Positions 1-53,421 of a DNA stretch of 53,421 bases are shown here, one piece after another; position 1 is the stretch's first letter; every line of letters begins with the position of its first letter. The translations under genes were made by a program, and so were the position numbers. The DNA comes from a virus (taxonomy: Duplodnaviria > Caudoviricetes). Below the pieces are notes generated by a model. The model did no database searches. It worked only from the letters and a program-made list of their open reading frames with translations, and had not been told where the DNA came from. The stretch is from the IMG/VR virus record IMGVR_UViG_3300013126_002137, positions 1 to 53,421 of that record; one strand, given 5' to 3'.

Positions 1-7
1 ATGGACG

Positions 8-448
8 GTGAAGGTGATAGTAAACAGAAAAGTCGTAGGTACAGTTTGCCTAATGATAGCGACCTTTCTGAACCCCCTAGGGTTCGACATATTGGTTTAC
101 AAACTGATGCAATTAACCAAAGATTACTGGAGTACAATGTACATTCTTTATGGATTAGCATTTGTATTCTTCTCGTTGTCGCACTTATTTTTTAGATTAA
201 AAAAAAGAGTTTTAGGAAATTTATTGGTAACAATAGCATTATTTTTAAACCCATTGGGTTATGATGTTGTTGTTTACGGTATTACATTATTAACAAATAA
301 TTATTGGATAACTATGACAATTATGTATGCATTAGCATTTGTTTTTTTCGGATTTTTTATGTACCTTTACAAAATAAATCCAATAACACTTATTAAACAA
401 CAAATTATTGGGTTACACAGAAAATTTTTAAAAAAAAAAGTACAATGA
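8..448 (+). CDS. Membrane protein with an internal tandem duplication
   Basis: Hydrophobic; two similar halves FLNPLGFDILVY...YWSTMYILYGLAFVFF and FLNPLGYDVVVY...YWITMTIMYALAFVFF; GTG start at the window edge, may be 5'-truncated. Confidence 0.75.
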   Translation: MKVIVNRKVVGTVCLMIATFLNPLGFDILVYKLMQLTKDYWSTMYILYGLAFVFFSLSHLFFRLKKRVLGNLLVTIALFLNPLGYDVVVYGITLLTNNYWITMTIMYALAFVFFGFFMYLYKINPITLIKQQIIGLHRKFLKKKVQ

Positions 449-858
449 AAACATTTGATGAACTTTTTGATGAGTTTTTTAACGAAAACGATAAAGGTAA
501 AAAAAGAGGTAGAAAACCAAAAACTAAAAATGATGAATTTGGTGATGAACTTAAAAACCTTATGAATACGTTATCAAATTTTAAACAAATAACCGATGCT
601 GATGAACAATTTGAAATTGATAATGAATTCGGTGAACCAGATAGAGTAGAATTTTTCAGAGATGAAGATTTATATTTTAAAAGGTCTGTTTGGGTAGTTG
701 AGGACAGTGAAGTAGTGAAATTAGAAGTATCTGACCAACCATTCGATATTGAAGAACCTAAATCATTGGAAGAATTATTACAAGATGCATTAGATAGTGA
801 GAACTATGAATTAGCAGCTGAAATAAGGGATGAAATGAATAAAAATAAAAAAAATTAA
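445..858 (+). CDS. Hypothetical protein with C-terminal UvrB/UvrC (UVR) motif
   Basis: LEELLQDALDSENYELAAEIRDEM fits the UVR coiled-coil motif. Confidence 0.75.
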   Translation: MKTFDELFDEFFNENDKGKKRGRKPKTKNDEFGDELKNLMNTLSNFKQITDADEQFEIDNEFGEPDRVEFFRDEDLYFKRSVWVVEDSEVVKLEVSDQPFDIEEPKSLEELLQDALDSENYELAAEIRDEMNKNKKN

Positions 859-876
859 AAAAAGTTGCAAAAAAAA

Positions 877-908
877 CTTGACAAATCGAAAAATAGTTTG
901 TACATTTG
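877..908 (+). promoter_or_regulatory. Bacteroidota primary-sigma promoter (-33 (T)TTG / -7 TAnnTTTG); representative of about 29 copies
   Basis: CTTG at 877-880, TACATTTG at 901-908. Other -7 boxes start at 1521, 3567, 5333, 7880, 11581, 15835, 20832, 26747, 28860, 31610, 33339, 35872, 37425, 38934, 41963, 44602, 45318, 45602, 46229, 46574, 47119, 48530, 49383, 50510, 51217, 51564, 52660 and 53403, all just upstream of + strand genes or RNAs. Confidence 0.9.
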
Positions 909-964
909 CAATATAAAATTAAACTTTTAGAAAAAACAATATATTTAAATAATACAAAAGCGAA

Positions 965-1054
965 ATGAAAACAATAGTTATGACATATCAACCGAAACAG
1001 TATACGCAAGGGAAACCTAGCGTGACGGGTGAGTCATATCTATTAAGTAACTAA
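965..1054 (+). CDS. Putative attenuator leader peptide MKTIVMTYQPKQYTQGKPSVTGESYLLSN (29 aa)
   Basis: Lies between the promoter (901) and a terminator (1080); its 3' end overlaps the predicted antiterminator; not in the ORF track. Confidence 0.7.
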   Translation: MKTIVMTYQPKQYTQGKPSVTGESYLLSN

Positions 1055-1086
1055 CAGAAATTTTAGTTATTGATATTTCAAGCCCG
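1026..1086 (+). promoter_or_regulatory. Predicted antiterminator hairpin
   Basis: CGGGT(1026-30)/GCCCG(1082-86), GAG/TTC, ATATC/GATAT, AGTAACTAA/TTAGTTATT; sequesters the 5' arm of the terminator. Confidence 0.65.
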
Positions 1087-1118
1087 ATTTCAGAAATGAT
1101 AATCGGGTTTTTTGTTTT
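1080..1118 (+). terminator. Intrinsic terminator upstream of the tRNA cluster
   Basis: AAGCCCGATT-TCA-GAAA-TGA-T-AATCGGGTTT followed by TTTGTTTT. Confidence 0.85.
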
Positions 1119-1175
1119 AGGTACCTATGCCTCCCAAAAAAATAGGAACGTTATTTGACATGTTGGTTTATTCAT

Positions 1176-1249
1176 AGAGTAGTAGAGGAATGGCTTATCT
1201 CGCTCGGTTTGGGACCGAGAGCATGTGGGTTCGAATCCCACCTATTCTA
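1176..1249 (+). tRNA. tRNA-Pro(TGG)
   Basis: Acceptor AGAGTAG/CTATTCT, anticodon arm CTCGG-TTTGGGA-CCGAG, T arm GTGGG-TTCGAAT-CCCAC; atypical A1-U72; no encoded CCA. Confidence 0.9.
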
Positions 1250-1306
1250 CGTCAGACTGTTATTAATTCATAGACCGTGAACAACGGAGCGTAGAATTAA
1301 CATTAA

Positions 1307-1394
1307 CTGGATGTGTAGTCAATTGGAAGACGACCCGTTTTGGAAACGGGAATGGGTGTAATGCCTTATGCTGGTTCGAGTCCAGTCATTCAGA
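1307..1394 (+). tRNA. tRNA with TGG (Pro) anticodon and a long variable arm
   Basis: Acceptor CTGGATG/CATTCAG, A73; CCCGT-TTTGGAA-ACGGG; 19-nt variable region; T arm GCTGG-TTCGAGT-CCAGT. Confidence 0.75.
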
Positions 1395-1404
1395 CAAAAT
1401 ATAA

Positions 1405-1477
1405 TGTCCTATGGTGTAATTGGCAACACGTCTGATTTTGAGTCAGAAGAGTCTAGGTTCGAGCCCTAGTGGGACAA
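1405..1477 (+). tRNA. tRNA-Gln(TTG)
   Basis: TGTCCTA/TGGGACA, TCTGA-TTTTGAG-TCAGA, CTAGG-TTCGAGC-CCTAG. Confidence 0.92.
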
Positions 1478-1542
1478 CAAAAAAAAAGATGAAAAACTTG
1501 CATATGTAAAAATTAGTTTGTACATTTGCAATATAATATTAA

Positions 1543-1608
1543 AAGATAGTTTCAGCAAATTAACTATACATCAAACTTTTATTTTGAACACGTAAGAAAA
1601 GCTATCTT
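1543..1608 (+). ncRNA. CAGCAA stem RNA carrying a Lys-like anticodon stem-loop
   Basis: Terminal stem AAGATAGTTT/AAGCTATCTT, then CAGCAA, internal hairpin TCAAA-CTTTTAT-TTTGA; first RNA after promoter 1521. Confidence 0.6.
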
Positions 1609-1615
1609 GTTATTT

Positions 1616-1697
1616 GGGGGTGCGCCAAAGTGGGAGAGTTGGGGCAGACTGTAAATCTGTTGCTTCGGCTGAGTAGGTTCGAATCCTACCACCCTCA
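1616..1697 (+). tRNA. tRNA-Tyr(GTA)
   Basis: GCAGA-CTGTAAA-TCTGT, variable arm GCTTCGGC, T arm GTAGG-TTCGAAT-CCTAC. Confidence 0.93.
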
Positions 1698-1706
1698 CTA
1701 AATTAT

Positions 1707-1779
1707 GCCTTTGTAGCTCAGCTGGTAGAGCAATTGATTTGTAATCAATAGGTCGTAGGTTCGAACCCTATCAAAGGCT
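1707..1779 (+). tRNA. tRNA-Thr(TGT)
   Basis: GCCTTTG/CAAAGGC, ATTGA-TTTGTAA-TCAAT. Confidence 0.95.
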
Positions 1780-1783
1780 CATG

Positions 1784-1864
1784 TGTTAATTAGGGTCGAG
1801 CCAGATTTTGCCACGATTAGCAACAGAAGAAAGAACCTAGAGCTGGCCGTGACTGTCTTTCTTC
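1784..1864 (+). ncRNA. Putative structured spacer RNA (two hairpins with complementary loops)
   Basis: Stems TGTTAAT/ATTAGCA and GAAGAAAGA/TCTTTCTTC; loop-loop complements TAGG/CCTA, GCCAG/CTGGC, CACG/CGTG. Confidence 0.45.
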
Positions 1865-1871
1865 GAAAAAT

Positions 1872-1944
1872 GCAGATATCGTATAATGGCTTATTATACT
1901 AGCCTTCCAAGCCTGGGATTTCAGTTCGATTCTGAATATCTGCT
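1872..1944 (+). tRNA. tRNA-Gly(TCC), anticodon stem with mismatches
   Basis: GCAGATA/TATCTGC, loop CTTCCAA; stem CTAGC/GCCTG has two mismatches. Confidence 0.8.
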
Positions 1945-1988
1945 CTCAGCCAGTTGTTATGTCTGGTGAAAATTAAAACATAACGAAT

Positions 1989-2061
1989 GCTGAAATAGCT
2001 CAATTGGTAGAGCACTTCACTAGTAATGAAGAGGTTATCAGTTCGATTCTGATTTTTAGCT
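1989..2061 (+). tRNA. tRNA-Thr(AGT)
   Basis: GCTGAAA/TTTTAGC, CTTCA-CTAGTAA-TGAAG; anticodon AGT at 2022-2024. Confidence 0.9.
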
Positions 2062-2120
2062 CAAAAAGAGGGGTAACTTGTGTGGGTGCCTCAAAGGACA
2101 GCTGCCTTACCACACTCTAT

Positions 2121-2192
2121 GCGAGAATAGCTCAGTGGTAGAGCGTTACCTTGCCAAGGTAAGGGTCGTGGGTTCGAATCCCATTTCTCGCT
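2121..2192 (+). tRNA. tRNA-Gly(GCC)
   Basis: GCGAGAA/TTCTCGC, TTACC-TTGCCAA-GGTAA, canonical T arm. Confidence 0.95.
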
Positions 2193-2197
2193 CAATA

Positions 2198-2296
2198 AGT
2201 AGGATACACGTGCAGTAATGTACGGATTACGCCAAATAACGGATAATTACCGTTTGATGAAGGGATATAAATGAGTGGTTCCCTTTAAGTCCTACT
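2198..2296 (+). ncRNA. Putative four-way-junction RNA
   Basis: Closing stem AGTAGGA/TCCTACT with hairpins CGTGCA-GTAA-TGTACG, AACGG/CCGTT and AAGGGA/TCCCTT. Confidence 0.45.
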
Positions 2297-2448
2297 GACG
2301 TTATTAAAAATATACTGGTTTTTGATACCGCTTTACCGTTAGGAAAATCCTTATAAGGGCTGAGATTTTATATCAAGCGTAGCAAACGGTCTTAGGAGAT
2401 TAACAGAATACAAAGGGGGTATGACGGATGCAGAGAGAGGCATATTAT

Positions 2449-2578
2449 GGGGGTGTTGAAATGTTAGATAAAATCACATTCTGCCTTTATGTTAAAAAGA
2501 ATGTTTGCAGCAAAAACAAATATTATTCACGCAAACTGTAAATTTGATAAAACGTTGGTGCAATTCCAGCCGCCCCCA
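2449..2578 (+). ncRNA. tRNA/tmRNA-like RNA with an internal CAGCAA stem and a Tyr-like anticodon loop
   Basis: Acceptor GGGGGTG/CGCCCCC-A, T arm GTTGG-TGCAATT-CCAGC, internal ACATTCT/AGAATGT stem followed by TTGCAGCAA, hairpin CAAA-CTGTAAA-TTTG. Confidence 0.65.
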
Positions 2579-2582
2579 CTAA

Positions 2583-2639
2583 GCATATTATAATATGCAA
2601 AAGACATAAAAAATAATATAAACGCATAATATAATATGC
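2583..2639. repeat. Two copies of the 16-bp palindrome GCATATTATAATATGC
   Basis: Perfect at 2583-2598, one mismatch at 2624-2639; partial copy GCATATTAT at 2440-2448. Confidence 0.8.
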
Positions 2640-2660
2640 AAATTTAAAAACTTTAAAATT

Positions 2661-2702
2661 ATGAAAACTTTTATCAACATTAAGCGAAAGAAAAAACGAT
2701 AA
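2661..2702 (+). CDS. Putative Lys-rich leader peptide MKTFINIKRKKKR
   Basis: ATG after an A/T-rich leader, 5 Lys codons, stop followed directly by hairpin 2703-2732 and then tRNA-Lys; not in the ORF track. Confidence 0.65.
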   Translation: MKTFINIKRKKKR

Positions 2703-2748
2703 GGCACTCGGCCTAAGCTGGTTACGAGTGTCAATAGGTAAACTATAA

Positions 2749-2820
2749 CCTCTCGTAGCAAACAAGTGTAGGCAACGGACTTTTAATCCGTGGGGTCTGG
2801 AGCGTTACCAGACGGGAGGA
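2749..2820 (+). tRNA. tRNA-Lys(TTT), atypical D and T loops
   Basis: CCTCTCG/CGGGAGG, ACGGA-CTTTTAA-TCCGT, T arm TCTGG-AGCGTTA-CCAGA. Confidence 0.85.
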
Positions 2821-2897
2821 CAATTTTAAATTAATTTTTAATTTTTTAATCTTTACAAGTTCGATTTTATATTTATATTTATAATAAAAATATATTT

Positions 2898-3503
2898 ATG
2901 AAAGAATGTCCGAAATGTAAAAAAAATCATGATAAAAATGGTAAATTTTGTTCTAGGTCATGTGCTAATAGTAGAACGTGGACTGATGAAGATAAAATAA
3001 AAAAATCAGAATCAGCTAAAAAATCAGAAAAAGTTATTTTAAGTAATCAGAATAAAAGTAATGAAATTTATACTAAAATAGCTGAAACAAAAAAGAAAAA
3101 ACATAAAGAAAAAATATTAAATTCAGAATATTCTGAATTAAGTTTTGAATCATTAAGGTTTAGAATTTTATATGAACAAGACTGTAAATGTAATCGTTGT
3201 GGTTTAAATGAATGGTTAGGTAAAGATATACCCTTAGAATTAGAACATAAAGATGGTAATCATTATAATAATCAAAGGGAAAATTTAGAATTGTTGTGTC
3301 CTAATTGTCACGCATTGACGGATACTTGGAGAGGTAGAAATAAAACTAAAACTAGATTAACAATATCTGATGAAGAACTATTTAATGCTTTGATGACTAA
3401 TGATTGGAATATGAGACAAGCTTTATTAGATGTTGGGTTATCAGCTAAAGGTGGTAATTATAAAAGATGTCATACTTTAAAACGAGAATTTGAAAATTTA
3501 TAA
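2898..3503 (+). CDS. HNH homing endonuclease with N-terminal zinc ribbon
   Basis: CPKC...FCSRSC; LELEHKDGNHYNNQRENLELLCPNCH. Confidence 0.9.
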   Translation: MKECPKCKKNHDKNGKFCSRSCANSRTWTDEDKIKKSESAKKSEKVILSNQNKSNEIYTKIAETKKKKHKEKILNSEYSELSFESLRFRILYEQDCKCNRCGLNEWLGKDIPLELEHKDGNHYNNQRENLELLCPNCHALTDTWRGRNKTKTRLTISDEELFNALMTNDWNMRQALLDVGLSAKGGNYKRCHTLKREFENL

Positions 3504-3517
3504 ACCAACATGATGTT

Positions 3518-3550
3518 AATGCACGATATTTGTCGTGCATTTTTTGTTTT
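3518..3550 (+). terminator. Intrinsic terminator
   Basis: AATGCACGA-TATTTG-TCGTGCATT plus T run. Confidence 0.8.
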
Positions 3551-3578
3551 ATTCAAAACTTATTATTACATTTGCATT

Positions 3579-3947
3579 ATGAAAAAAGAACAATATGCTA
3601 GATTAGTTGAACTCATTGGCAAAGAGAAAGCTGATGAGGTGAGAGAAAACTTTAATAAACATAAAGCAGAAAAGAAACAACAACAAGAAAAAGAAGCTAC
3701 CGAATTAAAAGAAATGGTTGATAAAATGATACCTAAAGCTGACTTAAAAGACGGTGTTTATTATAATGGTCATAGATGGAGAGGTAAACATGTTGCAATG
3801 TGGGATGGTGATAAGAAAGTATTTTTAACTATCAACTTTACAATGGGTAATTTCTTTTTGGAAGAATTAAATCACTTTGAAGATGTTGCTGAAACAAGAA
3901 TTGATGGGTTTATACCTTTTATTGAGATAGAAAAGTTTACTTTATAA
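3579..3947 (+). CDS. Hypothetical protein (probably leaderless mRNA)
   Basis: ATG 4 nt after the -7 box; the ORF-track start at 3510 overlaps the terminator and promoter. Confidence 0.75.
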   Translation: MKKEQYARLVELIGKEKADEVRENFNKHKAEKKQQQEKEATELKEMVDKMIPKADLKDGVYYNGHRWRGKHVAMWDGDKKVFLTINFTMGNFFLEELNHFEDVAETRIDGFIPFIEIEKFTL

Positions 3948-3979
3948 TATTTTTTGATATTTATTGGAAAAGAATAAAT

Positions 3980-5104
3980 ATGAAAGATTTACTTAAAATA
4001 TTATTAAGAGAAAACTTACTTAATGAGATTGATTGGCAAGGTAGATTCAGTGATGTGTCTAAAAAACCAATGAGTCATGATGAGGCTAAAGAATATTTAG
4101 CTAAAGTTGTTGGTAATTGCAAGTTAAAACCAGTACAAAGAGAGACAACACCTTTAGATAAACCATATATTCACTCAAAGAAAATACCACAAACACAAGA
4201 AGGTGAAATAGATATTGAAAGTTTTATATCTGATATAACAAAAATGCCAAAAGACATTCTTAGTGTTAATTCTAAAATGGAAAAGTCTAAGGATGATAAT
4301 AGTCTTTCAGTTAATATTGGTATTCCAGCATTGAGAGGTTTAGTGTATGATATCGATGAAAAGACTTTCTATATTGTAAACACATGCCCAGGTGCTGGTT
4401 CATGTGCCCTTATCTGTTATGCTAGAAGAGGTAGTTACGTTATGTTCCCAGATGTGTTCGTAAAACAGACCAGAATACTTAACTTATTATTGAATTACCC
4501 AGACAGATTTGAAAAGTTGTTACTTAGAGAATTAGAATCATTTGCCTTAAAAAACCCAGATAAAGAAATTCAGATGAGATGGAATGATGCTGGTGATTTT
4601 TTCACTACTGATTATTATGAAATAGCAACAAGAATAACCAAACAACTAAAATCTGAGGGTTATAATGTAAAATCATATGGTTATACTAAAATGGGTGATG
4701 TTGTTAATTTATCCGACCCAGATGTAACTATAAACTTCTCTGATGATGCTAATAAAAGAGAAACTAGTAAAATAAAAGATTTAAAAGGTGCTAAAAAATC
4801 AGTTATTGTCCCTAAAGACGTGTTTGATGACTTATTAGTTAAAGACGCTAAGAATAGAAATTACGAAACAAACGAAAAAGGTAAAGTAATGTTTATTGAT
4901 GGACAAAACGGGGTAAACGAATTAAAACGTAGATTAGCTAAAAAATATGATGTCGATGCTAGTACTATCGTGACTTATGATGAGTTATTAAAAATACCTA
5001 AAGGTGACGAACTAATGTATAGTGTTATTGTGATGCCTAAAGGTGATGGTGACGTAGGTGCGCAAAGAAATGATGTAAGGACTAGTTTCTTATTATTCCA
5101 TTAA
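3980..5104 (+). CDS. GP88-like Cys-motif (radical-SAM-like) phage protein
   Basis: TCPGAGSCALICYARRG and RWNDAGDF, YGYTK motifs. Confidence 0.7.
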   Translation: MKDLLKILLRENLLNEIDWQGRFSDVSKKPMSHDEAKEYLAKVVGNCKLKPVQRETTPLDKPYIHSKKIPQTQEGEIDIESFISDITKMPKDILSVNSKMEKSKDDNSLSVNIGIPALRGLVYDIDEKTFYIVNTCPGAGSCALICYARRGSYVMFPDVFVKQTRILNLLLNYPDRFEKLLLRELESFALKNPDKEIQMRWNDAGDFFTTDYYEIATRITKQLKSEGYNVKSYGYTKMGDVVNLSDPDVTINFSDDANKRETSKIKDLKGAKKSVIVPKDVFDDLLVKDAKNRNYETNEKGKVMFIDGQNGVNELKRRLAKKYDVDASTIVTYDELLKIPKGDELMYSVIVMPKGDGDVGAQRNDVRTSFLLFH

Positions 5105-5105
5105 C

Positions 5106-5133
5106 AAAAAAGGGGCGATTAAGCCCCTTTTTT
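5106..5133. terminator. Bidirectional intrinsic terminator
   Basis: AAAAAAGGGGC-GATTAA-GCCCCTTTTTT between convergent genes. Confidence 0.9.
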
Positions 5134-5136
5134 ATT

Positions 5137-5280
5137 TTACCCTTGACCAACGTATTTCTTTTTATAATTCTTAGATTTCTTAGAATTTGAATTCTTTTTC
5201 TTTGAATGTACGCCTGGTCTTTTTCTTTTTGGTTTAGCGATTCTAACGCTACTAGTTGATTGTTTGGTTGCTTTTGCCAT
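5137..5280 (-). CDS. Small basic protein (47 aa) ending KKKYVGQG
   Basis: MAKATKQSTSSVRIAKPKRKRPGVHSKKKNSNSKKSKNYKKKYVGQG; TATTTAT upstream on the - strand; converges on the terminator; not in the ORF track. Confidence 0.8.
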   Translation of the reverse strand: MAKATKQSTSSVRIAKPKRKRPGVHSKKKNSNSKKSKNYKKKYVGQG

Positions 5281-5355
5281 AATGATAACGTTTTTATGTT
5301 AATAAATACTTGATAAATTCGATTTTTTAATGTAAATTTGTTAAAAAGATTATCT

Positions 5356-5610
5356 ATGAAAAATTTAATTTATATTGATGTTGATACAGAAAGAGAAAAA
5401 CCTATATTAATTGGTAAGGGTGCTGAAGTTTCATCCCCTACAAATAAAGAGGAAGCACGTGATATGATTATCAACGATATAAGATGTGTTTGTGAAACAT
5501 TATGTATTCTTATTGAAGTTGCTGACCAAAATCAATATGCAAAAAAGGGTGAATTAATTACTGAATCAATTAAACAATTAACAAAAATGCTTATGTATGA
5601 TGAAAAATAA
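5356..5610 (+). CDS. Hypothetical protein
   Basis: ORF after promoter 5333; ATG at 5356 preferred. Confidence 0.7.
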   Translation: MKNLIYIDVDTEREKPILIGKGAEVSSPTNKEEARDMIINDIRCVCETLCILIEVADQNQYAKKGELITESIKQLTKMLMYDEK

Positions 5611-5633
5611 CATTTAGAATAATTTATTATGAG

Positions 5634-6140
5634 GTGGTTGAAATTGATATTACGGATGACCAAAGAAAAAGAGCAAAAGAGTTATATGAGTTTAACGTTT
5701 TAAAAGGTTCAGTAACTGAAGGTAAAGGAAATGAGGTGGGTGCATTAGGTGAGGTAATTGTTTGGGACCAATATAAAAAGAAAACAAAATATGTTGGTTC
5801 GTATGATTACGATATGATAATAAAAGGTAAAAAAGTTGATGTAAAAACAAAATTACAAAACATGGCACCACAGCCATATCACAGAGCAAATATTTTTGCA
5901 TACAATACTAGACAAAAATGTGATTACTATTGTTTTGTTGCTATTTTAAGTGATTTATCCAAAGGTTGGATAATCGGTTGGAAAGAGAAAGAAAAGTTCT
6001 TTAAAGAGGCTGAATTTCATAAAAAAGGTACTGTTGACAAGAAAGGTTCAGACCCTAATTGGACTTTTAAAGGAGATTGTTATTGTTTAGATAATTCTCA
6101 GTTAGAAACTAAAACTAAAAGGGAAAAACTAGATATTTAA
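5634..6140 (+). CDS. PD-(D/E)XK nuclease-like protein
   Basis: GALGE...YDYDM...VDVKTK pattern. Confidence 0.6.
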   Translation: MVEIDITDDQRKRAKELYEFNVLKGSVTEGKGNEVGALGEVIVWDQYKKKTKYVGSYDYDMIIKGKKVDVKTKLQNMAPQPYHRANIFAYNTRQKCDYYCFVAILSDLSKGWIIGWKEKEKFFKEAEFHKKGTVDKKGSDPNWTFKGDCYCLDNSQLETKTKREKLDI

Positions 6141-6156
6141 TAATAAAATTACTAAC

Positions 6157-6651
6157 GTGAAACGAAAAGAGATGGAATTAGTTACAACCTATTTATGTAA
6201 AACAAGTGATATCGGAGTACATTCAAATGTATTCGGTGGTAGGTTAATATCAATAATTGATGAGAGCAGTGCAGCATATGCAGCGCAAATATGCGATACA
6301 CCTAGAATGGTCACAGTTAAAATCGATGATTTAATCTTCGATAAACCAGTAAAGGTGAACAATATAATAAAATTATACGCAAAAGTTTTGGAATTTGGGA
6401 GAACTTCTGTAACTTTGTATGTAGAATTAAGAAAACATGATGTTTATACTGGTGAGCAAGAAATTGCAATAAAAACAAATATTAAGTTTGTTAGGATAAA
6501 TGATGAAGGTAAACCAATTCCGATAACTGATGAGGTTAAGAATAGATATTATGAAAGATTAGAATTTTATGGTAAGGGTTTATTGAGTACAGAGGAAAAA
6601 GAGTTAGCGATGAAAAATGAAAAAGAAGGTAAATCCCATTATCAAGTTTAA
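6157..6651 (+). CDS. Acyl-CoA thioesterase (hotdog fold, YciA-like)
   Basis: DIGVHSNVFGGRLISIIDE...FDKPVKV...GRTSV. Confidence 0.85.
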   Translation: MKRKEMELVTTYLCKTSDIGVHSNVFGGRLISIIDESSAAYAAQICDTPRMVTVKIDDLIFDKPVKVNNIIKLYAKVLEFGRTSVTLYVELRKHDVYTGEQEIAIKTNIKFVRINDEGKPIPITDEVKNRYYERLEFYGKGLLSTEEKELAMKNEKEGKSHYQV

Positions 6652-6856
6652 CGGTGGTGAACCAGTTGCTTTATGTAACAAATGTGGTGCAGTTATGTGT
6701 TATGTTAGTTGTAGAGAAGAAGATGGTGAATTTTGCAAAGTAAAAGAAATTAGAAATCTTAATGGGGTTAACTATATATCAACACCAATTGGACAAACAC
6801 CACCACCGTACTGTAACATATGTGAACCATTGTATAATTATTCTTTAAATGAATGA
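6617..6856 (+). CDS. Small Cys-rich protein
   Basis: CNKC and CNIC pairs. Confidence 0.65.
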   Translation: MKKKVNPIIKFNGGEPVALCNKCGAVMCYVSCREEDGEFCKVKEIRNLNGVNYISTPIGQTPPPYCNICEPLYNYSLNE

Positions 6857-6937
6857 ATTATGGATTATAACGTAAATAATATAAGAACATTGGCAGAATA
6901 TTTGTTCTGCTATGTTAATAGATACCCGAATTAGTAT

Positions 6938-7183
6938 ATGGAATATTATATGGAAATTATGGCATATTTTGCCTCAGTAATAGTGCTTATATCTTTTATG
7001 GTTAAAGATATCGTACTTTTGCGTTTACTAAATATGTTAGGTTGTTTATTGTTTTTAACTTATTCAACTTATCATGAAAGATACCCATTGGTTTTTTTAA
7101 ACTTTATGGTTATAGTTGTTAATTTAATTTATATTTACAAACCATTAGTTGTTTTATGGAAGGGACGTTTAAAAAAGAGATAA
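6938..7183 (+). CDS. Small membrane protein (YgjV-like)
   Basis: ASVIVLISFMVKDIVLLRLLNMLGCLLF. Confidence 0.7.
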   Translation: MEYYMEIMAYFASVIVLISFMVKDIVLLRLLNMLGCLLFLTYSTYHERYPLVFLNFMVIVVNLIYIYKPLVVLWKGRLKKR

Positions 7184-7347
7184 TAGGTAATGAGTTATAC
7201 CTATTCAACGCAAAAGGTGAATTAATATTTAAACGTTGGTTAAACCAAGGTTATTCAAAAATATTCACACCGTTTGCTTACGGTAAAAATGACACGTATA
7301 TGTCAATAACTGAAAAAGATGGTAAAATAATACGTAAACAGAAATGA
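7156..7347 (+). CDS. Hypothetical protein
   Basis: Overlap-coupled ORF. Confidence 0.6.
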   Translation: MEGTFKKEIIGNELYLFNAKGELIFKRWLNQGYSKIFTPFAYGKNDTYMSITEKDGKIIRKQK

Positions 7348-7850
7348 TTAGTATTATAGTGGCCGCTTCTATTAATATGGTAATTGGTAAAAACAATCAA
7401 TTACCATGGCATATCCCTAGTGATTTAAAGTTGTTTAAAGAACTAACAATAGGTAAACGAATATACATGGGTAGGAAGTGTTGGGAATCACTTCCAGAGA
7501 AATTTAGACCACTACCAAATAGAGAAAATATTGTAATCACCAGAGATGAAAACTATAAAGCAAAAGGTGCTTTTGTTTTTAATGATTTAGAAAAAATAAA
7601 ACGTAGTTTTAAACCAACATCTAGCACTTATGGTTTAAGAGAACATTTTGTTATTGGTGGTGCTGAAATATATAAAGAGTTTTTCCCAATAGCTCAAAAA
7701 CTATATCTAACTGAAGTGTTAACCGAAATTGAAGGAGATACGTATTTAGAAGGTTTTAACCCAGATGAGTGGGAATTAATACACGAAAGTGATATCTATG
7801 AAGAAAACGATTTTAAATTTCGTTTCAAATCTTTTAAAAGAAAATCTTAA
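7344..7850 (+). CDS. folA: Dihydrofolate reductase
   Basis: IGKNNQLPWHIPSDL, MGRKCWESL...RPLPNRENIV, IGGAEIY. Confidence 0.97.
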   Translation: MISIIVAASINMVIGKNNQLPWHIPSDLKLFKELTIGKRIYMGRKCWESLPEKFRPLPNRENIVITRDENYKAKGAFVFNDLEKIKRSFKPTSSTYGLREHFVIGGAEIYKEFFPIAQKLYLTEVLTEIEGDTYLEGFNPDEWELIHESDIYEENDFKFRFKSFKRKS

Positions 7851-7902
7851 AAAAATTTGTTTAATTAATTTTTTGTTTGTACATTTGTGTTATAAATAAT
7901 TT

Positions 7903-8214
7903 ATGGCACAAGAACGCAAAAAAACAGAACCAAAACCAATTGTCAAAACTGAACCTAAAAAAAGAGTTTCAGAGCCAGTAGCTAAAGAAACTCCTAAGAA
8001 AGAGGTTAAAGTACAACAAAAAGTTGAGGAACCAGTGGAATCAAAAACCAAAAGAAGTGAAAATAAATATGTTAGAATTGCTTTGGATGCCAAAGCTGAA
8101 GAACGGAATGAATTTTCACAAAAGGTTAAAAATGGTGAGTTGAAATATGCATTTTATGCAACAGATAATGATAAAGGTTATCATTATTATTTAGTAATTA
8201 AAAAACAAAAATAG
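7903..8214 (+). CDS. Hypothetical protein, low-complexity N-terminus
   Basis: ORF after promoter 7880. Confidence 0.7.
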   Translation: MAQERKKTEPKPIVKTEPKKRVSEPVAKETPKKEVKVQQKVEEPVESKTKRSENKYVRIALDAKAEERNEFSQKVKNGELKYAFYATDNDKGYHYYLVIKKQK

Positions 8215-8215
8215 T

Positions 8216-8788
8216 ATGGCTAATACAATGACAAATATTGTTAAAATCTTTGCTAATGATGAGGCAATAGACAAAATCAATGAAAGATTTGAAGTTGCTG
8301 GTGGTTACAGCGACATGGTAGAATTTGCAAAAGCGTTTTATGATGTACCAGAAATTATTGAAGGTGGGGTTAGTGTTTCATGGTCATTAGACAATATGGG
8401 TTCTAAATGGGTTTATATTGAGAATGATATTGATATGGATAGATGGAATATCGCATCTGCTTATTATTACCCACATGACTTTTTAAAACATCTATTCAAT
8501 TTAGTAACAGACATTGACCCAGAAGCATATATTGTAAACAAATATCAAGATGAAACTTATAGTCCATGTGGTGTTGTTGTTTATAAAAAAGATTCTGAGG
8601 GTGAACCTATGTGGTATGATTATGAAGAAGAATTTGAAGACCCAACTGATGACATGGATTGGGATGATGAGGGTTATGATGATGCTAGAGAAGATTTCAT
8701 ATATAAAATAGAAAATTTCCACGATGAACATGAAGAATATTGTATCAAAATGATTGATGAAGGGGATGGTAGAACGTTTGACGAATAA
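8216..8788 (+). CDS. Acidic hypothetical protein
   Basis: Operon-packed ORF. Confidence 0.75.
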   Translation: MANTMTNIVKIFANDEAIDKINERFEVAGGYSDMVEFAKAFYDVPEIIEGGVSVSWSLDNMGSKWVYIENDIDMDRWNIASAYYYPHDFLKHLFNLVTDIDPEAYIVNKYQDETYSPCGVVVYKKDSEGEPMWYDYEEEFEDPTDDMDWDDEGYDDAREDFIYKIENFHDEHEEYCIKMIDEGDGRTFDE

Positions 8789-8800
8789 AAAAATAAGAAA

Positions 8801-9196
8801 ATGAAATTAAAAGAAAGAATAAACGCAGATTTTATGGCAGCGTTTAAAGCAAAACAAATGGAAAAGAAAAACTTTTTGGGTGTAGTGAAAGGTGAAATCC
8901 AAAATGAAGTAGGTCGTTCTGGTAAAGACGATGATGAAACAGTTATGGGTATTTTAAAGAAAATTGAAAAGTCTTTGAAACAAACAAACACAGCTGAATC
9001 ATTGGCTGAGTTAGAATACATCAAACCTTATTTACCAGAATTGATGAATGAAACTACTATCCGTTCTATTGTTGAAACATTTAAGAATGATGGTATTACT
9101 GATGTTGGTAGAATGATGGGTGTGTTTAACAAAGAGTATAAATGTAAAGCAGATAATGCGGTAGTTTCTAAAATCGTTAAAGAAGTATTAGCATGA
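8801..9196 (+). CDS. yqeY: GatB/YqeY domain protein
   Basis: LKERINADFMAAFKAK...YLPELM...GRMMG...ADNAVVSKIVKEVL. Confidence 0.88.
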   Translation: MKLKERINADFMAAFKAKQMEKKNFLGVVKGEIQNEVGRSGKDDDETVMGILKKIEKSLKQTNTAESLAELEYIKPYLPELMNETTIRSIVETFKNDGITDVGRMMGVFNKEYKCKADNAVVSKIVKEVLA

Positions 9197-9570
9197 TAGG
9201 TTATTTATTATTTATAATATTGGTGCATTGGTTTGCAGATTTCGTTCTGCAAACGCACCATATGAGTACTAGAAAAAGTAGTAGTAATTATTATCTAACT
9301 ATGCATGTTACTGTATATACTTTTGCTACTATTCTTTTATGGTCTTTGGTTTTTCCTTTTACACCGTTACATATAACAAGTTTAGGTGTTTGGTTATCTT
9401 TTGTTGTTATTTTTGTGACACATTGGGTTACCGATTACTTTACTAGTAGATTAACTAGTAAATTATATAAAGAAGAAAGATATCATGACTTTTTTGTGGT
9501 AATAGGGTTTGGCCAAGTGTTGCATTACACACAATTATTATTAACCTTTTATTATATATTACAATTATGA
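9193..9570 (+). CDS. DUF3307-like membrane protein
   Basis: HWFADFVLQ...HWVTD...QVLH. Confidence 0.75.
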   Translation: MIGYLLFIILVHWFADFVLQTHHMSTRKSSSNYYLTMHVTVYTFATILLWSLVFPFTPLHITSLGVWLSFVVIFVTHWVTDYFTSRLTSKLYKEERYHDFFVVIGFGQVLHYTQLLLTFYYILQL

Positions 9571-10163
9571 GAATAAAATTAGAACATCAACGTATTTGGT
9601 TTGCTTCTGATTACCATTTTTGTCACTCTAACGTGATAAAATATGATGAACGACCATTTAAAAACGTTGATGATATGCATGAAGCACTAATTGAAAACTG
9701 GAATCACTATGTTTCAGAGGATGATTTGGTGTTTTATTTGGGTGATTTGTCTTTTGATAAGAATGGAAAAGAAACTTATGACTTGGTTCACCAGTTAAAA
9801 GGGCAAATTCACTACATTATGGGTAACCATGACAAAGAAAAAGACATAAAAAAGCTAAATCGTTTTGAAACTATTAGTGATTATGTTAATTTATCGGTCT
9901 TGGATGAAGATAATCCTAGAAAATGGCAAGATATTATGATGATGCACTACCCAATACTATCTTGGGACAAGGCTCACCATGGTGCTTGGCATTTACATGG
10001 TCACTGTCATGGGTCATTGATGAAAGATACAAACTATGATTGGTATTATAAAAATAAAGTAATGGATGTAGGTTGCTGCATGACAGATTACCACCCACTA
10101 CATTACACTGACGTGAAAGAAATCATGTCAACAAAAGAAATAGAAAAAGTAGGACACCACTAA
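9567..10163 (+). CDS. Calcineurin-like metallophosphoesterase
   Basis: SDYHF, LGD, GNHD, HYP, HGHCH. Confidence 0.92.
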   Translation: MRIKLEHQRIWFASDYHFCHSNVIKYDERPFKNVDDMHEALIENWNHYVSEDDLVFYLGDLSFDKNGKETYDLVHQLKGQIHYIMGNHDKEKDIKKLNRFETISDYVNLSVLDEDNPRKWQDIMMMHYPILSWDKAHHGAWHLHGHCHGSLMKDTNYDWYYKNKVMDVGCCMTDYHPLHYTDVKEIMSTKEIEKVGHH

Positions 10164-10175
10164 AACTAAAATAAA

Positions 10176-11540
10176 ATGGGAGCGAAAAAGAAAATTAAAA
10201 CATTACCATTAAATGAAGGTAATATTAAAGAAATCGAAATAACAATGGATGAGATAATGAAAAATATTAGAAAAGGTTCTAAAGGTAAAAATGTTTTATT
10301 ATCTGGTTTGGTTGAAGAAATTGAAGTACCATTATATGATTCATATGATGAACAAGAAGATAATTACGAAGAAGATGATGACTACACTTCTACTAATCAA
10401 ACAATAGATGGTACATTTGTTGAATTAGCGTTGATTAATAGTTATTTGTATGATTGCTTTAAAAAACGACAAAAAGACGTTATCGTTACATCATATGGTA
10501 CTACTGATGGTTTAGGTAGAATGTATCTGAACGGTAGTTTTGATAACACTAGTTCATTTTGGTTCGAGTGTGTTATGCCAGATTCAGATAATAAATTTTT
10601 CTTCCAAACAAAAATATTTGTTGATAATAGAAGTGAATTACAAGTTCAGTTGCACATAACAATACAAAACGGTATTTCATCTGATAAAATTAATGAATTG
10701 ATTGATGAGATAAAACATTTGGCATTTAACAATTCTGAATACAAAGGTAAATGTATCAAAGTTAAATTGAGAGATGGTCGATTCAAAGGTATTGAAATCA
10801 TAAACATCAAAGAGTCTTCAAATGAGTTGATATTGAATGATGTTCAAACAAAGTTTATTGAACATTTTATTGCTCGTGTTAGTAGAGGTGGTAACGCTAG
10901 ATATTTGTTAAACGGAGAACCAGGAACTGGTAAAACGGAATCAATTCGTGAAATTGCTAGACGATTAATACCCAATGTAACATTTGTTATTCCAGAATTT
11001 TACTCAACAAATGATTTAACTATGATTATGGAGGGTTGTGAGATTTTCGATAACGCTGTAATTATCATGGATGATATTGACTTATTCTTAGGTTCACGTG
11101 ATAACGGAAGTTACACATCATTGTTAGGTCAATTCTTATCGTTCTTTGATGGGGTTAAGAAAAGAAAAATCAGCTTGTTAGCATCTACTAATGACAAAGG
11201 ATTGGTTGATAAAGCTGCGGAAAGACCTGGACGTTTTAACTTTACGTTAGATTATAGTTTCTTAAATGAAGACCAAATCGTTAAAGTGTGTAATATTCAC
11301 TTACCAGAGAAATGGAGAGTTAAAGAAGTTTACAATGCGCTTAATGAAAACATAAATGGTAAAAAACCAAATATTACTGGTGCGTTCATTGCTAACTTGG
11401 CTGATAACATCAAAGAGATGTCAGAAGATGATGAAAATTGGAAGTTGGAAGACACCGTTTCTCTTATCAAAGAATCTTACAAAGGGTTCTATTCAAGTCA
11501 AGTAGAAAAAGAAAAATCCAGTATGGGTTTTATTAGATAA
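10176..11540 (+). CDS. AAA+ ATPase
   Basis: GEPGTGKT, IIMDDID, STN, RPGRF. Confidence 0.9.
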   Translation: MGAKKKIKTLPLNEGNIKEIEITMDEIMKNIRKGSKGKNVLLSGLVEEIEVPLYDSYDEQEDNYEEDDDYTSTNQTIDGTFVELALINSYLYDCFKKRQKDVIVTSYGTTDGLGRMYLNGSFDNTSSFWFECVMPDSDNKFFFQTKIFVDNRSELQVQLHITIQNGISSDKINELIDEIKHLAFNNSEYKGKCIKVKLRDGRFKGIEIINIKESSNELILNDVQTKFIEHFIARVSRGGNARYLLNGEPGTGKTESIREIARRLIPNVTFVIPEFYSTNDLTMIMEGCEIFDNAVIIMDDIDLFLGSRDNGSYTSLLGQFLSFFDGVKKRKISLLASTNDKGLVDKAAERPGRFNFTLDYSFLNEDQIVKVCNIHLPEKWRVKEVYNALNENINGKKPNITGAFIANLADNIKEMSEDDENWKLEDTVSLIKESYKGFYSSQVEKEKSSMGFIR

Positions 11541-11579
11541 AAAAAAATCCGAATAAGTTTGATTATTCGGATTTTTTTT
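11540..11579 (+). terminator. Terminator hairpin overlapping the next promoter
   Basis: AAAAAAATCCGAATAA/TTATTCGGATTTTTTT; -7 box at 11581. Confidence 0.8.
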
Positions 11580-11610
11580 GTACATTTGTATTATTAAAAT
11601 AAAGAGTTTT

Positions 11611-12621
11611 ATGGAACCAAAAAACAATGTAGAAGACACAATCAAAAATGCTGAGATTGGTGTAGTTGTTGCCCGTTTTCAAGTACATAAATTGCATGAG
11701 GGTCATATTAAATTAATCGATAAAGTTATCGAAAATCACAAGAAAGTTATTATATTTTTAGGTGTTCCAATAATTGGTAACACTAAATCTAACCCATTAG
11801 ATTATGCAACTAGAGAAGCGATGGTTAAAGAAGTTTATCCAAATGTAATCGTATTACCGTTAAAAGACCAAAGGTCAAATCAAAAATGGTCTAGTGAGTT
11901 AGATAACCTTATCCAAGTACCGTTTGGTGAACGCAGTGCGTTGAGTGCTGTTTTATATGGTAGTCGTGACTCATTTATACCATATTATTCTGGAAAATAT
12001 CCAGTTATTGAATTTACAACTGACATCATTTATTCTGGTACTGAAGTTAGAAAACAAGTTTCAAAAGAAATCTTATCATCAACCGATTTTAGGGCTGGTA
12101 TTATTCATGCAACATACGCTGCAAGACCAGTTACTTATCCAACAGTTGATATAACTGTTTACAATGATAAAGGACAAATTTTATTAGCTAAAAAACCTAA
12201 CGAACCACATTATCGTTTTATTGGTGGTTTTGTTGATAGAACCGATGAGTCATGGGAGGTTGCTGCTAGACGTGAATTTAGAGAAGAAACTGGTGGTAAT
12301 GCAGAGATTGACACACCAAGATATGTTTGTAGTGGCGCAATCAAAGATTGGCGTTATGCTAAAACGGAATCTGGTATCATGACATCATTGTTTATTAGTA
12401 AATTCTTATGGGGTAGAATTGAACCATCTGATGATATCTTTAGTTTACATTGGATTGACCCATCTAGTTTAAAAACTAATGAGATAATGGAAGAACATCA
12501 AGAACTATTTAAAAATTTGATGGATTATCTAAAACGTAATAACACGTTGGAAGATGCTAAAAATGAAGTATCAGAAGCAATAAAAAAAGCGAAAGAAAAA
12601 TACGGAGAAAGTATAGCATGA
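11611..12621 (+). CDS. nadM: Bifunctional NMN adenylyltransferase / ADP-ribose pyrophosphatase (NadM-Nudix)
   Basis: ARFQVHKLHEGH (HxGH), NPL, SGTEVR; Nudix box GGFVDRTDESWEVAARREFREETG. Confidence 0.93.
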   Translation: MEPKNNVEDTIKNAEIGVVVARFQVHKLHEGHIKLIDKVIENHKKVIIFLGVPIIGNTKSNPLDYATREAMVKEVYPNVIVLPLKDQRSNQKWSSELDNLIQVPFGERSALSAVLYGSRDSFIPYYSGKYPVIEFTTDIIYSGTEVRKQVSKEILSSTDFRAGIIHATYAARPVTYPTVDITVYNDKGQILLAKKPNEPHYRFIGGFVDRTDESWEVAARREFREETGGNAEIDTPRYVCSGAIKDWRYAKTESGIMTSLFISKFLWGRIEPSDDIFSLHWIDPSSLKTNEIMEEHQELFKNLMDYLKRNNTLEDAKNEVSEAIKKAKEKYGESIA

Positions 12622-12956
12622 AAGTAGCGGTAATTGGTTCCAGAAGTTTTAATGATTACGAATTAGTAAAAGAAACATTGAAACACTACGCAATAACTTT
12701 ATTGGTTAGTGGCGGTGCTAAAGGTGCTGACTCGTTGGGTGAAAGATATGCAAATGAAAATAACATTCAAACACTTATCTTTAAACCAGATTGGGAAAAA
12801 CATGGTAGAGCTGCTGGCATGATTAGAAACACTGATATCATTAATAATGCTGACACAATAATAGCGTTTTGGGATGGTGAAAGTAAAGGAACCAAAGATA
12901 GTTTAACAAAAGCTGAAAAATTAGGAAAAAACATAATATTAATAAAAACAAAGTAG
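12618..12956 (+). CDS. SLOG-superfamily (YspA/DUF2493-like) protein
   Basis: IGSRSFNDY, VSGGAKGADSLGE, AGMIRN, FWDGESKGT. Confidence 0.85.
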   Translation: MKVAVIGSRSFNDYELVKETLKHYAITLLVSGGAKGADSLGERYANENNIQTLIFKPDWEKHGRAAGMIRNTDIINNADTIIAFWDGESKGTKDSLTKAEKLGKNIILIKTK

Positions 12957-12957
12957 T

Positions 12958-14577
12958 ATGCAATCAGAAACTAGAAAAATGAAAAGAAGTTTAGCACTTA
13001 AAGAAGTGATTAAAACTAGATTAGCAGAAGCCATCAAAAATAAAGATTGGTCTTCAATCGAAACATTAGAAGGTCTTATCACAAAAGCGTTAGATAAACC
13101 TAATAACCTTATCCTTATGGGTGATGCGTATAAATACTCACACCACAAATTCTATGAGGATAACACAACACTTATTTATTCATACATGGAATCACGTGGT
13201 GGTCGTTTCAATGAAACTGTATGGTATGGTCTTGAAATGTTCATTAAAGAATATTTAGAAGGTGTTGCAATCACACAAGAAGAATTAGATGAAGCATATG
13301 AGTACTTGGGCACAAAATATGGTGTATTTGGTCGTGAAGATGTCTTTGATAAATCTAAATTCCAATACATTATCGATGTTCATGGTGGTAAGTTACCAGT
13401 ACGTATCAAAGCAGTACCAGAGGGTACAGTTGTAGGTGTTAAAAACGTTCTTATGACTATTGAGAATACTGACCCTAATTGCTATTGGTTAACTAATTTC
13501 TTAGAAACAATTATGATGCAATTATGGTATCCAATTACAGTTGCAACATTGTCACGTGAAGTTAAGAAAATTGTTATTGAATACTACCAAAAAACATCAG
13601 CATTGCCAGAACATATTATGAACACTGTTATCGAGTTCGTATTGAATGACTTTGGTTTCAGAGGTGTATCATCTGTACAATCAGCTGGCTATGGTGGTTC
13701 AGCCCATTTAATTAACTTTATGGGTTCTGACACAACTGTTGCATCAAAACGTATTTGTGATTATTACAATACTGACACTGTATTTGGTTTATCAGTACCA
13801 GCAACTGAACACTCTATCATGACAATGAAAGGTGAAGCTGGTGAAGTTGAAATGATGAGAAGAACATTGGAGAAATATCCTACTGGTATTGTTGCTTGTG
13901 TGTCTGACTCTTACCATATCTTACGTGCATGTACTGAATATTGGGGAACTGAATTACGTGATTTGATTTTATCTCGTCCAGCAGAACCAGGTAACCAACT
14001 TGTTATTCGTCCAGATAGTGGTCACGTTGTCAATACTTTAAAAGAAGTGTTTGCGATTTTGTTTGACAAATTTGGTTATACGGTAAACGATAAAGGGTTC
14101 AAAGTATTACCACCACAAGTTCGTGTTATCCAAGGTGATGGTGTAAATATCAATTCAATTCGTGAGATTTACGAAGAATTATACAGATTAGGTATTTCTG
14201 CTGAGAATATAGTGTTTGGTATGGGTGGTAAATTGTTACAAGCTGACATCAATCGTGATACACAAAATTTTGCAACAAAAGCATGTTTTGCAATTGTTAA
14301 TGGTGAGCAACGTGATTTGGTTAAATCACCAACTGAAATTGATGAAAATGGTGAATTAAAACCATCATTCAAAAAATCTAAACAAGGTAGATTGAAATTG
14401 GTTAAAGATTACACAAATAATGTTTATAAAACAGTTACATCATTAGAAGATGAATATGAAAGAGCACATGATTCTTTGGTTACTGTTTTTGAAGATGGTA
14501 AATTGTTAACTGAAACACCATTTGAAACTATCAGAAGTAGAGCTAAAATTTATAATTTAAACTTAGAAATAGCATAA
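12958..14577 (+). CDS. nadV: Nicotinamide phosphoribosyltransferase
   Basis: DAYKYSH, DFGFRG, PATEHS, VSDSY, IRPDSG, QGDG. Confidence 0.95.
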   Translation: MQSETRKMKRSLALKEVIKTRLAEAIKNKDWSSIETLEGLITKALDKPNNLILMGDAYKYSHHKFYEDNTTLIYSYMESRGGRFNETVWYGLEMFIKEYLEGVAITQEELDEAYEYLGTKYGVFGREDVFDKSKFQYIIDVHGGKLPVRIKAVPEGTVVGVKNVLMTIENTDPNCYWLTNFLETIMMQLWYPITVATLSREVKKIVIEYYQKTSALPEHIMNTVIEFVLNDFGFRGVSSVQSAGYGGSAHLINFMGSDTTVASKRICDYYNTDTVFGLSVPATEHSIMTMKGEAGEVEMMRRTLEKYPTGIVACVSDSYHILRACTEYWGTELRDLILSRPAEPGNQLVIRPDSGHVVNTLKEVFAILFDKFGYTVNDKGFKVLPPQVRVIQGDGVNINSIREIYEELYRLGISAENIVFGMGGKLLQADINRDTQNFATKACFAIVNGEQRDLVKSPTEIDENGELKPSFKKSKQGRLKLVKDYTNNVYKTVTSLEDEYERAHDSLVTVFEDGKLLTETPFETIRSRAKIYNLNLEIA

Positions 14578-15065
14578 TGACAACAGATAAATTTGTATTC
14601 TTTTGGGGTGGGACATTCAGTCAATGGTGTCCCTCCACTTTTGAAATCGGTGGATTTCAATATAATTGCTGTGAGCAATACATGATGGCACAAAAAGCGT
14701 TATTATTTGATGATTTTGTTGCCTACAATGAAATAATGGAAACTAATAAACCAATGGCTCAAAAAGCTATTGGTCGAAGAGTTAAAGGGTTTGATAAAGA
14801 GAAATGGGAATCGGTTTGTAGAGAAATCGTTTACGATGCAAACTATGCAAAGTTTACTCAAAACCCTAAAATGTTAGCTGAATTAATGGCTACTGGCGAC
14901 AGAGAAATAGTAGAAGCTAGTCCAGAAGATAAAATCTGGGGTATTGGTTTACATGAATCTGATGAAAGAGTTCATGATAAATCAAAATGGCAAGGTACTA
15001 ACTGGTTAGGTGAAGCTATCATGCAAGTTAGAGAAAAATTAAAAACTATTAAAATTGAAATGTAA
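14577..15065 (+). CDS. ybiA: NADAR family protein
   Basis: FSQW, EQYMMAQKALLF, EASPEDKIWGIG, GTNWLG. Confidence 0.93.
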   Translation: MTTDKFVFFWGGTFSQWCPSTFEIGGFQYNCCEQYMMAQKALLFDDFVAYNEIMETNKPMAQKAIGRRVKGFDKEKWESVCREIVYDANYAKFTQNPKMLAELMATGDREIVEASPEDKIWGIGLHESDERVHDKSKWQGTNWLGEAIMQVREKLKTIKIEM

Positions 15066-15520
15066 TGATTAGATATGTAGATGGCGATTTAGTGCAAATG
15101 GCCAAAGAAGGTAAATTCGATGTAATAGCACACGGTTGTAACTGTTTTTGTGCTATGGGTGCTGGTATTGCACCACAAATTAAAAAAGCTTTTCCAGAAG
15201 CTTATGAAGCTGATTGTACAACAATAGCTGGTGATGAAAATAAAATGGGTACTATTACACATACTGTTTACAGTAAACCAACGGTTGTAAACATATATTC
15301 ACAATACGATACCAAAGGTAGACGTAGTGGCAATATGGATTTGGACTATGATGCATTGCGTTCTGGATTAAAAGCGATGAAAGAAAAGTTTTCTGGTAAA
15401 ACATTTGGTCTTCCTATGATTGGTGCTGGTTTAGCTGGTGGTGATTGGGATATCATTGAAAAAATCATTGAAGAAGAAATGTTAGGTGAATATGTAACAA
15501 TTGTAAGATACGTACCATGA
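15065..15520 (+). CDS. Macrodomain protein
   Basis: GDL, HGCNCFCAMGAGIA, PMIGAGLAGGDW. Confidence 0.93.
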   Translation: MIRYVDGDLVQMAKEGKFDVIAHGCNCFCAMGAGIAPQIKKAFPEAYEADCTTIAGDENKMGTITHTVYSKPTVVNIYSQYDTKGRRSGNMDLDYDALRSGLKAMKEKFSGKTFGLPMIGAGLAGGDWDIIEKIIEEEMLGEYVTIVRYVP

Positions 15521-15807
15521 AAATATTCTTTATAGATAAACCAATACAAGATGCGAATACTATTGAAAAACAATTAATTGATGGTAGAGTAGTTTATTGG
15601 ACTGTGGTTAGTGAGTGTATGAAAGTAAATGAAACATTCAAAGAATGGTTAATTAGAAAGGGTGAAAGGATTAATACACACCCTAATTATAGTTCGGTAG
15701 AAGGTCTTTTAATCTATGATATGCAACCAATCGTTTCAATACCTTATGAAGGTAAAAGTCATAGTAGTATGATTATTAGGTATGCTTTTTTAAGAAAAAT
15801 ACTTTAA
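15517..15807 (+). CDS. Hypothetical protein
   Basis: Overlap-coupled ORF. Confidence 0.6.
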   Translation: MKIFFIDKPIQDANTIEKQLIDGRVVYWTVVSECMKVNETFKEWLIRKGERINTHPNYSSVEGLLIYDMQPIVSIPYEGKSHSSMIIRYAFLRKIL

Positions 15808-15846
15808 AACATTTGATTTTTTAAAAAATTTTAGTACATTTGTCTC

Positions 15847-16320
15847 ATGAAAGTTATATTTTTAGATATTGATGGTGTTATTTGCACCAACTCCACTTAC
15901 GGAAAAGGTACCAACAATAAATGGGGTTCGTATATGTTTGACCAAAAGGCTGTTATATATTTAAACTTTATACTTAGTGAAACGGGTGCTGAAATTATTT
16001 TATCATCTGATTGGCGACATCACTATACTTTACACGAAATGCGTGAGATATTTTGTCACAACGGTGTGTTGAGAGGACCAATAGGTTTCACACCATCACT
16101 TAAAACTTACACTGGTGATAATTTAGAGGGTGGTCGTGCTGATGAAATAAACAAATGGTTACAAGATAACGCATGGAAAAATGATATAAAGTGGGTTGCC
16201 ATTGATGATTTAAACATGGATGAATGGTTACATCCAAATTTTGTTCATTGTCCTAATGGAAATGAGGGGATAAAAAGACAAAATATCAAAGACAAGATAA
16301 TACAAATATTAAATGGATAA
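15847..16320 (+). CDS. HAD phosphatase (Swiss-Army-knife RNA-repair type)
   Basis: FLDIDGV, LSSDWR, RADEI..WL, VAIDD. Confidence 0.85.
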   Translation: MKVIFLDIDGVICTNSTYGKGTNNKWGSYMFDQKAVIYLNFILSETGAEIILSSDWRHHYTLHEMREIFCHNGVLRGPIGFTPSLKTYTGDNLEGGRADEINKWLQDNAWKNDIKWVAIDDLNMDEWLHPNFVHCPNGNEGIKRQNIKDKIIQILNG

Positions 16321-16747
16321 TTGGGATAAAAAATTCATAAAGTTATGTAAACACATATCTGGATGGAGTAAAGATAAGAATAGAAAAGTTGGTGCGGTTA
16401 TCGTAGATAATGATAATATTGTGTTATCAATGGGTTATAACGGAATACCTAGAGGTTGTGATGATAATGTAGGTTGTCGATATGAACGACCAACTAAATA
16501 TTTATTTACAGAACATGCTGAAAGAAACGCAATATATCATGCAGCAAGACACGGTGTGTCATTAAAAGGTTGTAGATTATATGTAACTTTGTTTCCGTGT
16601 GCGGATTGTGCAAGAGCATTGATACAATCTGGTATGACAAAAATAATAGCTCCAGAACCAGATGTAACGCATGAAGTGTGGGGAGAACATTTCAAAGCTG
16701 CAATACAAATGATGGAAGAAGCTAACATTGATATAAAATTAATTTAA
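16313..16747 (+). CDS. dCMP deaminase
   Basis: HAERNAI, PCADC, GYNG. Confidence 0.93.
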   Translation: MDNWDKKFIKLCKHISGWSKDKNRKVGAVIVDNDNIVLSMGYNGIPRGCDDNVGCRYERPTKYLFTEHAERNAIYHAARHGVSLKGCRLYVTLFPCADCARALIQSGMTKIIAPEPDVTHEVWGEHFKAAIQMMEEANIDIKLI

Positions 16748-16923
16748 TGGAAACTGTAAAAGTTGGTATCGCCAATGTTGGCGAAAAAAATCTAAAATTA
16801 GAAGATGTATCTAAGTGGGAACCTAAAAATGTGTTGTATGCTGGTGATACTGTTTTTTTCAAACATGATGATGCATACTATTCAATGAATACTATGGATT
16901 TTAGAAAAATATTTAAATCATAA
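16747..16923 (+). CDS. Hypothetical protein (58 aa)
   Basis: METVKVGIANV...FRKIFKS fills the gap with TAATG coupling; not in the ORF track. Confidence 0.65.
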   Translation: METVKVGIANVGEKNLKLEDVSKWEPKNVLYAGDTVFFKHDDAYYSMNTMDFRKIFKS

Positions 16924-16926
16924 GAG

Positions 16927-17370
16927 ATGGGTGTAGTAAATTCAATTAAAATCAATCACTTCAAATATAAAGAAGAGAGGGGTTGGGATAAGACGTTTTG
17001 GTTTTTTGATATTCATTCAACAATTTTAAAACCAAATTACACATTTGGTGATATACCAAAAGAATTTTATCCACATGCTAAGGAGACATTACAAACACTT
17101 AGTAGATTATCAGATGTAGAACTTATAATTTATACATGTTCACATCCACATGAAATTGAACAATATTTAGAGTTTTTTAAAGCTAATGATATCGATTTCA
17201 AATATGTAAACGAGAACCCAGAAGTAAAAACTCAATTGAATGGGTATGGGTATTACGATAAAAAACCATACATGAACGTTTTGTTTGAGGATAAAGCTGG
17301 TTTTGATGCTGAAACAGAATGGTTAGAGGTTTTAGAGTTGATTAAATCACACTATGGCGAGAATATCTGA
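16927..17370 (+). CDS. HAD-like protein
   Basis: FDIHSTI, YTCS, VNENPE, FEDKAGF. Confidence 0.7.
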   Translation: MGVVNSIKINHFKYKEERGWDKTFWFFDIHSTILKPNYTFGDIPKEFYPHAKETLQTLSRLSDVELIIYTCSHPHEIEQYLEFFKANDIDFKYVNENPEVKTQLNGYGYYDKKPYMNVLFEDKAGFDAETEWLEVLELIKSHYGENI

Positions 17371-17722
17371 CATACAAAAATACAATAGTGCTAGAAAAGA
17401 CCAAACCAGGGATAAAGCAGATTTTGAAACGTTAAGATTTGAAAATGAGCAAGGTGAAATTATGGTTGTAAAACCACAAGAAGTTAGAGATGTTTTACAT
17501 GATTTTATAGAAAGTGAGATAGGTGTTTTAGGTGATGGTATGAGAACTCGTATGAAAGAACGCTTGGAGTTTAAAATGAGACAAGTAGAGTATGAGCTTA
17601 AAATACATGTCGAAGATAAAATTAATAAATTGACTGAAAGTATCTTAGAGAAAACTATTGATAGAATAGTTGAAGAAGAAGTTAACAGAAGAGTTTTAGA
17701 AAAATTAAAAAAATGTTTATGA
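17354..17722 (+). CDS. Hypothetical coiled-coil protein
   Basis: Operon-packed ORF. Confidence 0.7.
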   Translation: MARISDIQKYNSARKDQTRDKADFETLRFENEQGEIMVVKPQEVRDVLHDFIESEIGVLGDGMRTRMKERLEFKMRQVEYELKIHVEDKINKLTESILEKTIDRIVEEEVNRRVLEKLKKCL

Positions 17723-18036
17723 AAATAAAAAGAATAGTTGGAGTAATACTTTTAACAATCATATTACTCATATGTTTATTAACCAGTTGTGCTGATGTAT
17801 CACATGTGCAACAATGTTTACCACCAACTGAACACACGTATGGATTTTGGGGTGGAACTTGGCATGGTATAATAATGGTACCATCATTTATAGGTAGTCT
17901 TATTTGGGATGATGTTGCAGTGTATGCGATAAATAATAATGGTGCTTGGTACAATTTTGGGTTTGTTGGTGGATTTTTCTTTATGATAAGAATTATTTCA
18001 TTAGCAATAAAAGGTTATAGGACAACAAAAAAATAA
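17713..18036 (+). CDS. Lipoprotein/membrane protein
   Basis: Signal with LTSC lipobox; GFWGGTWHG...YAINNNGAWYNFGF. Confidence 0.75.
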   Translation: MFMKIKRIVGVILLTIILLICLLTSCADVSHVQQCLPPTEHTYGFWGGTWHGIIMVPSFIGSLIWDDVAVYAINNNGAWYNFGFVGGFFFMIRIISLAIKGYRTTKK

Positions 18037-18038
18037 AT

Positions 18039-18146
18039 ATGAAAAAGAAAGTAGTAGTATTCAGCGGTGCTGGATTAGATAGAGAGTCTGGGGTTTTAAC
18101 ATTCCGTGATTGTAAAGATGGGTGTTTTAATTTTTTTAACTATTAG
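18039..18146 (+). pseudogene. 5' stub of a sirtuin gene
   Basis: MKKKVVVFSGAGLDRESGVLTFRDCKDG then unrelated sequence and stop; duplicates the N-terminus of 19008. Confidence 0.9.
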
Positions 18147-18201
18147 TTTACCTTTTGAATGTTTTTACACCATATTTAGATATTTATAATAAAACGATAT
18201 T

Positions 18202-19011
18202 ATGGAAAATAAATTAACTGGTGTTATATATAAAATCACATCACCAAATAATAAGGTTTATATTGGTCAAACAATAAACTTTGAACAAAGATGTAGAAAA
18301 TATAAATACCAAGCTTTTAAAGGTCAAATAAAGCTTTGGAATAATTGTCAAAAATATTTATGGAACCCAATTAATACGATTGAAATCATTGAGATTTGTA
18401 GACGTGATATATTGGATGAAAGAGAAAGATATTGGATAAATGAGTATAACAGTTATATTGATGGGTTAAATTCTGATTTAGGTGGTAAAACAAGAAAAGG
18501 TTTTAAACATAGTGAGGAAACTAAAGAAAAATTAAAACTAGCAAATACTGGTAATAAACATAGTGATGAAACTAAGAAAAAAATTAGCGAAGCTGCTAGA
18601 AATATGAGTGAAGAAACTAAGAAAAAAATAAGTGACGGTAATAAAGGTAAAATCATAACTGATGAACATAAAAAACTGATTAGTATGTCAAATACTGGTA
18701 GAAAATTAACTGAAGAACAAAAAGAAAAAATTAGTAAAGCGAATATTGGGAATAAAAAAATGTTAGGGAAAACCCACGATGATGAAACTAAAAAAAAAAT
18801 AAGTGAGTCTAAAAAAGGTGTGTCAAACATATTAAAGAAAATTAAAATAATCTGTGTGACTACTGGTGAAATATATGAATCAGCGACAGATGCTGGTAAA
18901 ATTTTAGGTATTAAACAATCTAATATTTCTAGAGTTTGTTTAAAACAACGTAAAAGTTATAAAGGGTTAGTTTTTATGTTTTATGATGAATATTTAATAA
19001 ATTTAAGATGA
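18202..19011 (+). mobile_element. Free-standing GIY-YIG homing endonuclease with NUMOD3/NUMOD1 repeats
   Basis: GVIYKITSPNNKVYIGQT; repeated HSEETKxKIS; C-terminal CVTTGEIYESATDA. Confidence 0.92.
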
Positions 19012-19781
19012 AGGAAAAAAATAAAAAAATTGTGGTTTTCTCTGGGGCTGGTCTCGATGCTGAAAGTGGTGTTGAAACGTTTAGAGGTTTAAAAAATTCT
19101 ATGTGGAATAACTACAAGATTGACGAAGTGGCAACCAAAGAAGCTTGGTCTAAAAATCGTGAAAAGGTTTTAGATTTTTATAACGAAAGACGTAGAGAAT
19201 TACCTAACGTTGAACCAAATGAAGCACATAAAGCTTTGGTTAAATTAGAAGAAAAATATCGAGTAATTAATGTAACACAAAATGTTTCTGATTTATTAGA
19301 ACGTGCTGGTGCTAGTGATATTATTCATTTACATGGTGAGTTAACAAAAGCTAGAGGTTGTTATCATAAATCAGAAGGTTTCGATACAAAATACATTGTA
19401 AAAGAAATTGGTTATAATGATATAAGAATAGGTGATAAGTGTGAATACACTGATTCACAATTACGACCACATATTTGTTGGTTTGGGGAATGGCCATACG
19501 ATACAGAAAGAGCGTATGATGAAGTAGCTTTCGCTGACATTCTTATCATTGTGGGTACTAGTTTAGAAATTTCATATACTTTATCTATGTTAGGTCAATT
19601 AAGACATAAATTTTTAACTGGTGAGTGTGAAGTATATTATGTAGACCCTAACCCATCAACACACATGGAAGCTTATGGTGTTAAACCAACTTACATTAGA
19701 AAAGTGGCAAGTGAAGGGTTAAATGAATTGGTTGAGGATTTATTAAATAGAGAAGAAAATGAAAAAATTGTTGTTAATTAG
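19008..19781 (+). CDS. cobB: Sir2/CobB NAD-dependent deacylase
   Basis: GAGLDAESGVETFR, TQNV, HLHG, RPHICWFGE, VGTSL. Confidence 0.93.
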   Translation: MKEKNKKIVVFSGAGLDAESGVETFRGLKNSMWNNYKIDEVATKEAWSKNREKVLDFYNERRRELPNVEPNEAHKALVKLEEKYRVINVTQNVSDLLERAGASDIIHLHGELTKARGCYHKSEGFDTKYIVKEIGYNDIRIGDKCEYTDSQLRPHICWFGEWPYDTERAYDEVAFADILIIVGTSLEISYTLSMLGQLRHKFLTGECEVYYVDPNPSTHMEAYGVKPTYIRKVASEGLNELVEDLLNREENEKIVVN

Positions 19782-20046
19782 TATTTTTATTAGTATATTC
19801 GCATCATGTACTAATAACGAATTAAAAAAATCTGATGAGTATTGGGATTCACAAACAATGTTCATAGTGAAAGATATTCGTAAAGAAAAAGGAATGAAAA
19901 AATTTGTTGTTTATACTATTGAAGTTGTTGATGCAAACGGTTTTTCTTATGACCACAACAGCAGCAGCAATAATTTAGAGTTTGATTTTACTGACACAAT
20001 AAATAAATATAAGGTTGGACAAGCTGTCCATTTTACTAACTATTAA
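19759..20046 (+). CDS. Putative lipoprotein
   Basis: Signal peptide with FASC lipobox. Confidence 0.7.
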   Translation: MKKLLLISIFISIFASCTNNELKKSDEYWDSQTMFIVKDIRKEKGMKKFVVYTIEVVDANGFSYDHNSSSNNLEFDFTDTINKYKVGQAVHFTNY

Positions 20047-20058
20047 AAAAAAAAGAAC

Positions 20059-20436
20059 ATGGCACATTATGTATTTGAAGGGGTTATAAAAGATATCTTT
20101 GATACCCAAGAATTTAAAAACAATTTCAAAAAAAGAGAAATTATCGTATCAACAACAGAAGAATATCCACAAGATATCAAGTTTGAATTTACTGATGAAA
20201 CTGGTATTAACAAATTGGATGATTATAGTGTTGGTGAAGCAGTTAAAATTGCTTTTCAATTGAAAGGTAGTGAATGGCAAGGTAAATATTTCACTAACTT
20301 GAGAGGTATCGCTATTTCTTCTTATAATGAAGAAAAGAAATTTGCTGAAAAACAAGCTAAAGAGAGTAAGACTAAAAAAACAAAAGATGCACCGATAACT
20401 TTTGTTGATAACGATGGAGATGATTTACCATTCTAA
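20059..20436 (+). CDS. DUF3127-like OB-fold protein with SSB-like tail
   Basis: FKKRE...EEYPQ...GSEWQGKYF; C-terminal DDLPF. Confidence 0.85.
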   Translation: MAHYVFEGVIKDIFDTQEFKNNFKKREIIVSTTEEYPQDIKFEFTDETGINKLDDYSVGEAVKIAFQLKGSEWQGKYFTNLRGIAISSYNEEKKFAEKQAKESKTKKTKDAPITFVDNDGDDLPF

Positions 20437-20438
20437 TT

Positions 20439-20795
20439 ATGAGTGTAATTAAATTTGAATTAAAAGAAGAACACGTAAAACTATTAAAACATTTACGTTG
20501 GAGTAAAGATAAGGCAAATCTTATCGTAAACATATCTGATGATGAAGACTCAGTACCATTTGGTTTTGATAGTATCTATGAAGCTATTGATACAATTTTA
20601 AACGGTATGCCAGAAGATTTTGACCCATTTGAAAAGTATGATGCTATTGAATATTCAAATGAGCAAAAAGCTGAATGGGATAAATTATACGATGAACTAC
20701 CGTTGGCTTTAGATGTCATTCTATTTAATCAATCATTTGATTTGGGGAATTATAAAACCAAGTATAACGACAGAAATTGGAAAAAGATGAATTAA
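20439..20795 (+). CDS. Hypothetical protein
   Basis: Operon-packed ORF. Confidence 0.75.
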   Translation: MSVIKFELKEEHVKLLKHLRWSKDKANLIVNISDDEDSVPFGFDSIYEAIDTILNGMPEDFDPFEKYDAIEYSNEQKAEWDKLYDELPLALDVILFNQSFDLGNYKTKYNDRNWKKMN

Positions 20796-20862
20796 TTTTC
20801 ATCTTTTTTTGTTTAAATGAAAAATTATTCATACATTTGTATTATATAAAATTTAAATAACT

Positions 20863-21057
20863 ATGAAACACGAAAAAAGTTTTTGTATTATCAAAAGAAT
20901 GACACAACAAAATAACAACAGACCATTAAATGTTGTTTTAATTGATTCTAGCAATGAGGTGTTAGAATTTAACACCAGAGAAGAAGCTGAAAATTGGGCT
21001 AAAATATTAACACAGAACTCTGACTCTGGTTGGGAGTATATCGTAAAAGAAATATAA
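20863..21057 (+). CDS. Hypothetical protein
   Basis: After promoter 20832. Confidence 0.65.
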   Translation: MKHEKSFCIIKRMTQQNNNRPLNVVLIDSSNEVLEFNTREEAENWAKILTQNSDSGWEYIVKEI

Positions 21058-21058
21058 T

Positions 21059-22108
21059 ATGACACAATATTTATTATTTGTCTTAGATGGCAAAACAGAC
21101 TTAGCTGAAACTATTATGCAATCAACTAACTTATTTAGTCCAGAGAACGAGATAACTTTAGGTTATTTGAATAAACAAAAATTCTCTGACGGTGAGTTGT
21201 GTGTTGATTTTACAGACTCAGTGAGGGGCAAAACAGTGTTTTTGTTATCTAGCCCAGACACCTCAGATGCTATCATAAGTTTAGCATTAGCTATTGATGC
21301 CGCTAAACGTGGTGCTGCTAGAGAAATTATACCTATCTTACCATACTTTCCGTATGCTAGACAAGATAAAAAAGACCAATCACGTGGACCAATTGGTGCC
21401 AAAGTAATGGCTGAAATAATTGAGCAACGTGGTGCTACGTCAGTAATCACTTTTGATTTACATGCTGACCAAATACAAGGGTTTTTCAATATACCAGTTA
21501 CGCACATTGAAGGTAAACACGTATTTGACAGTTATATCTATGATACAACACAAAATCTTGAAGGTGAGATAGTATTGTGTGGTCCAGATGCTGGTTCTGG
21601 TAAACGTGTTAAACGTATGCGTGACCAAGTAAACAAACGATATGGTGTTAACTTAAACATTGTCATGATTGATAAAACCAGAAAACAAGCAAACGTTATC
21701 GATGAAATGATTATTATTGGTGATGTAAACGGTAAACACGTTTTGATATTAGATGATATGGTTGATACTGCTGGTACGTTATGTAAAGCAGCTGAAGTGT
21801 TGAAAAAAGCTGGTGCTTTATCTGTTAGGGCGATTATAGCACATGGTGTTTTATCTGGACCAGCAGTTGAAAGAGTTGGTGAGGGTGAATTGTCTGAATT
21901 AGTTATTAGTGATTCACTTACTATGAAATCAGCCAACGAATTGTGCCAAAAAGAATTTGATGAAACAAAATGTCATCACATCATTAAAGGTTGTAAAAAA
22001 ACAACTGTTATTAGCGTAGCGGAACAAATTGGTTTAGCTGTTTCAGCATCAATAAACAATTTAAGTTACGAAGTATTAAATAAATTAAAGCTGTTTACTA
22101 ATGAATAA
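21059..22108 (+). CDS. prs: Ribose-phosphate pyrophosphokinase
   Basis: FSDGE, PYFPYARQDK, DLHADQIQGFF, PDAG, DDMVDTAGT. Confidence 0.95.
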   Translation: MTQYLLFVLDGKTDLAETIMQSTNLFSPENEITLGYLNKQKFSDGELCVDFTDSVRGKTVFLLSSPDTSDAIISLALAIDAAKRGAAREIIPILPYFPYARQDKKDQSRGPIGAKVMAEIIEQRGATSVITFDLHADQIQGFFNIPVTHIEGKHVFDSYIYDTTQNLEGEIVLCGPDAGSGKRVKRMRDQVNKRYGVNLNIVMIDKTRKQANVIDEMIIIGDVNGKHVLILDDMVDTAGTLCKAAEVLKKAGALSVRAIIAHGVLSGPAVERVGEGELSELVISDSLTMKSANELCQKEFDETKCHHIIKGCKKTTVISVAEQIGLAVSASINNLSYEVLNKLKLFTNE

Positions 22109-22235
22109 AAATAATTTTAACATAGATAATACAACCTTATTGCAAATTGCGTTGGTTGTTGGAATAGTAACCCTAGCAGCGTTGGGTGTGAACGGTTGGG
22201 GTTGGTTAGTTTTCGCACTAGTATTAACATTATAA
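22101..22235 (+). CDS. Small membrane protein (44 aa)
   Basis: MNKNNF...IALVVGIVTLAALGVNGWGWLVFALVLTL; not in the ORF track. Confidence 0.6.
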   Translation: MNKNNFNIDNTTLLQIALVVGIVTLAALGVNGWGWLVFALVLTL

Positions 22236-22245
22236 AAATAAAATT

Positions 22246-23133
22246 ATGAGTCACTTTTGCGTTTTAATAATTGGTGATGACATTGAAGAACAATTAGCTA
22301 AATTTGATGAGACTTTAGAGATGCCAAGGTATGTAAAACATACTAAAGAAGGGTTGATTGCTAAAGAAAGACAATCAATTGAAGAGTATAAAAACGGTAC
22401 GTATGCTGAATATTTGTCAGACCCAGTTAAATACGCTGAAAATTGTACGAATGAAGGTCATTTGAAATTTCTTAAAGAAGATTTTCCTAAGAGGTTAACT
22501 ATGACTGATGACGAAATCTATGAGTTGGCAACTAAATATTATGAACCAGAAGATATTGGTCCAGATGGTGAAGTATATTCAACTTATAACCCAGATTCTA
22601 AATGGGATTGGTATGAAGTTGGTGGTCGTTATGCTGGTCGTATTGCGGTGAAAGATGGTGTTGAAATTGAAGTACCTAATTTCTCATGGGGTTGGGACGA
22701 TGATAGTAAAGAGAAAGTAATTGCGATGGGTAATAAAACTGATTCAGCGTACAAAAGAGATATCGATTTCTCTAAAATGCATAGAACAGAAGAAGATTAC
22801 AAGGATGCATTACGTTATTGGGAATTAATTGTTGAAGGTGACAAACCTAAAAACAAAGAGGAAGAAGAAACAGTTAAGTGGTCTTTTTACAAACCAGAGT
22901 ATTATGTTAATAGATACAAGACAAAAGAGAAATATGCTGAATGTCATTCTTCATTTGCTATGTGGGCAGTTGTGAAAGATGGGGTTTGGTATGAGAAAGG
23001 TAAAATGGGTTTTTGGGCTATGTCTGATGAAACAGATGATGAAGCTGTTGATTGGGAAATGAATTTCTTCGACAGATTTATTAAAGATTTACCAGAGGAC
23101 ACGTTAATCACCGTTGTTGATTGTCACATTTAA
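22246..23133 (+). CDS. Hypothetical phage protein
   Basis: MSHFCVL...YNPDSKWDWYEVGGRY...VDCHI. Confidence 0.8.
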   Translation: MSHFCVLIIGDDIEEQLAKFDETLEMPRYVKHTKEGLIAKERQSIEEYKNGTYAEYLSDPVKYAENCTNEGHLKFLKEDFPKRLTMTDDEIYELATKYYEPEDIGPDGEVYSTYNPDSKWDWYEVGGRYAGRIAVKDGVEIEVPNFSWGWDDDSKEKVIAMGNKTDSAYKRDIDFSKMHRTEEDYKDALRYWELIVEGDKPKNKEEEETVKWSFYKPEYYVNRYKTKEKYAECHSSFAMWAVVKDGVWYEKGKMGFWAMSDETDDEAVDWEMNFFDRFIKDLPEDTLITVVDCHI

Positions 23134-23143
23134 AAAAAGTATT

Positions 23144-23362
23144 ATGGCTGAAGAAATAGAATACGAAGATAGAACATTCACTTTGAGTGCTGCACAAAAT
23201 AAAAAGTACAATGAATGGAGAAAAGAAAAAGGTGAAGTGTATGTAGGTGCCATTGGTGGTGCCTATTCATTTTGCTTCACACCAACTGGGTTGGGTTATA
23301 TGGTAGTAGTTAAATGTGCCGATGGTACAGAACTAGATTTAACTGAATATGAATATTGGTAA
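23144..23362 (+). CDS. Hypothetical protein
   Basis: GAIGGAYSFCFTPTGLG; ATG at 23144. Confidence 0.7.
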   Translation: MAEEIEYEDRTFTLSAAQNKKYNEWRKEKGEVYVGAIGGAYSFCFTPTGLGYMVVVKCADGTELDLTEYEYW

Positions 23363-23364
23363 TT

Positions 23365-24180
23365 ATGAAAGTAGCAGAAAGGATTAAATCATATTACGAA
23401 GATAGAACTAAAACATTCTTAATGAGAAGAATGATTACTATTATTCGTTTAGATGGAAAAGGTTTTTCCAAATGGACTAAAGGTCTACAAAAACCTTTTG
23501 ATGAAGGGTTTACGGATGACATGATTGAAACAGCAAAGTACTTGTGTGAAAACATTCAAGGTGCTAAATTTGCTTATGCTCAATCAGATGAAATCTCTAT
23601 TGTACTATCTGATTTTGATAACTTAGAATCACAAGCTTGGTTTGATTACAACGTTCAAAAGATGACTAGTATTGCTGCATCTATAGCAACTGCTAAGTTC
23701 AATCAATTAAGAATGTCAAGGTCATGTTCATATGGTCAGTTAGACCAAGATTATATCAATGATTTCAAAATAGCAATGTTTGATGCTAGAGTATTCCAAG
23801 TACCTACTGTTGATGAAATGGTTAACGTAATGATTTGGAGGCAGCAAGATGCCACTAGAAATAGTGTTAGTATGGCGGCAAGTGAATATTTTTCACACAA
23901 GTCATTAGAAGGTGTTTCATCTAACGATAAACAAGACCGTTTATTCCAAGAAAAAGGAATTAATTGGAATGATTATCCGACTAAATTCAAGAGGGGTACT
24001 GTCATCAAAAAAGAAGAAGTTACATTAGTTAAAAAAAGCGAATATATTTCTGATAAAACAACTGTTATTGATGATAGAATGATTTTTACTAGAAATGTTT
24101 GGGAAGCTGATGTCGATACACCTATCTTTACTCAAGATAAAGAGTATTTGTCTAATTTAATACCCACATCAAATGACTAA
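23365..24180 (+). CDS. thg1: Thg1-like tRNA(His) guanylyltransferase / 3'-5' polymerase
   Basis: IRLDGKGFS, AQSDEIS, FDARV, WRQQDATRNS. Confidence 0.92.
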   Translation: MKVAERIKSYYEDRTKTFLMRRMITIIRLDGKGFSKWTKGLQKPFDEGFTDDMIETAKYLCENIQGAKFAYAQSDEISIVLSDFDNLESQAWFDYNVQKMTSIAASIATAKFNQLRMSRSCSYGQLDQDYINDFKIAMFDARVFQVPTVDEMVNVMIWRQQDATRNSVSMAASEYFSHKSLEGVSSNDKQDRLFQEKGINWNDYPTKFKRGTVIKKEEVTLVKKSEYISDKTTVIDDRMIFTRNVWEADVDTPIFTQDKEYLSNLIPTSND

Positions 24181-24712
24181 CGAAGAACTATTTTGTGCTT
24201 GTGTAAAGGGTGACCCACAAGCACAAAGTTTCTTATATAAGAAATATCATAAAAATTTATTTAGTATATGTAAGAAATATTTTAACAATGAACATGACTC
24301 CATGGATTGTTTACAAGATGGGTTTATACATATATTTAGAAAACTAAAAACTGTTGACATAAACAATGTGTTAATACTAGGTAGTTGGTTACGTGTAGTT
24401 ATGAGAAACTATTGTTTAGATGTTGTTAGGAAAAAGAAAAGAGAACTTTATTTTGATAACATAGAGTATTTTACAAGTGAAATTACTAGCGAAGATGAGT
24501 TTGAACCATTAGTTTCACATAATACTTTATTAGAATTGATAGAAAACCTATCACCACAGTTTAAAAACGTGTTTATTATGTACGCACTTGATGATATGCA
24601 ACATAAAGACATAGCGGAAAAATTGGGGATTAGTGTAAATACATCTAAAACTAATTACCATAGAGCAAAAAAATCACTAAAAAAATCATTATATAGGTTG
24701 AAACTTATATAA
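24173..24712 (+). CDS. ECF-type sigma factor
   Basis: Region 2 DCLQDGFI...WLRVVMRNYCLD; region 4 HKDIAEKLGISVNTSKTNYHRAK. Confidence 0.92.
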   Translation: MTNEELFCACVKGDPQAQSFLYKKYHKNLFSICKKYFNNEHDSMDCLQDGFIHIFRKLKTVDINNVLILGSWLRVVMRNYCLDVVRKKKRELYFDNIEYFTSEITSEDEFEPLVSHNTLLELIENLSPQFKNVFIMYALDDMQHKDIAEKLGISVNTSKTNYHRAKKSLKKSLYRLKLI

Positions 24713-24759
24713 TTATTTAGTATTTTTGACAAAATAATATTGCCGATAAAAAAATACGT

Positions 24760-26340
24760 ATGAAGTTTAAAGAATTAACGGATGAAATCATTGAAAAAGC
24801 TAGACAAATCTATACTGATAAGAATATCAGTTGGGATAATAGGATGTCACTATTAACAGAGTTGTTTGGTCGTTCAGAAAGAACTGTCAGAAAATGGTGT
24901 TCTGAGAAATTAGGGTTTAAAGAAAAAGCAGAAGTTGAACCAGAACAGTACACTCAAGCAAAAAGTAGAGTGTTTGATAAAGAAAAAAAGAGGTTTATCA
25001 TCACTTGGGCGCAAAACAACACACCAGTACACACTAAGTTTCTTAAAAACATAGAAAAGTATGCTGAATTTATCGAAGCTGATATACATGTCATAGCTGG
25101 TAGATATAAAAACCCAACTAGTGTTTGGACAAACCAACAAGAAAGTGAAGAATTTTGGGATGATAAAGTGGTTAAATACTTAGATGCAAATAGACACGAC
25201 ATACATAAATACGTATCTATACTATCTGATATTAAAATACCACCTACAGCTGTTAACCCAATGACTGGTATGCAAGCGTTAAGTGGTGTTAATTCTTGTG
25301 TTTTCGGAAGCCCTAAAGTACAAATGGAAATGATACCAGTGTTAGATGGTAATGTACCTAAAATGATGTTGACTAGTGGTTCTATTACTATGCAAAATTA
25401 CACGGATTCAAAGTCTGGTAAAGTTGGCGAGTTTCATCATACGTTTGGGTTTGTCATTGTTGAGATAAAGGATGATGAAATATTCTTTGCTAGACAAGTA
25501 ACCGCTGATGATAAAACTGGTAATTTTTCTGATTTATGTTATAGGGTTGAGAATGGGGATGTTAAAAACATTAACAAATTAGAAGCGATTGTATTAGGTG
25601 ATTTACATTGTGGACATCATGATGATAAAGTATTGGAGACAACTATCAATATGATGTATAAGATGCTACCTAAACACGTAATATTACATGATGTTTTTGA
25701 TGGAGATTCAATCAGTCATCACCAAATGAAAGACCCATTTGTTCAGTATGGTAAAGAAGTACAAGGTACAAACGATTTGGGTAAAGAAATTGATGAAATG
25801 ATGGATGTGTTAGATAACTTTAAAGAGTTTGAAAACGTTGTAATTGTTCGTTCAAACCATGATGACTTTGTTGACAGATGGTTAAAGAATGAGGATTGGA
25901 AGAAACAACCAACATTCAAAAATGCACCATTGTATATGGATTTAAGTGCTAGGTTGTTAAGACAACACGGTACTGGTGATGAAGTTATAGGTGTTATTCC
26001 AGAACTAATCAAAGAAAGATTCCCTAAGTTTATTACGTTAGGGAGAAGTGCTTCTTATAGAGTAAAAGACTGGGAATTAGGACAACATGGCGACATTGGT
26101 TCTAACGGAAGTAGGGGTTCATTGTTACAGTTTAGAAAACTTAATACTAAAATTATAGTTGGACACTATCATTCTCCAGGTCGTAAAGATGGTGCAATAG
26201 CTGTTGGTACATCTACAACTTTAAGAGTTGGGTATAACAATGGGCCAAGTACTTGGTTACAAAGCCATGTTATCATTCACACTGATGGTAGAGCACAACA
26301 TGTTAATTTTATAAATGGTGAATACACAACATTAGGATAA
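24760..26340 (+). CDS. Large phage protein with N-terminal HTH and C-terminal metallophosphoesterase-like domain
   Basis: SERTVRKW; LGDLH, LHDVFD, SNHD, GQHGD, GHYHS. Confidence 0.75.
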   Translation: MKFKELTDEIIEKARQIYTDKNISWDNRMSLLTELFGRSERTVRKWCSEKLGFKEKAEVEPEQYTQAKSRVFDKEKKRFIITWAQNNTPVHTKFLKNIEKYAEFIEADIHVIAGRYKNPTSVWTNQQESEEFWDDKVVKYLDANRHDIHKYVSILSDIKIPPTAVNPMTGMQALSGVNSCVFGSPKVQMEMIPVLDGNVPKMMLTSGSITMQNYTDSKSGKVGEFHHTFGFVIVEIKDDEIFFARQVTADDKTGNFSDLCYRVENGDVKNINKLEAIVLGDLHCGHHDDKVLETTINMMYKMLPKHVILHDVFDGDSISHHQMKDPFVQYGKEVQGTNDLGKEIDEMMDVLDNFKEFENVVIVRSNHDDFVDRWLKNEDWKKQPTFKNAPLYMDLSARLLRQHGTGDEVIGVIPELIKERFPKFITLGRSASYRVKDWELGQHGDIGSNGSRGSLLQFRKLNTKIIVGHYHSPGRKDGAIAVGTSTTLRVGYNNGPSTWLQSHVIIHTDGRAQHVNFINGEYTTLG

Positions 26341-26735
26341 TGAAAAAGAAATTTAAAACGTTTACTCCACTTACTAGTATTAGAAAAAAAGAACTTACTA
26401 AGTTGTTTAAATCTAAAATAGAATTATATGAGTGGCAACATCCAATTAGATGGTGTCATAAATATAAAATAACGAAAGAAGAGTGTAAGTTATGGTTGGC
26501 AGAACTAGTTGCCAATCATGCTAAAACACCTAAAAACACATTAGATTATGCACAATATTGTTTAGGTGCGTGGGGTAAACATTTTGAATTGACCAATGAA
26601 CAATTTGATAACATAAAAAATTGTGTTAATAACGGAGATGATGCTAAACAAATAGCATTCAATATTTTAAACACTGTTAAATTTGACCAAATAGAATTAA
26701 TTAGTGTTGATGAACATTATTTCTTGGAAAAATAG
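26340..26735 (+). CDS. Hypothetical protein
   Basis: TAATG-coupled ORF. Confidence 0.7.
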   Translation: MKKKFKTFTPLTSIRKKELTKLFKSKIELYEWQHPIRWCHKYKITKEECKLWLAELVANHAKTPKNTLDYAQYCLGAWGKHFELTNEQFDNIKNCVNNGDDAKQIAFNILNTVKFDQIELISVDEHYFLEK

Positions 26736-26777
26736 TTTTTTATTACTACATTTGTAGCATAACTTAAAAAATATAAC

Positions 26778-27164
26778 ATGGAAGATAATAAATTTGAAAT
26801 TTTTAAAGAAGTATTTGGCGAGATTGCTAAATCACATTTTAATGCGTGTGAATCTTTTATGAATAACTTAAAAGAGTGTGAAGACAATAGTGATATTGCA
26901 CAACTTATGTATAGATATTCTGATGATATCGCTGAAAAATTAGATGCTTACTCCGATGATGTCAATGAGTTAGAAAGAAAAATAGATGAGTTAGAAAGAA
27001 AAATAGATGATTTAGAAGATGAACTTTCTGACTTAGAAGCACAGTTATTAGAAGCTAAAGAACCATTTGGTGAAACATTACATGACGATATGAAGTTAAC
27101 TCTGTTTTTACAACATGTTCATAAGTTCACACCATGGGAATTAGAAGAAATTTTAACTAAATGA
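26778..27164 (+). CDS. Coiled-coil hypothetical protein
   Basis: After promoter 26747; heptad repeats. Confidence 0.75.
   Translation: MEDNKFEIFKEVFGEIAKSHFNACESFMNNLKECEDNSDIAQLMYRYSDDIAEKLDAYSDDVNELERKIDELERKIDDLEDELSDLEAQLLEAKEPFGETLHDDMKLTLFLQHVHKFTPWELEEILTK
26965..27010 (+). repeat. 21-bp tandem duplication (one heptad, ELERKID)
   Basis: ATGAGTTAGAAAGAAAAATAG x2 plus ATGA. Confidence 0.9.
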
Positions 27165-27165
27165 T

Positions 27166-27588
27166 ATGGAAAATGGGATTATAATCGGGGTGGATTTTGA
27201 TGGTACGTGTGTTACACATGATTACCCTAGAGTTGGGTTAGATATTGGTGCGGTACCAATACTTAAAAGATTAACAGATAATGGTCATCAGCTTATGTTA
27301 TGGACTATGCGTGGTACTAAACCACACACTGATGGTACAGATACATTGGGTGATGCTGTTAAATGGTTTGCTGATAATGACATTCCGTTGTGGGGTATAA
27401 ATGAAAATCCAGAACAACAAGCAGCTGGATGGAGTAATAGTAATAAACAATATGCGAATTTGTTTATTGATGATACAGCATTGGGTTGTCCATTGATTTT
27501 TGATGTTAAAAAATCACATAAACCATTTGTAGATTGGATAATAGTTGAAGAATATTTGGTAAATAGAGGTTTAATATGTGTAAAATAA
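27166..27588 (+). CDS. HAD phosphatase (BT0820-like)
   Basis: VDFDGT, LWTMR, INENP, FIDD. Confidence 0.85.
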   Translation: MENGIIIGVDFDGTCVTHDYPRVGLDIGAVPILKRLTDNGHQLMLWTMRGTKPHTDGTDTLGDAVKWFADNDIPLWGINENPEQQAAGWSNSNKQYANLFIDDTALGCPLIFDVKKSHKPFVDWIIVEEYLVNRGLICVK

Positions 27589-28598
27589 TAGCTGCTGGTG
27601 TATTTATTGTTAATAGAAACAATAAATTATTGATTTGTCACCCAACAAATCATAAACCAAATACATGGAGTATTCCAAAAGGTAAGGTTGAAGCTATGGA
27701 ATCATATAAAGATGCTTGTGTGAGGGAAACATTTGAAGAAACAAACATTGATTTATCTGATTACAAAGATAAATTAATTATGTTGGATAGTGTAAACTAT
27801 TCACATAAAAGAAAAATGCTCATTCCTTTTGTATTATTTGAGAATGATTGTGAATTATTAAATTTATCTTTGATAACAATACAATGTAATTCAAATGTAC
27901 CAGAAGATAGAGGTGGTTTTCTAGAGATGGATGATTATAAATGGGTGACAATTGAGGAGGCTAAAGAATTATTACATGAAACACAAGTTGCATGTTTAGA
28001 TAAAGTTAAACGATTATCTTCAAGGAAAGCAGCACAACTAGAAGAAGAATTATTATTAGAAAGGTATCTTAATGGTGATAATACAGCCTTTAGCCCTCTA
28101 TATTATAGGTATAGAGGATTAGTTTTATTTCATTTGAATAAAAGTTTTAGTTATTTAAGTAATGAAGATATTGAGGATTTGGCTATTGATTTTTTAGGTA
28201 GAATAAGTGGTAGACTAAATTTGTATGATAAAGAAAAAAGTTTATTTAGGACTTGGATGACTAAATGTATTTTGCATTTCATAACAGAACATAAAAATAA
28301 AAAATCAACAAGAGAAAAAGATATTACGGATTCAATAACAACATATAATTCTGATAATGAATATTATGATATGTATATGATTTCAGATGATGATACATTA
28401 AAAAATGTGAGTTATCTTAATATAATTAAATTAATAAAAGAAAGATTATGTGATGATGATTGGAAAATATTTGAATTGCATTTTTTACAAGGATACAACC
28501 AAGCTGAAACTGGTAAACGATTAGGGTTAAGAGAAGATACTATGTGGTTTAGAATAAAAAGAATTAGAAAAAGGTTAGATGGGTTACAAAATTTATAA
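27576..28598 (+). CDS. Nudix hydrolase fused to an ECF-like sigma factor
   Basis: Nudix box GKVEAMESYKDACVRETFEETNI; sigma region 2 (GDNTAFSPLY...IEDL...FRTWM) and region 4 (GYNQAETGKRLGLREDTMWFRIKRIRKRL). Confidence 0.8.
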   Translation: MCKIIAAGVFIVNRNNKLLICHPTNHKPNTWSIPKGKVEAMESYKDACVRETFEETNIDLSDYKDKLIMLDSVNYSHKRKMLIPFVLFENDCELLNLSLITIQCNSNVPEDRGGFLEMDDYKWVTIEEAKELLHETQVACLDKVKRLSSRKAAQLEEELLLERYLNGDNTAFSPLYYRYRGLVLFHLNKSFSYLSNEDIEDLAIDFLGRISGRLNLYDKEKSLFRTWMTKCILHFITEHKNKKSTREKDITDSITTYNSDNEYYDMYMISDDDTLKNVSYLNIIKLIKERLCDDDWKIFELHFLQGYNQAETGKRLGLREDTMWFRIKRIRKRLDGLQNL

Positions 28599-28606
28599 TT
28601 AATTTA

Positions 28607-28828
28607 ATGATGATGAGATTAGATTTACATGGGGTAAAACACCACGAAGTTTGCAGACGAGTTGATGAGTTTATTTGGGAAACTATGCAGAAGAAAAAAA
28701 CACAAGCCCTTATTATAACTGGCAAATCAAGACCTATGAAGGAGTTAGTAAAGGAATGTTTAAAAGATTACGATGCTAAATGTTTTGATTTGTTTGATGG
28801 TGGGAGTTTAGTTGTTGATTTATTTTAA
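28607..28828 (+). CDS. Stand-alone Smr domain protein
   Basis: LDLHG...IITGKS. Confidence 0.8.
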   Translation: MMMRLDLHGVKHHEVCRRVDEFIWETMQKKKTQALIITGKSRPMKELVKECLKDYDAKCFDLFDGGSLVVDLF

Positions 28829-28891
28829 AAATAAATTTGCGAATTAAAAAAATAGTTAGTACATTTGTAGTATAAATTAAAAATAAAATAA

Positions 28892-30145
28892 ATGAGTGAT
28901 GTAAAAAAAGTATGGAATGAAGACGGTAGTAGATTATACCTTTCATTTCCATCACAAGAGTTTGACCTTTTAGATGCTGGTTCTGTTTATAGCGTTGGTG
29001 TTGACGAAATGGGTCATTTCTTCTTAACAAAGAAAAGTGAAGGTTATAAATTTGATTACAAACTATATGGTTTGGAAACAGATTTCATTAACCGAGTGGT
29101 TAAAACATACAGTAAAACACAAGGCAACTTGGGTATTTTATTGAATGGTATCAAAGGTACTGGTAAAACAGTGAGTTCAAAATTGATTGCAACTAAAATC
29201 AATTTACCAATTATCGTTGTTGATAGAAAAATGGATGGTGTTCACACTTTCTTAAACACTATCACACAAGACATCACTATTTTTATTGATGAGTATGAAA
29301 AAGTATATGGTGATTCAGCTCAAATGTTGACTATCATGGATGGTGCGTTGAACTCAACATACAGACGTTTGTTTTTATTAACAACTAACGAGTTATATGT
29401 TGATAGAAACATCATTGAACGCCCAAGTCGTGTACGTTACTTGAAAATGTTTGGTAATCTTAAACCAGATGTGGTTGAAGAAATTGTTGATGATATCTTA
29501 GAATACCCACAATTCAAAAAAGAATGTATTACATTCATTTCTAGTCTTGAAACTATCACTATTGATATTGTAAAAGCAGTGTTGAATGAAGTTAACATTC
29601 ATGAAGAAGCTCCATCTGCATTTGAAAGCGTATTTAACGTTAAGAAAATCAAAGGTAGTTACAACGTTAACCTTGTTGAAGATGGTCAGTTAAGTAAGTT
29701 GGCTAAAAACGTTAGAGTTTATCCAAAACCAACTTACAACGATGATTCAATCGGTTACCACTTTGAAATTGATGGTCAATCAATTGGTATGGTTACTAGA
29801 ATCATAAACTGGACAACTGTTGAGGTTTCGCCTTACACTGACAAGAGAGGTAAACAAATCGGTTTTGATGAACCAATTATCTTGAAAGTAGAAGATGCTG
29901 ACACTGTGAACTACGCATACAGCTATGGCTCATACGATGAGTTTGGTCTTCCAACAAATACCTCAGCTATTTCAACTACAAAAGAGGTTTCACCAATTGC
30001 TAATAAAATAATTCAAGCGTTTGAAAAATCGGAGGAAGAAGATGGGGCTGAAATAGATGGGAGTATTGAAGATGAAGTTGTAGTTTCAGAAACTACAACT
30101 TCATCTATTGATTTACAACTAATATATAAAAAAATTGGTGGGTAA
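28892..30145 (+). CDS. AAA+ ATPase
   Basis: GIKGTGKT, IFIDEYEK, TTN, RPSR. Confidence 0.9.
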   Translation: MSDVKKVWNEDGSRLYLSFPSQEFDLLDAGSVYSVGVDEMGHFFLTKKSEGYKFDYKLYGLETDFINRVVKTYSKTQGNLGILLNGIKGTGKTVSSKLIATKINLPIIVVDRKMDGVHTFLNTITQDITIFIDEYEKVYGDSAQMLTIMDGALNSTYRRLFLLTTNELYVDRNIIERPSRVRYLKMFGNLKPDVVEEIVDDILEYPQFKKECITFISSLETITIDIVKAVLNEVNIHEEAPSAFESVFNVKKIKGSYNVNLVEDGQLSKLAKNVRVYPKPTYNDDSIGYHFEIDGQSIGMVTRIINWTTVEVSPYTDKRGKQIGFDEPIILKVEDADTVNYAYSYGSYDEFGLPTNTSAISTTKEVSPIANKIIQAFEKSEEEDGAEIDGSIEDEVVVSETTTSSIDLQLIYKKIGG

Positions 30146-30152
30146 CAATAAA

Positions 30153-30176
30153 ATAAGGGGTTATATGACCCCTTAT
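30153..30176 (+). terminator. Hairpin, possible terminator
   Basis: ATAAGGGGTTA/TGACCCCTTAT; weak T tail. Confidence 0.55.
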
Positions 30177-30193
30177 ATTATTAAAAATTAAAA

Positions 30194-30658
30194 ATGAAAG
30201 CTATTGAAATAAAAGCACCTAATCCAACTCCAACTAAAATATTTTTGGCTGGTAGTATTGAGATGGGTAATGCCGAGGACTGGCAAACAAAAATTGTTGA
30301 GTCATTTAAAGATAAACCATATATATTTTTAAACCCTAGACGTGATGATTGGGATAGTTCATGGGAGCAAGTGATTACAAATCCACAGTTTAAAGAACAA
30401 GTAACTTGGGAATTAAACTCATTGGATTCAGCTGACGTAATTATTATGTACTTTGACCCTAATACAAAAAGTCCAATATCATTATTGGAATTAGGTTTAC
30501 ACGCTAATTCAAAAAAGATGATTGTTTGTTGCCCAAAAGGATTCTGGAGAAAAGGTAATGTAGAAATTGTTTGTGATAGATATAATATACCATGTGTAAG
30601 TGATATCGATTCATTAATAGTAAATTGGGATTATTTAATTTGGAAATTAAATGGCTAA
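30194..30658 (+). CDS. Nucleoside 2-deoxyribosyltransferase-like protein
   Basis: IFLAGSI...DWQ...NPRR...QVTWE...SPISLLELG. Confidence 0.85.
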   Translation: MKAIEIKAPNPTPTKIFLAGSIEMGNAEDWQTKIVESFKDKPYIFLNPRRDDWDSSWEQVITNPQFKEQVTWELNSLDSADVIIMYFDPNTKSPISLLELGLHANSKKMIVCCPKGFWRKGNVEIVCDRYNIPCVSDIDSLIVNWDYLIWKLNG

Positions 30659-31148
30659 TAAAAAAAGAGAACATAAACTTAACGATGAAATCATCGCAAG
30701 AGTTGTAAGGGTTGATGGACAAATCATAACCATTCAAGAAGCACTACGTAAAGCAGAAGACTCTGAAATGGATTTGGTTCTTATTAACGATAATGTTGAC
30801 CCTAAAATTTGTCGCATATTAAACTACGAAAAGTTTTTGTATGAACAAAAAAGAAAAGGTAAAGATAAACCTAAAGCATTAGAGGTTAAAGAAATAAAAC
30901 TTGGACCAAATACGTCTGAAAATGATTTATCTTATCGTTCAAAACACATTGTTGAGTTTTTAAACAAAGGTCACAAAGTTAAATTGACAATGCAATTTAG
31001 AGGTCGTGAAAAGGTCTTTGTTTCTAACGGTGAACTACTTATGTTAAAACTTATAGATTCAATATCTGACCACGGTTTACCAGAAACAATGCCAAAGATG
31101 GAAGGTAAAAAAATGCAGTGTCTTTTAAAACCAAAAGCTAAGAAATAA
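30651..31148 (+). CDS. infC: Translation initiation factor IF-3
   Basis: LNDEI...MDLVLI...CRILNYEKFLYEQK...KEIKL...GHKVKLTMQFRGRE. Confidence 0.95.
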   Translation: MANKKREHKLNDEIIARVVRVDGQIITIQEALRKAEDSEMDLVLINDNVDPKICRILNYEKFLYEQKRKGKDKPKALEVKEIKLGPNTSENDLSYRSKHIVEFLNKGHKVKLTMQFRGREKVFVSNGELLMLKLIDSISDHGLPETMPKMEGKKMQCLLKPKAKK

Positions 31149-31187
31149 GACTTTACCTTTAGGGGGAAAATCCTTATTGTTGTACAT

Positions 31188-31577
31188 ATGGAAAAATTTG
31201 TACAACAATATCTCTCAACATACTATTATATCAAAACCAGCGAAATTGGTAATGATGGAATATACTATGTTAACGATGATAGAAGGATACCAACACCACA
31301 TAGCGGTAGCAAACTCATCAAAGAGATTGTTACCGTTTTTGGTTTAGAAGATACTGATGATAGTGTAAAAATTATTATCAATACTTGGGCTGCTACAATA
31401 AAACGAGATGTTGATTTGGAGTTTTATTGGAAAACAATGGATGACTTATTTGGTTTTCCAATTGCACAACAAATAGCAGCACAAACAATTGGAATGGATT
31501 TGGTTGCTGTACAACCAATGAATGGGCCTAGAGGTGAATTGTCATATATTACTTATCAATACGGTAATAATTTATAG
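31188..31577 (+). CDS. Hypothetical protein with C-terminal Gp23 capsid (Gol-like) motif
   Basis: FPIAQQIAAQTIGMDLVAVQPMNGPRGEL. Confidence 0.7.
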   Translation: MEKFVQQYLSTYYYIKTSEIGNDGIYYVNDDRRIPTPHSGSKLIKEIVTVFGLEDTDDSVKIIINTWAATIKRDVDLEFYWKTMDDLFGFPIAQQIAAQTIGMDLVAVQPMNGPRGELSYITYQYGNNL

Positions 31578-31641
31578 TAGAAAATTTGGATAATAAAAAA
31601 AGTTTTATGTACATTTGCAAATATTTACTAATATAAACGTT

Positions 31642-31971
31642 ATGTATATGTTTAAAAGTAGGAAAAGTAAATTAAAAGGGTTTTTAGAATATAAATTTGA
31701 TGATAAATTAAATGATAAAGACATCGATGAAATATTAAGGGTTTTTGATGTGTATCAAAAAGACAATTTGGATACAATAGAAAAATTAAAACGAGATAAA
31801 GTTTACGAAACAAAAAGAATTAGTGGTGCATTAAAAATGTGTATAAATGCACATGGACCAATTACTCACAAATTCATTGGTTCAGCAACCAAAAGAATTT
31901 ATGGTTCATTGTTGAACAACAAAAAAGAGAATATTATAATAAGATTATTTAAAAAAATATGGGGGAAATAA
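31642..31971 (+). CDS. Hypothetical protein
   Basis: After promoter 31610. Confidence 0.7.
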   Translation: MYMFKSRKSKLKGFLEYKFDDKLNDKDIDEILRVFDVYQKDNLDTIEKLKRDKVYETKRISGALKMCINAHGPITHKFIGSATKRIYGSLLNNKKENIIIRLFKKIWGK

Positions 31972-31997
31972 CAAAACTAGCAGTTAAAATTAAATAA
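31959..31997 (+). pseudogene. 5' stub of the HAD gene at 32751
   Basis: MGEITKLAV-KIK-stop resembles MEEIKKITKLAIWD; short match. Confidence 0.6.
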
Positions 31998-32039
31998 TAT
32001 TTTTCGGAGTTTTTTCGTAGTTTTAATATATTTATTAGT

Positions 32040-32192
32040 ATGGGGCGTAAAAAAAAATATGATACAGAAGAAGAACGATTAGAAGCTCAAAGACGTTGGA
32101 ATATGGAATATTATGCCCGTAATAAAGATAAAATAAAAGAAAAAAATCTTAATAGATATTATGGAAAACGAGATAAAAACCAAGAAATGTAG
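32040..32192 (+). CDS. Small basic protein upstream of the HNH gene (50 aa)
   Basis: MGRKKKYDTEEERLEAQRRWNMEYYARNK...; ATG 4 nt after TATTTAT; not in the ORF track. Confidence 0.65.
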   Translation: MGRKKKYDTEEERLEAQRRWNMEYYARNKDKIKEKNLNRYYGKRDKNQEM

Positions 32193-32748
32193 TAAATGTC
32201 AAAACTTAAAATCTACAGATGAATTTGGTGTTGATGCTAAAATGAAAGATGGGTTGAAACGTTATTGTAAAGTTTGTAGAAAAAATGAATTTGATAAAGA
32301 AAAAGATAAAAAACGAAAACAAGATTGGTATTTAAAAAATAAAGAATTAACAATTAATAGGAGTTGTGTTCGTCAAATTGAAAAAAGAGTTGAACGTAGT
32401 AAATATTTAAAAGAATATTATAAAAAGAACCCACATATCTATAGTTGGAGAAGTTTAGTTTATCGTACTTTAAATGGTAAAATTAAAGATTCTTCAACAA
32501 TTGAATTGTTAGGATACGGGTACAAAGAATTAAAAGAACATATAACATCATTATTCACTGATGGGATGTCATGGGAAAATTATGGTGAATGGCATATAGA
32601 CCATGTTAAACCATTATCATCATTCGATGACAATACACCAATACATATTGTAAACGCATTAAGTAATTTACAACCGTTATGGGCTACTACAAGGGAAATA
32701 AATGGTGTTATTTATGAGGGTAATTTAAACAAATTAAATTTTTATTAA
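32161..32748 (+). mobile_element. Free-standing HNH/EndoVII-like homing endonuclease
   Basis: CSKC...CKVC; GMSWENYGEWHIDHVKP...NLQPLW. Confidence 0.88.
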
Positions 32749-32750
32749 AA

Positions 32751-33281
32751 ATGGAAGAAATTAAAAAGATTACAAAGTTAGCGATTTGGGATTTTGATGG
32801 CACTCTTGTTGACACGCCACTACCAGAATTTGGTAAAAAAGAATACAAAGAAAAGACTGGAAAAGATTGGCCTTTTCCTGGATGGTGGGGTCAACCGTTA
32901 AGTTTAAACATGGACATCTTTGATATGCCAACAGTACCTATGGTAATGTCAGCGTATAGAAAAGAGAAAACAAGTCCAAATACTGGTATGATTATGCTTA
33001 CTGGTAGGATGATTAAATTGGGTGATAAAGTTAAAGATATTTTGGATGCTAAAGGTTTGAAATTTGATGAGTATCATTACAATAACGGTGGTAGCACCGA
33101 TGTTGCTAAACTAAGAACTCTTGATGGTTTGTTAAACAAATACCCAAATGTTACGACAGTTGAAATGTGGGATGACCGTGATGAACATTTACCTATCTTC
33201 CAAGAATGGGGAGATAAAAAAGTGGAGCAAGGTCGATTATCAGATTTTAAGATTAATCATGTACCACAAGATAGACATTGA
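32751..33281 (+). CDS. HAD phosphatase (Swiss-Army-knife RNA-repair type)
   Basis: WDFDGTLVDTP, GWW, LTGR, MWDDR. Confidence 0.85.
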   Translation: MEEIKKITKLAIWDFDGTLVDTPLPEFGKKEYKEKTGKDWPFPGWWGQPLSLNMDIFDMPTVPMVMSAYRKEKTSPNTGMIMLTGRMIKLGDKVKDILDAKGLKFDEYHYNNGGSTDVAKLRTLDGLLNKYPNVTTVEMWDDRDEHLPIFQEWGDKKVEQGRLSDFKINHVPQDRH

Positions 33282-33286
33282 TAATG

Positions 33287-33313
33287 AACCCACTAAAAAA
33301 TAGTGGGTTTTTT
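33287..33313 (+). terminator. Intrinsic terminator
   Basis: AACCCACTA-AAAAA-TAGTGGGTT plus T run. Confidence 0.85.
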
Positions 33314-33367
33314 ATTTGGAAATAAAAAGATTTATTTGTACATTTGTAATAATTAATAATAAGTGTT

Positions 33368-33895
33368 GTGTTAAATAAAAAATTAAAAACGGCATTAGTT
33401 GAAAATTTATCATCTAAAAACGTTGACTCTTTGATTTGTTTTATGGAAAATACTGGTATAAAGTATTATATGGCAGATTTGAGAGGTCCATTAGCATTGG
33501 CAACTTTTTATGGTGTTTATATAGATATTGATAATATCAAAAGCAAAGGTGTTAGTAGTATGTTAATGTATTTTGTTATATTACATGAGACAGCACACAT
33601 GAAAAGAATTAAAAAATTAGGTAAAAAAGAAATATTAAAGCAGTTATCTCTTAACAATTTTGATGACTTTTTTAACCACGTTTTAAATGAAGAATTGATT
33701 GCTGATAGATACGGATGCTACATGTATTACAATCTAACCAAAAATGTGTATCCAAAATCGATGACACAAAACTTGCATATAAAAGAAGTAGCTGATAGGT
33801 ATAAGTCAACCGCTAGAGCTTTATATGGTCAAATAGATAATGATGAAAAAAAATACAAAGAACTTGTTAACAAGTTTATAATGAAAAAATATTAG
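33368..33895 (+). CDS. Putative zinc metallopeptidase
   Basis: ILHETAH and downstream EELIAD. Confidence 0.65.
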   Translation: MLNKKLKTALVENLSSKNVDSLICFMENTGIKYYMADLRGPLALATFYGVYIDIDNIKSKGVSSMLMYFVILHETAHMKRIKKLGKKEILKQLSLNNFDDFFNHVLNEELIADRYGCYMYYNLTKNVYPKSMTQNLHIKEVADRYKSTARALYGQIDNDEKKYKELVNKFIMKKY

Positions 33896-33896
33896 A

Positions 33897-35846
33897 ATGA
33901 TAAAAATAGGAGATATATTAGAGGGGAAAGTAAGTATGAACGCAAGTGGTTCGGCTTATTTAGTTAGTCCAGACTTGCCAAAAGACATTTATTTACACAA
34001 GTCTAAAACAAACAAAGCGTTACACTTAGATACTGTTAGAATAAAGGTAATTCCAGGCCAAGGCCGCTCAATGGAAGGTGAAGTTATAGAAATAGTTGAA
34101 AGATTTAGAACAGAATTTGTCGGAACTATTCAAATAAGTGAAAAGTTTGCTTTCTTTATTCCAGACTCAAATAAGTTAGTGGTTGATTTCTTTATCCCAC
34201 TAGGTAAAATGTTGGGTGCAACACATGGACAAAAAGTTGTTGCTCGTCTTACTGAATGGAAAGACAAAGCTAAAAACCCTAATGGTGAGATTGTTAGAGT
34301 AATTGGTAATTCTGGAGAACACGAAACAGAAATCCATTCAATTTTAGAAGAATATGGTTTACCTTATGATTTTCCAGATGATGTAATTGCTGAAGCTGAA
34401 GCGATATCAGAAGACATTCCACAATCAGAAATAGACAAACGCAGAGATATGCGTGATGTACTTACATTTACTATTGACCCACACGATGCAAAAGACTTTG
34501 ATGATGCATTGAGTGTTCAATGGGTTAACGGTGTGTTGGAAGTTGGTGTTCACATTGCTGATGTGTCACATTATATGCGACCAGACACAGAGCTGGATAG
34601 AGAAGCGTTTGCTAGAGGTACGAGTGTTTACCTAGTAGATAGATGTGTCGCAATGATACCAGAGAAGCTTTCTAACGGACTTTGTTCACTAAGACCACAC
34701 GAAGATAAGCTTTGCTTTTCAGTGGTGTTTAAAATCGACCAAAATGGCCATGTAATGGATGAATGGTTTGGTAGAACTGTAATACATTCTGACCATAGAT
34801 TTACATATGAAGAAGCACAATATGTGATTGAAAACCCTAATGTAATAAAAAAACCTAGAAGTATTGGCCCAAGCACAATTATTGACAAAGAGAATTTATG
34901 TGGTCAAGCTATTATTACTTTAGACAAATATGCTAAGAAAATGCGTAAGGTTAGGTTTAGTAAAGGTTCTATATCATTTGATAAACATGAAGTTAGATTC
35001 AAATTAGATGAGAACAACAAACCAGTAGATATCATATTCAAAGTGGGTAAGGATTCCAACAAACTTATTGAAGAATATATGTTATTGGCTAACAGACACG
35101 TTGCTCAGTTCATTAACCAAAAAGGTTTACCAATGGTTAACAGAGCTCATGATAAACCAGATGAAACTAAATTAGAAAGTCTTAAAGATTTCATCCATCA
35201 ATTTGGTTATGATATCAAAATAGATACACCAGAAGAAACAACAAGAACTTTGAATAAGTTGTTACGTGATGTTAGAGGGACTAACGAAGAAGATATGATT
35301 ACTAACTTGGTAGTTAGAACTATGCAGAAAGCTGATTATCGCACAAAGAACATAGGTCATTACGGTTTAGGTTTTAAACATTATACTCACTTTACAAGTC
35401 CAATCAGACGTTATCCAGATGTTATCATTCATAGATTGTTAGCGTTGTATTTAGATGACACCAGAAAGACTAACCCTAATATAGGTAAGTTAGATGCTAA
35501 ATGTGTTCACCTATCTGAAAGAGAAAAGAAAGCACAAAAAGCTGAAAGAGATAGTATCAAGTTCATGCAATGTGTTTATATGTCTGACAAGATAGGTAAA
35601 GTTTACAAAGGTATGGTTACTAGTGTAACTGAATATGGTGTCTTTATCACTATTGAGGAAAATGGTTGTGATTGTTTAATAAAATTAGCTAACATAAACG
35701 GAACTTGGATATCCGATGTTGAAAATTATAGACTGAAAGAACATAACACTGGAAGAATAATTCGTTTAGGTGATGAGGTTCATGTTGTCGTAACATCAGT
35801 TGACATAGAGAAAAAGAACATAAACCTTAATTTAATTAGCTTGTAG
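33897..35846 (+). CDS. rnr: Ribonuclease R
   Basis: TIDPHDAKDFDDA, HIADV, EEYMLLAN, HFTSPIRRYPD, C-terminal S1. Confidence 0.96.
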   Translation: MIKIGDILEGKVSMNASGSAYLVSPDLPKDIYLHKSKTNKALHLDTVRIKVIPGQGRSMEGEVIEIVERFRTEFVGTIQISEKFAFFIPDSNKLVVDFFIPLGKMLGATHGQKVVARLTEWKDKAKNPNGEIVRVIGNSGEHETEIHSILEEYGLPYDFPDDVIAEAEAISEDIPQSEIDKRRDMRDVLTFTIDPHDAKDFDDALSVQWVNGVLEVGVHIADVSHYMRPDTELDREAFARGTSVYLVDRCVAMIPEKLSNGLCSLRPHEDKLCFSVVFKIDQNGHVMDEWFGRTVIHSDHRFTYEEAQYVIENPNVIKKPRSIGPSTIIDKENLCGQAIITLDKYAKKMRKVRFSKGSISFDKHEVRFKLDENNKPVDIIFKVGKDSNKLIEEYMLLANRHVAQFINQKGLPMVNRAHDKPDETKLESLKDFIHQFGYDIKIDTPEETTRTLNKLLRDVRGTNEEDMITNLVVRTMQKADYRTKNIGHYGLGFKHYTHFTSPIRRYPDVIIHRLLALYLDDTRKTNPNIGKLDAKCVHLSEREKKAQKAERDSIKFMQCVYMSDKIGKVYKGMVTSVTEYGVFITIEENGCDCLIKLANINGTWISDVENYRLKEHNTGRIIRLGDEVHVVVTSVDIEKKNINLNLISL

Positions 35847-35889
35847 ACTTTATTTTCTAAAAATAAATTAGTATATTTGTAAAAAAGTT

Positions 35890-36672
35890 ATGACAGACGA
35901 AATTCTGATACTAAATTTTTTGGAAAAAAATTACCAAGTTAAATCTGATAAGCAAGGGTACATTATCTATGATAAGTCAGATGATAAGACTATGGTACCT
36001 AATGATTTCAAAAGACATTACCTAAAAATATTTAGTGATTTTCAAATAGGCGATGGTGAAAGTTCAATGACCATATTTTATACATGGTATTCACATAAAA
36101 AAAGAATCCTTACACAAAAACTATATGATTTATTTGACAAAGAAGATGATGGTACATTAAAGAGTCAATTATTATTAAATAAAATAATAAAAGTTTGTGA
36201 TACTGACTATGTGTTACTATACCACCATGATTTCATAACTAACATTTTTATCGATTACTACAAAGATAAATACATGTTACCTAAATTGTTAAAATATGTC
36301 GAAAATTTCAACATTGACTTTGGTAGTGCTAAATTGTTAGATGATTTTCAAGATGAGTTTATATTAGAACATTTCAAAGTTATAGCATTTGCAAAAGAAT
36401 ATTTAAACAATTGGTATTCTGAAACAGTTATTGGTGATAAAATTAAAGACTTATTATCACAATTAGTGTTAACATTGGGTTCTAGAAACTGGGTGGTTAC
36501 TTGGATTGGACACGGCCCATTCAGCAAAAAACGATTATTAGAAAAATTTATAAATGAAAGTGCATATCATCATGATTTTATATTGAATATGTACGATAAA
36601 TGGTATGAAGATGCGGTCATTGAAGCTTCTGAAAGAGCTATGATGAGACGTGCATGGAATGACCATTTTTAA
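35890..36672 (+). CDS. Hypothetical protein
   Basis: After promoter 35872. Confidence 0.75.
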   Translation: MTDEILILNFLEKNYQVKSDKQGYIIYDKSDDKTMVPNDFKRHYLKIFSDFQIGDGESSMTIFYTWYSHKKRILTQKLYDLFDKEDDGTLKSQLLLNKIIKVCDTDYVLLYHHDFITNIFIDYYKDKYMLPKLLKYVENFNIDFGSAKLLDDFQDEFILEHFKVIAFAKEYLNNWYSETVIGDKIKDLLSQLVLTLGSRNWVVTWIGHGPFSKKRLLEKFINESAYHHDFILNMYDKWYEDAVIEASERAMMRRAWNDHF

Positions 36673-36698
36673 AATAACAAACCACTAAATATTAAAGT

Positions 36699-37031
36699 AT
36701 GAAAAGAATTATTAGAAATTTATTTATCATCAGTTTATCAATTACATTATTATCATTTGACGGATGGCAAGAGCATCAATGCAAGGCGACTTGGTATGAT
36801 ACAACACCGCATCCAAAAGTTCACAGACATTTTTCAACCGCTGCATTCAATATTTACCCAAAAGGTACATATTTGGTGGTGACTAATAATACTAACAAAA
36901 AAGTTGATACCGTGATGGTAACTGATAGACACCACAAAGGACCAAACCATATAGATTTAAGTTTAACGTCTTTTAAAAAAATAGCTAATCCAAAACTTGG
37001 TGTAATAAAAGTAACAATAAAGAAAATATAA
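36699..37031 (+). CDS. RlpA-like double-psi beta-barrel protein
   Basis: Signal peptide; ATWY, TAA, VTDR, IDLS. Confidence 0.8.
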   Translation: MKRIIRNLFIISLSITLLSFDGWQEHQCKATWYDTTPHPKVHRHFSTAAFNIYPKGTYLVVTNNTNKKVDTVMVTDRHHKGPNHIDLSLTSFKKIANPKLGVIKVTIKKI

Positions 37032-37032
37032 T

Positions 37033-37398
37033 ATGAAACATTTCCTAATCGACATCGATGGAACTATATGTGATGATATCGCAAATGAAGATTCTCATTT
37101 GTATCTTATCGCAGCACCTATCGAAGGTTCAATAGAACAAATTAATAAATGGTATGATGAAGGTCATACCATTACTTTTTTCACAGCACGTGAAGAAAAA
37201 GACAGAGGCGTAACAATATATTGGTTAGACAGTCATAATGTTAAATATCACGGACTTATAATGAATAAACCTAGATGTAAGAATCCAGATGATGAATATG
37301 TTTGGATTGATAACAGACCAGTTAGAGGCGTTACTTACAAAGGTATTTGGGGAAACCTAAAAGAAGTGGTAAAAAAGATTTTAACTTTTGGTGATTAA
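37033..37398 (+). CDS. HAD-like phosphatase
   Basis: IDIDGTIC, FTAR, KP, WIDN. Confidence 0.8.
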   Translation: MKHFLIDIDGTICDDIANEDSHLYLIAAPIEGSIEQINKWYDEGHTITFFTAREEKDRGVTIYWLDSHNVKYHGLIMNKPRCKNPDDEYVWIDNRPVRGVTYKGIWGNLKEVVKKILTFGD

Positions 37399-37447
37399 TA
37401 TTTGCTATTTTAATTTATTATTCATACATTTGTAGAAAATAATCAGT

Positions 37448-37996
37448 ATGAAGTATAGTATTAGAATAAGCGGATATGGTTCGGAGTTAACCATAGGTTC
37501 CGTAACAGAAGAAGAAAAAGCAATTCTTTCAAACCCAGACAAAGATTTACACACAATCGTTTTTGAAGACTTGGAAGAAGTTTGCGGTTGGAGTGAGATT
37601 GATGACCAATTTCATTGCTTCGGTGCAACATCACCTTTTACAATTACAATTGAAGATGAAGATGGTAATGAATTGTACGAGATTGATGATGAAACTTTGT
37701 ATGAACACGACACAGATGAGTTATCGTTGGTTGAAAACAAATATGCGGAAATAGATGAAACCAAAGACTTATTAGTTTGTTACAGTGGTGAAAAGGGTAC
37801 TTTCTTTTTAGGTTATGTTGAATTAGAAGGTGAGTTTGATATCACAAAATTAAAAATAGTTATTACTGATGTTGAAGCTGGTGATTTTTTCTATTTTGGT
37901 GACATTATTTCTAATGTACTTTATGATGGTGAAGAACTAGATAATTGGGGTGGTGATACAGATGGTAAATCGTTTGACGTACTTAAAAACTTTTAA
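37448..37996 (+). CDS. Acidic hypothetical protein
   Basis: After promoter 37425. Confidence 0.75.
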   Translation: MKYSIRISGYGSELTIGSVTEEEKAILSNPDKDLHTIVFEDLEEVCGWSEIDDQFHCFGATSPFTITIEDEDGNELYEIDDETLYEHDTDELSLVENKYAEIDETKDLLVCYSGEKGTFFLGYVELEGEFDITKLKIVITDVEAGDFFYFGDIISNVLYDGEELDNWGGDTDGKSFDVLKNF

Positions 37997-38101
37997 TGTG
38001 AATTTAATCGATTGTTTTAAAAACAAATTTTTGTATTCGGATAAATACAAAACACATTCAGAAGCAGTAATAATTGCTTGTTATTTTAACCCACAAGGTA
38101 A

Positions 38102-38269
38102 GGTATTGATAGATTGGATAAATCAAAAGGTTACATTAATGATAATGTAGTTGCATGTTGTAATATATGTAATTACGTAAAATTAACTTTAACTTTAGAT
38201 GAATTTAAAGAATGGGTAATAAAAATATATAATAATTTTTGTAAAAATGAAAATACTATTTATCAGTGA
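38102..38269 (+). pseudogene. C-terminal remnant of an HNH endonuclease
   Basis: GIDRLDKSKGYINDNVVACCNICNYVK...EFKEWVIKIY, preceded by an in-frame TAA with no start codon. Confidence 0.8.
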
Positions 38270-38933
38270 TACACACAATCAACATAATTTAATACCTAAA
38301 GAATACTTAGAAAATGTTGATACTATAATACATGCTGGCGATATTACGTCAAGGGGTAGTGAATACGAAGTTGTGGCTTTTTTAAATTGGTACAATGACT
38401 TACCCATTGAGAATAAAATTTTTATTCCAGGCAATCATGATTTCTTTTTTGAAAGACCAGATAAAAAGATGATAACCAAACTATTATCTAAATATCCAAA
38501 TATTACTTATCTTAATGATAGTGGTGTTGAGATAGAAGGTATAAAGATTTGGGGTTCACCAGTACAACCATATTTTGGTGGATGGGCTTTTAATCGTGTT
38601 GAGGAAGCTATAAACGAGCATTGGGATAAGATACCTTTGGATACAAATATTCTTATAACACATGGCCCAATATTCGGTTATTTAGATTTAACACTAGAAG
38701 GCGTTAGGACTGGTTGTGAATATTTGAGAGCTAAGTTACCAAGTTTAACAGAACTAAAAATACATGTGTGTGGTCACATACATGAACATTATGGTAGTCA
38801 TGAGTTCACAGATGGTCAATTGTTTTTGAATGCTAGTGTATTGAATAGACGATATGAAATGCAGAATAGACCAATTTTTTTAGAATACGGAAATAATTCT
38901 TCGTTGGAACTTGGATATATAACAAAAAAGTAG
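38247..38933 (+). CDS. Metallophosphoesterase
   Basis: SDTH, HAGD, GNHD, THGP, GHIHE. Confidence 0.92.
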   Translation: MKILFISDTHNQHNLIPKEYLENVDTIIHAGDITSRGSEYEVVAFLNWYNDLPIENKIFIPGNHDFFFERPDKKMITKLLSKYPNITYLNDSGVEIEGIKIWGSPVQPYFGGWAFNRVEEAINEHWDKIPLDTNILITHGPIFGYLDLTLEGVRTGCEYLRAKLPSLTELKIHVCGHIHEHYGSHEFTDGQLFLNASVLNRRYEMQNRPIFLEYGNNSSLELGYITKK

Positions 38934-38961
38934 TACATTTGTAAAAAAAAATAAACATAAT

Positions 38962-39252
38962 ATGGATAATAGACAATACAAAAGATTACCTAGTGTAGTT
39001 TTGTTAAACTCTGAAGGTGACATATTAAAAGCTTTTAAAACCGAAAAAGGTTTTATGATTATGGATGAATATAAAGAAATCATCGCAACATTAAATAAAG
39101 ATGAATTGTATGAATTTACACGTGGTTTGTTAACTATCACAAATTCAAAAGATGAAGTATTTAATTATGCTGAAATGGCTGGTACTATGAAACCAGATTT
39201 AAAAATGTTAGATGAGTTCATTGGAATTGACACTAGTGGTTTAACGCATTAA
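38962..39252 (+). CDS. Hypothetical protein
   Basis: After promoter 38934. Confidence 0.7.
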   Translation: MDNRQYKRLPSVVLLNSEGDILKAFKTEKGFMIMDEYKEIIATLNKDELYEFTRGLLTITNSKDEVFNYAEMAGTMKPDLKMLDEFIGIDTSGLTH

Positions 39253-39260
39253 TTTATAAA

Positions 39261-39596
39261 ATGAAAAAAGTAAGAGAAAGTAAGGATAATCCTGGGTATT
39301 ATCGTTATAACATCACCATACGTGAGAAAGATGGGACAGAACATGTTGTACCAGCATATGGTAAAGACTTAGAAGATGCTATTGAACGTTTAGTGTGGAA
39401 TGAAAGAATTGAAAAAGTAGCTAATAAAAAAGCTGTCCCACCATTATTTGCTGTTTTATTATTAGCAATAGTAGCTTTGTCTGGTGTAATTGGGGTTACA
39501 CAAAATAATCCAATATGGGTTGCTAGTGGTTTAGGATTATGTGGTGTTATATTAACAATAACATCATTAGTAGATAACTATTTAAATAAACATTAA
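39261..39596 (+). CDS. Membrane protein
   Basis: Two C-terminal hydrophobic helices. Confidence 0.7.
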   Translation: MKKVRESKDNPGYYRYNITIREKDGTEHVVPAYGKDLEDAIERLVWNERIEKVANKKAVPPLFAVLLLAIVALSGVIGVTQNNPIWVASGLGLCGVILTITSLVDNYLNKH

Positions 39597-39597
39597 T

Positions 39598-39792
39598 ATG
39601 AGTAATAAATTTAATATGATAGTGTATATCATTAGTATGGTGGCATCACTATCAAATGCATATTTTGCATATAACGAAAATAATATGGATGCTACAATAG
39701 CATGGGTTTGTGCTTTTGGGTTTTCAGCTGGTGCTGCTGGTGCATATAAAAATTTACATGAAATAGATAAATCTAAAGAAGATGACAAGTAG
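39598..39792 (+). CDS. Small membrane protein
   Basis: Hydrophobic, operon-packed. Confidence 0.6.
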   Translation: MSNKFNMIVYIISMVASLSNAYFAYNENNMDATIAWVCAFGFSAGAAGAYKNLHEIDKSKEDDK

Positions 39793-39807
39793 AGAAGAAG
39801 GTATTAT

Positions 39808-40011
39808 GTGTTGCTAATGGAAAAGGTTGAAGTGATAGCGTGTGAGGGTAAAGTTTTTACCCCACACTTATTTTTAGAAAGATTGGACACTCAGTTAAAG
39901 AAAGGTGATTGGTTTGTATACTACGATGTTTTATATAAGTTCAACGACTCTTTCTTTTTGAGTAGACCAATAGTTGATTATAAACAATTAATTAAAGTTA
40001 AATATGAGTGA
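39808..40011 (+). CDS. Hypothetical protein
   Basis: Operon-packed ORF; start uncertain. Confidence 0.5.
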   Translation: MLLMEKVEVIACEGKVFTPHLFLERLDTQLKKGDWFVYYDVLYKFNDSFFLSRPIVDYKQLIKVKYE

Positions 40012-40186
40012 ATTTCAAGTACACAATACTGCCGAATGTTCCGATGGACCAAAATCTGGTGGTATAGTTTTAAAAGAATTTATCATACGTTGGGATTACA
40101 ACGGTGATGGAAAGATATTAGTTACATTGAATAATCAAGATGATAAACTAATACAAAGTATAGAACACGTAAAATCAAAAATATAA
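40004..40186 (+). CDS. Hypothetical protein
   Basis: Overlap-coupled ORF. Confidence 0.55.
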   Translation: MSEFQVHNTAECSDGPKSGGIVLKEFIIRWDYNGDGKILVTLNNQDDKLIQSIEHVKSKI

Positions 40187-41232
40187 TGGGAATCTGGAGT
40201 TTAATCGGAGTAATAAGCGGTGCATTGGTTTCAATATGGGCTGCTTTTAAGTTTGTCATTGGTCAAAGTTTTAGATTAGATGATAACCTAAGTAAAAATG
40301 TATTACCTATTGTTCAAGGATTAAAATATAAATTTGAATTGAATAATGAGATATCAATAAATAAAAAGTATCCTAGTACTTATAGTGCTTTTGCATTGCT
40401 AAATGGTATACCTATTTACTTTACTAGGACTGAAAGATTGTTAACTGCTGGTTGGCAATCAAAAGAATTAATATCTGAAGTATATTATTTTAGATGGCAT
40501 CGTAAAAAAATCGAAAGAATGATTAAAGATATTGCCAACAATAAAAAATATACTAACGTAATGGCACTTATGCCATGGGGTTCTGACAAATTAGGTCAGA
40601 TGACAAGGGAGAGTAACCCTAAAATCTATATTGATGACAAGCAATATAAGGATATTGAAGTCGATATTGAAGAAATGTTAGTTAGAAAAACTGGTAAAAC
40701 AAGTGCTTTACTATATGGTAGACCAGGAACTGGTAAAACAAGACTAATAAAATACTTATCTTTGAAGTATGACTTACCAATTTATTCAATATTCTTGAAT
40801 CCAGTGTACAATAACTTTGATATTCTTAGCATGTTTGCTGATATACCAGATAAATGCATTGTATTGTTTGAGGATTTTGACAACTATTTCAATAAAAGAG
40901 AGTGTATAATGAAACATAATGAAGTAAAATTTACGTTTGATGTGTTACTTTCTGTGTTAGATGGCGTTTATAATGAATACAACCAAGTATTTTTTGTGAT
41001 GACATGCAACGATATTGATAAAATTGATGATTCTTTGAAAGACAGACCATCAAGATTTAAGTTTGTAAGAGAAATAACTGGTCCATCTTACGCAAAACGT
41101 TTAGAAATACTAGATGGAGATATAGAATTAGCTGAATTAACTGAAGGGTGGACTACAGATAAAGTATTTTTTGCTAAATCAATGTCTGGTATGTATAGTA
41201 ATAATGAAATCATTGAAAAAATAAACATATGA
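40186..41232 (+). CDS. Membrane-anchored AAA ATPase (BCS1-like)
   Basis: N-terminal TM helix; GRPGTGKT, LFEDFD, LDG, RPSRF. Confidence 0.85.
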   Translation: MGIWSLIGVISGALVSIWAAFKFVIGQSFRLDDNLSKNVLPIVQGLKYKFELNNEISINKKYPSTYSAFALLNGIPIYFTRTERLLTAGWQSKELISEVYYFRWHRKKIERMIKDIANNKKYTNVMALMPWGSDKLGQMTRESNPKIYIDDKQYKDIEVDIEEMLVRKTGKTSALLYGRPGTGKTRLIKYLSLKYDLPIYSIFLNPVYNNFDILSMFADIPDKCIVLFEDFDNYFNKRECIMKHNEVKFTFDVLLSVLDGVYNEYNQVFFVMTCNDIDKIDDSLKDRPSRFKFVREITGPSYAKRLEILDGDIELAELTEGWTTDKVFFAKSMSGMYSNNEIIEKINI

Positions 41233-41933
41233 GAATAGTGACATTGGGTGACACCCATGGGAGATACAATTGGAAAGACATTGTAGCAAAAGAAAGTGAT
41301 GCTGATAAAATAGTTTTTATTGGTGATTACTTTGACACACATGATGATGTAACACCAGAACAACAAATAGAAAACTTTCTAGCTATAGTAGAGTATAAAA
41401 AAGCTAACATGGATAAGGTTGTGTTGCTTATTGGTAATCACGATTTCCATTATACTGGTTATGCTCATTCAACATATTCTGGTTACCAATACGGTGCTGC
41501 CCCTAGGATACGAGAAATACTTTTAGAAGCACTTAATGATGGTTTGATGCAAATGTGTTACAAGAATGACATATATGTTTTCACACACGCTGGGGTAACA
41601 AAGACTTGGGCTGAAACAAACAAAATCGATTTAAACGATATGGAGAATAGCATCAATGAAATGTTTAAGACTAGACCAATGGTATTCGATTTTACGATGG
41701 GTGATAATTACAGCCAAACTGGTAATGACATTACTCAAACACCAATATGGGTTAGACCACAAGCATTGTTAAGTGATGCTATTCCAGATATTGTTTACAT
41801 TGTTGGACATACCACTGTTGTTAAATTAGGATTAATGGAACAACTTCCTAACTTAATATTAATCGATTGTTTAGGTACTAGTGGGGAGTATTTAGTTTTA
41901 GATAATGATATAGCAACCGCAAAAAATGTTTAA
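41229..41933 (+). CDS. Metallophosphoesterase
   Basis: GDTHG, GDYFD, GNHD, HAG, GHT. Confidence 0.9.
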   Translation: MRIVTLGDTHGRYNWKDIVAKESDADKIVFIGDYFDTHDDVTPEQQIENFLAIVEYKKANMDKVVLLIGNHDFHYTGYAHSTYSGYQYGAAPRIREILLEALNDGLMQMCYKNDIYVFTHAGVTKTWAETNKIDLNDMENSINEMFKTRPMVFDFTMGDNYSQTGNDITQTPIWVRPQALLSDAIPDIVYIVGHTTVVKLGLMEQLPNLILIDCLGTSGEYLVLDNDIATAKNV

Positions 41934-41963
41934 AAAGATTTGGAAAAACCAAATCTTTTTTTT
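41932..41963 (+). terminator. Terminator hairpin overlapping a promoter
   Basis: AAAAAGATTTGG/CCAAATCTTTTT with the -33 TTTG in the stem and the -7 box at 41963. Confidence 0.75.
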
Positions 41964-41974
41964 ACATTTGATGC

Positions 41975-42214
41975 ATGGTTGAAAACGAAGATTTAAGAAT
42001 GGTAAAAGTTCAAGTAGCGACTTGCTCTAAATGTGGCGGTGCTGTAAAAGTTGCTGTGAAAGATAAGATGGATAAATACACAATCAAAGAATTTGCTTCA
42101 ATGATGGAGGATGGTTGCGATATTTATACAACCAACGTAATTGTTGCCAGAACTCTTAGGTGGTGTGATGCACCATGTGAAGGTATGTGGCCTAAAAAGA
42201 AATCAGATGAATAA
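41975..42214 (+). CDS. Small Cys-containing protein (probably leaderless)
   Basis: ATG 4 nt after the -7 box; CSKC. Confidence 0.65.
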   Translation: MVENEDLRMVKVQVATCSKCGGAVKVAVKDKMDKYTIKEFASMMEDGCDIYTTNVIVARTLRWCDAPCEGMWPKKKSDE

Positions 42215-42386
42215 AAAAGAAGCATTAGAAGTTTTAATGAGAGAACTATCTAAGAACAATGATTTAATGTTCTATTTAAAACAAATGGCTATCTACTTAC
42301 AAGAATATGAAGTAGCAGCCAAACTTAGAGCAATTGATACTAACAAATTAAAAGATGATATAAATGAAGCACTTAATAAAGAATAA
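42207..42386 (+). CDS. Small protein with UVR-like motif
   Basis: LKQMAIYLQEYEVAAKLR; ATG at 42207. Confidence 0.6.
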   Translation: MNKKEALEVLMRELSKNNDLMFYLKQMAIYLQEYEVAAKLRAIDTNKLKDDINEALNKE

Positions 42387-42804
42387 AAAAGCGTACTTCG
42401 AGTATCAAATACTTGAAAAGTATACTGCTGGAATCAAATTACAAGGTTCAGAAGTTAAGTCTATTAGAAACGGAAAAGTTTCAATAAGTGAAGCATATTG
42501 TTTTATCGCTAACAATGAAGTGTTTATAAAAGGTATGCACATCACCGAACACAAAGAGGGTGGTAAACACAACAACCACCAACCAATTAGGGACAGAAAA
42601 TTATTACTAAACAAAAAAGAAATCATCAAATTAGATGAAAAAAGTTCACAAAAAGGCTTGACTATTGTGCCATTAGAGGTTATATTAACAGACACTGGAT
42701 TTATAAAAATAGAAATCGGACTAGCCAAAGGTAAAAATCTTTATGACAAAAGACAAACTATCAAAGAGAAAGATTTAAAAAGAGAAATCGAGCGCAATTT
42801 ATAA
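42364..42804 (+). CDS. smpB: SsrA-binding protein SmpB
   Basis: NKKAYFEY, AGIKLQGSEVKSIR, RKLLLNKKEI, KGKNLYDKR. Confidence 0.97.
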   Translation: MKHLIKNKKAYFEYQILEKYTAGIKLQGSEVKSIRNGKVSISEAYCFIANNEVFIKGMHITEHKEGGKHNNHQPIRDRKLLLNKKEIIKLDEKSSQKGLTIVPLEVILTDTGFIKIEIGLAKGKNLYDKRQTIKEKDLKREIERNL

Positions 42805-42829
42805 TTAACAATTAAAAAAGTAAGGAAGT

Positions 42830-43693
42830 ATGAAGAGTTTAACAATTAGCAATTTAATTACAAGTAGAGAAAATGATTCTTTTAAAAAGTATTTAAAAGA
42901 AGTATCTAAAATCAAACCATTTACTGTCGAAGAAGAGGCAGCATGTGCGTTAAAAGCATTCAATGGTGATAAAAAAGCAAAAGAAGAGTTGGTTATTAGA
43001 AACCTAAAGTTTGTGATTAGTGTTGCTAAACAGTATGTTACACCACAATCTCCATTGGAAGATTTGGTTAACGAAGGTAACATGGGATTAATAATGGCAG
43101 CTGAAAGATTTAACCCAGATGAAAAGGTTAAGTTTATATCTTATGCCGTTTGGTGGATTAGAAAAATAATCATCGAACATATCAACAAATATAACCGTAT
43201 GGTTAGATTACCGTTGAATAAAATAACTAGTTTGTCTAAGTTAGATAAGTTAATTGCAGAGAAAGAACAAGAGAAAGGTCGTAAAATTGAAATTCATGAA
43301 CTATCAACTGATTTAAACACTGATGAGTATGAAGCATTGGAAGTATTAACTACTTATAAAATGGATTCATTGGATAGACAATTAGGTGGTGAAGATGGTG
43401 ATGGTTCAACCCTTATCGATTTATTAGCTGATAATACGTTTAAAAGTAGTGACCACTTGGTTACTGATTCAGACCATAAAACAACATTATTTAAAGGTTT
43501 AGAATCATTAAAGGCGAGAGATAAAGAAATTATAATATTGCTATTTGGTTTAGATGGTAAAGAACCAAGAACATTACAAGAAGTAAGTGATATTGTTGGA
43601 ATGAGCCGTGAAATGGTTAGACAAGTTAAAATGAAGTCACTTGTTAAATTAAGTAAAAATAAAAACATACAAACAGCTTATAGCGAGTTGTAA
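42830..43693 (+). CDS. RpoD/RpoS-family sigma-70 factor
   Basis: YLKEV, NLKFVISVAKQY, DLVNEGNMGL, FISYAVWWIR, TLQEV...SREMVRQ. Confidence 0.93.
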   Translation: MKSLTISNLITSRENDSFKKYLKEVSKIKPFTVEEEAACALKAFNGDKKAKEELVIRNLKFVISVAKQYVTPQSPLEDLVNEGNMGLIMAAERFNPDEKVKFISYAVWWIRKIIIEHINKYNRMVRLPLNKITSLSKLDKLIAEKEQEKGRKIEIHELSTDLNTDEYEALEVLTTYKMDSLDRQLGGEDGDGSTLIDLLADNTFKSSDHLVTDSDHKTTLFKGLESLKARDKEIIILLFGLDGKEPRTLQEVSDIVGMSREMVRQVKMKSLVKLSKNKNIQTAYSEL

Positions 43694-44055
43694 TGAAAGA
43701 AATTGTTTTAAAATATTTAGATGAAACCTATGCTATGACCCTCTCAACTTATGTATCGTATAAGTTGAGAGATAAGCATAAGGATGAAGATGTGTCATTG
43801 AAAGAAGTTTTCATTCAATTAGATACCATTTTTTCACTAACTGAAGAAGAACAACGAGAAATATTTGATATATGGGCTGACACCAAATCAATTGAAATAA
43901 ACAACTTGGTTGTTAGCATTCAAGAAAAGATTTATAAATTGACTGGTAAGACAGTTCAAATGTCACCAGAGAAAATGAATGGTTTGATTGATGTGATAAA
44001 TGTTAGGGAAGAAGCTGATGACTTAATAAGAGCTCTTATATATAATGATAAGTGA
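43693..44055 (+). CDS. Hypothetical protein
   Basis: TAATG-coupled ORF. Confidence 0.7.
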   Translation: MKEIVLKYLDETYAMTLSTYVSYKLRDKHKDEDVSLKEVFIQLDTIFSLTEEEQREIFDIWADTKSIEINNLVVSIQEKIYKLTGKTVQMSPEKMNGLIDVINVREEADDLIRALIYNDK

Positions 44056-44148
44056 TGTGTACACATTAGTGTACATGTTATTAATTATTCTAGCTCATTA
44101 ACTTGTATTTTAATTAATTTACGGATATTTATTATAAACGAATTTAAA

Positions 44149-44478
44149 ATGGACAAACCGTATATAAAAAAAATGTTAAGAGAATTTTTAGAGGTAACAA
44201 ACGAAGCCTCTGAAAAAGAGCCAGAATCAAAAAAAGATAAAAAGTCGAAAGTTGAGGCTGAATACGCCCAAATTAGCTCTGGTTTTGAAGGCCTTGGAGC
44301 ACCAAGCCAAGCAGATATTATGCAACTGGCTGGTTTAGGTTCGGTAGGTAACAAAACAGCAGAATCTCTTTTTGGAAAGAAACTGCGTAGGGAAAAGAAT
44401 GACGAAGGTGGTCTGTATCAATTTAGTGACACAGAAAGAGCATCGGTTATTAAAGCATTAGCAACCGCAAAGAAATAA
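44149..44478 (+). CDS. Hypothetical protein (putative late class)
   Basis: TATTTAT at 44126; N-terminal IKKMLREFLE; own terminator. Confidence 0.75.
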   Translation: MDKPYIKKMLREFLEVTNEASEKEPESKKDKKSKVEAEYAQISSGFEGLGAPSQADIMQLAGLGSVGNKTAESLFGKKLRREKNDEGGLYQFSDTERASVIKALATAKK

Positions 44479-44482
44479 ACAT

Positions 44483-44513
44483 AAGCCCAGCCAAGCAGCT
44501 GGGTTTTTGTTTT
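44483..44513 (+). terminator. Intrinsic terminator
   Basis: AAGCCCAGC/GCTGGGTTT plus T run. Confidence 0.85.
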
Positions 44514-44628
44514 ATGTAATATTCCACAAATGTATAAATAAAAAATCAAATAAAAAAATATTTTTTTCACTTTTTTATTTGCAAATTAAAAAACTTTTTT
44601 TTACCTTTGTCATATTAAATTAATTATT

Positions 44629-45282
44629 ATGGCAACTCAAGTAGGAAAAATCAAGGAAGTAACGTATAACTCAACAGTTACATTAGCACTTATTGAAATA
44701 GATGCTGACTTAAAAGAAATCTTTACTGATGAGATTAAATTACCTTTTAACATATTATATAGGTTATCTGATGAAGGTAAATTGAGTGAAAGAACACAAG
44801 AATTACTAATCACCATTTTTGAAAAAATAATACTAACCAAATCTGAACTTATTGATAAGTATCTTAGATTGGCTAACAATAGAGGTGTTGCAATAAACAC
44901 TATTAGAGAATTGGAAATAGAGGTCGAAGAAGACCCAGAATTTGACGAGGAAGAAGGTAAAACAGAAGAACCAACTGTTGATACCACACCGAAGAAAAAA
45001 GCTGTTAAAAAGGAAAAAACGGGTAAAGAATTGCCACGTAGATACGGTAAAGAAAAAATCACAAAGGATATCGAAAGACAAGGTGGTAACGCAACACCAG
45101 TACAACGTGCTATGTTAAAAGTTAACGATTTAAAAAACATTTACGTTAACTTATCTACTAGAGGTATTAAAGATATGTTAGGTGATGCTGGGTTATTGTC
45201 TGATGAGGATTGTAGAAAAATAGTATCAGTTATCACAATTGCTGAAAGACAATTGGAGGAAATACTAAAAAGAAAAAAATAA
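44629..45282 (+). CDS. Hypothetical protein
   Basis: After promoter 44602. Confidence 0.8.
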   Translation: MATQVGKIKEVTYNSTVTLALIEIDADLKEIFTDEIKLPFNILYRLSDEGKLSERTQELLITIFEKIILTKSELIDKYLRLANNRGVAINTIRELEIEVEEDPEFDEEEGKTEEPTVDTTPKKKAVKKEKTGKELPRRYGKEKITKDIERQGGNATPVQRAMLKVNDLKNIYVNLSTRGIKDMLGDAGLLSDEDCRKIVSVITIAERQLEEILKRKK

Positions 45283-45291
45283 TTGCAAAAA

Positions 45292-45341
45292 TATTTGCAT
45301 AAGTCCAGGAAATTATCTACATTTGTATTATAATTAAAAAC
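45292..45341 (+). repeat. 50-bp promoter cassette, copy 1
   Basis: 48/50 identical to 46203-46252; contains TTTG, CCAGG and TACATTTG. Confidence 0.9.
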
Positions 45342-45349
45342 TAATAGTT

Positions 45350-45577
45350 ATGACTAAAACACCAAAAGAAATGACGAATGATATTTTATCATCGTTAAGA
45401 GACGAAAACAACCCATTAGCAATATTGATTGAGGGTTATTTGGAAAAGTGTATCAAAGACCACGTAAAGGCGGCAAGAAAAGAAGTCTTGGACTTTGTAC
45501 AACCACATGATTGTGATGTAAACGGAAACATAGTTGAGTGTAACTACCATACTTTGTTTGATAAGTTGACAAAATAA
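45350..45577 (+). CDS. Hypothetical protein
   Basis: Own promoter. Confidence 0.7.
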   Translation: MTKTPKEMTNDILSSLRDENNPLAILIEGYLEKCIKDHVKAARKEVLDFVQPHDCDVNGNIVECNYHTLFDKLTK

Positions 45578-45634
45578 TTTGGAAAAAACCTGGAAATTTT
45601 ATACCTTTGTATTAACAATTAAAAATTAGAAAAA

Positions 45635-46183
45635 ATGGGATTTGATTTATTACCTAAAAATGTATTTGTCGGAAAAGACTCTAGTGGTAAAAAGTTTGAG
45701 TTTTTTGAGTATGATTTTGGTACATACGCTATTATGCACATTGGTAGTATTTTTGCTACTTTATTTATTGGTGGGTTTTTTAGTGCTATTGCTAGTTTTA
45801 TCATCTTGATTATGTTGATGATACATTTTAATGGTAGATTTAACCCAATTAGTATTACAATACCTATATTAAGTGCGTATTGGTTATATGATTGTCATCA
45901 CAATTGGATAATAAGTGCTATAGTTGGGTTTTTTGTTGAATGTGATGGTTTGATATTTTTATCTTGTGTGAATGTAGCTTGTATTGTTGTTATTGCAATT
46001 ATGGTATTGTTTGGACCATCGATTGTTAGAATAATAAATTGGGTTGCTGAAGATGTAACTATGAGATATGTAATCTTTTTTATAGGAATGGCCGTATTGT
46101 TTTTAATATCATATAATATAGCTGGAAACCACATAGATAGAGATTGGTTAGGTGTTACACATGACATGCCAAACGCAAAATAA
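45635..46183 (+). CDS. Multi-pass membrane protein
   Basis: Hydrophobic; own promoter at 45602. Confidence 0.75.
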   Translation: MGFDLLPKNVFVGKDSSGKKFEFFEYDFGTYAIMHIGSIFATLFIGGFFSAIASFIILIMLMIHFNGRFNPISITIPILSAYWLYDCHHNWIISAIVGFFVECDGLIFLSCVNVACIVVIAIMVLFGPSIVRIINWVAEDVTMRYVIFFIGMAVLFLISYNIAGNHIDRDWLGVTHDMPNAK

Positions 46184-46202
46184 TTAAAAATATTTGCAAA
46201 AT

Positions 46203-46252
46203 TATTTGCATAAGTCCAGGAAATTACTTACATTTGTATTATAATTAAAAAC
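46203..46252 (+). repeat. 50-bp promoter cassette, copy 2
   Basis: See 45292-45341. Confidence 0.9.
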
Positions 46253-46259
46253 AGATAAA

Positions 46260-46538
46260 ATGAAAACGATAGTACAAGAATTACCAAAAGGTCAAAAAGA
46301 TATCATCTTACATGCATTGACATTGAGAGAAATCCAATTAAAGAAAGACCAAGAAATATACACTGGTCAAGACTTGGAAGACATACACTGTGAGTTATTT
46401 GATATACTTGTTTTGAAGAAAATGTTGGGGTACAAAGTTGATATTGTTTTAAATGATGCTCAGTTTGAATACTTTACATCAATAAACAATGTTGATTATC
46501 CTATGTATGATATTGAACCAAAAATAATTGAAAAATAA
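46260..46538 (+). CDS. Hypothetical protein
   Basis: Own promoter. Confidence 0.7.
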   Translation: MKTIVQELPKGQKDIILHALTLREIQLKKDQEIYTGQDLEDIHCELFDILVLKKMLGYKVDIVLNDAQFEYFTSINNVDYPMYDIEPKIIEK

Positions 46539-46608
46539 TTTTAAAAATATTTGGAAATATCAAAAAAAATCCGTACCTTTGTTTTATAAATAATTAAAAA
46601 TATAAATT

Positions 46609-46917
46609 ATGAAAAAGTTAAACACAACATTATTTGATTTAGATGTAATTTTTACAACAATGTCACATGCACAAACTTTGTCTACTATTATTAACTTGAA
46701 AGAAGTTAGAACAGAGTTGATTGAAGTTAGAAATGAGTGTTTAGAAGAAACATTTGAATTTGATGAGAATGTTGATGAAATCTCTTTTATTGATAAACAA
46801 CTTGTTTATATCAACAAAAACATTAGAACACTTGAAAATGCTTTGTTGTGTCACGAATCTAAGATTAGCGAAAAAAGAACAGCATTATCTGATTTAGGTA
46901 CTTTTTGGTTAAACTAA
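46609..46917 (+). CDS. Hypothetical protein
   Basis: Own promoter at 46574. Confidence 0.7.
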   Translation: MKKLNTTLFDLDVIFTTMSHAQTLSTIINLKEVRTELIEVRNECLEETFEFDENVDEISFIDKQLVYINKNIRTLENALLCHESKISEKRTALSDLGTFWLN

Positions 46918-46923
46918 TCAACT

Positions 46924-47094
46924 ATGAGAACTACAACTATTTTTTTATTGCAAATATTAGCCTTTACTGGTGGTATTACATTTGTATCAATTTTTATTAC
47001 CAAATCAAAATCTTGGGAATTTACTTTACCAATATTTTTAACGTCATTAATTATAATGATTGTTGATATTATTTTATATAAAAATAAAAAATAA
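46924..47094 (+). CDS. Small membrane protein (56 aa)
   Basis: MRTTTIFLLQILAFTGG...IILYKNKK; not in the ORF track. Confidence 0.6.
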   Translation: MRTTTIFLLQILAFTGGITFVSIFITKSKSWEFTLPIFLTSLIIMIVDIILYKNKK

Positions 47095-47150
47095 TTTGCA
47101 TATGTCAATTTTAATCATTACATTTGTATTATAATTAAAAACCAATAGTC

Positions 47151-47453
47151 ATGTCAAGAACAAAAAAAACATTTGAAGTTGAAAAGTTTAAAGAATATGT
47201 TAACACGCAACTTGCTAGAACAGATGAATATGCTGATGATATGTTTAAGTCTGCTCTATGTGTCGCATTAGGTGAGGTATTACACAGAACTGGTAACTAC
47301 AAAGGTTTTACATACTTGTATTGGCAAGAAACTGGTTTTGCTGATTGGTGTAAGGATGGGCAAACTGAAGTTTGGGGAGAAAAGAAAAAATATATCGTAG
47401 GTACACCAGATACCAAGTATCGTGGTAGTGAACATGCTAGAAGATATTATTAA
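47151..47453 (+). CDS. Hypothetical protein
   Basis: Own promoter at 47119. Confidence 0.7.
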   Translation: MSRTKKTFEVEKFKEYVNTQLARTDEYADDMFKSALCVALGEVLHRTGNYKGFTYLYWQETGFADWCKDGQTEVWGEKKKYIVGTPDTKYRGSEHARRYY

Positions 47454-47524
47454 TAATAATAGGGGTTACCGAAAACCTTGTTAGAGTGGGCAAATTAAAC
47501 TAAATAAAAACAAAAAAAAGAAAA

Positions 47525-48316
47525 ATGAGAAAATTAAGTTATTTTTTAATGTTGAGCATATCAATTTTAGTGTTGGCATCATGCTCACGAGTAGAACCTA
47601 ACTATGAAGGTGTCCTTATGGAAAACTATGGACGTAATGGTAAGTCAGACTTTAAAGTCGTTACTGGTAAACAAAACACAATGTGGGCTGGTGTACAGTT
47701 ATACCAAGTACCTATGTTTGAAACAAGTGGTGACTGCGATGGTGTTAAAATCAACGCAAAAGATGCTGGTAAGTTTTATGTTGACCCAGTATACCAATAT
47801 CAACCAATCAGAGGTAAAGGTGTTGAAGTCGTATTTAACTATAAACACTTTGGGGTTGCTGAACCAGAAGTTATGATGGACAATATCGAAAAGGGCATAT
47901 TGAATAGAATAGTTGTTAATGCATATCGTGAAGAAGCAAGGAATTATAGTACAGACTCGCTTATGAACAACTTGAATGCCTTTGAAAGTAAAGTACAAGA
48001 AAGATTACGTGAAGAATTTGCTAACAAGTTTTTTGAATTGAAAGAAGTAACATCTGGGTTAACACCGCCAGAGTCAATGGAGAAAGCAATCGAAGCTAGA
48101 AACAATGCAATACAAGAGGCTAATCGTGTTAAAAACGAATTAGAAGTGTCTAAGATGAAATTGGAACAAGCTAAAATTGATGCTGAAGCTGATAGAATTA
48201 AATCACAAGGTTTGACAAAAGAAGTGTTGCAAGAAAAATGGATTAATGCTATCCGTTATAGCAATAACAAAGTTATTATCACTGATGGTAAAACACCAGT
48301 ATTATTTAACAACTAA
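47525..48316 (+). CDS. SPFH/band-7 family lipoprotein
   Basis: LASC lipobox, RVEPNYEGV, C-terminal A/E-rich coiled coil. Confidence 0.85.
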   Translation: MRKLSYFLMLSISILVLASCSRVEPNYEGVLMENYGRNGKSDFKVVTGKQNTMWAGVQLYQVPMFETSGDCDGVKINAKDAGKFYVDPVYQYQPIRGKGVEVVFNYKHFGVAEPEVMMDNIEKGILNRIVVNAYREEARNYSTDSLMNNLNAFESKVQERLREEFANKFFELKEVTSGLTPPESMEKAIEARNNAIQEANRVKNELEVSKMKLEQAKIDAEADRIKSQGLTKEVLQEKWINAIRYSNNKVIITDGKTPVLFNN

Positions 48317-48492
48317 TGAGAAATACATCTTTAAAAATACTAGGTTTGGTGGTGCTGAACCTAGTATTAATATGGTTACATCACACATTATTCCAATCAC
48401 CAATGCCATTTTTAGTTTTTGCATCAATGATTTTACATTTAGTTGTGATAATTAAGATACCATATGAAAAAATATTTAAAAAAGAGGAATAA
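48316..48492 (+). CDS. Small membrane protein (58 aa)
   Basis: TAATG-coupled MRNTSLKILGLVVLNLVLIW...; not in the ORF track. Confidence 0.6.
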   Translation: MRNTSLKILGLVVLNLVLIWLHHTLFQSPMPFLVFASMILHLVVIIKIPYEKIFKKEE

Positions 48493-48508
48493 TTTTCCTC
48501 TTTTTTTT
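48478..48508 (+). terminator. Intrinsic terminator
   Basis: AAAAAAGAGGAA/TTCCTCTTTTTT. Confidence 0.75.
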
Positions 48509-48560
48509 GTTTATATGAAAAATATTTACTACATTTGTATTATAAATAAAAATAACGGTT

Positions 48561-48881
48561 ATGGAAATTGCATTTAGAAAATTAACAGAAGAACAATTTG
48601 ATGATTATTTTGAACTTTTAGATAATCACATTGATGACAACGCAGCATTTGGTGGTAAAATGTTTGAAACCTATGGTGAAGAAATGTCATTTGTTATTGA
48701 AATGGCAAACCAAAACAGAGTTATCACTATCATCGAAAACGATGAGGGTTGTGAAGAAGATGAAGATGGGTTTACATCACCTAGTATGTACTATGTAAGT
48801 GGTATGCATCTTGTGAATAGAATTGGATACCTTATCACAGAAGAACCTATTGATTTTGAATTTGAATGTTTAATTGATTAA
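48561..48881 (+). CDS. Acidic hypothetical protein
   Basis: MFETYGEE...SGMHLVNRIGYLIT. Confidence 0.75.
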   Translation: MEIAFRKLTEEQFDDYFELLDNHIDDNAAFGGKMFETYGEEMSFVIEMANQNRVITIIENDEGCEEDEDGFTSPSMYYVSGMHLVNRIGYLITEEPIDFEFECLID

Positions 48882-48890
48882 TTTTATCTT

Positions 48891-49130
48891 ATGGAAGTAG
48901 AATTTGAATTTAACAACAAAGTATTGAGTAGGGATTTAAAAGAACTTATCTCAAAAGTAGATAACATCGAAATATCTAAAGGTAGAGTAAGTGGTTACTC
49001 AATAGAAGTGTTTGATAAAAGCACACAATCACAAGGTAGTTATGTTTATTGTAAGAATAGTAAACATAGGGATGAAGATTATAATAGTCTTTTAGAAGCC
49101 ATCGAAGTTGCATTAGAAATAACTGAATAA
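48891..49130 (+). CDS. Hypothetical protein
   Basis: Operon-packed ORF. Confidence 0.65.
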   Translation: MEVEFEFNNKVLSRDLKELISKVDNIEISKGRVSGYSIEVFDKSTQSQGSYVYCKNSKHRDEDYNSLLEAIEVALEITE

Positions 49131-49131
49131 T

Positions 49132-49371
49132 ATGGAAGACATAAATGATAAGTTTGAAGAACTTGTGCGTAAATCAGAAGATGAATCAAAGAAGCTACAA
49201 AAGAAATATGATTTTGCTCTTTTGATAATTGAAATGGTATTGCAATTATCTGGTGTTGTAATAATCATATATGAATTAGGTTGGGTTGTTGGTGGAGGAT
49301 TATTTTTGTGGTTTACTGGAAATAATTTACAAGTTATTAGAAATTTTAGAGAAAAAAACTTGCGTAAGTAA
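49132..49371 (+). CDS. Small membrane protein
   Basis: Hydrophobic core. Confidence 0.65.
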   Translation: MEDINDKFEELVRKSEDESKKLQKKYDFALLIIEMVLQLSGVVIIIYELGWVVGGGLFLWFTGNNLQVIRNFREKNLRK

Positions 49372-49394
49372 ATTATTATAACTACATTTGTCCT

Positions 49395-49481
49395 ATGAAT
49401 ATATTTGTTTTAGATACAGACCCAAAAACATGTGCTGTTTATCACAATGACAAGCACGTTGTTAAGATGATACTTGAAACT
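49395..49481 (+). pseudogene. 5' stub of a pyrimidine-dimer glycosylase-like gene
   Basis: MNIFVLDTDPKTCAVYHNDKHVVKMILET, then unrelated sequence (stop at 49557-49559); duplicates the N-terminus of 50540. Confidence 0.9.
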
Positions 49482-49516
49482 TTTATAAAGTTCTATATAT
49501 TTATAAATAAAAAAAT

Positions 49517-50485
49517 ATGGAAACTTGTGAAATTTGTAAAGAAACATTTAATAATTTAAAAGGGTTAACCACTCATGTTAATGCTAAACATCATCTTAAC
49601 GGTAAAGAATACTATGATACCTATCTTAAAAAAGAAGGTGAAGGTCAATGTGTGATTTGTGGTAGTGAAACTACTTACAGAAATGTTGGTGTTGGTTATT
49701 TAGAAAATTGTTCAGTGAAATGTAGGAATAATAATAAAACTATCAAACGTGATTATTGGAAAGGTAAAACTCAATCAGAAGAAACAATAGCTAAAAGGAT
49801 ACATAATACAGACCAAATAAAGAAAGAGGGAAATAGGAAAGAAACTATGTTAGATAAATATGGTGTTGATAATCCATCAAAGCTAGATATAGTTAAATCC
49901 AAAATAAGTATTGGTAACAAAGGTAAAATAGTTGATAGGGGAGAAGAATGGCAGAATAAAATCATTGATTCAAAAAGAAAAAATGGTACTTTAAAACATT
50001 CGGATGAAACTAAAACTAAAATTGGTGATAGTCTTAATAAGTATCATTCTTTAAATTTAGATAGAGAAAAATACTTGTCTAAATCAAACAATATTAGTCA
50101 TTTTTGTGGTTGGTATAATGGATTGTATTTTAGGAGTTCATTAGAATTATCTTTCTTATTCTTAAATAAAGGAGTAACTTTTATTAGTTGTGAAAAGAAC
50201 AAATATAAGATTATCTATGAGAAAGATGGTAAACAAAAAGTTTATTATCCAGATTATACTGATGGTGATGTCATCTATGAAATTAAACCAAGTACTTTAT
50301 TGGGATATAAAGATAATGATTTAAAGATTAATAAAGGTTTAGAATTATATGGTGATAAGTATAAAGTTATTACTGAAAAAGAAGCACCATATATTGAGAA
50401 AACTAAAATATTTGAGTTAATTGAAACTGGTGTTGTGAGGGTTAACGAAAAATCATTATCAATATTGAAAAAATATAAACATTAA
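49517..50485 (+). mobile_element. Free-standing endonuclease: zinc fingers, NUMOD3-like repeats, TnsA-like PD-(D/E)XK domain
   Basis: CEIC...HVNAKH; HSDETKTKIG; FRSSLE...YYPDY...YEIKP. Confidence 0.8.
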
Positions 50486-50539
50486 TTTGTTTAATTGAAA
50501 TTAAATACTTACCTTTGTAATAACAAAAAAATAAAATTT

Positions 50540-51010
50540 ATGAATATATTTGTCTTAGACCTAGACCCAAGAATATGTGCTACGTATCATGTGGACAAAC
50601 ATAGCACTAAAATGTGTGTGGAATACGCACAGTTATTATGTGGAGTGCATTGGATGACCGAAGGTGGTCAATACGATATACCATATAAGTTATCACATAA
50701 AAATCATCCATGCGCAATATGGGCACGTGAATGTTACGAGAATTACATTTGGTTATGTGATTTAGGATTAGAATTATGTGCTGAATACACATATCGTTAT
50801 GGTAAACGTCATAAGTCACAAGATATTATAGAATGGTGTTTGATACATAAACCAAATATCATAGAGAAAGGTGATGTAACACCATTTGCTCTGGCTATGC
50901 CAATCGAATGCAAGATAGGTAATGCTGTTGAGTCATATCGTGAGTATTACAGACAAGAAAAAAAAGGTTTTGCTAATTGGAAGAACCGAGAAACACCTAA
51001 TTGGTTTTAG
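50540..51010 (+). CDS. Pyrimidine-dimer DNA glycosylase/DenV-family protein
   Basis: MNIFVLD...DKH..KM..EYAQLL, HKNHPCAIW, EYTYRYGKRH; ATG at 50540 after promoter 50510. Confidence 0.8.
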   Translation: MNIFVLDLDPRICATYHVDKHSTKMCVEYAQLLCGVHWMTEGGQYDIPYKLSHKNHPCAIWARECYENYIWLCDLGLELCAEYTYRYGKRHKSQDIIEWCLIHKPNIIEKGDVTPFALAMPIECKIGNAVESYREYYRQEKKGFANWKNRETPNWF

Positions 51011-51012
51011 TT

Positions 51013-51150
51013 ATGAGCACTTGGTTAATAGTATTATTAGTTATCATATCAGTTATTATACTGTTATTGATTGTCTCACCTAAATTTAGAGCAATATTTG
51101 GAGATTTGTTAGATGAAATTATTGAAGGAATTATTGATTTTTTTGATTAA
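51013..51150 (+). CDS. Small membrane protein (45 aa)
   Basis: MSTWLIVLLVIISVIILLLIVSPKF...; not in the ORF track. Confidence 0.55.
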   Translation: MSTWLIVLLVIISVIILLLIVSPKFRAIFGDLLDEIIEGIIDFFD

Positions 51151-51249
51151 AATATAAAAACATGAAAATTTTTAAAAAAAGTTACTAAAAAATTTGGAAC
51201 TTTAAAAAATAGTTCTTACATTTGTATCATAATCTTAAAACAATTAGTT

Positions 51250-51537
51250 ATGTCAGAAGTTAAAGTAAACCCAAATGAGTTAACAACATCAACTCGCAAA
51301 AGACCAAACAAAGCTAAAATTTTAAAACAAGCTACGTTAAGAGGTCATTTAACACCAAACGAAAGTTTGATGATTACTGGTCTAACAGTAAAAAACCTTT
51401 TACAGAGAATTAACAATAGAGGATTTGAAGATGTAATCCTACCAGCAGACTGCAAGAAGTTAGAAGACCTAATGAAAGAGTTTGTTACAAAGTGTGATGA
51501 TGTTTTATCACCATACGCAACAAAAAAAGTTAAATAA
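51250..51537 (+). CDS. Hypothetical protein
   Basis: Own promoter at 51217. Confidence 0.7.
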   Translation: MSEVKVNPNELTTSTRKRPNKAKILKQATLRGHLTPNESLMITGLTVKNLLQRINNRGFEDVILPADCKKLEDLMKEFVTKCDDVLSPYATKKVK

Positions 51538-51597
51538 ATTTTGTTTATTTAATTTTTAATTACTACCTTTGCAATATTAACCCAAAATAAAAATAAA

Positions 51598-52632
51598 ATG
51601 AAGAAAAACGTAAAAACAGCTTCAAGGGTTGAAGCTAGAATTGAGACTATCACAGTTGATAGAGCGAAAGAGTTATTAGCGAAAAACGTTGATAACAGAC
51701 GTGTAGACGAGAGCAGAGTAGCACGTTTAGCACAATCCATGGTTAATGGTGATTTTGTTGTCACAAATCAAGGAATTGGTATCGATACAAATGATATCGT
51801 ATCAGACGGACAACACCGTTTAAGAGCAATCGTTAAGGCTAATGTGCCAGTTGAAATGCTCGTTATCACTGGTTTAGAACCTAAATGTCGTTACGTAATT
51901 GACACTGGAAAAGGTCGTAGTCACGCTGATGCGCTACAAATCAGTAAATTAGCTTTGGATGTTAACTCAAAAGGTAAAACAATTGATTATGCTAAATTAA
52001 TAGCATCTGCATCATGTTATATCATGTTACACCAAACAAATCGTTTTAATAACATCACTGCTTATGGTAGAATCATCACAGCAAGCGAGTTAGTTAACTT
52101 TGTTGAGAAGAACCATACAGAGTTGTTATCATCCGCAAAAGAAGTTAAAAAATTAACAGATGAGTGTAAATATGTACAAGTACCACACATGTTGTTTTTG
52201 TACCAAATGCACAAGTTTTTTAACAAATCAAGAATTGTTAAGTTTATTAACATCGTAACTGGAAAAGAAAATGCTGAAAATCCAGATACATGTCCAGCAA
52301 CAAAATTAAGAAACACCCTTATTGAAAACTACGGAAAACGTAGAGGTACTAAGTTAGGTACAAAAGATTTGATGGGGTTAGCAATCGATGCATCAAACAA
52401 GTTTATGGCACGTGTTGAAATGGGTGCTAAAAACAAAAAGTTGATGGCAAGACCTACAAAGGCTGGTATTGTTAATGTTAAGTTTACTGGTAACCTTAAT
52501 GACGAAGGACAATCATTTTTTAAAACAATCAAAACTGATAGTCCACTACCAGAAGATGAGAAATCTAAAGAACGCAAAAAATTAGAAGCTGAAATAGCTG
52601 CGCTTGAAGATTTTGTAACAAAACATAAGTAA
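51598..52632 (+). CDS. ParB/Srx-superfamily protein with DGQHR motif
   Basis: NRRV...DGQHRLRAI...IDTGKGRS. Confidence 0.75.
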   Translation: MKKNVKTASRVEARIETITVDRAKELLAKNVDNRRVDESRVARLAQSMVNGDFVVTNQGIGIDTNDIVSDGQHRLRAIVKANVPVEMLVITGLEPKCRYVIDTGKGRSHADALQISKLALDVNSKGKTIDYAKLIASASCYIMLHQTNRFNNITAYGRIITASELVNFVEKNHTELLSSAKEVKKLTDECKYVQVPHMLFLYQMHKFFNKSRIVKFINIVTGKENAENPDTCPATKLRNTLIENYGKRRGTKLGTKDLMGLAIDASNKFMARVEMGAKNKKLMARPTKAGIVNVKFTGNLNDEGQSFFKTIKTDSPLPEDEKSKERKKLEAEIAALEDFVTKHK

Positions 52633-52680
52633 AAATTTGCAAATGTAAAAACTTATTAATACATTTGTAGAAGATTACGG

Positions 52681-52746
52681 AGGTAACTAGTGTAAAAGGA
52701 AGCACGCCAGCAAATCTGGAAGAGAGGTTCAAGTCCTCGTTACTTA
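52681..52746 (+). ncRNA. tRNA-like RNA with a truncated anticodon arm
   Basis: AGGTAAC/GTTACTT, D arm GTGT/GCAC, CCAG-CAAAT-CTGG, GAGG-TTCAAGT-CCTC; first RNA after promoter 52660. Confidence 0.6.
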
Positions 52747-52759
52747 CAAATAAAAAATT

Positions 52760-52985
52760 AGGATAGGGGGTAAAGCTGAGTGAGGGTTTATCTTGTCGGA
52801 TAATAAAATAGTACACCATCGGCTATCAACGTCTCCCCCGATTCCTCAGACATAATTAGACGTTGGTGGCTTATATGCTTCTCAGCTCTTGATTAGAGCA
52901 TGGTGGCTAAGACTGACACTGGGAAAGACTAGTAATCACAATCGGCAGAGAGGGTAGTACTGCCACTACCCTCGAAACCGATACA
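52760..52985 (+). ncRNA. Putative structured ncRNA(s)
   Basis: GC-richer non-coding stretch with AGCTGAG/CTCAGCT, GCTATCAACGTCT/AGACGTTGGTGGC, TGAGG/CCTCA and GAGGGTAGT/ACTACCCTC. Confidence 0.5.
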
Positions 52986-52986
52986 T

Positions 52987-53190
52987 AACTAGGTGGCGAA
53001 ATTGGTTAGACGCTAAACTCATGCGGTGAGCATGGAATGGGAAGAAGGTTAAGGCACACAAGTTGGGTAAATATCCGTTGCTTAACACATTCCAATAAAG
53101 TTGATGAAAATATTAAGCAGTATCCCTCTAATAAGGTGCCAACTAACATCAACTATAGTGCATAAAGGTTCGAATCCAGTACTAACTACT
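52987..53190 (+). ncRNA. Degenerate tRNA-like RNA with a large structured insert
   Basis: Leu/Ser-type 5' GGTGGCGAAATTGGTTAGACGC and 3' GGTTCGAATCC separated by about 150 nt containing TGGAATG/CATTCCA and AGTTGATG/CATCAACT stems; acceptor and T stems pair poorly. Confidence 0.45.
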
Positions 53191-53202
53191 AAAAAATAAA
53201 TA

Positions 53203-53391
53203 ATGGTTGAAATATTTTACATTATTATATTAGCTTTGTTTACGTTATTGGGTGCTTGGTATGCACCTAAAATGACATTGGCTATCTTTTTATTTGGTAT
53301 TGGTTTAAATCCAATAGCGGTAATTGTTATGATTATGAGTTTCATGACAGAAATTTCTATAAAATTTGATAAAAAAAACTTGACAAATTAA
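53203..53391 (+). CDS. Small membrane protein
   Basis: Hydrophobic ORF. Confidence 0.6.
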   Translation: MVEIFYIIILALFTLLGAWYAPKMTLAIFLFGIGLNPIAVIVMIMSFMTEISIKFDKKNLTN

Positions 53392-53421
53392 AAATAATGT
53401 TGTACATTTGTATTATAACGG

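What the first reader, a model, noticed from the sequence alone, without database searches (positions are those of the whole stretch)
877..1477. Leader-peptide attenuator whose sensor codons match the phage tRNA cluster it precedes
Seen: promoter (901), then 29-codon ORF 965-1054, then a strong terminator 1080-1118, then the tRNAs. A mutually exclusive hairpin 1026-1086 takes up the terminator 5' arm, and its own 5' strand lies in the last leader codons. Leader residues 7-18 (TYQPKQYTQGKP) are 12 consecutive residues drawn only from Pro, Gln, Tyr, Thr, Gly and Lys, exactly the six isotypes in the cluster, and use varied synonymous codons (CCG/CCT, CAA/CAG, ACA/ACG, GGG). Established: this is the trp/his attenuator geometry (stalling frees the antiterminator; reaching the stop lets the terminator form). 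Inference: the phage expresses replacement tRNAs only when host tRNAs are depleted, for example by anticodon-nuclease defences. I know of no description of attenuation controlling phage tRNA genes. Caveat: a second promoter at 1521 can drive Tyr onward independently, so direct control is firmest for Pro, Pro and Gln. A boxA-like GTTATTTGACA at 1150-1160 may add processive antitermination.
Basis: partly seen in the sequence, partly recalled or inferred. Interest (0 to 1): 0.92.

Follow-up and report, generated by a model that had tools for sequence, protein, structure and literature searches.

The report
Leader-peptide attenuator gating phage tRNA genes
A short translated leader and an on/off RNA switch sit in front of this phage's tRNA genes, and the leader is built from the codons that those same tRNAs read, so the phage appears to make more tRNA only when decoding of those codons slows down.

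Summary
Comparison with relatives strongly supports the interpretation.

Window 878-1118 holds a promoter, a 29-codon ORF (965-1054), a terminator (1081-1118), an antiterminator (1026-1086) and a sensor-to-region-2 hairpin (973-1044). This is the four-region trp/his geometry.

I collected 34 distinct leader-terminator units from related phage contigs. They fall into four paralogous classes, each in front of a different tRNA cluster. In each class, 59-100% of leader residues 4-20 come from the isotypes of its own cluster and 0-29% from the other clusters' sets.

Two more phages use the same design with other tRNA groupings: a 642-kb uncultured phage (LR756502.1) and the cultured Cellulophaga phage phi4:1.

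The antiterminator helix covaries with the terminator arm through changes inside the ORF, some of them synonymous. In the window, 1 of 50,281 twelve-residue windows is drawn wholly from the six isotypes, and it is the leader.

No experiment exists and the RNA-library hints are weak. Extra promoters lie downstream of the terminators. The anticodon-nuclease trigger and the boxA reading are untested. Eight literature searches found no description.

Verdict: a new variant of ribosome-mediated attenuation, of high interest.

The parts
878..908 (+). Promoter P1: -33 element 878-883 and -7 box 901-908, of the two-box type I recall for Bacteroidota
   Evidence: The same promoter type precedes every leader unit in relatives. 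The start of transcription (about 915) is inferred, not mapped.
965..1054 (+). Leader ORF, 29 codons plus stop
   Evidence: It is conserved as an ORF in 20 distinct relatives, with in-frame indels and synonymous changes. It matches no Pfam or PHROGs family.
983..1018 (+). Sensor block: codons 7-18, all for Pro, Gln, Tyr, Thr, Gly or Lys
   Evidence: Its codons are rare in the phage's own genes: Pro CCG is 60% in leaders against 4% in genes, and Gly non-GGT is 91% against 26%.
973..1044 (+). Region 1:2 hairpin (anti-antiterminator). Codons 4-10 pair with codons 21-27, enclosing a small hairpin at 1003-1024
   Evidence: -23.3 kcal/mol, z -5.1. In nascent transcripts, region 2 pairs with the sensor block in 34 of 34 units (no shuffle control).
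1026..1086 (+). Antiterminator domain (region 2:3). Outer helix 1026-1030 with 1082-1086, middle helix 1036-1040 with 1071-1075, and an inner hairpin 1046-1070 that holds the stop codon
   Evidence: -16.6 kcal/mol. The outer helix covaries in relatives.
1080..1118 (+). Intrinsic terminator (region 3:4): hairpin 1080-1110, T-run 1108-1113 and 1115-1118
   Evidence: -14.2 kcal/mol. A terminator is kept in 34 of 34 units. One metatranscriptome fragment ends at 1115 (a weak hint).
1124..1170 (+). Small hairpin after the terminator (1124-1128 with 1142-1146) and a conserved 21-nt element at 1150-1170 with a -33-like hexamer. Function unknown
   Evidence: Covariation of the hairpin was read by eye only. 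The fold of 1120-1175 is not better than shuffles (z +0.9).
1176..1478 (+). tRNA-Pro(UGG), an 89-nt Pro-like tRNA, and tRNA-Gln(UUG). These genes lie directly behind the attenuator
1498..1528 (+). Second promoter P2, with no leader behind it
   Evidence: It is conserved between Gln and Tyr in relatives.
1616..2821 (+). tRNA-Tyr, Thr, Gly, Thr, Gly and Lys, the rest of the cluster. They can be reached by P1 read-through and by P2
   Evidence: No terminator-like site was found on the + strand between 1119 and 3517.

Best explanation
This is a ribosome-mediated transcription attenuator that gates a phage tRNA operon.

Transcription starts at P1, and a ribosome translates the 29-codon leader. Codons 7-18 are a sensor block made only of codons read by the six tRNA isotypes encoded downstream.

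When those aminoacyl-tRNAs are plentiful, the ribosome runs to the stop codon. That codon lies inside the antiterminator domain, so the domain cannot form or is melted. The terminator folds and transcription stops at about 1113-1118.

When decoding of any sensor codon is slow, the ribosome stalls on region 1. Region 2 (1026-1044) is then free to pair with the 5' arm of the terminator as soon as that arm is made. The terminator cannot form, and RNA polymerase reads on into the tRNA genes.

The result is a negative feedback loop that matches tRNA output to decoding demand.

The window's unit is one of a set. Related phages split their tRNA genes into several clusters, each behind its own leader with its own matching codon block.

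Shown here: the sequence elements, their conservation, the coding signature, helix covariation, and leader composition tracking tRNA content. Inferred: translation of the leader, coupling of ribosome and polymerase, the direction of the switch, and the physiological trigger.
For: (1) Anatomy in the window.

(2) The ORF is under coding selection. Among 20 distinct sequences all indels are in frame and there are 41 synonymous codon varieties. In the 12 sensor columns listed, every residue seen belongs to the six-isotype set, and the exchanges are chemically unlike (for example Gln/Thr, Pro/Lys/Gly, Gln/Tyr). So set membership is kept rather than peptide chemistry.

(3) Every tRNA found behind the 20 of 21 loci that held any belongs to the same six isotypes, in varied order and number.

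(4) Composition tracks content. Among 30 distinct peptides in four classes, the own-set share of residues 4-20 is 0.59-1.00 and the other-set share 0-0.29. Background set frequencies are 0.16-0.30.

(5) LR756502.1 and phi4:1 show the same design with other groupings.

(6) Empirical null in the window: 1 of 50,281 windows.

(7) Antiterminator. The terminator's 5' arm pairs with ORF codons 19-26 in 34 of 34 truncated transcripts with a ribosome mask at codon 8, and in 31 of 34 without a mask. The best Watson-Crick complement to the arm lies at codons 17-23 in 31 of 34 units. In 21 of 34 units, 5% or fewer of the shuffles matched that run. On a MAFFT alignment of 19 sequences the outer helix is 91% paired, with both-side changes at four pairs: CG 10 / UA 6; UA 10 / CG 8; GC 17 / AU 1; UA 8 / CG 4. 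None of 500 shuffles reached the covariation score, and sliding the partner drops pairing to 24-45%.

(8) Region 1:2 pairing appears in 34 of 34 nascent transcripts.

(9) Terminators are kept in 34 of 34 units, at -10.9 to -18 kcal/mol.

(10) Weak RNA hints. One RNA-library contig spans 967-1171 across the terminator. One fragment in a metatranscriptome library covers 950-1115 and ends in the T-run.
Against: No experiment exists, and the RNA data are assembled contigs of relatives at low depth.

Promoters lie downstream of terminators: P2 at 1498-1528 here, and two in the Phe/Glu/Asp/Ala unit of a relative. A conserved promoter-like element sits at 1150-1170. So tRNAs can be made without passing the attenuator.

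The window's own outer 2:3 helix is the weakest of its class, with 4 Watson-Crick pairs and 1 G-U pair. Its best Watson-Crick complement to the arm lies elsewhere.

With a simple ribosome mask at the stop codon, the outer helix still forms in about 20 of 34 units. Termination after full translation therefore rests on a steric and kinetic argument.

Without a mask, 31 of 34 truncated transcripts prefer the antiterminator at equilibrium. The state without translation may therefore be read-through, unlike trp.

The first three residues are similar across classes, which hints at a further constraint.

Coupling of transcription and translation in Bacteroidota is not established, as far as I recall.
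Confidence: 0.8

Rival explanations
1. It is an attenuator, but it senses general translation capacity (any slowing or loss of ribosomes on the leader) rather than the six isotypes specifically. On this view the codon match is a secondary feature.
For: Without a ribosome mask, 31 of 34 truncated transcripts fold into the antiterminator. Failure to translate at all would therefore also give read-through.
Against: It does not explain why each of four, five and three leaders carries the codons of its own cluster. It also does not explain why substitutions stay within the set.
Confidence: 0.1
2. The ORF is an independent small-protein gene with its own promoter and terminator. The tRNAs are made from other promoters, and the alternative pairing is incidental.
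For: The ORF is conserved and its first residues are similar across classes. Promoters exist downstream.
Against: Residue exchanges are chemically unlike but stay within the set. Distant members keep the composition, not the order. The ORF segment covaries with the terminator arm, partly through synonymous changes. There is no protein family match.
Confidence: 0.04
3. It is a nascent-peptide arrest leader, like tnaC or erm leaders. The peptide sequence itself stalls the ribosome in response to a small molecule.
For: Part of the block is well conserved within the Pro class.
Against: The order of residues is rearranged in distant members while composition is kept (L056 and L121). The four classes have unrelated blocks.
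Confidence: 0.03
4. It is a plain terminator or insulator between the upstream gene and the tRNA cluster, and the ORF is a chance frame.
For: The terminator lies 220-260 nt after the stop of the upstream gene.
Against: A promoter sits between the upstream gene and the terminator. The ORF is conserved in 34 of 34 units. The composition statistics speak against chance.
Confidence: 0.03

Closest known systems
Leader-peptide transcription attenuators of amino-acid operons in Proteobacteria (trp, his, leu, thr, ilvGMEDA, pheA); recalled knowledge
   Same: A short ORF directly behind the promoter carries a block of regulatory codons. Four regions form 1:2, 2:3 and 3:4 pairings. An intrinsic terminator lies ahead of the regulated genes. 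Several amino acids are sensed at once, as in thr and ilv.
   Different: The regulated genes are tRNAs, not biosynthetic enzymes. Three to ten isotypes are sensed per leader. The system is modular, with several leaders per genome that partition the tRNA set. It is carried by phages with Bacteroidota-type promoters. The stop codon lies inside the antiterminator domain, and the equilibrium fold without a ribosome often favours the antiterminator.
pheST attenuator of E. coli (phenylalanyl-tRNA synthetase operon); recalled
   Same: A translation-apparatus gene is controlled by a leader with codons of the cognate amino acid.
   Different: It has one amino acid and its product is a synthetase. Here the product is the decoder itself, which gives direct feedback on tRNA supply.
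T-box riboswitches; recalled
   Same: They are transcription antitermination switches that report on tRNA status and regulate translation-related genes.
   Different: A T-box binds uncharged tRNA directly and needs no ribosome or ORF. No T-box or other Rfam family matched 877-1175.
tRNA clusters of other phages (T4, T5, mycobacteriophages) and current views of phage tRNA function
   Same: They are clustered phage tRNA genes thought to offset codon-usage differences or tRNA-targeting defences (abstracts listed: PMC10264068, PMC11555353).
   Different: In the listing those papers show 0 occurrences of 'leader peptide'. No attenuator control of phage tRNA genes was found in eight searches.

Membership tests
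Ribosome-mediated (leader-peptide) transcription attenuator | Short ORF directly downstream of a promoter and upstream of the regulated genes | tested here: met
   Promoter 878-908 and ORF 965-1054. The ORF is conserved in 34 of 34 units.
Ribosome-mediated (leader-peptide) transcription attenuator | Leader enriched in codons that report on the regulated product | tested here: met
   The window has a run of 12 codons from the six isotypes, 1 of 50,281 windows. The own-set share is 0.59-1.00 against 0-0.29 for other sets in 30 peptides.
Ribosome-mediated (leader-peptide) transcription attenuator | Intrinsic terminator between the leader and the regulated genes | tested here: met
   1080-1118 folds at -14.2 kcal/mol, z -4.1. 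A terminator is kept in 34 of 34 units.
Ribosome-mediated (leader-peptide) transcription attenuator | Antiterminator mutually exclusive with the terminator, supported by covariation | tested here: met
   Four pairs show changes on both sides, and 0 of 500 shuffles reach the covariation score.
Ribosome-mediated (leader-peptide) transcription attenuator | Region 1:2 pairing that holds region 2 unless a ribosome sits on the sensor codons | tested here: inconclusive
   It is strong in the window, at -23.3 kcal/mol and z -5.1. It is present in 34 of 34 nascent-transcript folds, but without a shuffle control. At equilibrium only 3 of 34 truncated transcripts keep it.
Ribosome-mediated (leader-peptide) transcription attenuator | Read-through rises when the ribosome stalls at the sensor codons | not testable with these tools
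   This needs reporter, Term-seq or Ribo-seq experiments. Only weak contig hints are available.
T-box riboswitch | Match to the T-box covariance model, with specifier loop and T-box sequence | tested here: not met
   The Rfam search of 1-6000 at E up to 1 gave no match in 877-1175.
   Only the conservation of 1150-1170 was seen. Its hexamer looks like the -33 element of the phage's own promoters.

The most novel reading that the evidence does not exclude
Phages of Bacteroidota, from 146-kb cultured Cellulophaga phages to 640-kb megaphages, run a modular supply-and-demand control of their own tRNA sets. Each tRNA cluster sits behind a translated leader whose codon block lists the isotypes of that cluster. 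The decoding speed of those codons therefore sets transcription of the matching tRNA genes. This would be the first case of leader-peptide attenuation controlling tRNA genes. It would give a built-in reporter of which tRNAs limit translation during infection, whether through host tRNA loss, defence nucleases or codon demand.
Probability: 0.72. Interest if true: 0.92.

Novelty: new variant of a known kind. Interest (0 to 1): 0.9.

Why it matters
Why phages carry tRNA genes has been debated for decades; the current views are codon compensation and escape from tRNA-targeting defences (abstracts of PMC10264068 and PMC11555353, listed).

An attenuator whose sensor codons match the downstream tRNAs would mean that the phage measures decoding of exactly those codons and adjusts tRNA synthesis to it. 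That makes the limiting-tRNA question directly testable.

It would extend classical attenuation to a new class of regulated genes (the decoders themselves), to phages, and to Bacteroidota. It would also give a simple sequence rule for finding such units: leader composition equals cluster isotypes.

The design also occurs in a cultured phage-host pair, Cellulophaga baltica and phage phi4:1, so experiments are feasible.

Tried and rejected
my degenerate pattern was mis-specified and missed the known loci. Most of its 46 hits were chance, although four (L034, L036, L051, L052) later proved to be real leaders.

no Rfam family matched in 877-1175.

the 29-residue peptide matched no PHROGs or Pfam family.

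the sequencing runs are held as contigs only, mostly of relatives, at depth 2-7 over the leader. They cannot give transcript ends or levels. I keep only two weak hints from them and draw nothing about habitat.

I stopped that step. The pairing of those five leaders with their terminators is therefore untested. Their composition counts are my hand counts: 9, 8, 5 (11 with the next cluster), 8 and 10 of 17 residues.

boxA reading: nothing tested supports it. The fold of 1120-1175 is no better than shuffles.

The small-protein reading is rejected for the reasons given under rival explanations.

I did not use structure prediction, complex prediction or the large protein searches, because a 29-residue leader gives them nothing to work on.

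Supplementary files of papers were closed. Supplementary tables of PMC7162821 on tRNAs were not seen.

Full report
WHAT IS IN THE WINDOW

The window is a 53,421-base virus record, estimated 15% complete. Its G+C content is 30.8%.

At 878-908 lies a promoter, with a -33 element at 878-883 and a -7 box at 901-908. I recall this two-box type as the Bacteroidota consensus; no call tested that. A 23-nt stretch covering the -7 box (894-916) recurs exactly at 1514-1536. A similar stretch with three mismatches lies at 28853-28875. None of 100 shuffles gave any match. A further copy of the promoter region sits at 53361-53418 and is cut by the window end.

Behind the first promoter come these elements:
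- a 29-codon ORF at 965-1054;
- a hairpin with a T-run at 1080-1118;
- nine tRNA genes at 1176-2821, of six isotypes only: Pro, Gln, Tyr, Thr, Gly and Lys.

RNA 915-1125 folds at -49.4 kcal/mol, z -5.4, with 0 of 200 shuffles as good. Folded one by one:
- terminator 1080-1118: -14.2 kcal/mol, z -4.1;
- hairpin 973-1044, which pairs codons 4-10 with codons 21-27: -23.3 kcal/mol, z -5.1.

The window therefore holds all four regions of the classical attenuator. The simple terminator scan does not list 1080-1118, probably because of the bulge and its loop rule. Rfam has no match in 877-1175.

IS THE COMPOSITION MORE THAN CHANCE?

Leader residues 7-18 all come from the six isotypes. I took the isotype set from ARAGORN's output, not by hand. 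Of the 273 ATG-started ORFs of 20-60 codons in all six frames of the window, the leader has a run of 12 and the next best has 6. Of 50,281 stop-free 12-residue windows, one is wholly in the set, and it is this one. The six residues make up 30% of the long ORFs of the window.

RELATIVES OF THE SAME UNIT

A search with the neighbouring protein and DNA pattern scans of viral and metagenome contigs gave homologous units. There are 20 distinct sequences of the Pro-first class.

The ORF is always open, and all indels are in frame. There are 41 synonymous codon varieties against 69 amino-acid varieties. In the 12 sensor columns listed, every residue seen belongs to the six-isotype set. The exchanges are chemically unlike: Gln/Thr, Pro/Lys/Gly, Gln/Tyr, Thr/Pro and Lys/Gln/Thr. 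Two distant members, L056 and L121, keep the composition in runs of 17 residues but not the order. What is conserved is membership in the set, not a peptide motif. A sensor of codons predicts this; a functional peptide does not.

Of the 21 loci examined, 20 held tRNAs downstream, and every tRNA found belongs to the same six isotypes, in varying number and order.

The leader also prefers codons that are rare in the phage's own genes:
- Pro CCG: 60% in leaders against 4% in genes;
- Thr ACG: 30% against 6%;
- Gly codons other than GGT: 91% against 26%.
This may sharpen sensitivity, serve the RNA helices, or both. I cannot tell which.

THE DECISIVE TEST: DOES LEADER COMPOSITION TRACK TRNA CONTENT?

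The 86-kb relative G002 carries 34 tRNA matches in several clusters. Three further clusters there each sit behind the same promoter type, their own short ORF and their own terminator. A promoter-pattern scan added more relatives.

In all I hold 34 distinct leader-terminator units (30 distinct peptides) in four classes. Two short false positives of 18 and 19 residues were dropped. The classes are:
- one ahead of His, Trp, Ser, Ile, Asn and Arg tRNAs;
- one ahead of Cys, Val and Leu;
- one ahead of Phe, Glu, Asp and Ala;
- the window's class.

The share of leader residues 4-20 drawn from the unit's own cluster set is 0.59-1.00. For the three other sets it is 0-0.29. Background set frequencies are 0.16-0.30.

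The design recurs with different partitions in two named phages.
- In the 642-kb uncultured phage LR756502.1, five leaders within a 30-kb stretch precede Phe/His/Lys, Arg/Ser, Glu/Tyr, Ile/Gly/Ala and Asn/Leu clusters. By my hand count (11 if the next cluster is included), 8 and 10 of their 17 residues 4-20 are in the own-cluster set.
- In cultured Cellulophaga phage phi4:1, three leaders partition 22 tRNAs. One unannotated 22-codon ORF has 11 consecutive residues from Pro, Glu, Gln, His, Leu and Arg, and precedes exactly those tRNAs. Another has 10 consecutive residues from Tyr, Ser, Asn, Trp and Phe, and precedes exactly those. The middle one overlaps an annotated hypothetical gene whose annotated start lies inside the promoter.

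I did not rerun it.

RNA SWITCH

Terminators are kept in 34 of 34 units, at -10.9 to about -18 kcal/mol.

I folded transcripts cut just before the terminator's 3' arm. With a ribosome-sized mask at codon 8, the 5' arm pairs with ORF codons 19-26, directly after the sensor block, in 34 of 34 units. Without a mask it does so in 31 of 34; the exceptions are the window, L055 and L106, where the 1:2 hairpin wins.

I defined the arm from the terminator alone. Its best Watson-Crick complement upstream lies at codons 17-23 in 31 of 34 units. The exceptions are two Cys-class units and the window. In 21 of 34 units, 5% or fewer of the shuffles matched that run.

On a plain MAFFT alignment of 19 Pro-class sequences, taken with 6-nt flanks, the outer helix is 91% paired. 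Four pairs change on both sides:
- CG 10 / UA 6;
- UA 10 / CG 8;
- GC 17 / AU 1;
- UA 8 / CG 4.
None of 500 shuffles reaches the covariation score. Sliding the partner by 1-3 columns drops pairing from 84% to 24-45%. I chose the region from folds, so pairing percentages lean towards the structure. The both-side changes do not. The changes on the ORF side are partly synonymous, as in the Thr-Gly codon pair.

In nascent transcripts that end at the stop codon, region 2 pairs with sensor codons 5-13 in 34 of 34 units. That count has no shuffle control.

MECHANISM

A ribosome stalled on the sensor block occupies region 1. Region 2 is then free, and it captures the terminator's 5' arm as soon as the arm emerges, so polymerase reads through.

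A ribosome that reaches the stop codon sits inside the antiterminator domain; the stop lies 21-34 nt before the arm. It blocks the domain's inner helices, and the local terminator hairpin then forms.

With a simple mask at the stop, the outer helix still forms in about 20 of 34 units. That last step is therefore a steric and kinetic inference. Direction, coupling and trigger are all inferred.

The trigger could be host tRNA loss, defence nucleases, or simply the codon demand of an AT-rich phage. The sensor reads charged tRNA, so amino-acid starvation would also open it.

LIMITS

P2 (1498-1528), which has no leader, can drive Tyr to Lys on its own. The Phe/Glu/Asp/Ala unit of G002 has two promoter-like sites after its terminator. 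The conserved element at 1150-1170 carries a -33-like hexamer. The attenuator is therefore one input among several.

No terminator-like site lies on the + strand between 1119 and 3517. P1 read-through can therefore cover all nine tRNAs.

The RNA evidence is weak. In coded RNA libraries, one contig spans 967-1171 across the terminator. One 166-nt fragment covers 950-1115, ends in the T-run, and is flanked by what I recall as adapter letters.

KNOWN OR NEW?

Eight full-text searches found no description of leader-peptide or attenuator control of tRNA genes, in phages or elsewhere. The huge-phage paper PMC7162821 has 0 occurrences of 'attenuat', 'leader' or 'terminator' in its main text (find mode only; its supplements were not seen). 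The search library lacks most subscription journals, so absence from print is not proven.

I file this as a new variant of ribosome-mediated attenuation. The machinery is the same, but the regulated genes are a new class, the layout is modular and multi-isotype, and the carrier is a phage.

Noticed in passing
window 1307-1395: The second 'tRNA-Pro(UGG)' is 89 nt long, with a long extra arm, and scores only 33 bits against the Rfam tRNA model. Relatives have a normal 74-75-nt Pro gene there. It may be a decaying or unusual tRNA.
   Followed up: no
window 2194-2748: About 550 nt between tRNA-Gly and tRNA-Lys hold no ORF over 37 codons on the + strand and no Rfam match. The same gap varies from about 300 to 1150 nt in relatives.
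   Followed up: no
window 2898-3503; L004 about 4907 onward; L108 2281-2957: Endonuclease-like ORFs sit inside the tRNA clusters. In the relative G002 a tRNA fragment lies next to one, which suggests mobile insertions into tRNA genes. The window ORF has no Pfam match.
   Followed up: partly
window 53361-53418: A third copy of the leader-type promoter region (85% identical over 57 nt) lies at the very end of the window. Whatever it drives is cut off.
   Followed up: no
window 33897-35846 and 12958-14577: The phage encodes an RNase R/II-like protein (RNB, cold-shock and S1 domains) and a nicotinamide phosphoribosyltransferase. The nearest public relatives of the RNase are the uncultured 635-642-kb phages LR745206.1 and LR756502.1, at 47-48% identity.
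   Followed up: partly
window 1124-1170: A small hairpin follows the terminator. Its stem changes on both sides in relatives, by eye. After it comes a 21-nt element conserved in 11 loci. Function unknown.
   Followed up: partly
L118 (both leader units, minus strand): One relative carries two leader-terminator units of the His/Trp/Ser/Ile/Asn/Arg class in tandem, separated by a tRNA-His gene.
   Followed up: no
L135 (NC_021788.1) 5867-5935, 6791-6910, 8573-8671: In Cellulophaga phage phi4:1 two of the three leader ORFs are not annotated. The third is annotated with a start codon that lies in the promoter. A nearby annotated 33-codon gene (8919-9020) is not the leader.
   Followed up: partly
L109 8705-8776 (G002 28705-28776): ARAGORN reports a tRNA with a four-base anticodon inside the Phe/Glu/Asp/Ala cluster of a relative. 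Another such call lies in G001 at 7442-7520.
   Followed up: no

What the first reader, a model, noticed from the sequence alone, without database searches (positions are those of the whole stretch)
2661..2820. Lys-rich leader peptide coupled to a switch that can misfold the downstream pre-tRNA-Lys
Seen: ORF MKTFINIKRKKKR (AAG CGA AAG AAA AAA CGA TAA) ends 46 nt before tRNA-Lys(TTT). Right after the stop is hairpin GGCACTCG(2703-10)/CGAGTGTC(2725-32), with loop GCCTA able to pair with TAGGT(2735-39). The overlapping GTTACGAG(2721-28) is complementary to CTCGTAGC(2752-59), the tRNA acceptor/D 5' strand (8 bp, one G-U). There is no U-tract terminator. Inference: a ribosome reaching the stop covers the hairpin 5' arm and frees the anti-tRNA strand, blocking folding and maturation; stalling at the Lys codons keeps the hairpin and lets the tRNA mature. 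This would be feedback on tRNA biogenesis by folding rather than termination. It is a second, mechanistically different leader-tRNA match in the same cluster; tRNA-Lys is the PrrC target.
Basis: partly seen in the sequence, partly recalled or inferred. Interest (0 to 1): 0.88.

Follow-up and report, generated by a model that had tools for sequence, protein, structure and literature searches.

The report
Lysine-sensing leader switch before phage tRNA-Lys
A tiny lysine-rich reading frame, a hairpin that starts right after its stop codon and a lysine tRNA gene form a unit conserved in many phages, and it looks like a new way to tune the maturing of a tRNA by how well lysine codons are being read.

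Summary
I first took them for chance. Comparison overturned that.

The unit is a mini-ORF, a hairpin starting 0-1 nt after the stop, and then tRNA-Lys. It recurs in phage contigs with seven unrelated hairpin sequences ("family A", which includes the window). A second, sequence-unrelated family has 70 distinct versions ("family B"), and all 70 are followed by tRNA-Lys.

- **The ORF looks translated.** Family A varies at synonymous third positions. Family B has only in-frame length changes and purine-rich ribosome-binding-like sequences. Lys is invariant two codons before the stop.
- **The hairpin's free half matches its own tRNA.** It is complementary to the 5' end or RNase P site of its own tRNA rather than to other modules' tRNAs (27 of 20000 permutations as good). 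In one subfamily this alternative helix keeps pairing through compensatory changes.
- **The unit is specific to tRNA-Lys.** Among 941 other tRNA contexts, only 2 had a cognate residue at that position.

Best reading: a ribosome-position switch that senses Lys-tRNA supply and gates tRNA-Lys folding or 5' processing. Which state is "on" is inferred, not shown. No precedent appeared in five literature searches or in Rfam.

The parts
2583..2639 (+). Two 16-nt AT-rich palindromes (2583-2598 and 2624-2639), 22 nt upstream of the leader start. They may be a promoter or operator; their function is unknown.
   Evidence: Read directly. The core 13-mer occurs exactly twice in the window. The pair is kept, with changes that preserve the palindromes, in relatives L044/L054 and L043/L048. 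It is absent in L049-L053, L055 and L056, where the leader follows the upstream RNA after about 35 nt.
2661..2702 (+). Leader mini-ORF of 13 codons plus stop, MKTFINIKRKKKR. Lys codons lie at 2664-2666, 2682-2684 and 2688-2696. The Lys codon at 2694-2696, two codons before the stop, is the position conserved in every version. Both Arg codons are the rare CGA.
   Evidence: The ORF is conserved in 9 of 9 stretches found with a degenerate pattern and in 9 of 10 loci anchored only on the upstream RNA. Variation is at synonymous third positions. CGA makes up 22 of 441 Arg codons in the window's long ORFs.
2703..2732 (+). Hairpin starting at the first base after the stop codon: 5' arm 2703-2713, loop 2714-2719, 3' arm 2720-2732. 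No U-tract follows.
   Evidence: Folds. Closing pairs change on both sides in L051 and L048. A hairpin at offset 0-1 after the stop is present in all family A versions, with seven unrelated sequences.
2721..2728 (+). Anti-tRNA stretch inside the hairpin 3' arm, complementary to tRNA positions 4-11.
   Evidence: Read directly. Duplex energy is -11.9 kcal/mol against a shuffled mean of -6.0. With 12 nt after the stop blocked, the minimum-energy fold pairs it with the tRNA 5' strand and the acceptor stem is lost.
2749..2820 (+). tRNA-Lys(UUU) of a non-canonical type: the D-loop has no GG and the T-loop differs from the usual one. Positions 2752-2759 are the target of the anti-tRNA stretch.
   Evidence: ARAGORN. 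Rfam tRNA scores 32.6 bits against a threshold of 29. The same odd T-arm occurs in 41 viral stretches.
2449..2578 (+). Conserved structured RNA of about 130 nt just upstream. It has a tRNA-like acceptor stem and T-arm and two internal stems. It may define the 5' end of the leader RNA; its function is unknown.
   Evidence: The consensus fold of 6 sequences has 26 pairs, 3 of them with compensatory changes. Its 3' end occurs in 10 viral stretches. No Rfam family matches at E<=1 and ARAGORN does not call it.

Best explanation
The window holds one copy of a phage regulatory module that couples translation of a very short Lys-containing leader ORF to the fate of the tRNA-Lys precursor on the same transcript.

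The RNA after the stop codon can adopt two exclusive pairings.
- **Hairpin state.** The hairpin begins at the first base after the stop. This leaves the tRNA free to fold and be cut by RNase P.
- **Alternative state.** The hairpin's 3' half pairs with the tRNA's 5' region. That is positions about 3-13 in the window's family, and the RNase P site at -4..+3 in the second family. This blocks cloverleaf formation or 5' processing.

A ribosome that reaches the stop codon must unwind the hairpin's 5' arm, which releases the 3' half for the alternative pairing. A ribosome waiting for Lys-tRNA at the invariant Lys codon two codons before the stop abuts the hairpin without opening it. Because the ORF is so short, it also blocks further initiation.

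Scarce Lys-tRNA would therefore favour mature phage tRNA-Lys, and ample Lys-tRNA would disfavour it. Scarcity could come from host anticodon nucleases or from the phage's own heavy use of Lys codons. The logic is that of attenuation, with the tRNA's own acceptor stem in the place of the terminator.

Shown by comparison: the three parts, their spacing, the coding signature, the Lys position, and complementarity specific to the module's own tRNA. Inferred: the ribosome geometry, the direction of the switch, and RNase P or folding as the output.
For: **1. The module is conserved.**
- The syntenic relatives L043 and L044 keep the ORF, the hairpin and a following tRNA-Lys.
- 9 of 9 stretches from a degenerate ORF pattern carry it.
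- 9 of 10 loci anchored only on the upstream RNA carry it.
- Further versions with unrelated hairpins occur in L057, L109 (two tandem copies, each before a tRNA-Lys), L125, L322 and L323.

**2. An unrelated second family exists.**
- The hairpin pattern gave 78 distinct contexts.
- 70 of them have a 6-8-codon leader, and all 70 are followed first by tRNA-Lys (62 CUU, 8 UUU).
- The other 8 have neither a plausible short leader nor a tRNA.
- Several show a TTGACA-17-TATAAT promoter, and most show a purine-rich ribosome-binding-like sequence (read by eye).

**3. The ORF carries a coding signature.**
- In the last 8 codons of 7 family A leaders, none of the 12 first and second positions of the six conserved codons varies.
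- 4 of their 6 third positions vary, always synonymously.
- In the family B alignment all length differences inside the ORF are 3 or 6 nt (55 of 55 rows).
- Lys is at codon 2 and at the position two codons before the stop in 57 of 57 family B modules, and in all family A versions.

**4. The alternative pairing is supported.**
- With 9-12 nt after the stop blocked, the minimum-energy fold pairs the 3' arm with the tRNA 5' strand in 8 of 9 family A versions.
- This exceeds shuffled arms in WIN, L049, L051, L109a and L109b (0-3.3% of 300 shuffles).
- Taking one module per hairpin type (7), the free half of each hairpin binds its own tRNA region at -14.8 kcal/mol and the others at -9.2. Only 27 of 20000 permutations do as well, and the own tRNA ranks 1,1,1,1,2,2,5.
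- In the four-member subfamily of family B, the 12-pair alternative helix is paired in 47 of 48 cells, with 3 pairs changed on both sides. Slid controls pair in 23-65% of cells.
- In 57 of 57 family B modules the best duplex spans -3..+2 of the tRNA.

**5. The module is specific to Lys.**
- Among 1044 distinct tRNA contexts, 73 of 103 tRNA-Lys contexts have a mini-ORF plus a post-stop hairpin, 64 of them with Lys two codons before the stop.
- Among the 941 other contexts, 77 have such a pair, and only 2 of those have the cognate residue there.

**6. No known family covers it.** Rfam does not match the leader or hairpin in the window or in L032, L166, L322 or L125.
Against: - **No experimental or transcript-end data.** The only RNA-library evidence is low-depth assembled contigs from relatives. 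They join leader, hairpin and tRNA 5' end, and could be DNA carry-over.
- **Complementarity is not significant in three versions.** These are L048 (18% by duplex energy, 80% by contiguous run), L057 (36%) and L125 (46%), and 11%, none and 21%. L057's arm pairs better with the next tRNA.
- **The window's own hairpin fits a relative's tRNA better.** It scores -17.5 with the canonical tRNA-Lys of its relatives and -11.9 with its own non-canonical tRNA. The window copy may therefore be a weakened version.
- **The closest relatives of the window's tRNA itself lack the module** (L004 and the L011 group).
- **Some complementarity is generic.** The core of the tRNA target (positions 7-11) is nearly universal in tRNAs.
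- **The sensed and gated tRNAs differ in most of family B.** The first tRNA downstream is Lys(CUU), while the conserved leader codons are mostly AAA, which that tRNA does not read.
- **Thermodynamics favour the 'on' state.** Free RNA folds as hairpin plus cloverleaf in most versions, so an 'off' state would have to be kinetic or fixed by decay.
- **Sampling is biased.** Most loci were fetched with patterns taken from the module. Hairpin covariation in the main branch of family B is minimal because the search pattern fixed its outer stem.
Confidence: 0.55

Rival explanations
1. The switch is real but works differently. The two RNA states might control transcription, through a pause hairpin released by the ribosome or through Rho access. 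They might control precursor stability. Or the polarity might be reversed, with leader translation being needed for tRNA-Lys output.
For: The anatomy supports two exclusive pairings but does not say what reads them out. The 9-16 nt between the hairpin and the tRNA in family A is close to the distance at which hairpin-dependent RNA polymerase pauses occur (recalled knowledge). Free RNA prefers hairpin plus cloverleaf, so a purely thermodynamic 'off' state is unlikely.
Against: No U-tract or terminator-like site follows the hairpin. The alternative helix lies exactly on the RNase P site or acceptor strand in 57 of 57 family B modules and in most family A versions. That points to processing or folding as the output. 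A reversed polarity would give positive feedback on a scarce tRNA, which has no obvious use.
Confidence: 0.2
2. The product is the small basic peptide itself, for example an RNA-binding or anti-defence peptide co-expressed with tRNA-Lys. The hairpin then merely stabilises the 3' end of the mini-mRNA after RNase P cleavage, or keeps ribosomes away from the tRNA. The complementarity to the tRNA is a by-product.
For: The ORF shows a coding signature and is rich in Lys and Arg. A 3' hairpin is a common stabiliser (recalled). Complementarity is not significant in L048, L057 and L125.
Against: The peptides are 6-13 residues long and share only Met, Lys at position 2 (family B) and Lys two codons before the stop. 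The other positions vary freely: the last residue is R, L, Q, I or P, and one family A codon is hypervariable. Complementarity specific to the own tRNA, and compensatory changes in the alternative helix, are not expected from a mere stabiliser. The strict link to tRNA-Lys, and the hairpin starting 0-1 nt after the stop, also need a separate explanation.
Confidence: 0.13
3. The element acts purely as RNA and is not translated. It would be a leader hairpin that chaperones or delays tRNA folding or guides processing. The ORF would be incidental to an A-rich sequence.
For: A-rich sequence yields Lys, Asn and Ile codons by itself. No ribosome data exist. Family A leaders lack a recognisable Shine-Dalgarno sequence.
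Against: Start and stop codons are conserved in frame across unrelated sequences. Variation is synonymous at third positions. Length changes are only in frame. Family B has ribosome-binding-like sequences 5-10 nt before the start. The Arg codons are rare CGN types rather than the phage's usual AGA.
Confidence: 0.07
4. Chance. A short ORF in AT-rich DNA, a random hairpin, and an 8-bp match to the near-universal tRNA 5' motif.
For: The window features alone are only modestly unusual, at 1-3% of shuffles. This was my first reading.
Against: The whole unit is conserved in many contigs, in two unrelated families, and always before tRNA-Lys.
Confidence: 0.02

Closest known systems
Ribosome-mediated transcription attenuation by leader peptides (trp, his, pheA, thr, leu operons of enterobacteria; recalled knowledge, and abstracts of PMC3082878 and PMC4046918 seen in search listings)
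   Same: A short leader ORF carries codons for the amino acid or tRNA concerned. Mutually exclusive RNA pairings are chosen by where the ribosome sits. The hairpin next to the ORF plays the part of the 1:2 stem, and its 3' half can pair with a third segment.
   Different: The fourth strand is the tRNA's own 3' acceptor strand, not a terminator, and no U-tract follows. The controlled product is a tRNA, not an mRNA. The sensing codon lies just before the first stem, not inside it. The leader is only 6-13 codons long.
Translation attenuation of ermC, cat and cmlA leaders (recalled knowledge)
   Same: A ribosome on a short leader remodels a downstream hairpin after transcription.
   Different: Those hairpins hide a ribosome binding site and respond to antibiotic-induced stalling. 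Here no coding gene follows directly (the next ORF starts at 2898), and the masked element is a tRNA 5' end.
T-box riboswitches (recalled knowledge; Rfam families searched)
   Same: They sense the charging or supply of a specific tRNA and control genes of the same amino-acid system.
   Different: T-boxes bind the tRNA directly, need no ribosome, and control aminoacyl-tRNA synthetase or amino-acid genes. Nothing in Rfam matched the leader region in the window at E<=1, or in four related loci at E<=0.1.
Phage-encoded tRNAs as counter-measures to tRNA-cleaving defences such as PrrC and retron effectors (PMC10264068: abstract and passages read; PMC11555353: abstract seen in listing)
   Same: Phage tRNA-Lys genes, some of them structurally unusual, are the kind of tRNA expected to replace a host tRNA that is being cleaved.
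   Different: The passages of PMC10264068 that I read, and the abstract of PMC11555353, do not mention a leader ORF or a switch controlling phage tRNA output. The paper read had no occurrence of 'leader'.
Small ORFs that sense toxin-cleaved tRNA by codon-specific stalling (Barth et al. 2021 on VapC4 and Cys codons; only the title was seen, in a reference list; content recalled)
   Same: Loss of one tRNA is read out by ribosomes stalling at its codons in a small upstream ORF.
   Different: That system controls downstream protein-coding genes in a bacterium. Here the output would be the tRNA itself, in a phage.

Membership tests
Leader-peptide (ribosome-mediated) transcription attenuator | Short translated leader ORF with its own start and stop | tested here: met
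   ORF 2661-2702. It is conserved in frame with synonymous third-position variation. Family B shows only in-frame indels and ribosome-binding-like sequences. Translation itself is not shown.
Leader-peptide (ribosome-mediated) transcription attenuator | Regulatory codons cognate to the controlled pathway | tested here: met
   Lys two codons before the stop in all family A versions and in 57 of 57 family B modules. The downstream gene is always tRNA-Lys (70 of 70).
Leader-peptide (ribosome-mediated) transcription attenuator | Mutually exclusive RNA pairings selected by ribosome position | tested here: inconclusive
   The alternative pairing is predicted when 9-12 nt after the stop are blocked. 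It is specific to the own tRNA and compensatory changes occur in one subfamily. It does not exceed shuffles in L048, L057 and L125. Ribosome dependence cannot be tested with these tools.
Leader-peptide (ribosome-mediated) transcription attenuator | Intrinsic terminator (GC-rich hairpin followed by a U-tract) as the output structure | tested here: not met
   No terminator-like site at 2703-2760. The bases after the hairpin are A-rich in every version.
Translation attenuator (ermC/cat type) | Hairpin sequesters the ribosome binding site of a downstream coding gene | tested here: not met
   A tRNA gene follows the hairpin. The next ORF starts at 2898, after the tRNA.
T-box riboswitch or any other Rfam cis-regulatory family | Match to the family covariance model | tested here: not met
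   No match over 2583-2748 at E<=1, and none over the leader regions of L032, L166, L322 and L125 at E<=0.1.
tRNA (Rfam RF00005) for the downstream gene | Cloverleaf model score above the gathering threshold, with a Lys anticodon | tested here: met
   32.6 bits against 29, anticodon UUU. The D-loop and T-loop are non-canonical, and the same variant occurs in 41 viral stretches.

The most novel reading that the evidence does not exclude
Phages of at least two unrelated lineages carry a leader-peptide 'attenuator' whose output is the folding and RNase P processing of a tRNA, not a terminator or a ribosome binding site. A ribosome stalled for lack of Lys-tRNA at a fixed codon next to a hairpin would license maturation of the phage's own tRNA-Lys. 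Unhindered translation would expose an anti-tRNA strand and shut maturation off. That would be the first case of a tRNA whose biogenesis is feedback-controlled by its own decoding activity, and possibly a built-in sensor of tRNA-Lys-cleaving host defences.
Probability: 0.45. Interest if true: 0.92.

Novelty: new variant of a known kind. Interest (0 to 1): 0.86.

Why it matters
- **A new route for tRNA control.** Supply of a tRNA is generally thought to be set by transcription and decay, not by sensing its own decoding performance. This module would extend leader-peptide attenuation to a non-coding RNA product.
- **A mechanism for phage tRNA use.** It would explain how phages dose tRNA-Lys, the classic target of anticodon nucleases.
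- **A compact sensor part.** The unit is under 100 nt and responds to Lys-tRNA.
- **It is readily testable.** Family B carries ordinary sigma-70 promoters and ribosome-binding-like sequences, so it should work in standard laboratory bacteria and cell-free systems.

Tried and rejected
- **Chance.** This was my first reading, because the nearest relatives of the window's tRNA (L004 and the L011 group) have a different upstream sequence. I rejected it once the syntenic relatives and distant phages showed the module.
- **Minus-strand intrinsic terminator.** The hairpin is followed by a T-rich run on the other strand. I rejected this because no convergent gene lies there and the plus-strand ORF shows a coding signature.
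- **Two-piece or permuted tmRNA formed by the upstream tRNA-like RNA and the ORF.** There is no ARAGORN tmRNA call and no Rfam tmRNA hit. The acceptor stem closes before the ORF.
- **A 'third family' in which a Lys-containing ORF reads into the tRNA** (L004, L011, and the annotated 48-residue ORF of a cultured cyanophage). ORFs reading into tRNAs are common before all tRNAs, and their Lys content before tRNA-Lys (0.10) lies within the range seen before other tRNAs (0.01-0.12). The cyanophage ORF has no Pfam match at E<=1.
- **Analogous leaders before other tRNAs.** None found: 2 of 77 background hits had a cognate residue two codons before the stop.
- **Cultured phages.** No record in the phage collection holds the family B leader: only 1 record matched at all, on a tRNA. 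None of the 30 listed hits for the window region covered the leader (659 records were not listed).
- **RNA evidence.** All RNA-library holders were assembled contigs with small shares of the query. The parts without cover say nothing.
- **A shorter peptide pattern.** It gave 37 stretches, and only the already known L109 was a module.
- **Tools and sources not available.** Supplementary files of papers were not consulted.
Full report
**What is in the window**

The window is a 53-kb fragment of an uncultured virus with about 30% G+C. Its first 3 kb hold nine tRNA genes on the plus strand. The last is tRNA-Lys(UUU) at 2749-2820.

- A 13-codon ORF at 2661-2702 encodes MKTFINIKRKKKR.
- A hairpin starts at the first base after the stop (2703-2732).
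- An 8-nt stretch of its 3' arm (2721-2728) is complementary to tRNA positions 4-11 (2752-2759).
- There is no U-tract.

The unconstrained fold keeps hairpin and cloverleaf side by side at -42.2 kcal/mol, with z = -2.3 against shuffles. The tRNA itself is unusual. It scores 32.6 bits against a threshold of 29, with non-canonical D and T loops. The same T-arm occurs in 41 viral stretches.

**First reading, and why I dropped it**

The closest relatives of this tRNA (L004 and the L011 group) have unrelated upstream sequence. The window's own statistics are modest, at 1-3% of shuffles. I therefore expected chance.

The syntenic relatives changed that. I found them through the neighbouring 374-residue protein, at 80-87% identity. 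L043 and L044 keep a 13-codon ORF, a hairpin directly after its stop with closing pairs changed on both sides, and a tRNA-Lys behind it.

A degenerate ORF pattern found 9 stretches, and all 9 carry the unit. A search anchored only on the structured RNA upstream, which is blind to the ORF, found 10 loci. Nine of them have the unit. In one of these, L057, the hairpin sequence is completely different. L058 lacks the unit.

**Family A: how far the unit extends**

Looser peptide-level patterns added further versions.
- L109 has two tandem units, each before its own tRNA-Lys.
- L125 came from the same scan. Together with the known loci, 11 of 76 stretches were modules.
- L322 and L323 came from metagenomes, 2 new modules among 56 stretches.

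Family A thus has seven unrelated hairpin sequences. The leaders are:
- MKTFINIKRKKKR
- MKNSINIKRKIKR
- MKTFINIKRKIKR
- MRTIINIKNKRKR
- MIKYNMIKRKRKR
- MKTMKTEIKRKR
- MKTIKRKYKR
- MNNMVKIKRKCKR
- MTTTTTIKRKSKR

The hairpin starts 0 or 1 nt after the stop in all of them. The tRNA-Lys follows 9-16 nt after the hairpin.

**Family B: a second, unrelated family**

I surveyed all tRNAs in the held loci for a short ORF plus a post-stop hairpin, with no peptide requirement. This turned up a different leader before the non-canonical tRNA-Lys(CUU) of L008, L029, L032 and L038.

Its hairpin pattern found 113 viral stretches.
- Of 78 distinct contexts with enough flank, 70 have a 6-8-codon leader. Examples are MKRAKR, MKRSGKR, MKRKSRKL, MKPSGKR, MKASAKQ and MKTGKL.
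- All 70 are followed first by tRNA-Lys (62 CUU, 8 UUU).
- The other 8 are chance hits without a tRNA. Seven of them have no ORF either.
- Several carry a textbook sigma-70 promoter. Most carry a purine-rich ribosome-binding-like sequence 5-10 nt before the start (read by eye, not counted).

**Is the ORF read?**

In family A I compared the last eight codons of seven leaders.
- The six conserved codons never vary at first or second positions (0 of 12).
- They vary at 4 of 6 third positions, always synonymously.
- One codon is hypervariable.
- By my arithmetic, four variable sites all falling on third positions has a probability of about 0.005.

The Arg codons are CGN throughout. In the window they are CGA, which makes up only 22 of 441 Arg codons in the window's long ORFs.

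In family B all length differences inside the ORF are 3 or 6 nt (55 of 55 aligned rows). Lys is at codon 2 and two codons before the stop in 57 of 57 modules, while the last residue varies among R, L, Q, I and P.

The one feature shared by both families is a Lys codon, one further codon, the stop, and then the hairpin.

**Is the alternative pairing real?**

- **Blocked folds.** With the first 9-12 nt after the stop made unavailable, the minimum-energy fold pairs the hairpin's 3' half with the tRNA 5' strand. It breaks the acceptor stem in 8 of 9 family A versions. L057's arm pairs with the next tRNA instead.
- **Shuffled arms.** The pairing exceeds shuffles for WIN, L049, L051, L109a and L109b (0-3.3%). 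It does not for L048, L125 or L057 (similar).
- **Own against other tRNAs.** For one module per hairpin type, the free half of each hairpin binds its own tRNA region (-8..+16) at -14.8 kcal/mol on average, against -9.2 for other modules' tRNAs. Only 27 of 20000 permutations do as well.
- **A telling pair.** L125 and L323 have the same peptide but different hairpins. Each hairpin fits its own, different tRNA best (rank 1 each).
- **Family B target.** The best duplex always spans -3..+2, which is the RNase P site (57 of 57). 24 of 57 beat 95% of shuffles.
- **Compensatory change.** In the four-member subfamily before tRNA-Lys(UUU), a 12-pair helix joins the hairpin's loop and inner 3' arm to the spacer and the first tRNA bases. 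It is paired in 47 of 48 cells, with three pairs changed on both sides. Slid controls pair in 23-65% of cells, and 13 of 500 shuffles reach the covariation score.
- **The hairpin itself.** It is 100% paired in the subfamily and 99.2% paired in the main branch. There the search pattern fixed most of it, so covariation cannot be judged.

**Specificity to tRNA-Lys**

I examined 1044 distinct tRNA contexts with at least 60 nt of tRNA-free upstream sequence.
- 73 of 103 tRNA-Lys contexts have a mini-ORF plus a post-stop hairpin, 64 of them with Lys two codons before the stop.
- The 941 other contexts give 77 background hits, only 2 with the cognate residue at that position.
- The sample is biased towards Lys modules. 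The other tRNAs of the same contigs serve as an internal control.

**Mechanism**

Established knowledge, which I recall rather than tested, supplies three points.
- A translating ribosome unwinds mRNA up to about 11 nt downstream of the first P-site base.
- RNase P needs an unpaired leader and an intact acceptor stem.
- Hairpins form as soon as they are transcribed.

With these, the geometry reads as follows.
- A ribosome waiting for Lys-tRNA at the conserved codon ends just before the hairpin.
- A terminating ribosome intrudes 4-10 nt into its 5' arm.
- The released 3' half can then capture the tRNA's 5' region, which is transcribed before the tRNA's 3' strand.

The predicted outcome is maturation when Lys decoding fails and repression when it runs freely.

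None of this is shown. The direction, the read-out (folding, RNase P, decay or transcription) and ribosome loading remain to be tested. The only transcript evidence is low-depth assembled contigs from freshwater RNA libraries. They join leader, hairpin and tRNA 5' end of relatives, and could be DNA.

**Points against**

- The window's hairpin fits the canonical tRNA-Lys of its relatives better (-17.5) than its own non-canonical tRNA (-11.9). The window seems to have lost the canonical gene that follows the hairpin in L043, L044, L049 and L051. Its copy may be a weakened version.
- In most of family B the gated tRNA reads AAG, while the leader's conserved codons are mostly AAA.
- Part of the complementarity targets the near-universal tRNA positions 7-11.

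**Comparison and novelty**

- No Rfam family matches the leader region.
- Five full-text searches gave no paper describing a leader ORF controlling a tRNA gene. I saw listings and abstracts only.
- In PMC10264068 I read the abstract and passages. They cover phage tRNAs as counter-measures to PrrC and similar nucleases, with no mention of leaders.
- I did not see supplements.
- The unit works like a leader-peptide attenuator but fails that family's defining terminator test. I file it as a new variant of that kind, with a new type of output.

Noticed in passing
window 2449-2578: A conserved structured RNA of about 130 nt lies directly upstream of the leader. It has a 7-8 bp acceptor-like stem, a T-arm-like hairpin and two internal stems. 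It is found in 10 viral stretches and in one metagenome contig. Three pairs show compensatory changes. It has no Rfam match and no ARAGORN call.
   Followed up: partly
window 2749-2820; L002-L042: A family of non-canonical phage tRNA-Lys has a D-loop without GG and an altered T-loop. It is present in 41 viral stretches and exists as both UUU and CUU isoacceptors. These may be tRNAs shaped to escape tRNA-targeting defences.
   Followed up: partly
L044 about 1476-2265 (same contig as L054): A minus-strand ORF is inserted at the 3' end of the upstream structured RNA. About 17 nt of that RNA's 3' end is repeated on both sides, which looks like a homing-endonuclease-type insertion.
   Followed up: no
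window 2898-3503: A 201-residue ORF lies directly after the tRNA-Lys. Part of it resembles HNH endonuclease genes of several phages at the DNA level.
   Followed up: no
window 2193-2448: About 250 nt of non-coding sequence lies between tRNA-Gly and the structured RNA. It is partly conserved in L044 (about 1255-1340). Its nature is unknown.
   Followed up: no
L125 1366-1434: An HDV-like ribozyme model matches at 40 bits, just under its threshold of 44, immediately after a run of four tRNA-Lys genes.
   Followed up: no
L327 575-721 (Synechococcus phage BUCT-ZZ01): An annotated 48-residue hypothetical protein rich in Lys and Arg overlaps the first 21 nt of a non-canonical tRNA-Lys(UUU), which is not among the features annotated for this stretch of the record. 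It has no Pfam match at E<=1. ORFs reading into tRNAs are common, so this may be an annotation artefact.
   Followed up: partly
L057 (minus strand), between the hairpin and the tRNA-Lys at 1369-1445: A tRNA-Lys-like sequence with a UUU anticodon arm but no T-arm follows the hairpin. ARAGORN does not call it. The hairpin's 3' arm pairs better with the next, complete tRNA-Lys.
   Followed up: no
window 1307-1395: The tRNA called Pro(UGG) is 89 nt long, with about 17 extra nt in the variable region. It scores only 33 bits against the Rfam tRNA model.
   Followed up: no

What the first reader, a model, noticed from the sequence alone, without database searches (positions are those of the whole stretch)
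27576..28598. Nudix hydrolase fused in frame to an ECF-like sigma factor
Seen: an intact Nudix box in the first ~145 aa, a short linker (DKVKRLSSRKAAQLEEE) with no stop or nearby Met, then sigma regions 2 and 4. Established: ECF extensions are usually C-terminal; Nudix enzymes act on Ap4A, (p)ppGpp, ADP-ribose and RNA 5' caps. I do not know this fusion. Inference: a nucleotide-sensing sigma factor, or a way to tether decapping or alarmone hydrolysis to RNA polymerase.
Basis: partly seen in the sequence, partly recalled or inferred. Interest (0 to 1): 0.7.

Follow-up and report, generated by a model that had tools for sequence, protein, structure and literature searches.

The report
Phage sigma factor carrying Nudix enzyme
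A large freshwater phage has one gene in which a nucleotide-cleaving Nudix enzyme is joined head-to-tail to a complete sigma factor, a rare, recent and conserved fusion that may place an RNA-cap or nucleotide hydrolase directly on the host RNA polymerase.

Summary
ORF 27576..28598 (+) encodes 340 aa with no stop. Residues 5-133 are a Nudix domain and 171-334 an ECF-type sigma factor.

The sigma half is ECF-like by fold too: its best solved match is E. coli sigmaE.

The fusion is not an assembly artefact. A second metagenome contig, L016, carries the same 340-codon frame at 84% aa identity with no indel. dN/dS is 0.16 for the Nudix half and 0.17 for the sigma half. A contig from another study crosses the junction without gap or stop.

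The fusion is derived and rare:
- A relative, L001, has the 150-aa Nudix gene alone, its stop overlapping the next gene's start.
- Of 25 loci with this sigma, 23 have it free-standing with no Nudix nearby.
- The fused forms make one small clade.

All Nudix catalytic residues are kept. The nearest folds are Dcp2, Ap4A/Ap6A hydrolases and RppH, and phage relatives are annotated NudE.

Best reading (inferred, about 0.4): the sigma half carries an active cap or dinucleotide hydrolase onto RNA polymerase. The main rival is a tolerated stop-loss fusion with no coupling. This is a new domain architecture of known parts; interest is moderate.

The parts
27576..28598 (+). Fused Nudix-sigma ORF, 340 aa plus stop
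   Evidence: ORF list and sequence. Intact 340-aa counterpart in L016:4551..5573 at 84% aa identity.
27576..28010 (+). Nudix hydrolase domain (residues 1-145)
   Evidence: Pfam NUDIX 5-133, E 3.9e-15. AF2 pLDDT 95-99. VIA Z about 16 to Dcp2 and Ap4A/Ap6A hydrolases, and Foldseek hits to Dcp2 and RppH.
27681..27749 (+). Nudix box, residues 36-58 (G36, E42, R50, E51, E54, E55)
   Evidence: Read from the sequence. Conserved in 37 to 40 of 40 family rows.
27978..28070 (+). Predicted continuous connector helix, residues 135-165, spanning the fusion joint (R150 | K151 at 28023-28028)
   Evidence: AF2 helix H135-165, block pLDDT 94-97. The joint was placed by comparison with the Nudix stop in L001/L002 and the start of free-standing sigmas.
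28071..28316 (+). Sigma region 2 domain (residues about 166-247)
   Evidence: TIGR02937 171-334. Pfam Sigma70_r2 176-244, weak. Helices H169-190, H196-211, H224-240. Foldseek hits to sigmaE region 2 structures.
28320..28397 (+). Disordered sigma2-sigma4 linker (residues 249-274)
   Evidence: pLDDT below 50 in both models.
28398..28583 (+). Sigma region 4 domain (residues about 275-336)
   Evidence: Pfam Sigma70_r4_2 297-334 above cut-off. Helices 280-333.
28607..28828 (+). Smr-domain gene (73 aa) that marks the downstream edge of the sigma insertion
   Evidence: Pfam Smr 4.9e-8. In L001 and L002 its ATG overlaps the TGA stop of the stand-alone Nudix gene.
27166..27588 (+). Upstream 140-aa ORF overlapping the fused gene's start by 13 nt (probable co-transcription). 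No Pfam match at E <= 0.01.

Best explanation
Shown, confidence above 0.9:
- This is a genuine single gene of a freshwater jumbo phage.
- An apparently active Nudix pyrophosphohydrolase (residues 1-145) is joined by a predicted uninterrupted helix to the N-terminus of a complete ECF-type sigma factor (sigma2, flexible linker, sigma4).
- In the fused genes the sigma half has lost its own start codon and can only be made as the fusion.
- The fused genes form one clade among sigmas called as free-standing genes, which points to a single fusion event.
- The frame has since been kept under purifying selection in both halves.

Inferred origin: a free-standing phage sigma gene came to lie directly behind the Nudix gene, and the Nudix stop and the sigma start were lost.

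Inferred working:
- The sigma half binds host RNA polymerase core and directs it to a set of phage promoters.
- The Nudix half therefore rides on the holoenzyme.
- There it hydrolyses nucleoside-diphosphate-X compounds that matter at initiation. The likeliest are non-canonical 5' caps (NAD, Np4N) on the transcripts this holoenzyme starts, or the free dinucleotides that seed such caps.
- The result would be that transcripts from these promoters end in a defined 5' state.
For: Real and selected:
- The ORF is intact in the window and in L016, with 340 codons, no indel and 84% aa identity.
- dN/dS is 0.16 for the Nudix half, 0.50 for the linker and 0.17 for the sigma half, at dS 0.45.
- A 21-kb contig of run X1 (possible source) matches with one change, outside the ORF. 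A 307-nt contig from another study (X4) crosses 27870-28176 with no gap. With its 9 listed changes it has no stop and an identical junction peptide.
- No in-frame start codon lies at the joint.

Both halves look functional:
- G36 is conserved in 39 of 40 family rows and E42 in 37 of 40. R50, E51, E54 and E55 are in all 40, and the fusion keeps all six.
- The sigma half passes TIGR02937.
- Folded alone, its best solved matches are ECF sigmas: sigmaE 1or7 at 3.9e-6, then SigW, AlgU, CnrH and the sigmaE initiation complex 6jbq.

Kind of Nudix:
- Best solved sequence matches are Dcp2 Nudix domains at about 1e-6.
- Best fold matches are Dcp2, Ap4A/Ap6A hydrolases and RppH.
- Phage matches are genes annotated nudE/Nudix in T4-like phages, for example RB43 nudE at 32% identity, 1e-8, and NudE of phage IME08 in BFVD.
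- T4 NudE.1 decaps NAD-RNA in vitro (bioRxiv 10.1101/2024.04.04.588121, abstract and section 35).
- Y75 sits 17 residues after the box and is conserved in 35 of 40 rows. A tyrosine downstream of the Nudix motif, in the loop that paper calls the X-loop, correlates with ApnA hydrolase activity (PMC5389931 passages).

Context:
- The same window carries NAD salvage genes: NAMPT, an NMNAT-Nudix fusion and a PRPP synthase. NAD supply is evidently important to this phage.

Geometry:
- AF2 predicts one continuous helix, residues 135-165, across the joint, with overall pLDDT 89.9.
Against: - The two genes are separate in nearly all relatives. Of 25 loci with this sigma, 23 have it free-standing, with no Nudix within 3 kb and no conserved neighbour.
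- All 11 viral-contig loci with the Nudix matched residues 1-151 only. In L001 the Nudix stop directly abuts the Smr gene.
- L001 is as close to the fused genomes as they are to each other. Nudix identity is 88% for L016-L001 and 82.7% for window-L016. The sigma module is therefore dispensable or exchangeable.
- This Nudix family also occurs joined to other partners: an N-terminal ParB-like plus membrane segment, and a C-terminal Cys-rich domain. Fusion in this family may be cheap.
- No activity, RNAP binding or expression was measured.
- From recalled holoenzyme structures, the sigma2 N-terminus lies at the upstream edge of the main cleft, not at the RNA exit channel. Direct access to nascent 5' ends is not obvious.
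- Fold matches within the Nudix superfamily are tied at Z 14-16 and do not fix a substrate.
Confidence: 0.4

Rival explanations
1. Tolerated accident. The sigma gene landed behind the Nudix gene in a gene-dense region where stops and starts overlap, and the stop was lost. The two domains now work independently of each other, as they do when separate. The fusion gives no mechanistic coupling beyond shared expression.
For: - Free-standing forms dominate: 23 of 25 sigma loci, and all 11 viral Nudix loci.
- In relatives the Nudix stop overlaps the next gene's ATG (ATGA), so small changes can fuse frames.
- The same Nudix family has other fused partners.
- The fused clade is tiny, and a close relative lacks the module.
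- Linker dN/dS is 0.50, higher than in the domains.
Against: - The frame has been kept without indel, stop or new start through dS 0.45 in AT-rich DNA, where stops arise easily.
- Three alleles keep it: the window, L016/P0001 and the X4 contig.
- The joint is predicted as a rigid continuous helix, not a floppy tether.
- The sigma lost its own conserved leader and start, so it is now fully dependent on the Nudix gene's signals.
Confidence: 0.35
2. Sensor domain. The Nudix half works as a ligand-binding input (ADP-ribose, NAD or a related metabolite) that switches the sigma half on or off. This would be analogous to NrtR/AraR regulators, where a Nudix-like domain sits N-terminal to a DNA-binding domain.
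For: - The order, Nudix then DNA-binding module, is the same as in NrtR. The NrtR Nudix domain (3gz8, Z 15.6) and AraR (5bs6, Z 13.4) are among the fold matches.
- NrtR family regulators control NAD synthesis genes (PMC2330246, search listing and start of abstract only). NAD salvage genes lie in this window.
- ECF sigmas are known to be regulated by fused extensions (PMC7826278 passages).
- No anti-sigma-like conserved neighbour was found.
Against: - All catalytic residues are intact and under purifying selection. That NrtR-type Nudix domains are usually degenerate is recalled, not tested here.
- The same Nudix domain exists as a 150-aa stand-alone protein in close relatives, with nothing to regulate.
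- The NrtR and AraR matches are not better than those to enzymes.
Confidence: 0.12
3. Pro-sigma. The Nudix half is an N-terminal pro-domain that keeps the sigma inactive until it is cut off, as described for the N-terminal extension of BldN.
For: - N-terminal extension with proteolytic maturation is the one well-described case among ECFs (PMC7826278 passage).
- BldN appears among weak sequence and fold matches of the sigma half.
Against: - The BldN family score, 28.4 bits, is far below its cut-off of 206.
- The joint is predicted helical with high confidence and has no evident protease site.
- A fully conserved enzyme is an unusual pro-domain.
Confidence: 0.06
4. Artefact. A frameshift, chimeric assembly or sequencing error created the long ORF.
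For: The window is a metagenome-assembled contig. No RNA or protein data exist.
Against: - An independent contig, L016, has the same frame at 87% nt identity.
- P0001 from another source spans the joint.
- The X4 contig from a different study bridges it.
- The X1 contig has word depth 23.5 with no variant in the ORF.
Confidence: 0.02

Closest known systems
T4-type phage Nudix hydrolase NudE / NudE.1
   Same: A phage-encoded, roughly 150-aa single-domain Nudix enzyme. The window's Nudix half matches genes annotated nudE/Nudix in T4-like phages at 30-34% identity, E 1e-9 to 1e-4, and NudE of phage IME08 by fold. NudE.1 hydrolyses NAD and decaps NAD-RNA in vitro and resembles RppH (bioRxiv 10.1101/2024.04.04.588121, section 35).
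   Different: NudE.1 is a free protein. Here the domain is covalently joined to a sigma factor. Identity is low, and the substrate of this enzyme is unknown.
ECF (group 4) sigma factors with fused extensions (C-terminal in ECF41/42; N-terminal in BldN/ECF121, SigC/ECF36s4)
   Same: A two-domain sigma2-linker-sigma4 core with an extra domain on one end.
   Different: According to PMC7826278, N-terminal extensions are rarer than C-terminal ones and generally shorter, and the described extensions are regulatory (passages). That paper has 0 occurrences of 'Nudix' and states that phage ECFs were not captured. Here the extension is a complete 145-aa enzyme fold with intact catalytic residues.
NrtR / AraR Nudix-related transcriptional regulators
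   Same: An N-terminal Nudix-fold domain followed by a DNA-binding module, with a link to NAD metabolism (PMC2330246, listing and abstract start). Both appear among the fold matches.
   Different: The C-terminal module of NrtR is described as a DNA-binding domain of a repressor (the winged-helix detail is recalled). It is not a sigma factor that recruits RNAP. The Nudix box here is catalytically complete.
RppH, Ap4A/Ap6A hydrolases and Dcp2 (the Nudix branch acting on dinucleoside polyphosphates and RNA 5' ends)
   Same: These are the best structural and sequence neighbours of the Nudix half: Z about 16, Foldseek 4e-9 to 1e-7, phmmer 1e-6. A conserved Tyr lies downstream of the Nudix box.
   Different: Matches are tied with many other Nudix enzymes. 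None of these enzymes is part of a transcription initiation factor.
Sigma factors of large 'group 2' jumbo phages that redirect host RNAP
   Same: A jumbo phage with no RNAP gene seen in this window and several own sigma genes, three in this window. This matches the description in PMC7824862 (passages).
   Different: The passages of that review that I read, all 11 places holding 'Nudix' or 'sigma factor', describe no sigma fused to an enzyme. The Nudix fusions they mention are with NAD-utilising and ADP-ribose-processing domains and with NMNAT.

Membership tests
Nudix hydrolase superfamily (PF00293) | Nudix box GX5EX7REUXEEXGU with the catalytic REx2EE glutamates | tested here: met
   The box reads G36, E42, R50, E51, E54, E55. 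Two non-catalytic positions differ from the consensus, T52 and N57, as in most family rows. Pfam 56.5 bits against a cut-off of 21.1.
Nudix hydrolase superfamily (PF00293) | Nudix alpha/beta/alpha sandwich fold | tested here: met
   AF2 pLDDT 95-99 over residues 1-150. VIA Z 13-16 to 50 solved Nudix entries over model residues 1-153. Foldseek E down to 3.8e-9.
Nudix hydrolase superfamily (PF00293) | Mg/Mn-dependent hydrolysis of a nucleoside diphosphate-X substrate | not testable with these tools
   Needs an enzyme assay.
ApnA hydrolase / RppH-like Nudix branch | Conserved tyrosine in the loop downstream of the Nudix box (the 'X-loop') | tested here: inconclusive
   Y75 lies 17 residues after the box and is conserved in 35 of 40 rows. 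The motif is described in PMC5389931. I did not obtain a residue-level alignment to a solved Ap4A hydrolase, and the exact expected spacing is recalled.
NudC-type NAD(H) diphosphatase | SQPWPFPxS motif downstream of the Nudix box | tested here: not met
   No such motif occurs in the 340-aa sequence. The motif is as given in PMC5389931. NudC (1vk6, 8zb3) ranks below the top fold matches, at Z 14.3 and 13.8.
ECF (group 4) sigma-70 family | Sigma2 and sigma4 domains only, joined by a short linker, with no sigma3 or sigma1.1 | tested here: met
   TIGR02937 171-334, 51.8 bits against a cut-off of 42.9. Sigma70_r4_2 is above its cut-off and Sigma70_r2 below it, at 16.2 against 24. The model shows two helical domains with a disordered linker at 249-274. 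The Foldseek hits with E <= 0.001 are mostly ECF sigmas, led by sigmaE 1or7 at 3.9e-6.
ECF (group 4) sigma-70 family | Binds RNAP core and directs promoter-specific initiation | not testable with these tools
   The host is unknown. No biochemical data exist.
ECF (group 4) sigma-70 family | Cognate anti-sigma factor or other regulator in a conserved neighbourhood | tested here: not met
   No neighbour family is shared by more than 4 of 25 loci.
NrtR family of Nudix-related regulators | C-terminal DNA-binding domain of NrtR type behind the Nudix-like domain | tested here: not met
   The C-terminal half is a sigma factor by HMM and fold. No NrtR model appeared among the 25 NCBIfam rows shown, of 35 families matched.
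BldN-type pro-sigma (ECF121) | Membership of the BldN family, and proteolytic removal of the N-terminal extension | tested here: not met
   TIGR02952 scores 28.4 bits against a cut-off of 206. Proteolysis itself is not testable here.

The most novel reading that the evidence does not exclude
A sigma factor that brings its own 5'-end editing enzyme. The Nudix domain is an integral part of the RNA polymerase holoenzyme, and it removes or prevents NAD/Np4N-type caps specifically on the transcripts started from this sigma's promoters. This would be promoter-class-specific, initiation-coupled control of RNA 5' chemistry in a bacterial system. By Rosetta-stone logic it would also imply that the free phage NudE-type enzymes act at the polymerase.
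Probability: 0.25. Interest if true: 0.8.

Novelty: new variant of a known kind. Interest (0 to 1): 0.55.

Why it matters
Non-canonical 5' caps (NAD, Np4N) are installed by RNA polymerase at initiation. How cells and phages control them is an open question. T4 NudE.1 has only recently been shown to decap NAD-RNA in vitro.

A natural covalent link between such an enzyme and an initiation factor would give a direct, testable handle on whether decapping is coupled to transcription initiation. It would also be the first enzyme-bearing N-terminal extension of an ECF-type sigma that I could find.

If the fusion is only a tolerated accident, it still shows how freely accessory sigma genes move and fuse in jumbo-phage genomes.

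Tried and rejected
- Complex prediction of the sigma half against the Nudix half as separate chains gave 'no answer' (score 0.00, controls not run). It is not used as evidence either way.
- The look-up of sequencing runs listed no RNA holder. Expression is therefore untested.
- A scan of viral contigs with the sigma alignment found no relative: 8 pattern matches, 0 confirmed.
- The search for homologous proteins with the sigma half and lengths 'longer' found none among 1059 candidates. This is weak, because even the known 340-aa forms were not returned.
- The search of protein representatives gave 1673 hits at E <= 0.001.
  - Among the 150 listed, none has a best stretch spanning both halves.
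  - A Pfam scan of 10 proteins showed no protein with both families. These were 7 long or multi-stretch hits from that list (P0059, P0112, P0090, P0106, P0097, P0126, P0060) plus P0055, P0049 and P0034.
  - The other 1523 hits were not seen.
- ESM Atlas named clusters returned only sigma clusters, at about 0.81, which is chance level.
- BFVD top 50: the good alignments cover the Nudix domain alone. Three long targets align over 295-408 columns, but at rmsd 18-23, so they are not usable.
- The sigma-70-type promoter scan of 24000-31500 found 53 sites against 44 +/- 7 expected, and terminator-like sites 3 against 2.3. Nothing usable came of it.
- GC is lower in the sigma half (0.24-0.25) than in the flanks (0.30-0.35). 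I noted this as weak support for a foreign insert and did not rely on it.
- The search of earlier findings was not open.
Whether any of them sits unfused directly behind a Nudix gene remains open.
- Literature searches for the fusion:
  - 'Nudix, sigma factor, fusion, ECF': 7 papers, none on such a protein by title or abstract start.
  - 'jumbo phage, sigma factor, Nudix': 5 papers, one read in passages.
  - 'Nudix domain, sigma-70, domain architecture': 0 papers.
- Supplementary tables of PMC7826278, which list ECF subgroups with N-terminal extensions, could not be seen and may bear on the novelty claim.
Full report
**1. The observation**

The window is a 53,421-base viral contig with all long ORFs on the + strand. 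CheckV estimates it at 15% of a genome, which implies a jumbo phage of roughly 350 kb. ORF 27576..28598 (+) encodes 340 aa with no stop, and its ATG overlaps the upstream ORF by 13 nt.

Domain matches:
- Pfam NUDIX at residues 5-133: 3.9e-15, 56.5 bits, cut-off 21.1.
- Sigma70_r4_2 at 297-334: 27.2 bits, cut-off 25.7.
- Sigma70_r2 at 176-244: only 16.2 bits, cut-off 24.
- NCBIfam TIGR02937 (sigma70-ECF) over 171-334: 51.8 bits, cut-off 42.9.
- PHROGs: Nudix (phrog_1185, 5e-20) and sigma factor (phrog_1740, 6e-15).

The Nudix box is G36-x5-E42-x7-R50-E51-T52-x-E54-E55-x-N57-I58. There is no ATG, GTG or TTG in frame around it.

**2. Is the fusion real?**

Three lines of evidence say yes.

(a) An independent diverged copy. 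Metagenome contig L016 carries an intact 340-aa ORF (4551..5573).
- It is 84% identical in protein and 87% in DNA, with no indel.
- It lies in the same neighbourhood: a Smr gene, an AAA ATPase and IF3 downstream.
- Nei-Gojobori dN/dS between the two is 0.16 (Nudix, residues 1-140), 0.50 (linker, 141-165) and 0.17 (sigma, 166-340), at dS 0.45.
- Both halves and the frame have therefore been maintained while synonymous sites diverged substantially.

(b) A second source. P0001 is a 238-aa contig-edge fragment from another source. It spans the joint and is identical to L016 over the sigma part.

(c) Sequencing runs.
- Run X1, possibly the source sample, has a 21,159-base contig at word depth 23.5 covering 27300-28900. 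Its single difference lies outside the ORF.
- Run X4, a different study labelled freshwater sediment, has a 307-base contig covering 27870-28176 with 10 substitutions and no gap.
- With the 9 substitutions the tool listed, its translation has no stop, an identical junction peptide and 5 amino-acid changes in the end of the Nudix domain.

These runs are contigs, not raw reads. Rare variants would not show.

**3. Is the C-terminal half a sigma factor by structure?**

- The full-length AF2 model has mean pLDDT 89.9 and pTM 0.69. It shows a Nudix domain, one continuous helix 135-165 across the joint, a helical domain, a disordered stretch 249-274 and a second helical domain.
- Folded alone, the sigma half has pLDDT 76.6.
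- Its best Foldseek matches in the PDB are E. coli sigmaE (1or7, 3.9e-6), SigW, AlgU, CnrH, the sigmaE initiation complex 6jbq, BldN, and M. tuberculosis sigmaH and sigmaL.
- A profile of the family finds SigI6, an ECF sigma, SigW and RpoE in the PDB by sequence at about 1e-3.

So the half is an ECF-like two-domain sigma. The disordered stretch lies where the sigma2-sigma4 linker belongs.

**4. What kind of Nudix?**

Family residues:
- In 40 family rows, G36 is found in 39 and E42 in 37. R50, E51, E54, E55, K80, C104, E117 and Q137 are in all 40. The fused protein has every one.

Solved structures:
- By sequence, the best solved relatives are Dcp2 Nudix domains at about 1e-6.
- By Foldseek they are Dcp2, RppH and Ap4A hydrolases, at 4e-9 to 1e-7.
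- By VIA-align they are Dcp2, Ap4A and Ap6A hydrolases and a mycobacterial diadenosine polyphosphatase, at Z about 16. These are tied within 1-2 Z of many other Nudix enzymes.

Phage relatives:
- In the phage collection, 263 records match. All 40 listed rows cover only query residues 5-154; I did not see the other 223.
- Typical hits are 'nudE' or 'nudix hydrolase' of T4-like phages at 30-34% identity.
- The best is an unannotated 635-kb uncultured phage, at 38%.

Specificity motifs:
- Y75 lies 17 residues after the box and is conserved in 35 of 40 rows. This fits the tyrosine marker of ApnA hydrolases described in PMC5389931 (passages).
- The NADH-diphosphatase motif SQPWPFPxS is absent.
- I did not verify the tyrosine by residue-level alignment to a solved enzyme, so it is a lead only.

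T4 NudE.1 hydrolyses NAD and decaps NAD-RNA in vitro, does not trim ppp-RNA, and resembles RppH (bioRxiv 10.1101/2024.04.04.588121, abstract and section 35).

**5. How the fusion arose**

Relatives without the sigma:
- In L001, a 206-kb viral contig with 82% Nudix identity, the Nudix gene is 150 aa and ends ...KQLFSR.
- Its TGA stop overlaps the ATG of the Smr gene. L002 shows the same arrangement.
- In the window and in L016, a 190-codon sigma reading frame plus a short spacer sits exactly between R150 and the Smr gene.
- L001 has only a 26%-identical sigma paralogue about 2.5 kb upstream. This is probably the counterpart of the window's 24173..24712 gene.

The sigma as a free-standing gene:
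- The sigma family is abundant as a free-standing 191-196-aa protein. By the coverage column, of 52 hits 41 cover only the sigma half, 10 cover only the Nudix half, and 1 (P0001) crosses the joint.
- These proteins start about where the window has K151, for example MDEQQKEEE....
- I examined 25 loci carrying this sigma: the window plus L016-L039. L040-L043 were left out because the sigma is cut by a contig end.
- Two of the 25 are fused. The other 23 have no Nudix homologue within 3 kb, as far as the contigs reach.
- No neighbouring gene family is shared by more than 4 loci.

Phylogeny:
- A maximum-likelihood tree of 47 sigma rows puts the window with L016/P0001 in one supported clade (99/93).
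- That clade is nested in a 13-row clade of 191-aa free-standing forms, which is itself nested in further free-standing forms.
- The bootstrap had not fully settled, and P0001 and L016 are identical in the sigma part.
- The fusion is therefore derived and most simply arose once.

Mosaicism:
- On the Nudix half, L016 is closer to the unfused L001 (88%) than to the window (82.7%). The flanking genes give mixed orders.
- So the sigma module is present or absent among near-equidistant genomes. Either it spreads, or it is lost, by recombination.
- It is accessory to these phages, not core.

Other partners:
- The same Nudix family also occurs as longer called proteins. Some carry an N-terminal ParB-like (DGxHRY) plus membrane segment: P0034, P0037, P0042, P0046, P0047.
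- Others carry a C-terminal Cys-rich domain: P0049, P0051.
- Pfam finds only NUDIX in the two of these that I scanned, P0034 and P0049.

**6. Context**

- The window holds two further sigma genes: 24173..24712 (179 aa) and 42830..43693 (287 aa). Both exceed the TIGR02937 cut-off.
- It also holds a set of NAD salvage genes:
  - NAMPT at 12958..14577 (2e-148).
  - A cytidyltransferase-like (NMNAT-type) plus Nudix protein at 11578..12621.
  - A ribose-phosphate pyrophosphokinase at 21059..22108.
- It holds a full-length IF3 homologue and nine tRNA genes.
- The 649-aa nuclease is closest, at 47-48%, to two uncultured phages of 635-642 kb.
- Freshwater Flavobacterium jumbophages with NAMPT plus NMNAT-Nudix islands, two sigma variants and a translation initiation factor have been described (PMC13573597 passages). 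This is a lead on host and lineage. I did not test it.

**7. Mechanism**

Shown: one ORF, both domains intact and under purifying selection, and no way to make the sigma half separately.

Inferred:
- The sigma half docks on host core RNAP, as ECF sigmas do. The Nudix enzyme is then part of the holoenzyme.
- The Nudix branch (ApnA hydrolase/RppH/Dcp2-like, NudE-like) suggests the substrate. So does the fact that RNAP itself installs NAD and Np4N caps at initiation (T4 preprint above; PMC7044304, listing and abstract start only).
- The most economical function is hydrolysis of such caps, or of their free precursors, at the promoters this sigma serves.
- A phage that boosts NAD supply would raise the chance of NAD-initiated transcripts. 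This gives a rationale, but it is speculation.

Weak points:
- The fusion is rare and dispensable.
- Small molecules diffuse too fast for 'local depletion' to mean much.
- From recalled holoenzyme structures, the N-terminus of sigma2 lies near the upstream edge of the main cleft rather than at the RNA exit.

I put this reading at about 0.4, and a tolerated stop-loss fusion without coupling at 0.35. An NrtR-like sensor arrangement gets 0.12, a cleavable pro-sigma 0.06 and an artefact 0.02.

**8. Comparison with what is known, and novelty**

- N-terminal extensions of ECF sigmas are described as rarer than C-terminal ones, generally shorter and regulatory. Phage ECFs were not captured by the ECF classification, and the word Nudix does not occur in that paper (PMC7826278).
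- The passages I read of the jumbo-phage comparative review mention Nudix fusions only with NAD-utilising and ADP-ribose-processing domains and with NMNAT. They describe sigma factors only as free proteins (PMC7824862).
- Three literature searches found no report of a Nudix-sigma protein.
- No second architecture of this kind appeared among the protein hits I could inspect. Most weak hits were not inspected, and supplements were closed.

I rate it a new variant of a known kind: a new domain architecture built from two well-known families and confined to a small phage lineage.

Interest is 0.55. The architecture would surprise people working on sigma factors or RNA caps, and it gives a concrete experiment. 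Its rarity and the free-standing state in close relatives leave a real chance that it has no special mechanism.

Noticed in passing
window 11578-12621, 12958-14577, 21059-22108: An NAD salvage set: a cytidyltransferase-like (NMNAT-type) plus Nudix fusion protein, NAMPT (phrog_448, 2e-148) and a ribose-phosphate pyrophosphokinase. It resembles the 'NAD-salvage islands' described for freshwater Flavobacterium jumbophages (PMC13573597 passages).
   Followed up: partly
window 24173-24712 and 42830-43693: Two further phage sigma-factor genes, of 179 aa and 287 aa, both above the TIGR02937 cut-off. The window therefore holds three sigma genes.
   Followed up: partly
window 30651-31148: A full-length translation initiation factor IF3 homologue, with IF3_N at 3e-17 and IF3_C at 9e-27. 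It is conserved in L001 and L016.
   Followed up: no
window 1176-2821: A cluster of nine tRNA genes: Pro x2, Gln, Tyr, Thr x2, Gly x2 and Lys. The second tRNA-Pro is 89 nt long.
   Followed up: no
P0034, P0037, P0042, P0046, P0047; P0049, P0051 (proteins): The same Nudix family occurs as longer called proteins. Some carry an N-terminal ParB-like (DGxHRY) plus hydrophobic segment, others a C-terminal Cys-rich domain. In L001 the ParB-like gene is separate, at 8018..8398. The family seems prone to fusion with whatever lies next to it.
   Followed up: partly
L019, L021, L026, L027, L029: about 25 nt upstream of the free-standing sigma ATG: A near-identical AT-rich leader of about 24 nt travels with the free-standing sigma gene into different upstream contexts, including directly behind a tRNA gene in L021 and L026. 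It is absent from the fused genes.
   Followed up: no
L016 510-4402: Between the 131-aa gene and the fused gene, L016 carries three paralogous ORFs with repeated W/Y-rich ...NGWY.EC.. HM... units and a 507-aa helicase-like ORF. All are absent from the window, which has two other small ORFs there (26778..27164 coiled-coil, 27166..27588). The region upstream of the Nudix gene is also a variable spot.
   Followed up: no
window 28607-28828: A 73-aa Smr-domain protein (4.9e-8) lies directly behind the fused gene. In relatives its start overlaps the Nudix stop.
   Followed up: partly
window 28095-28117: A 10-pair terminator-like hairpin lies inside the sigma coding region, over the conserved PLYYRYRG codons. 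Such sites are no more frequent than in shuffles, 3 against 2.3.
   Followed up: no
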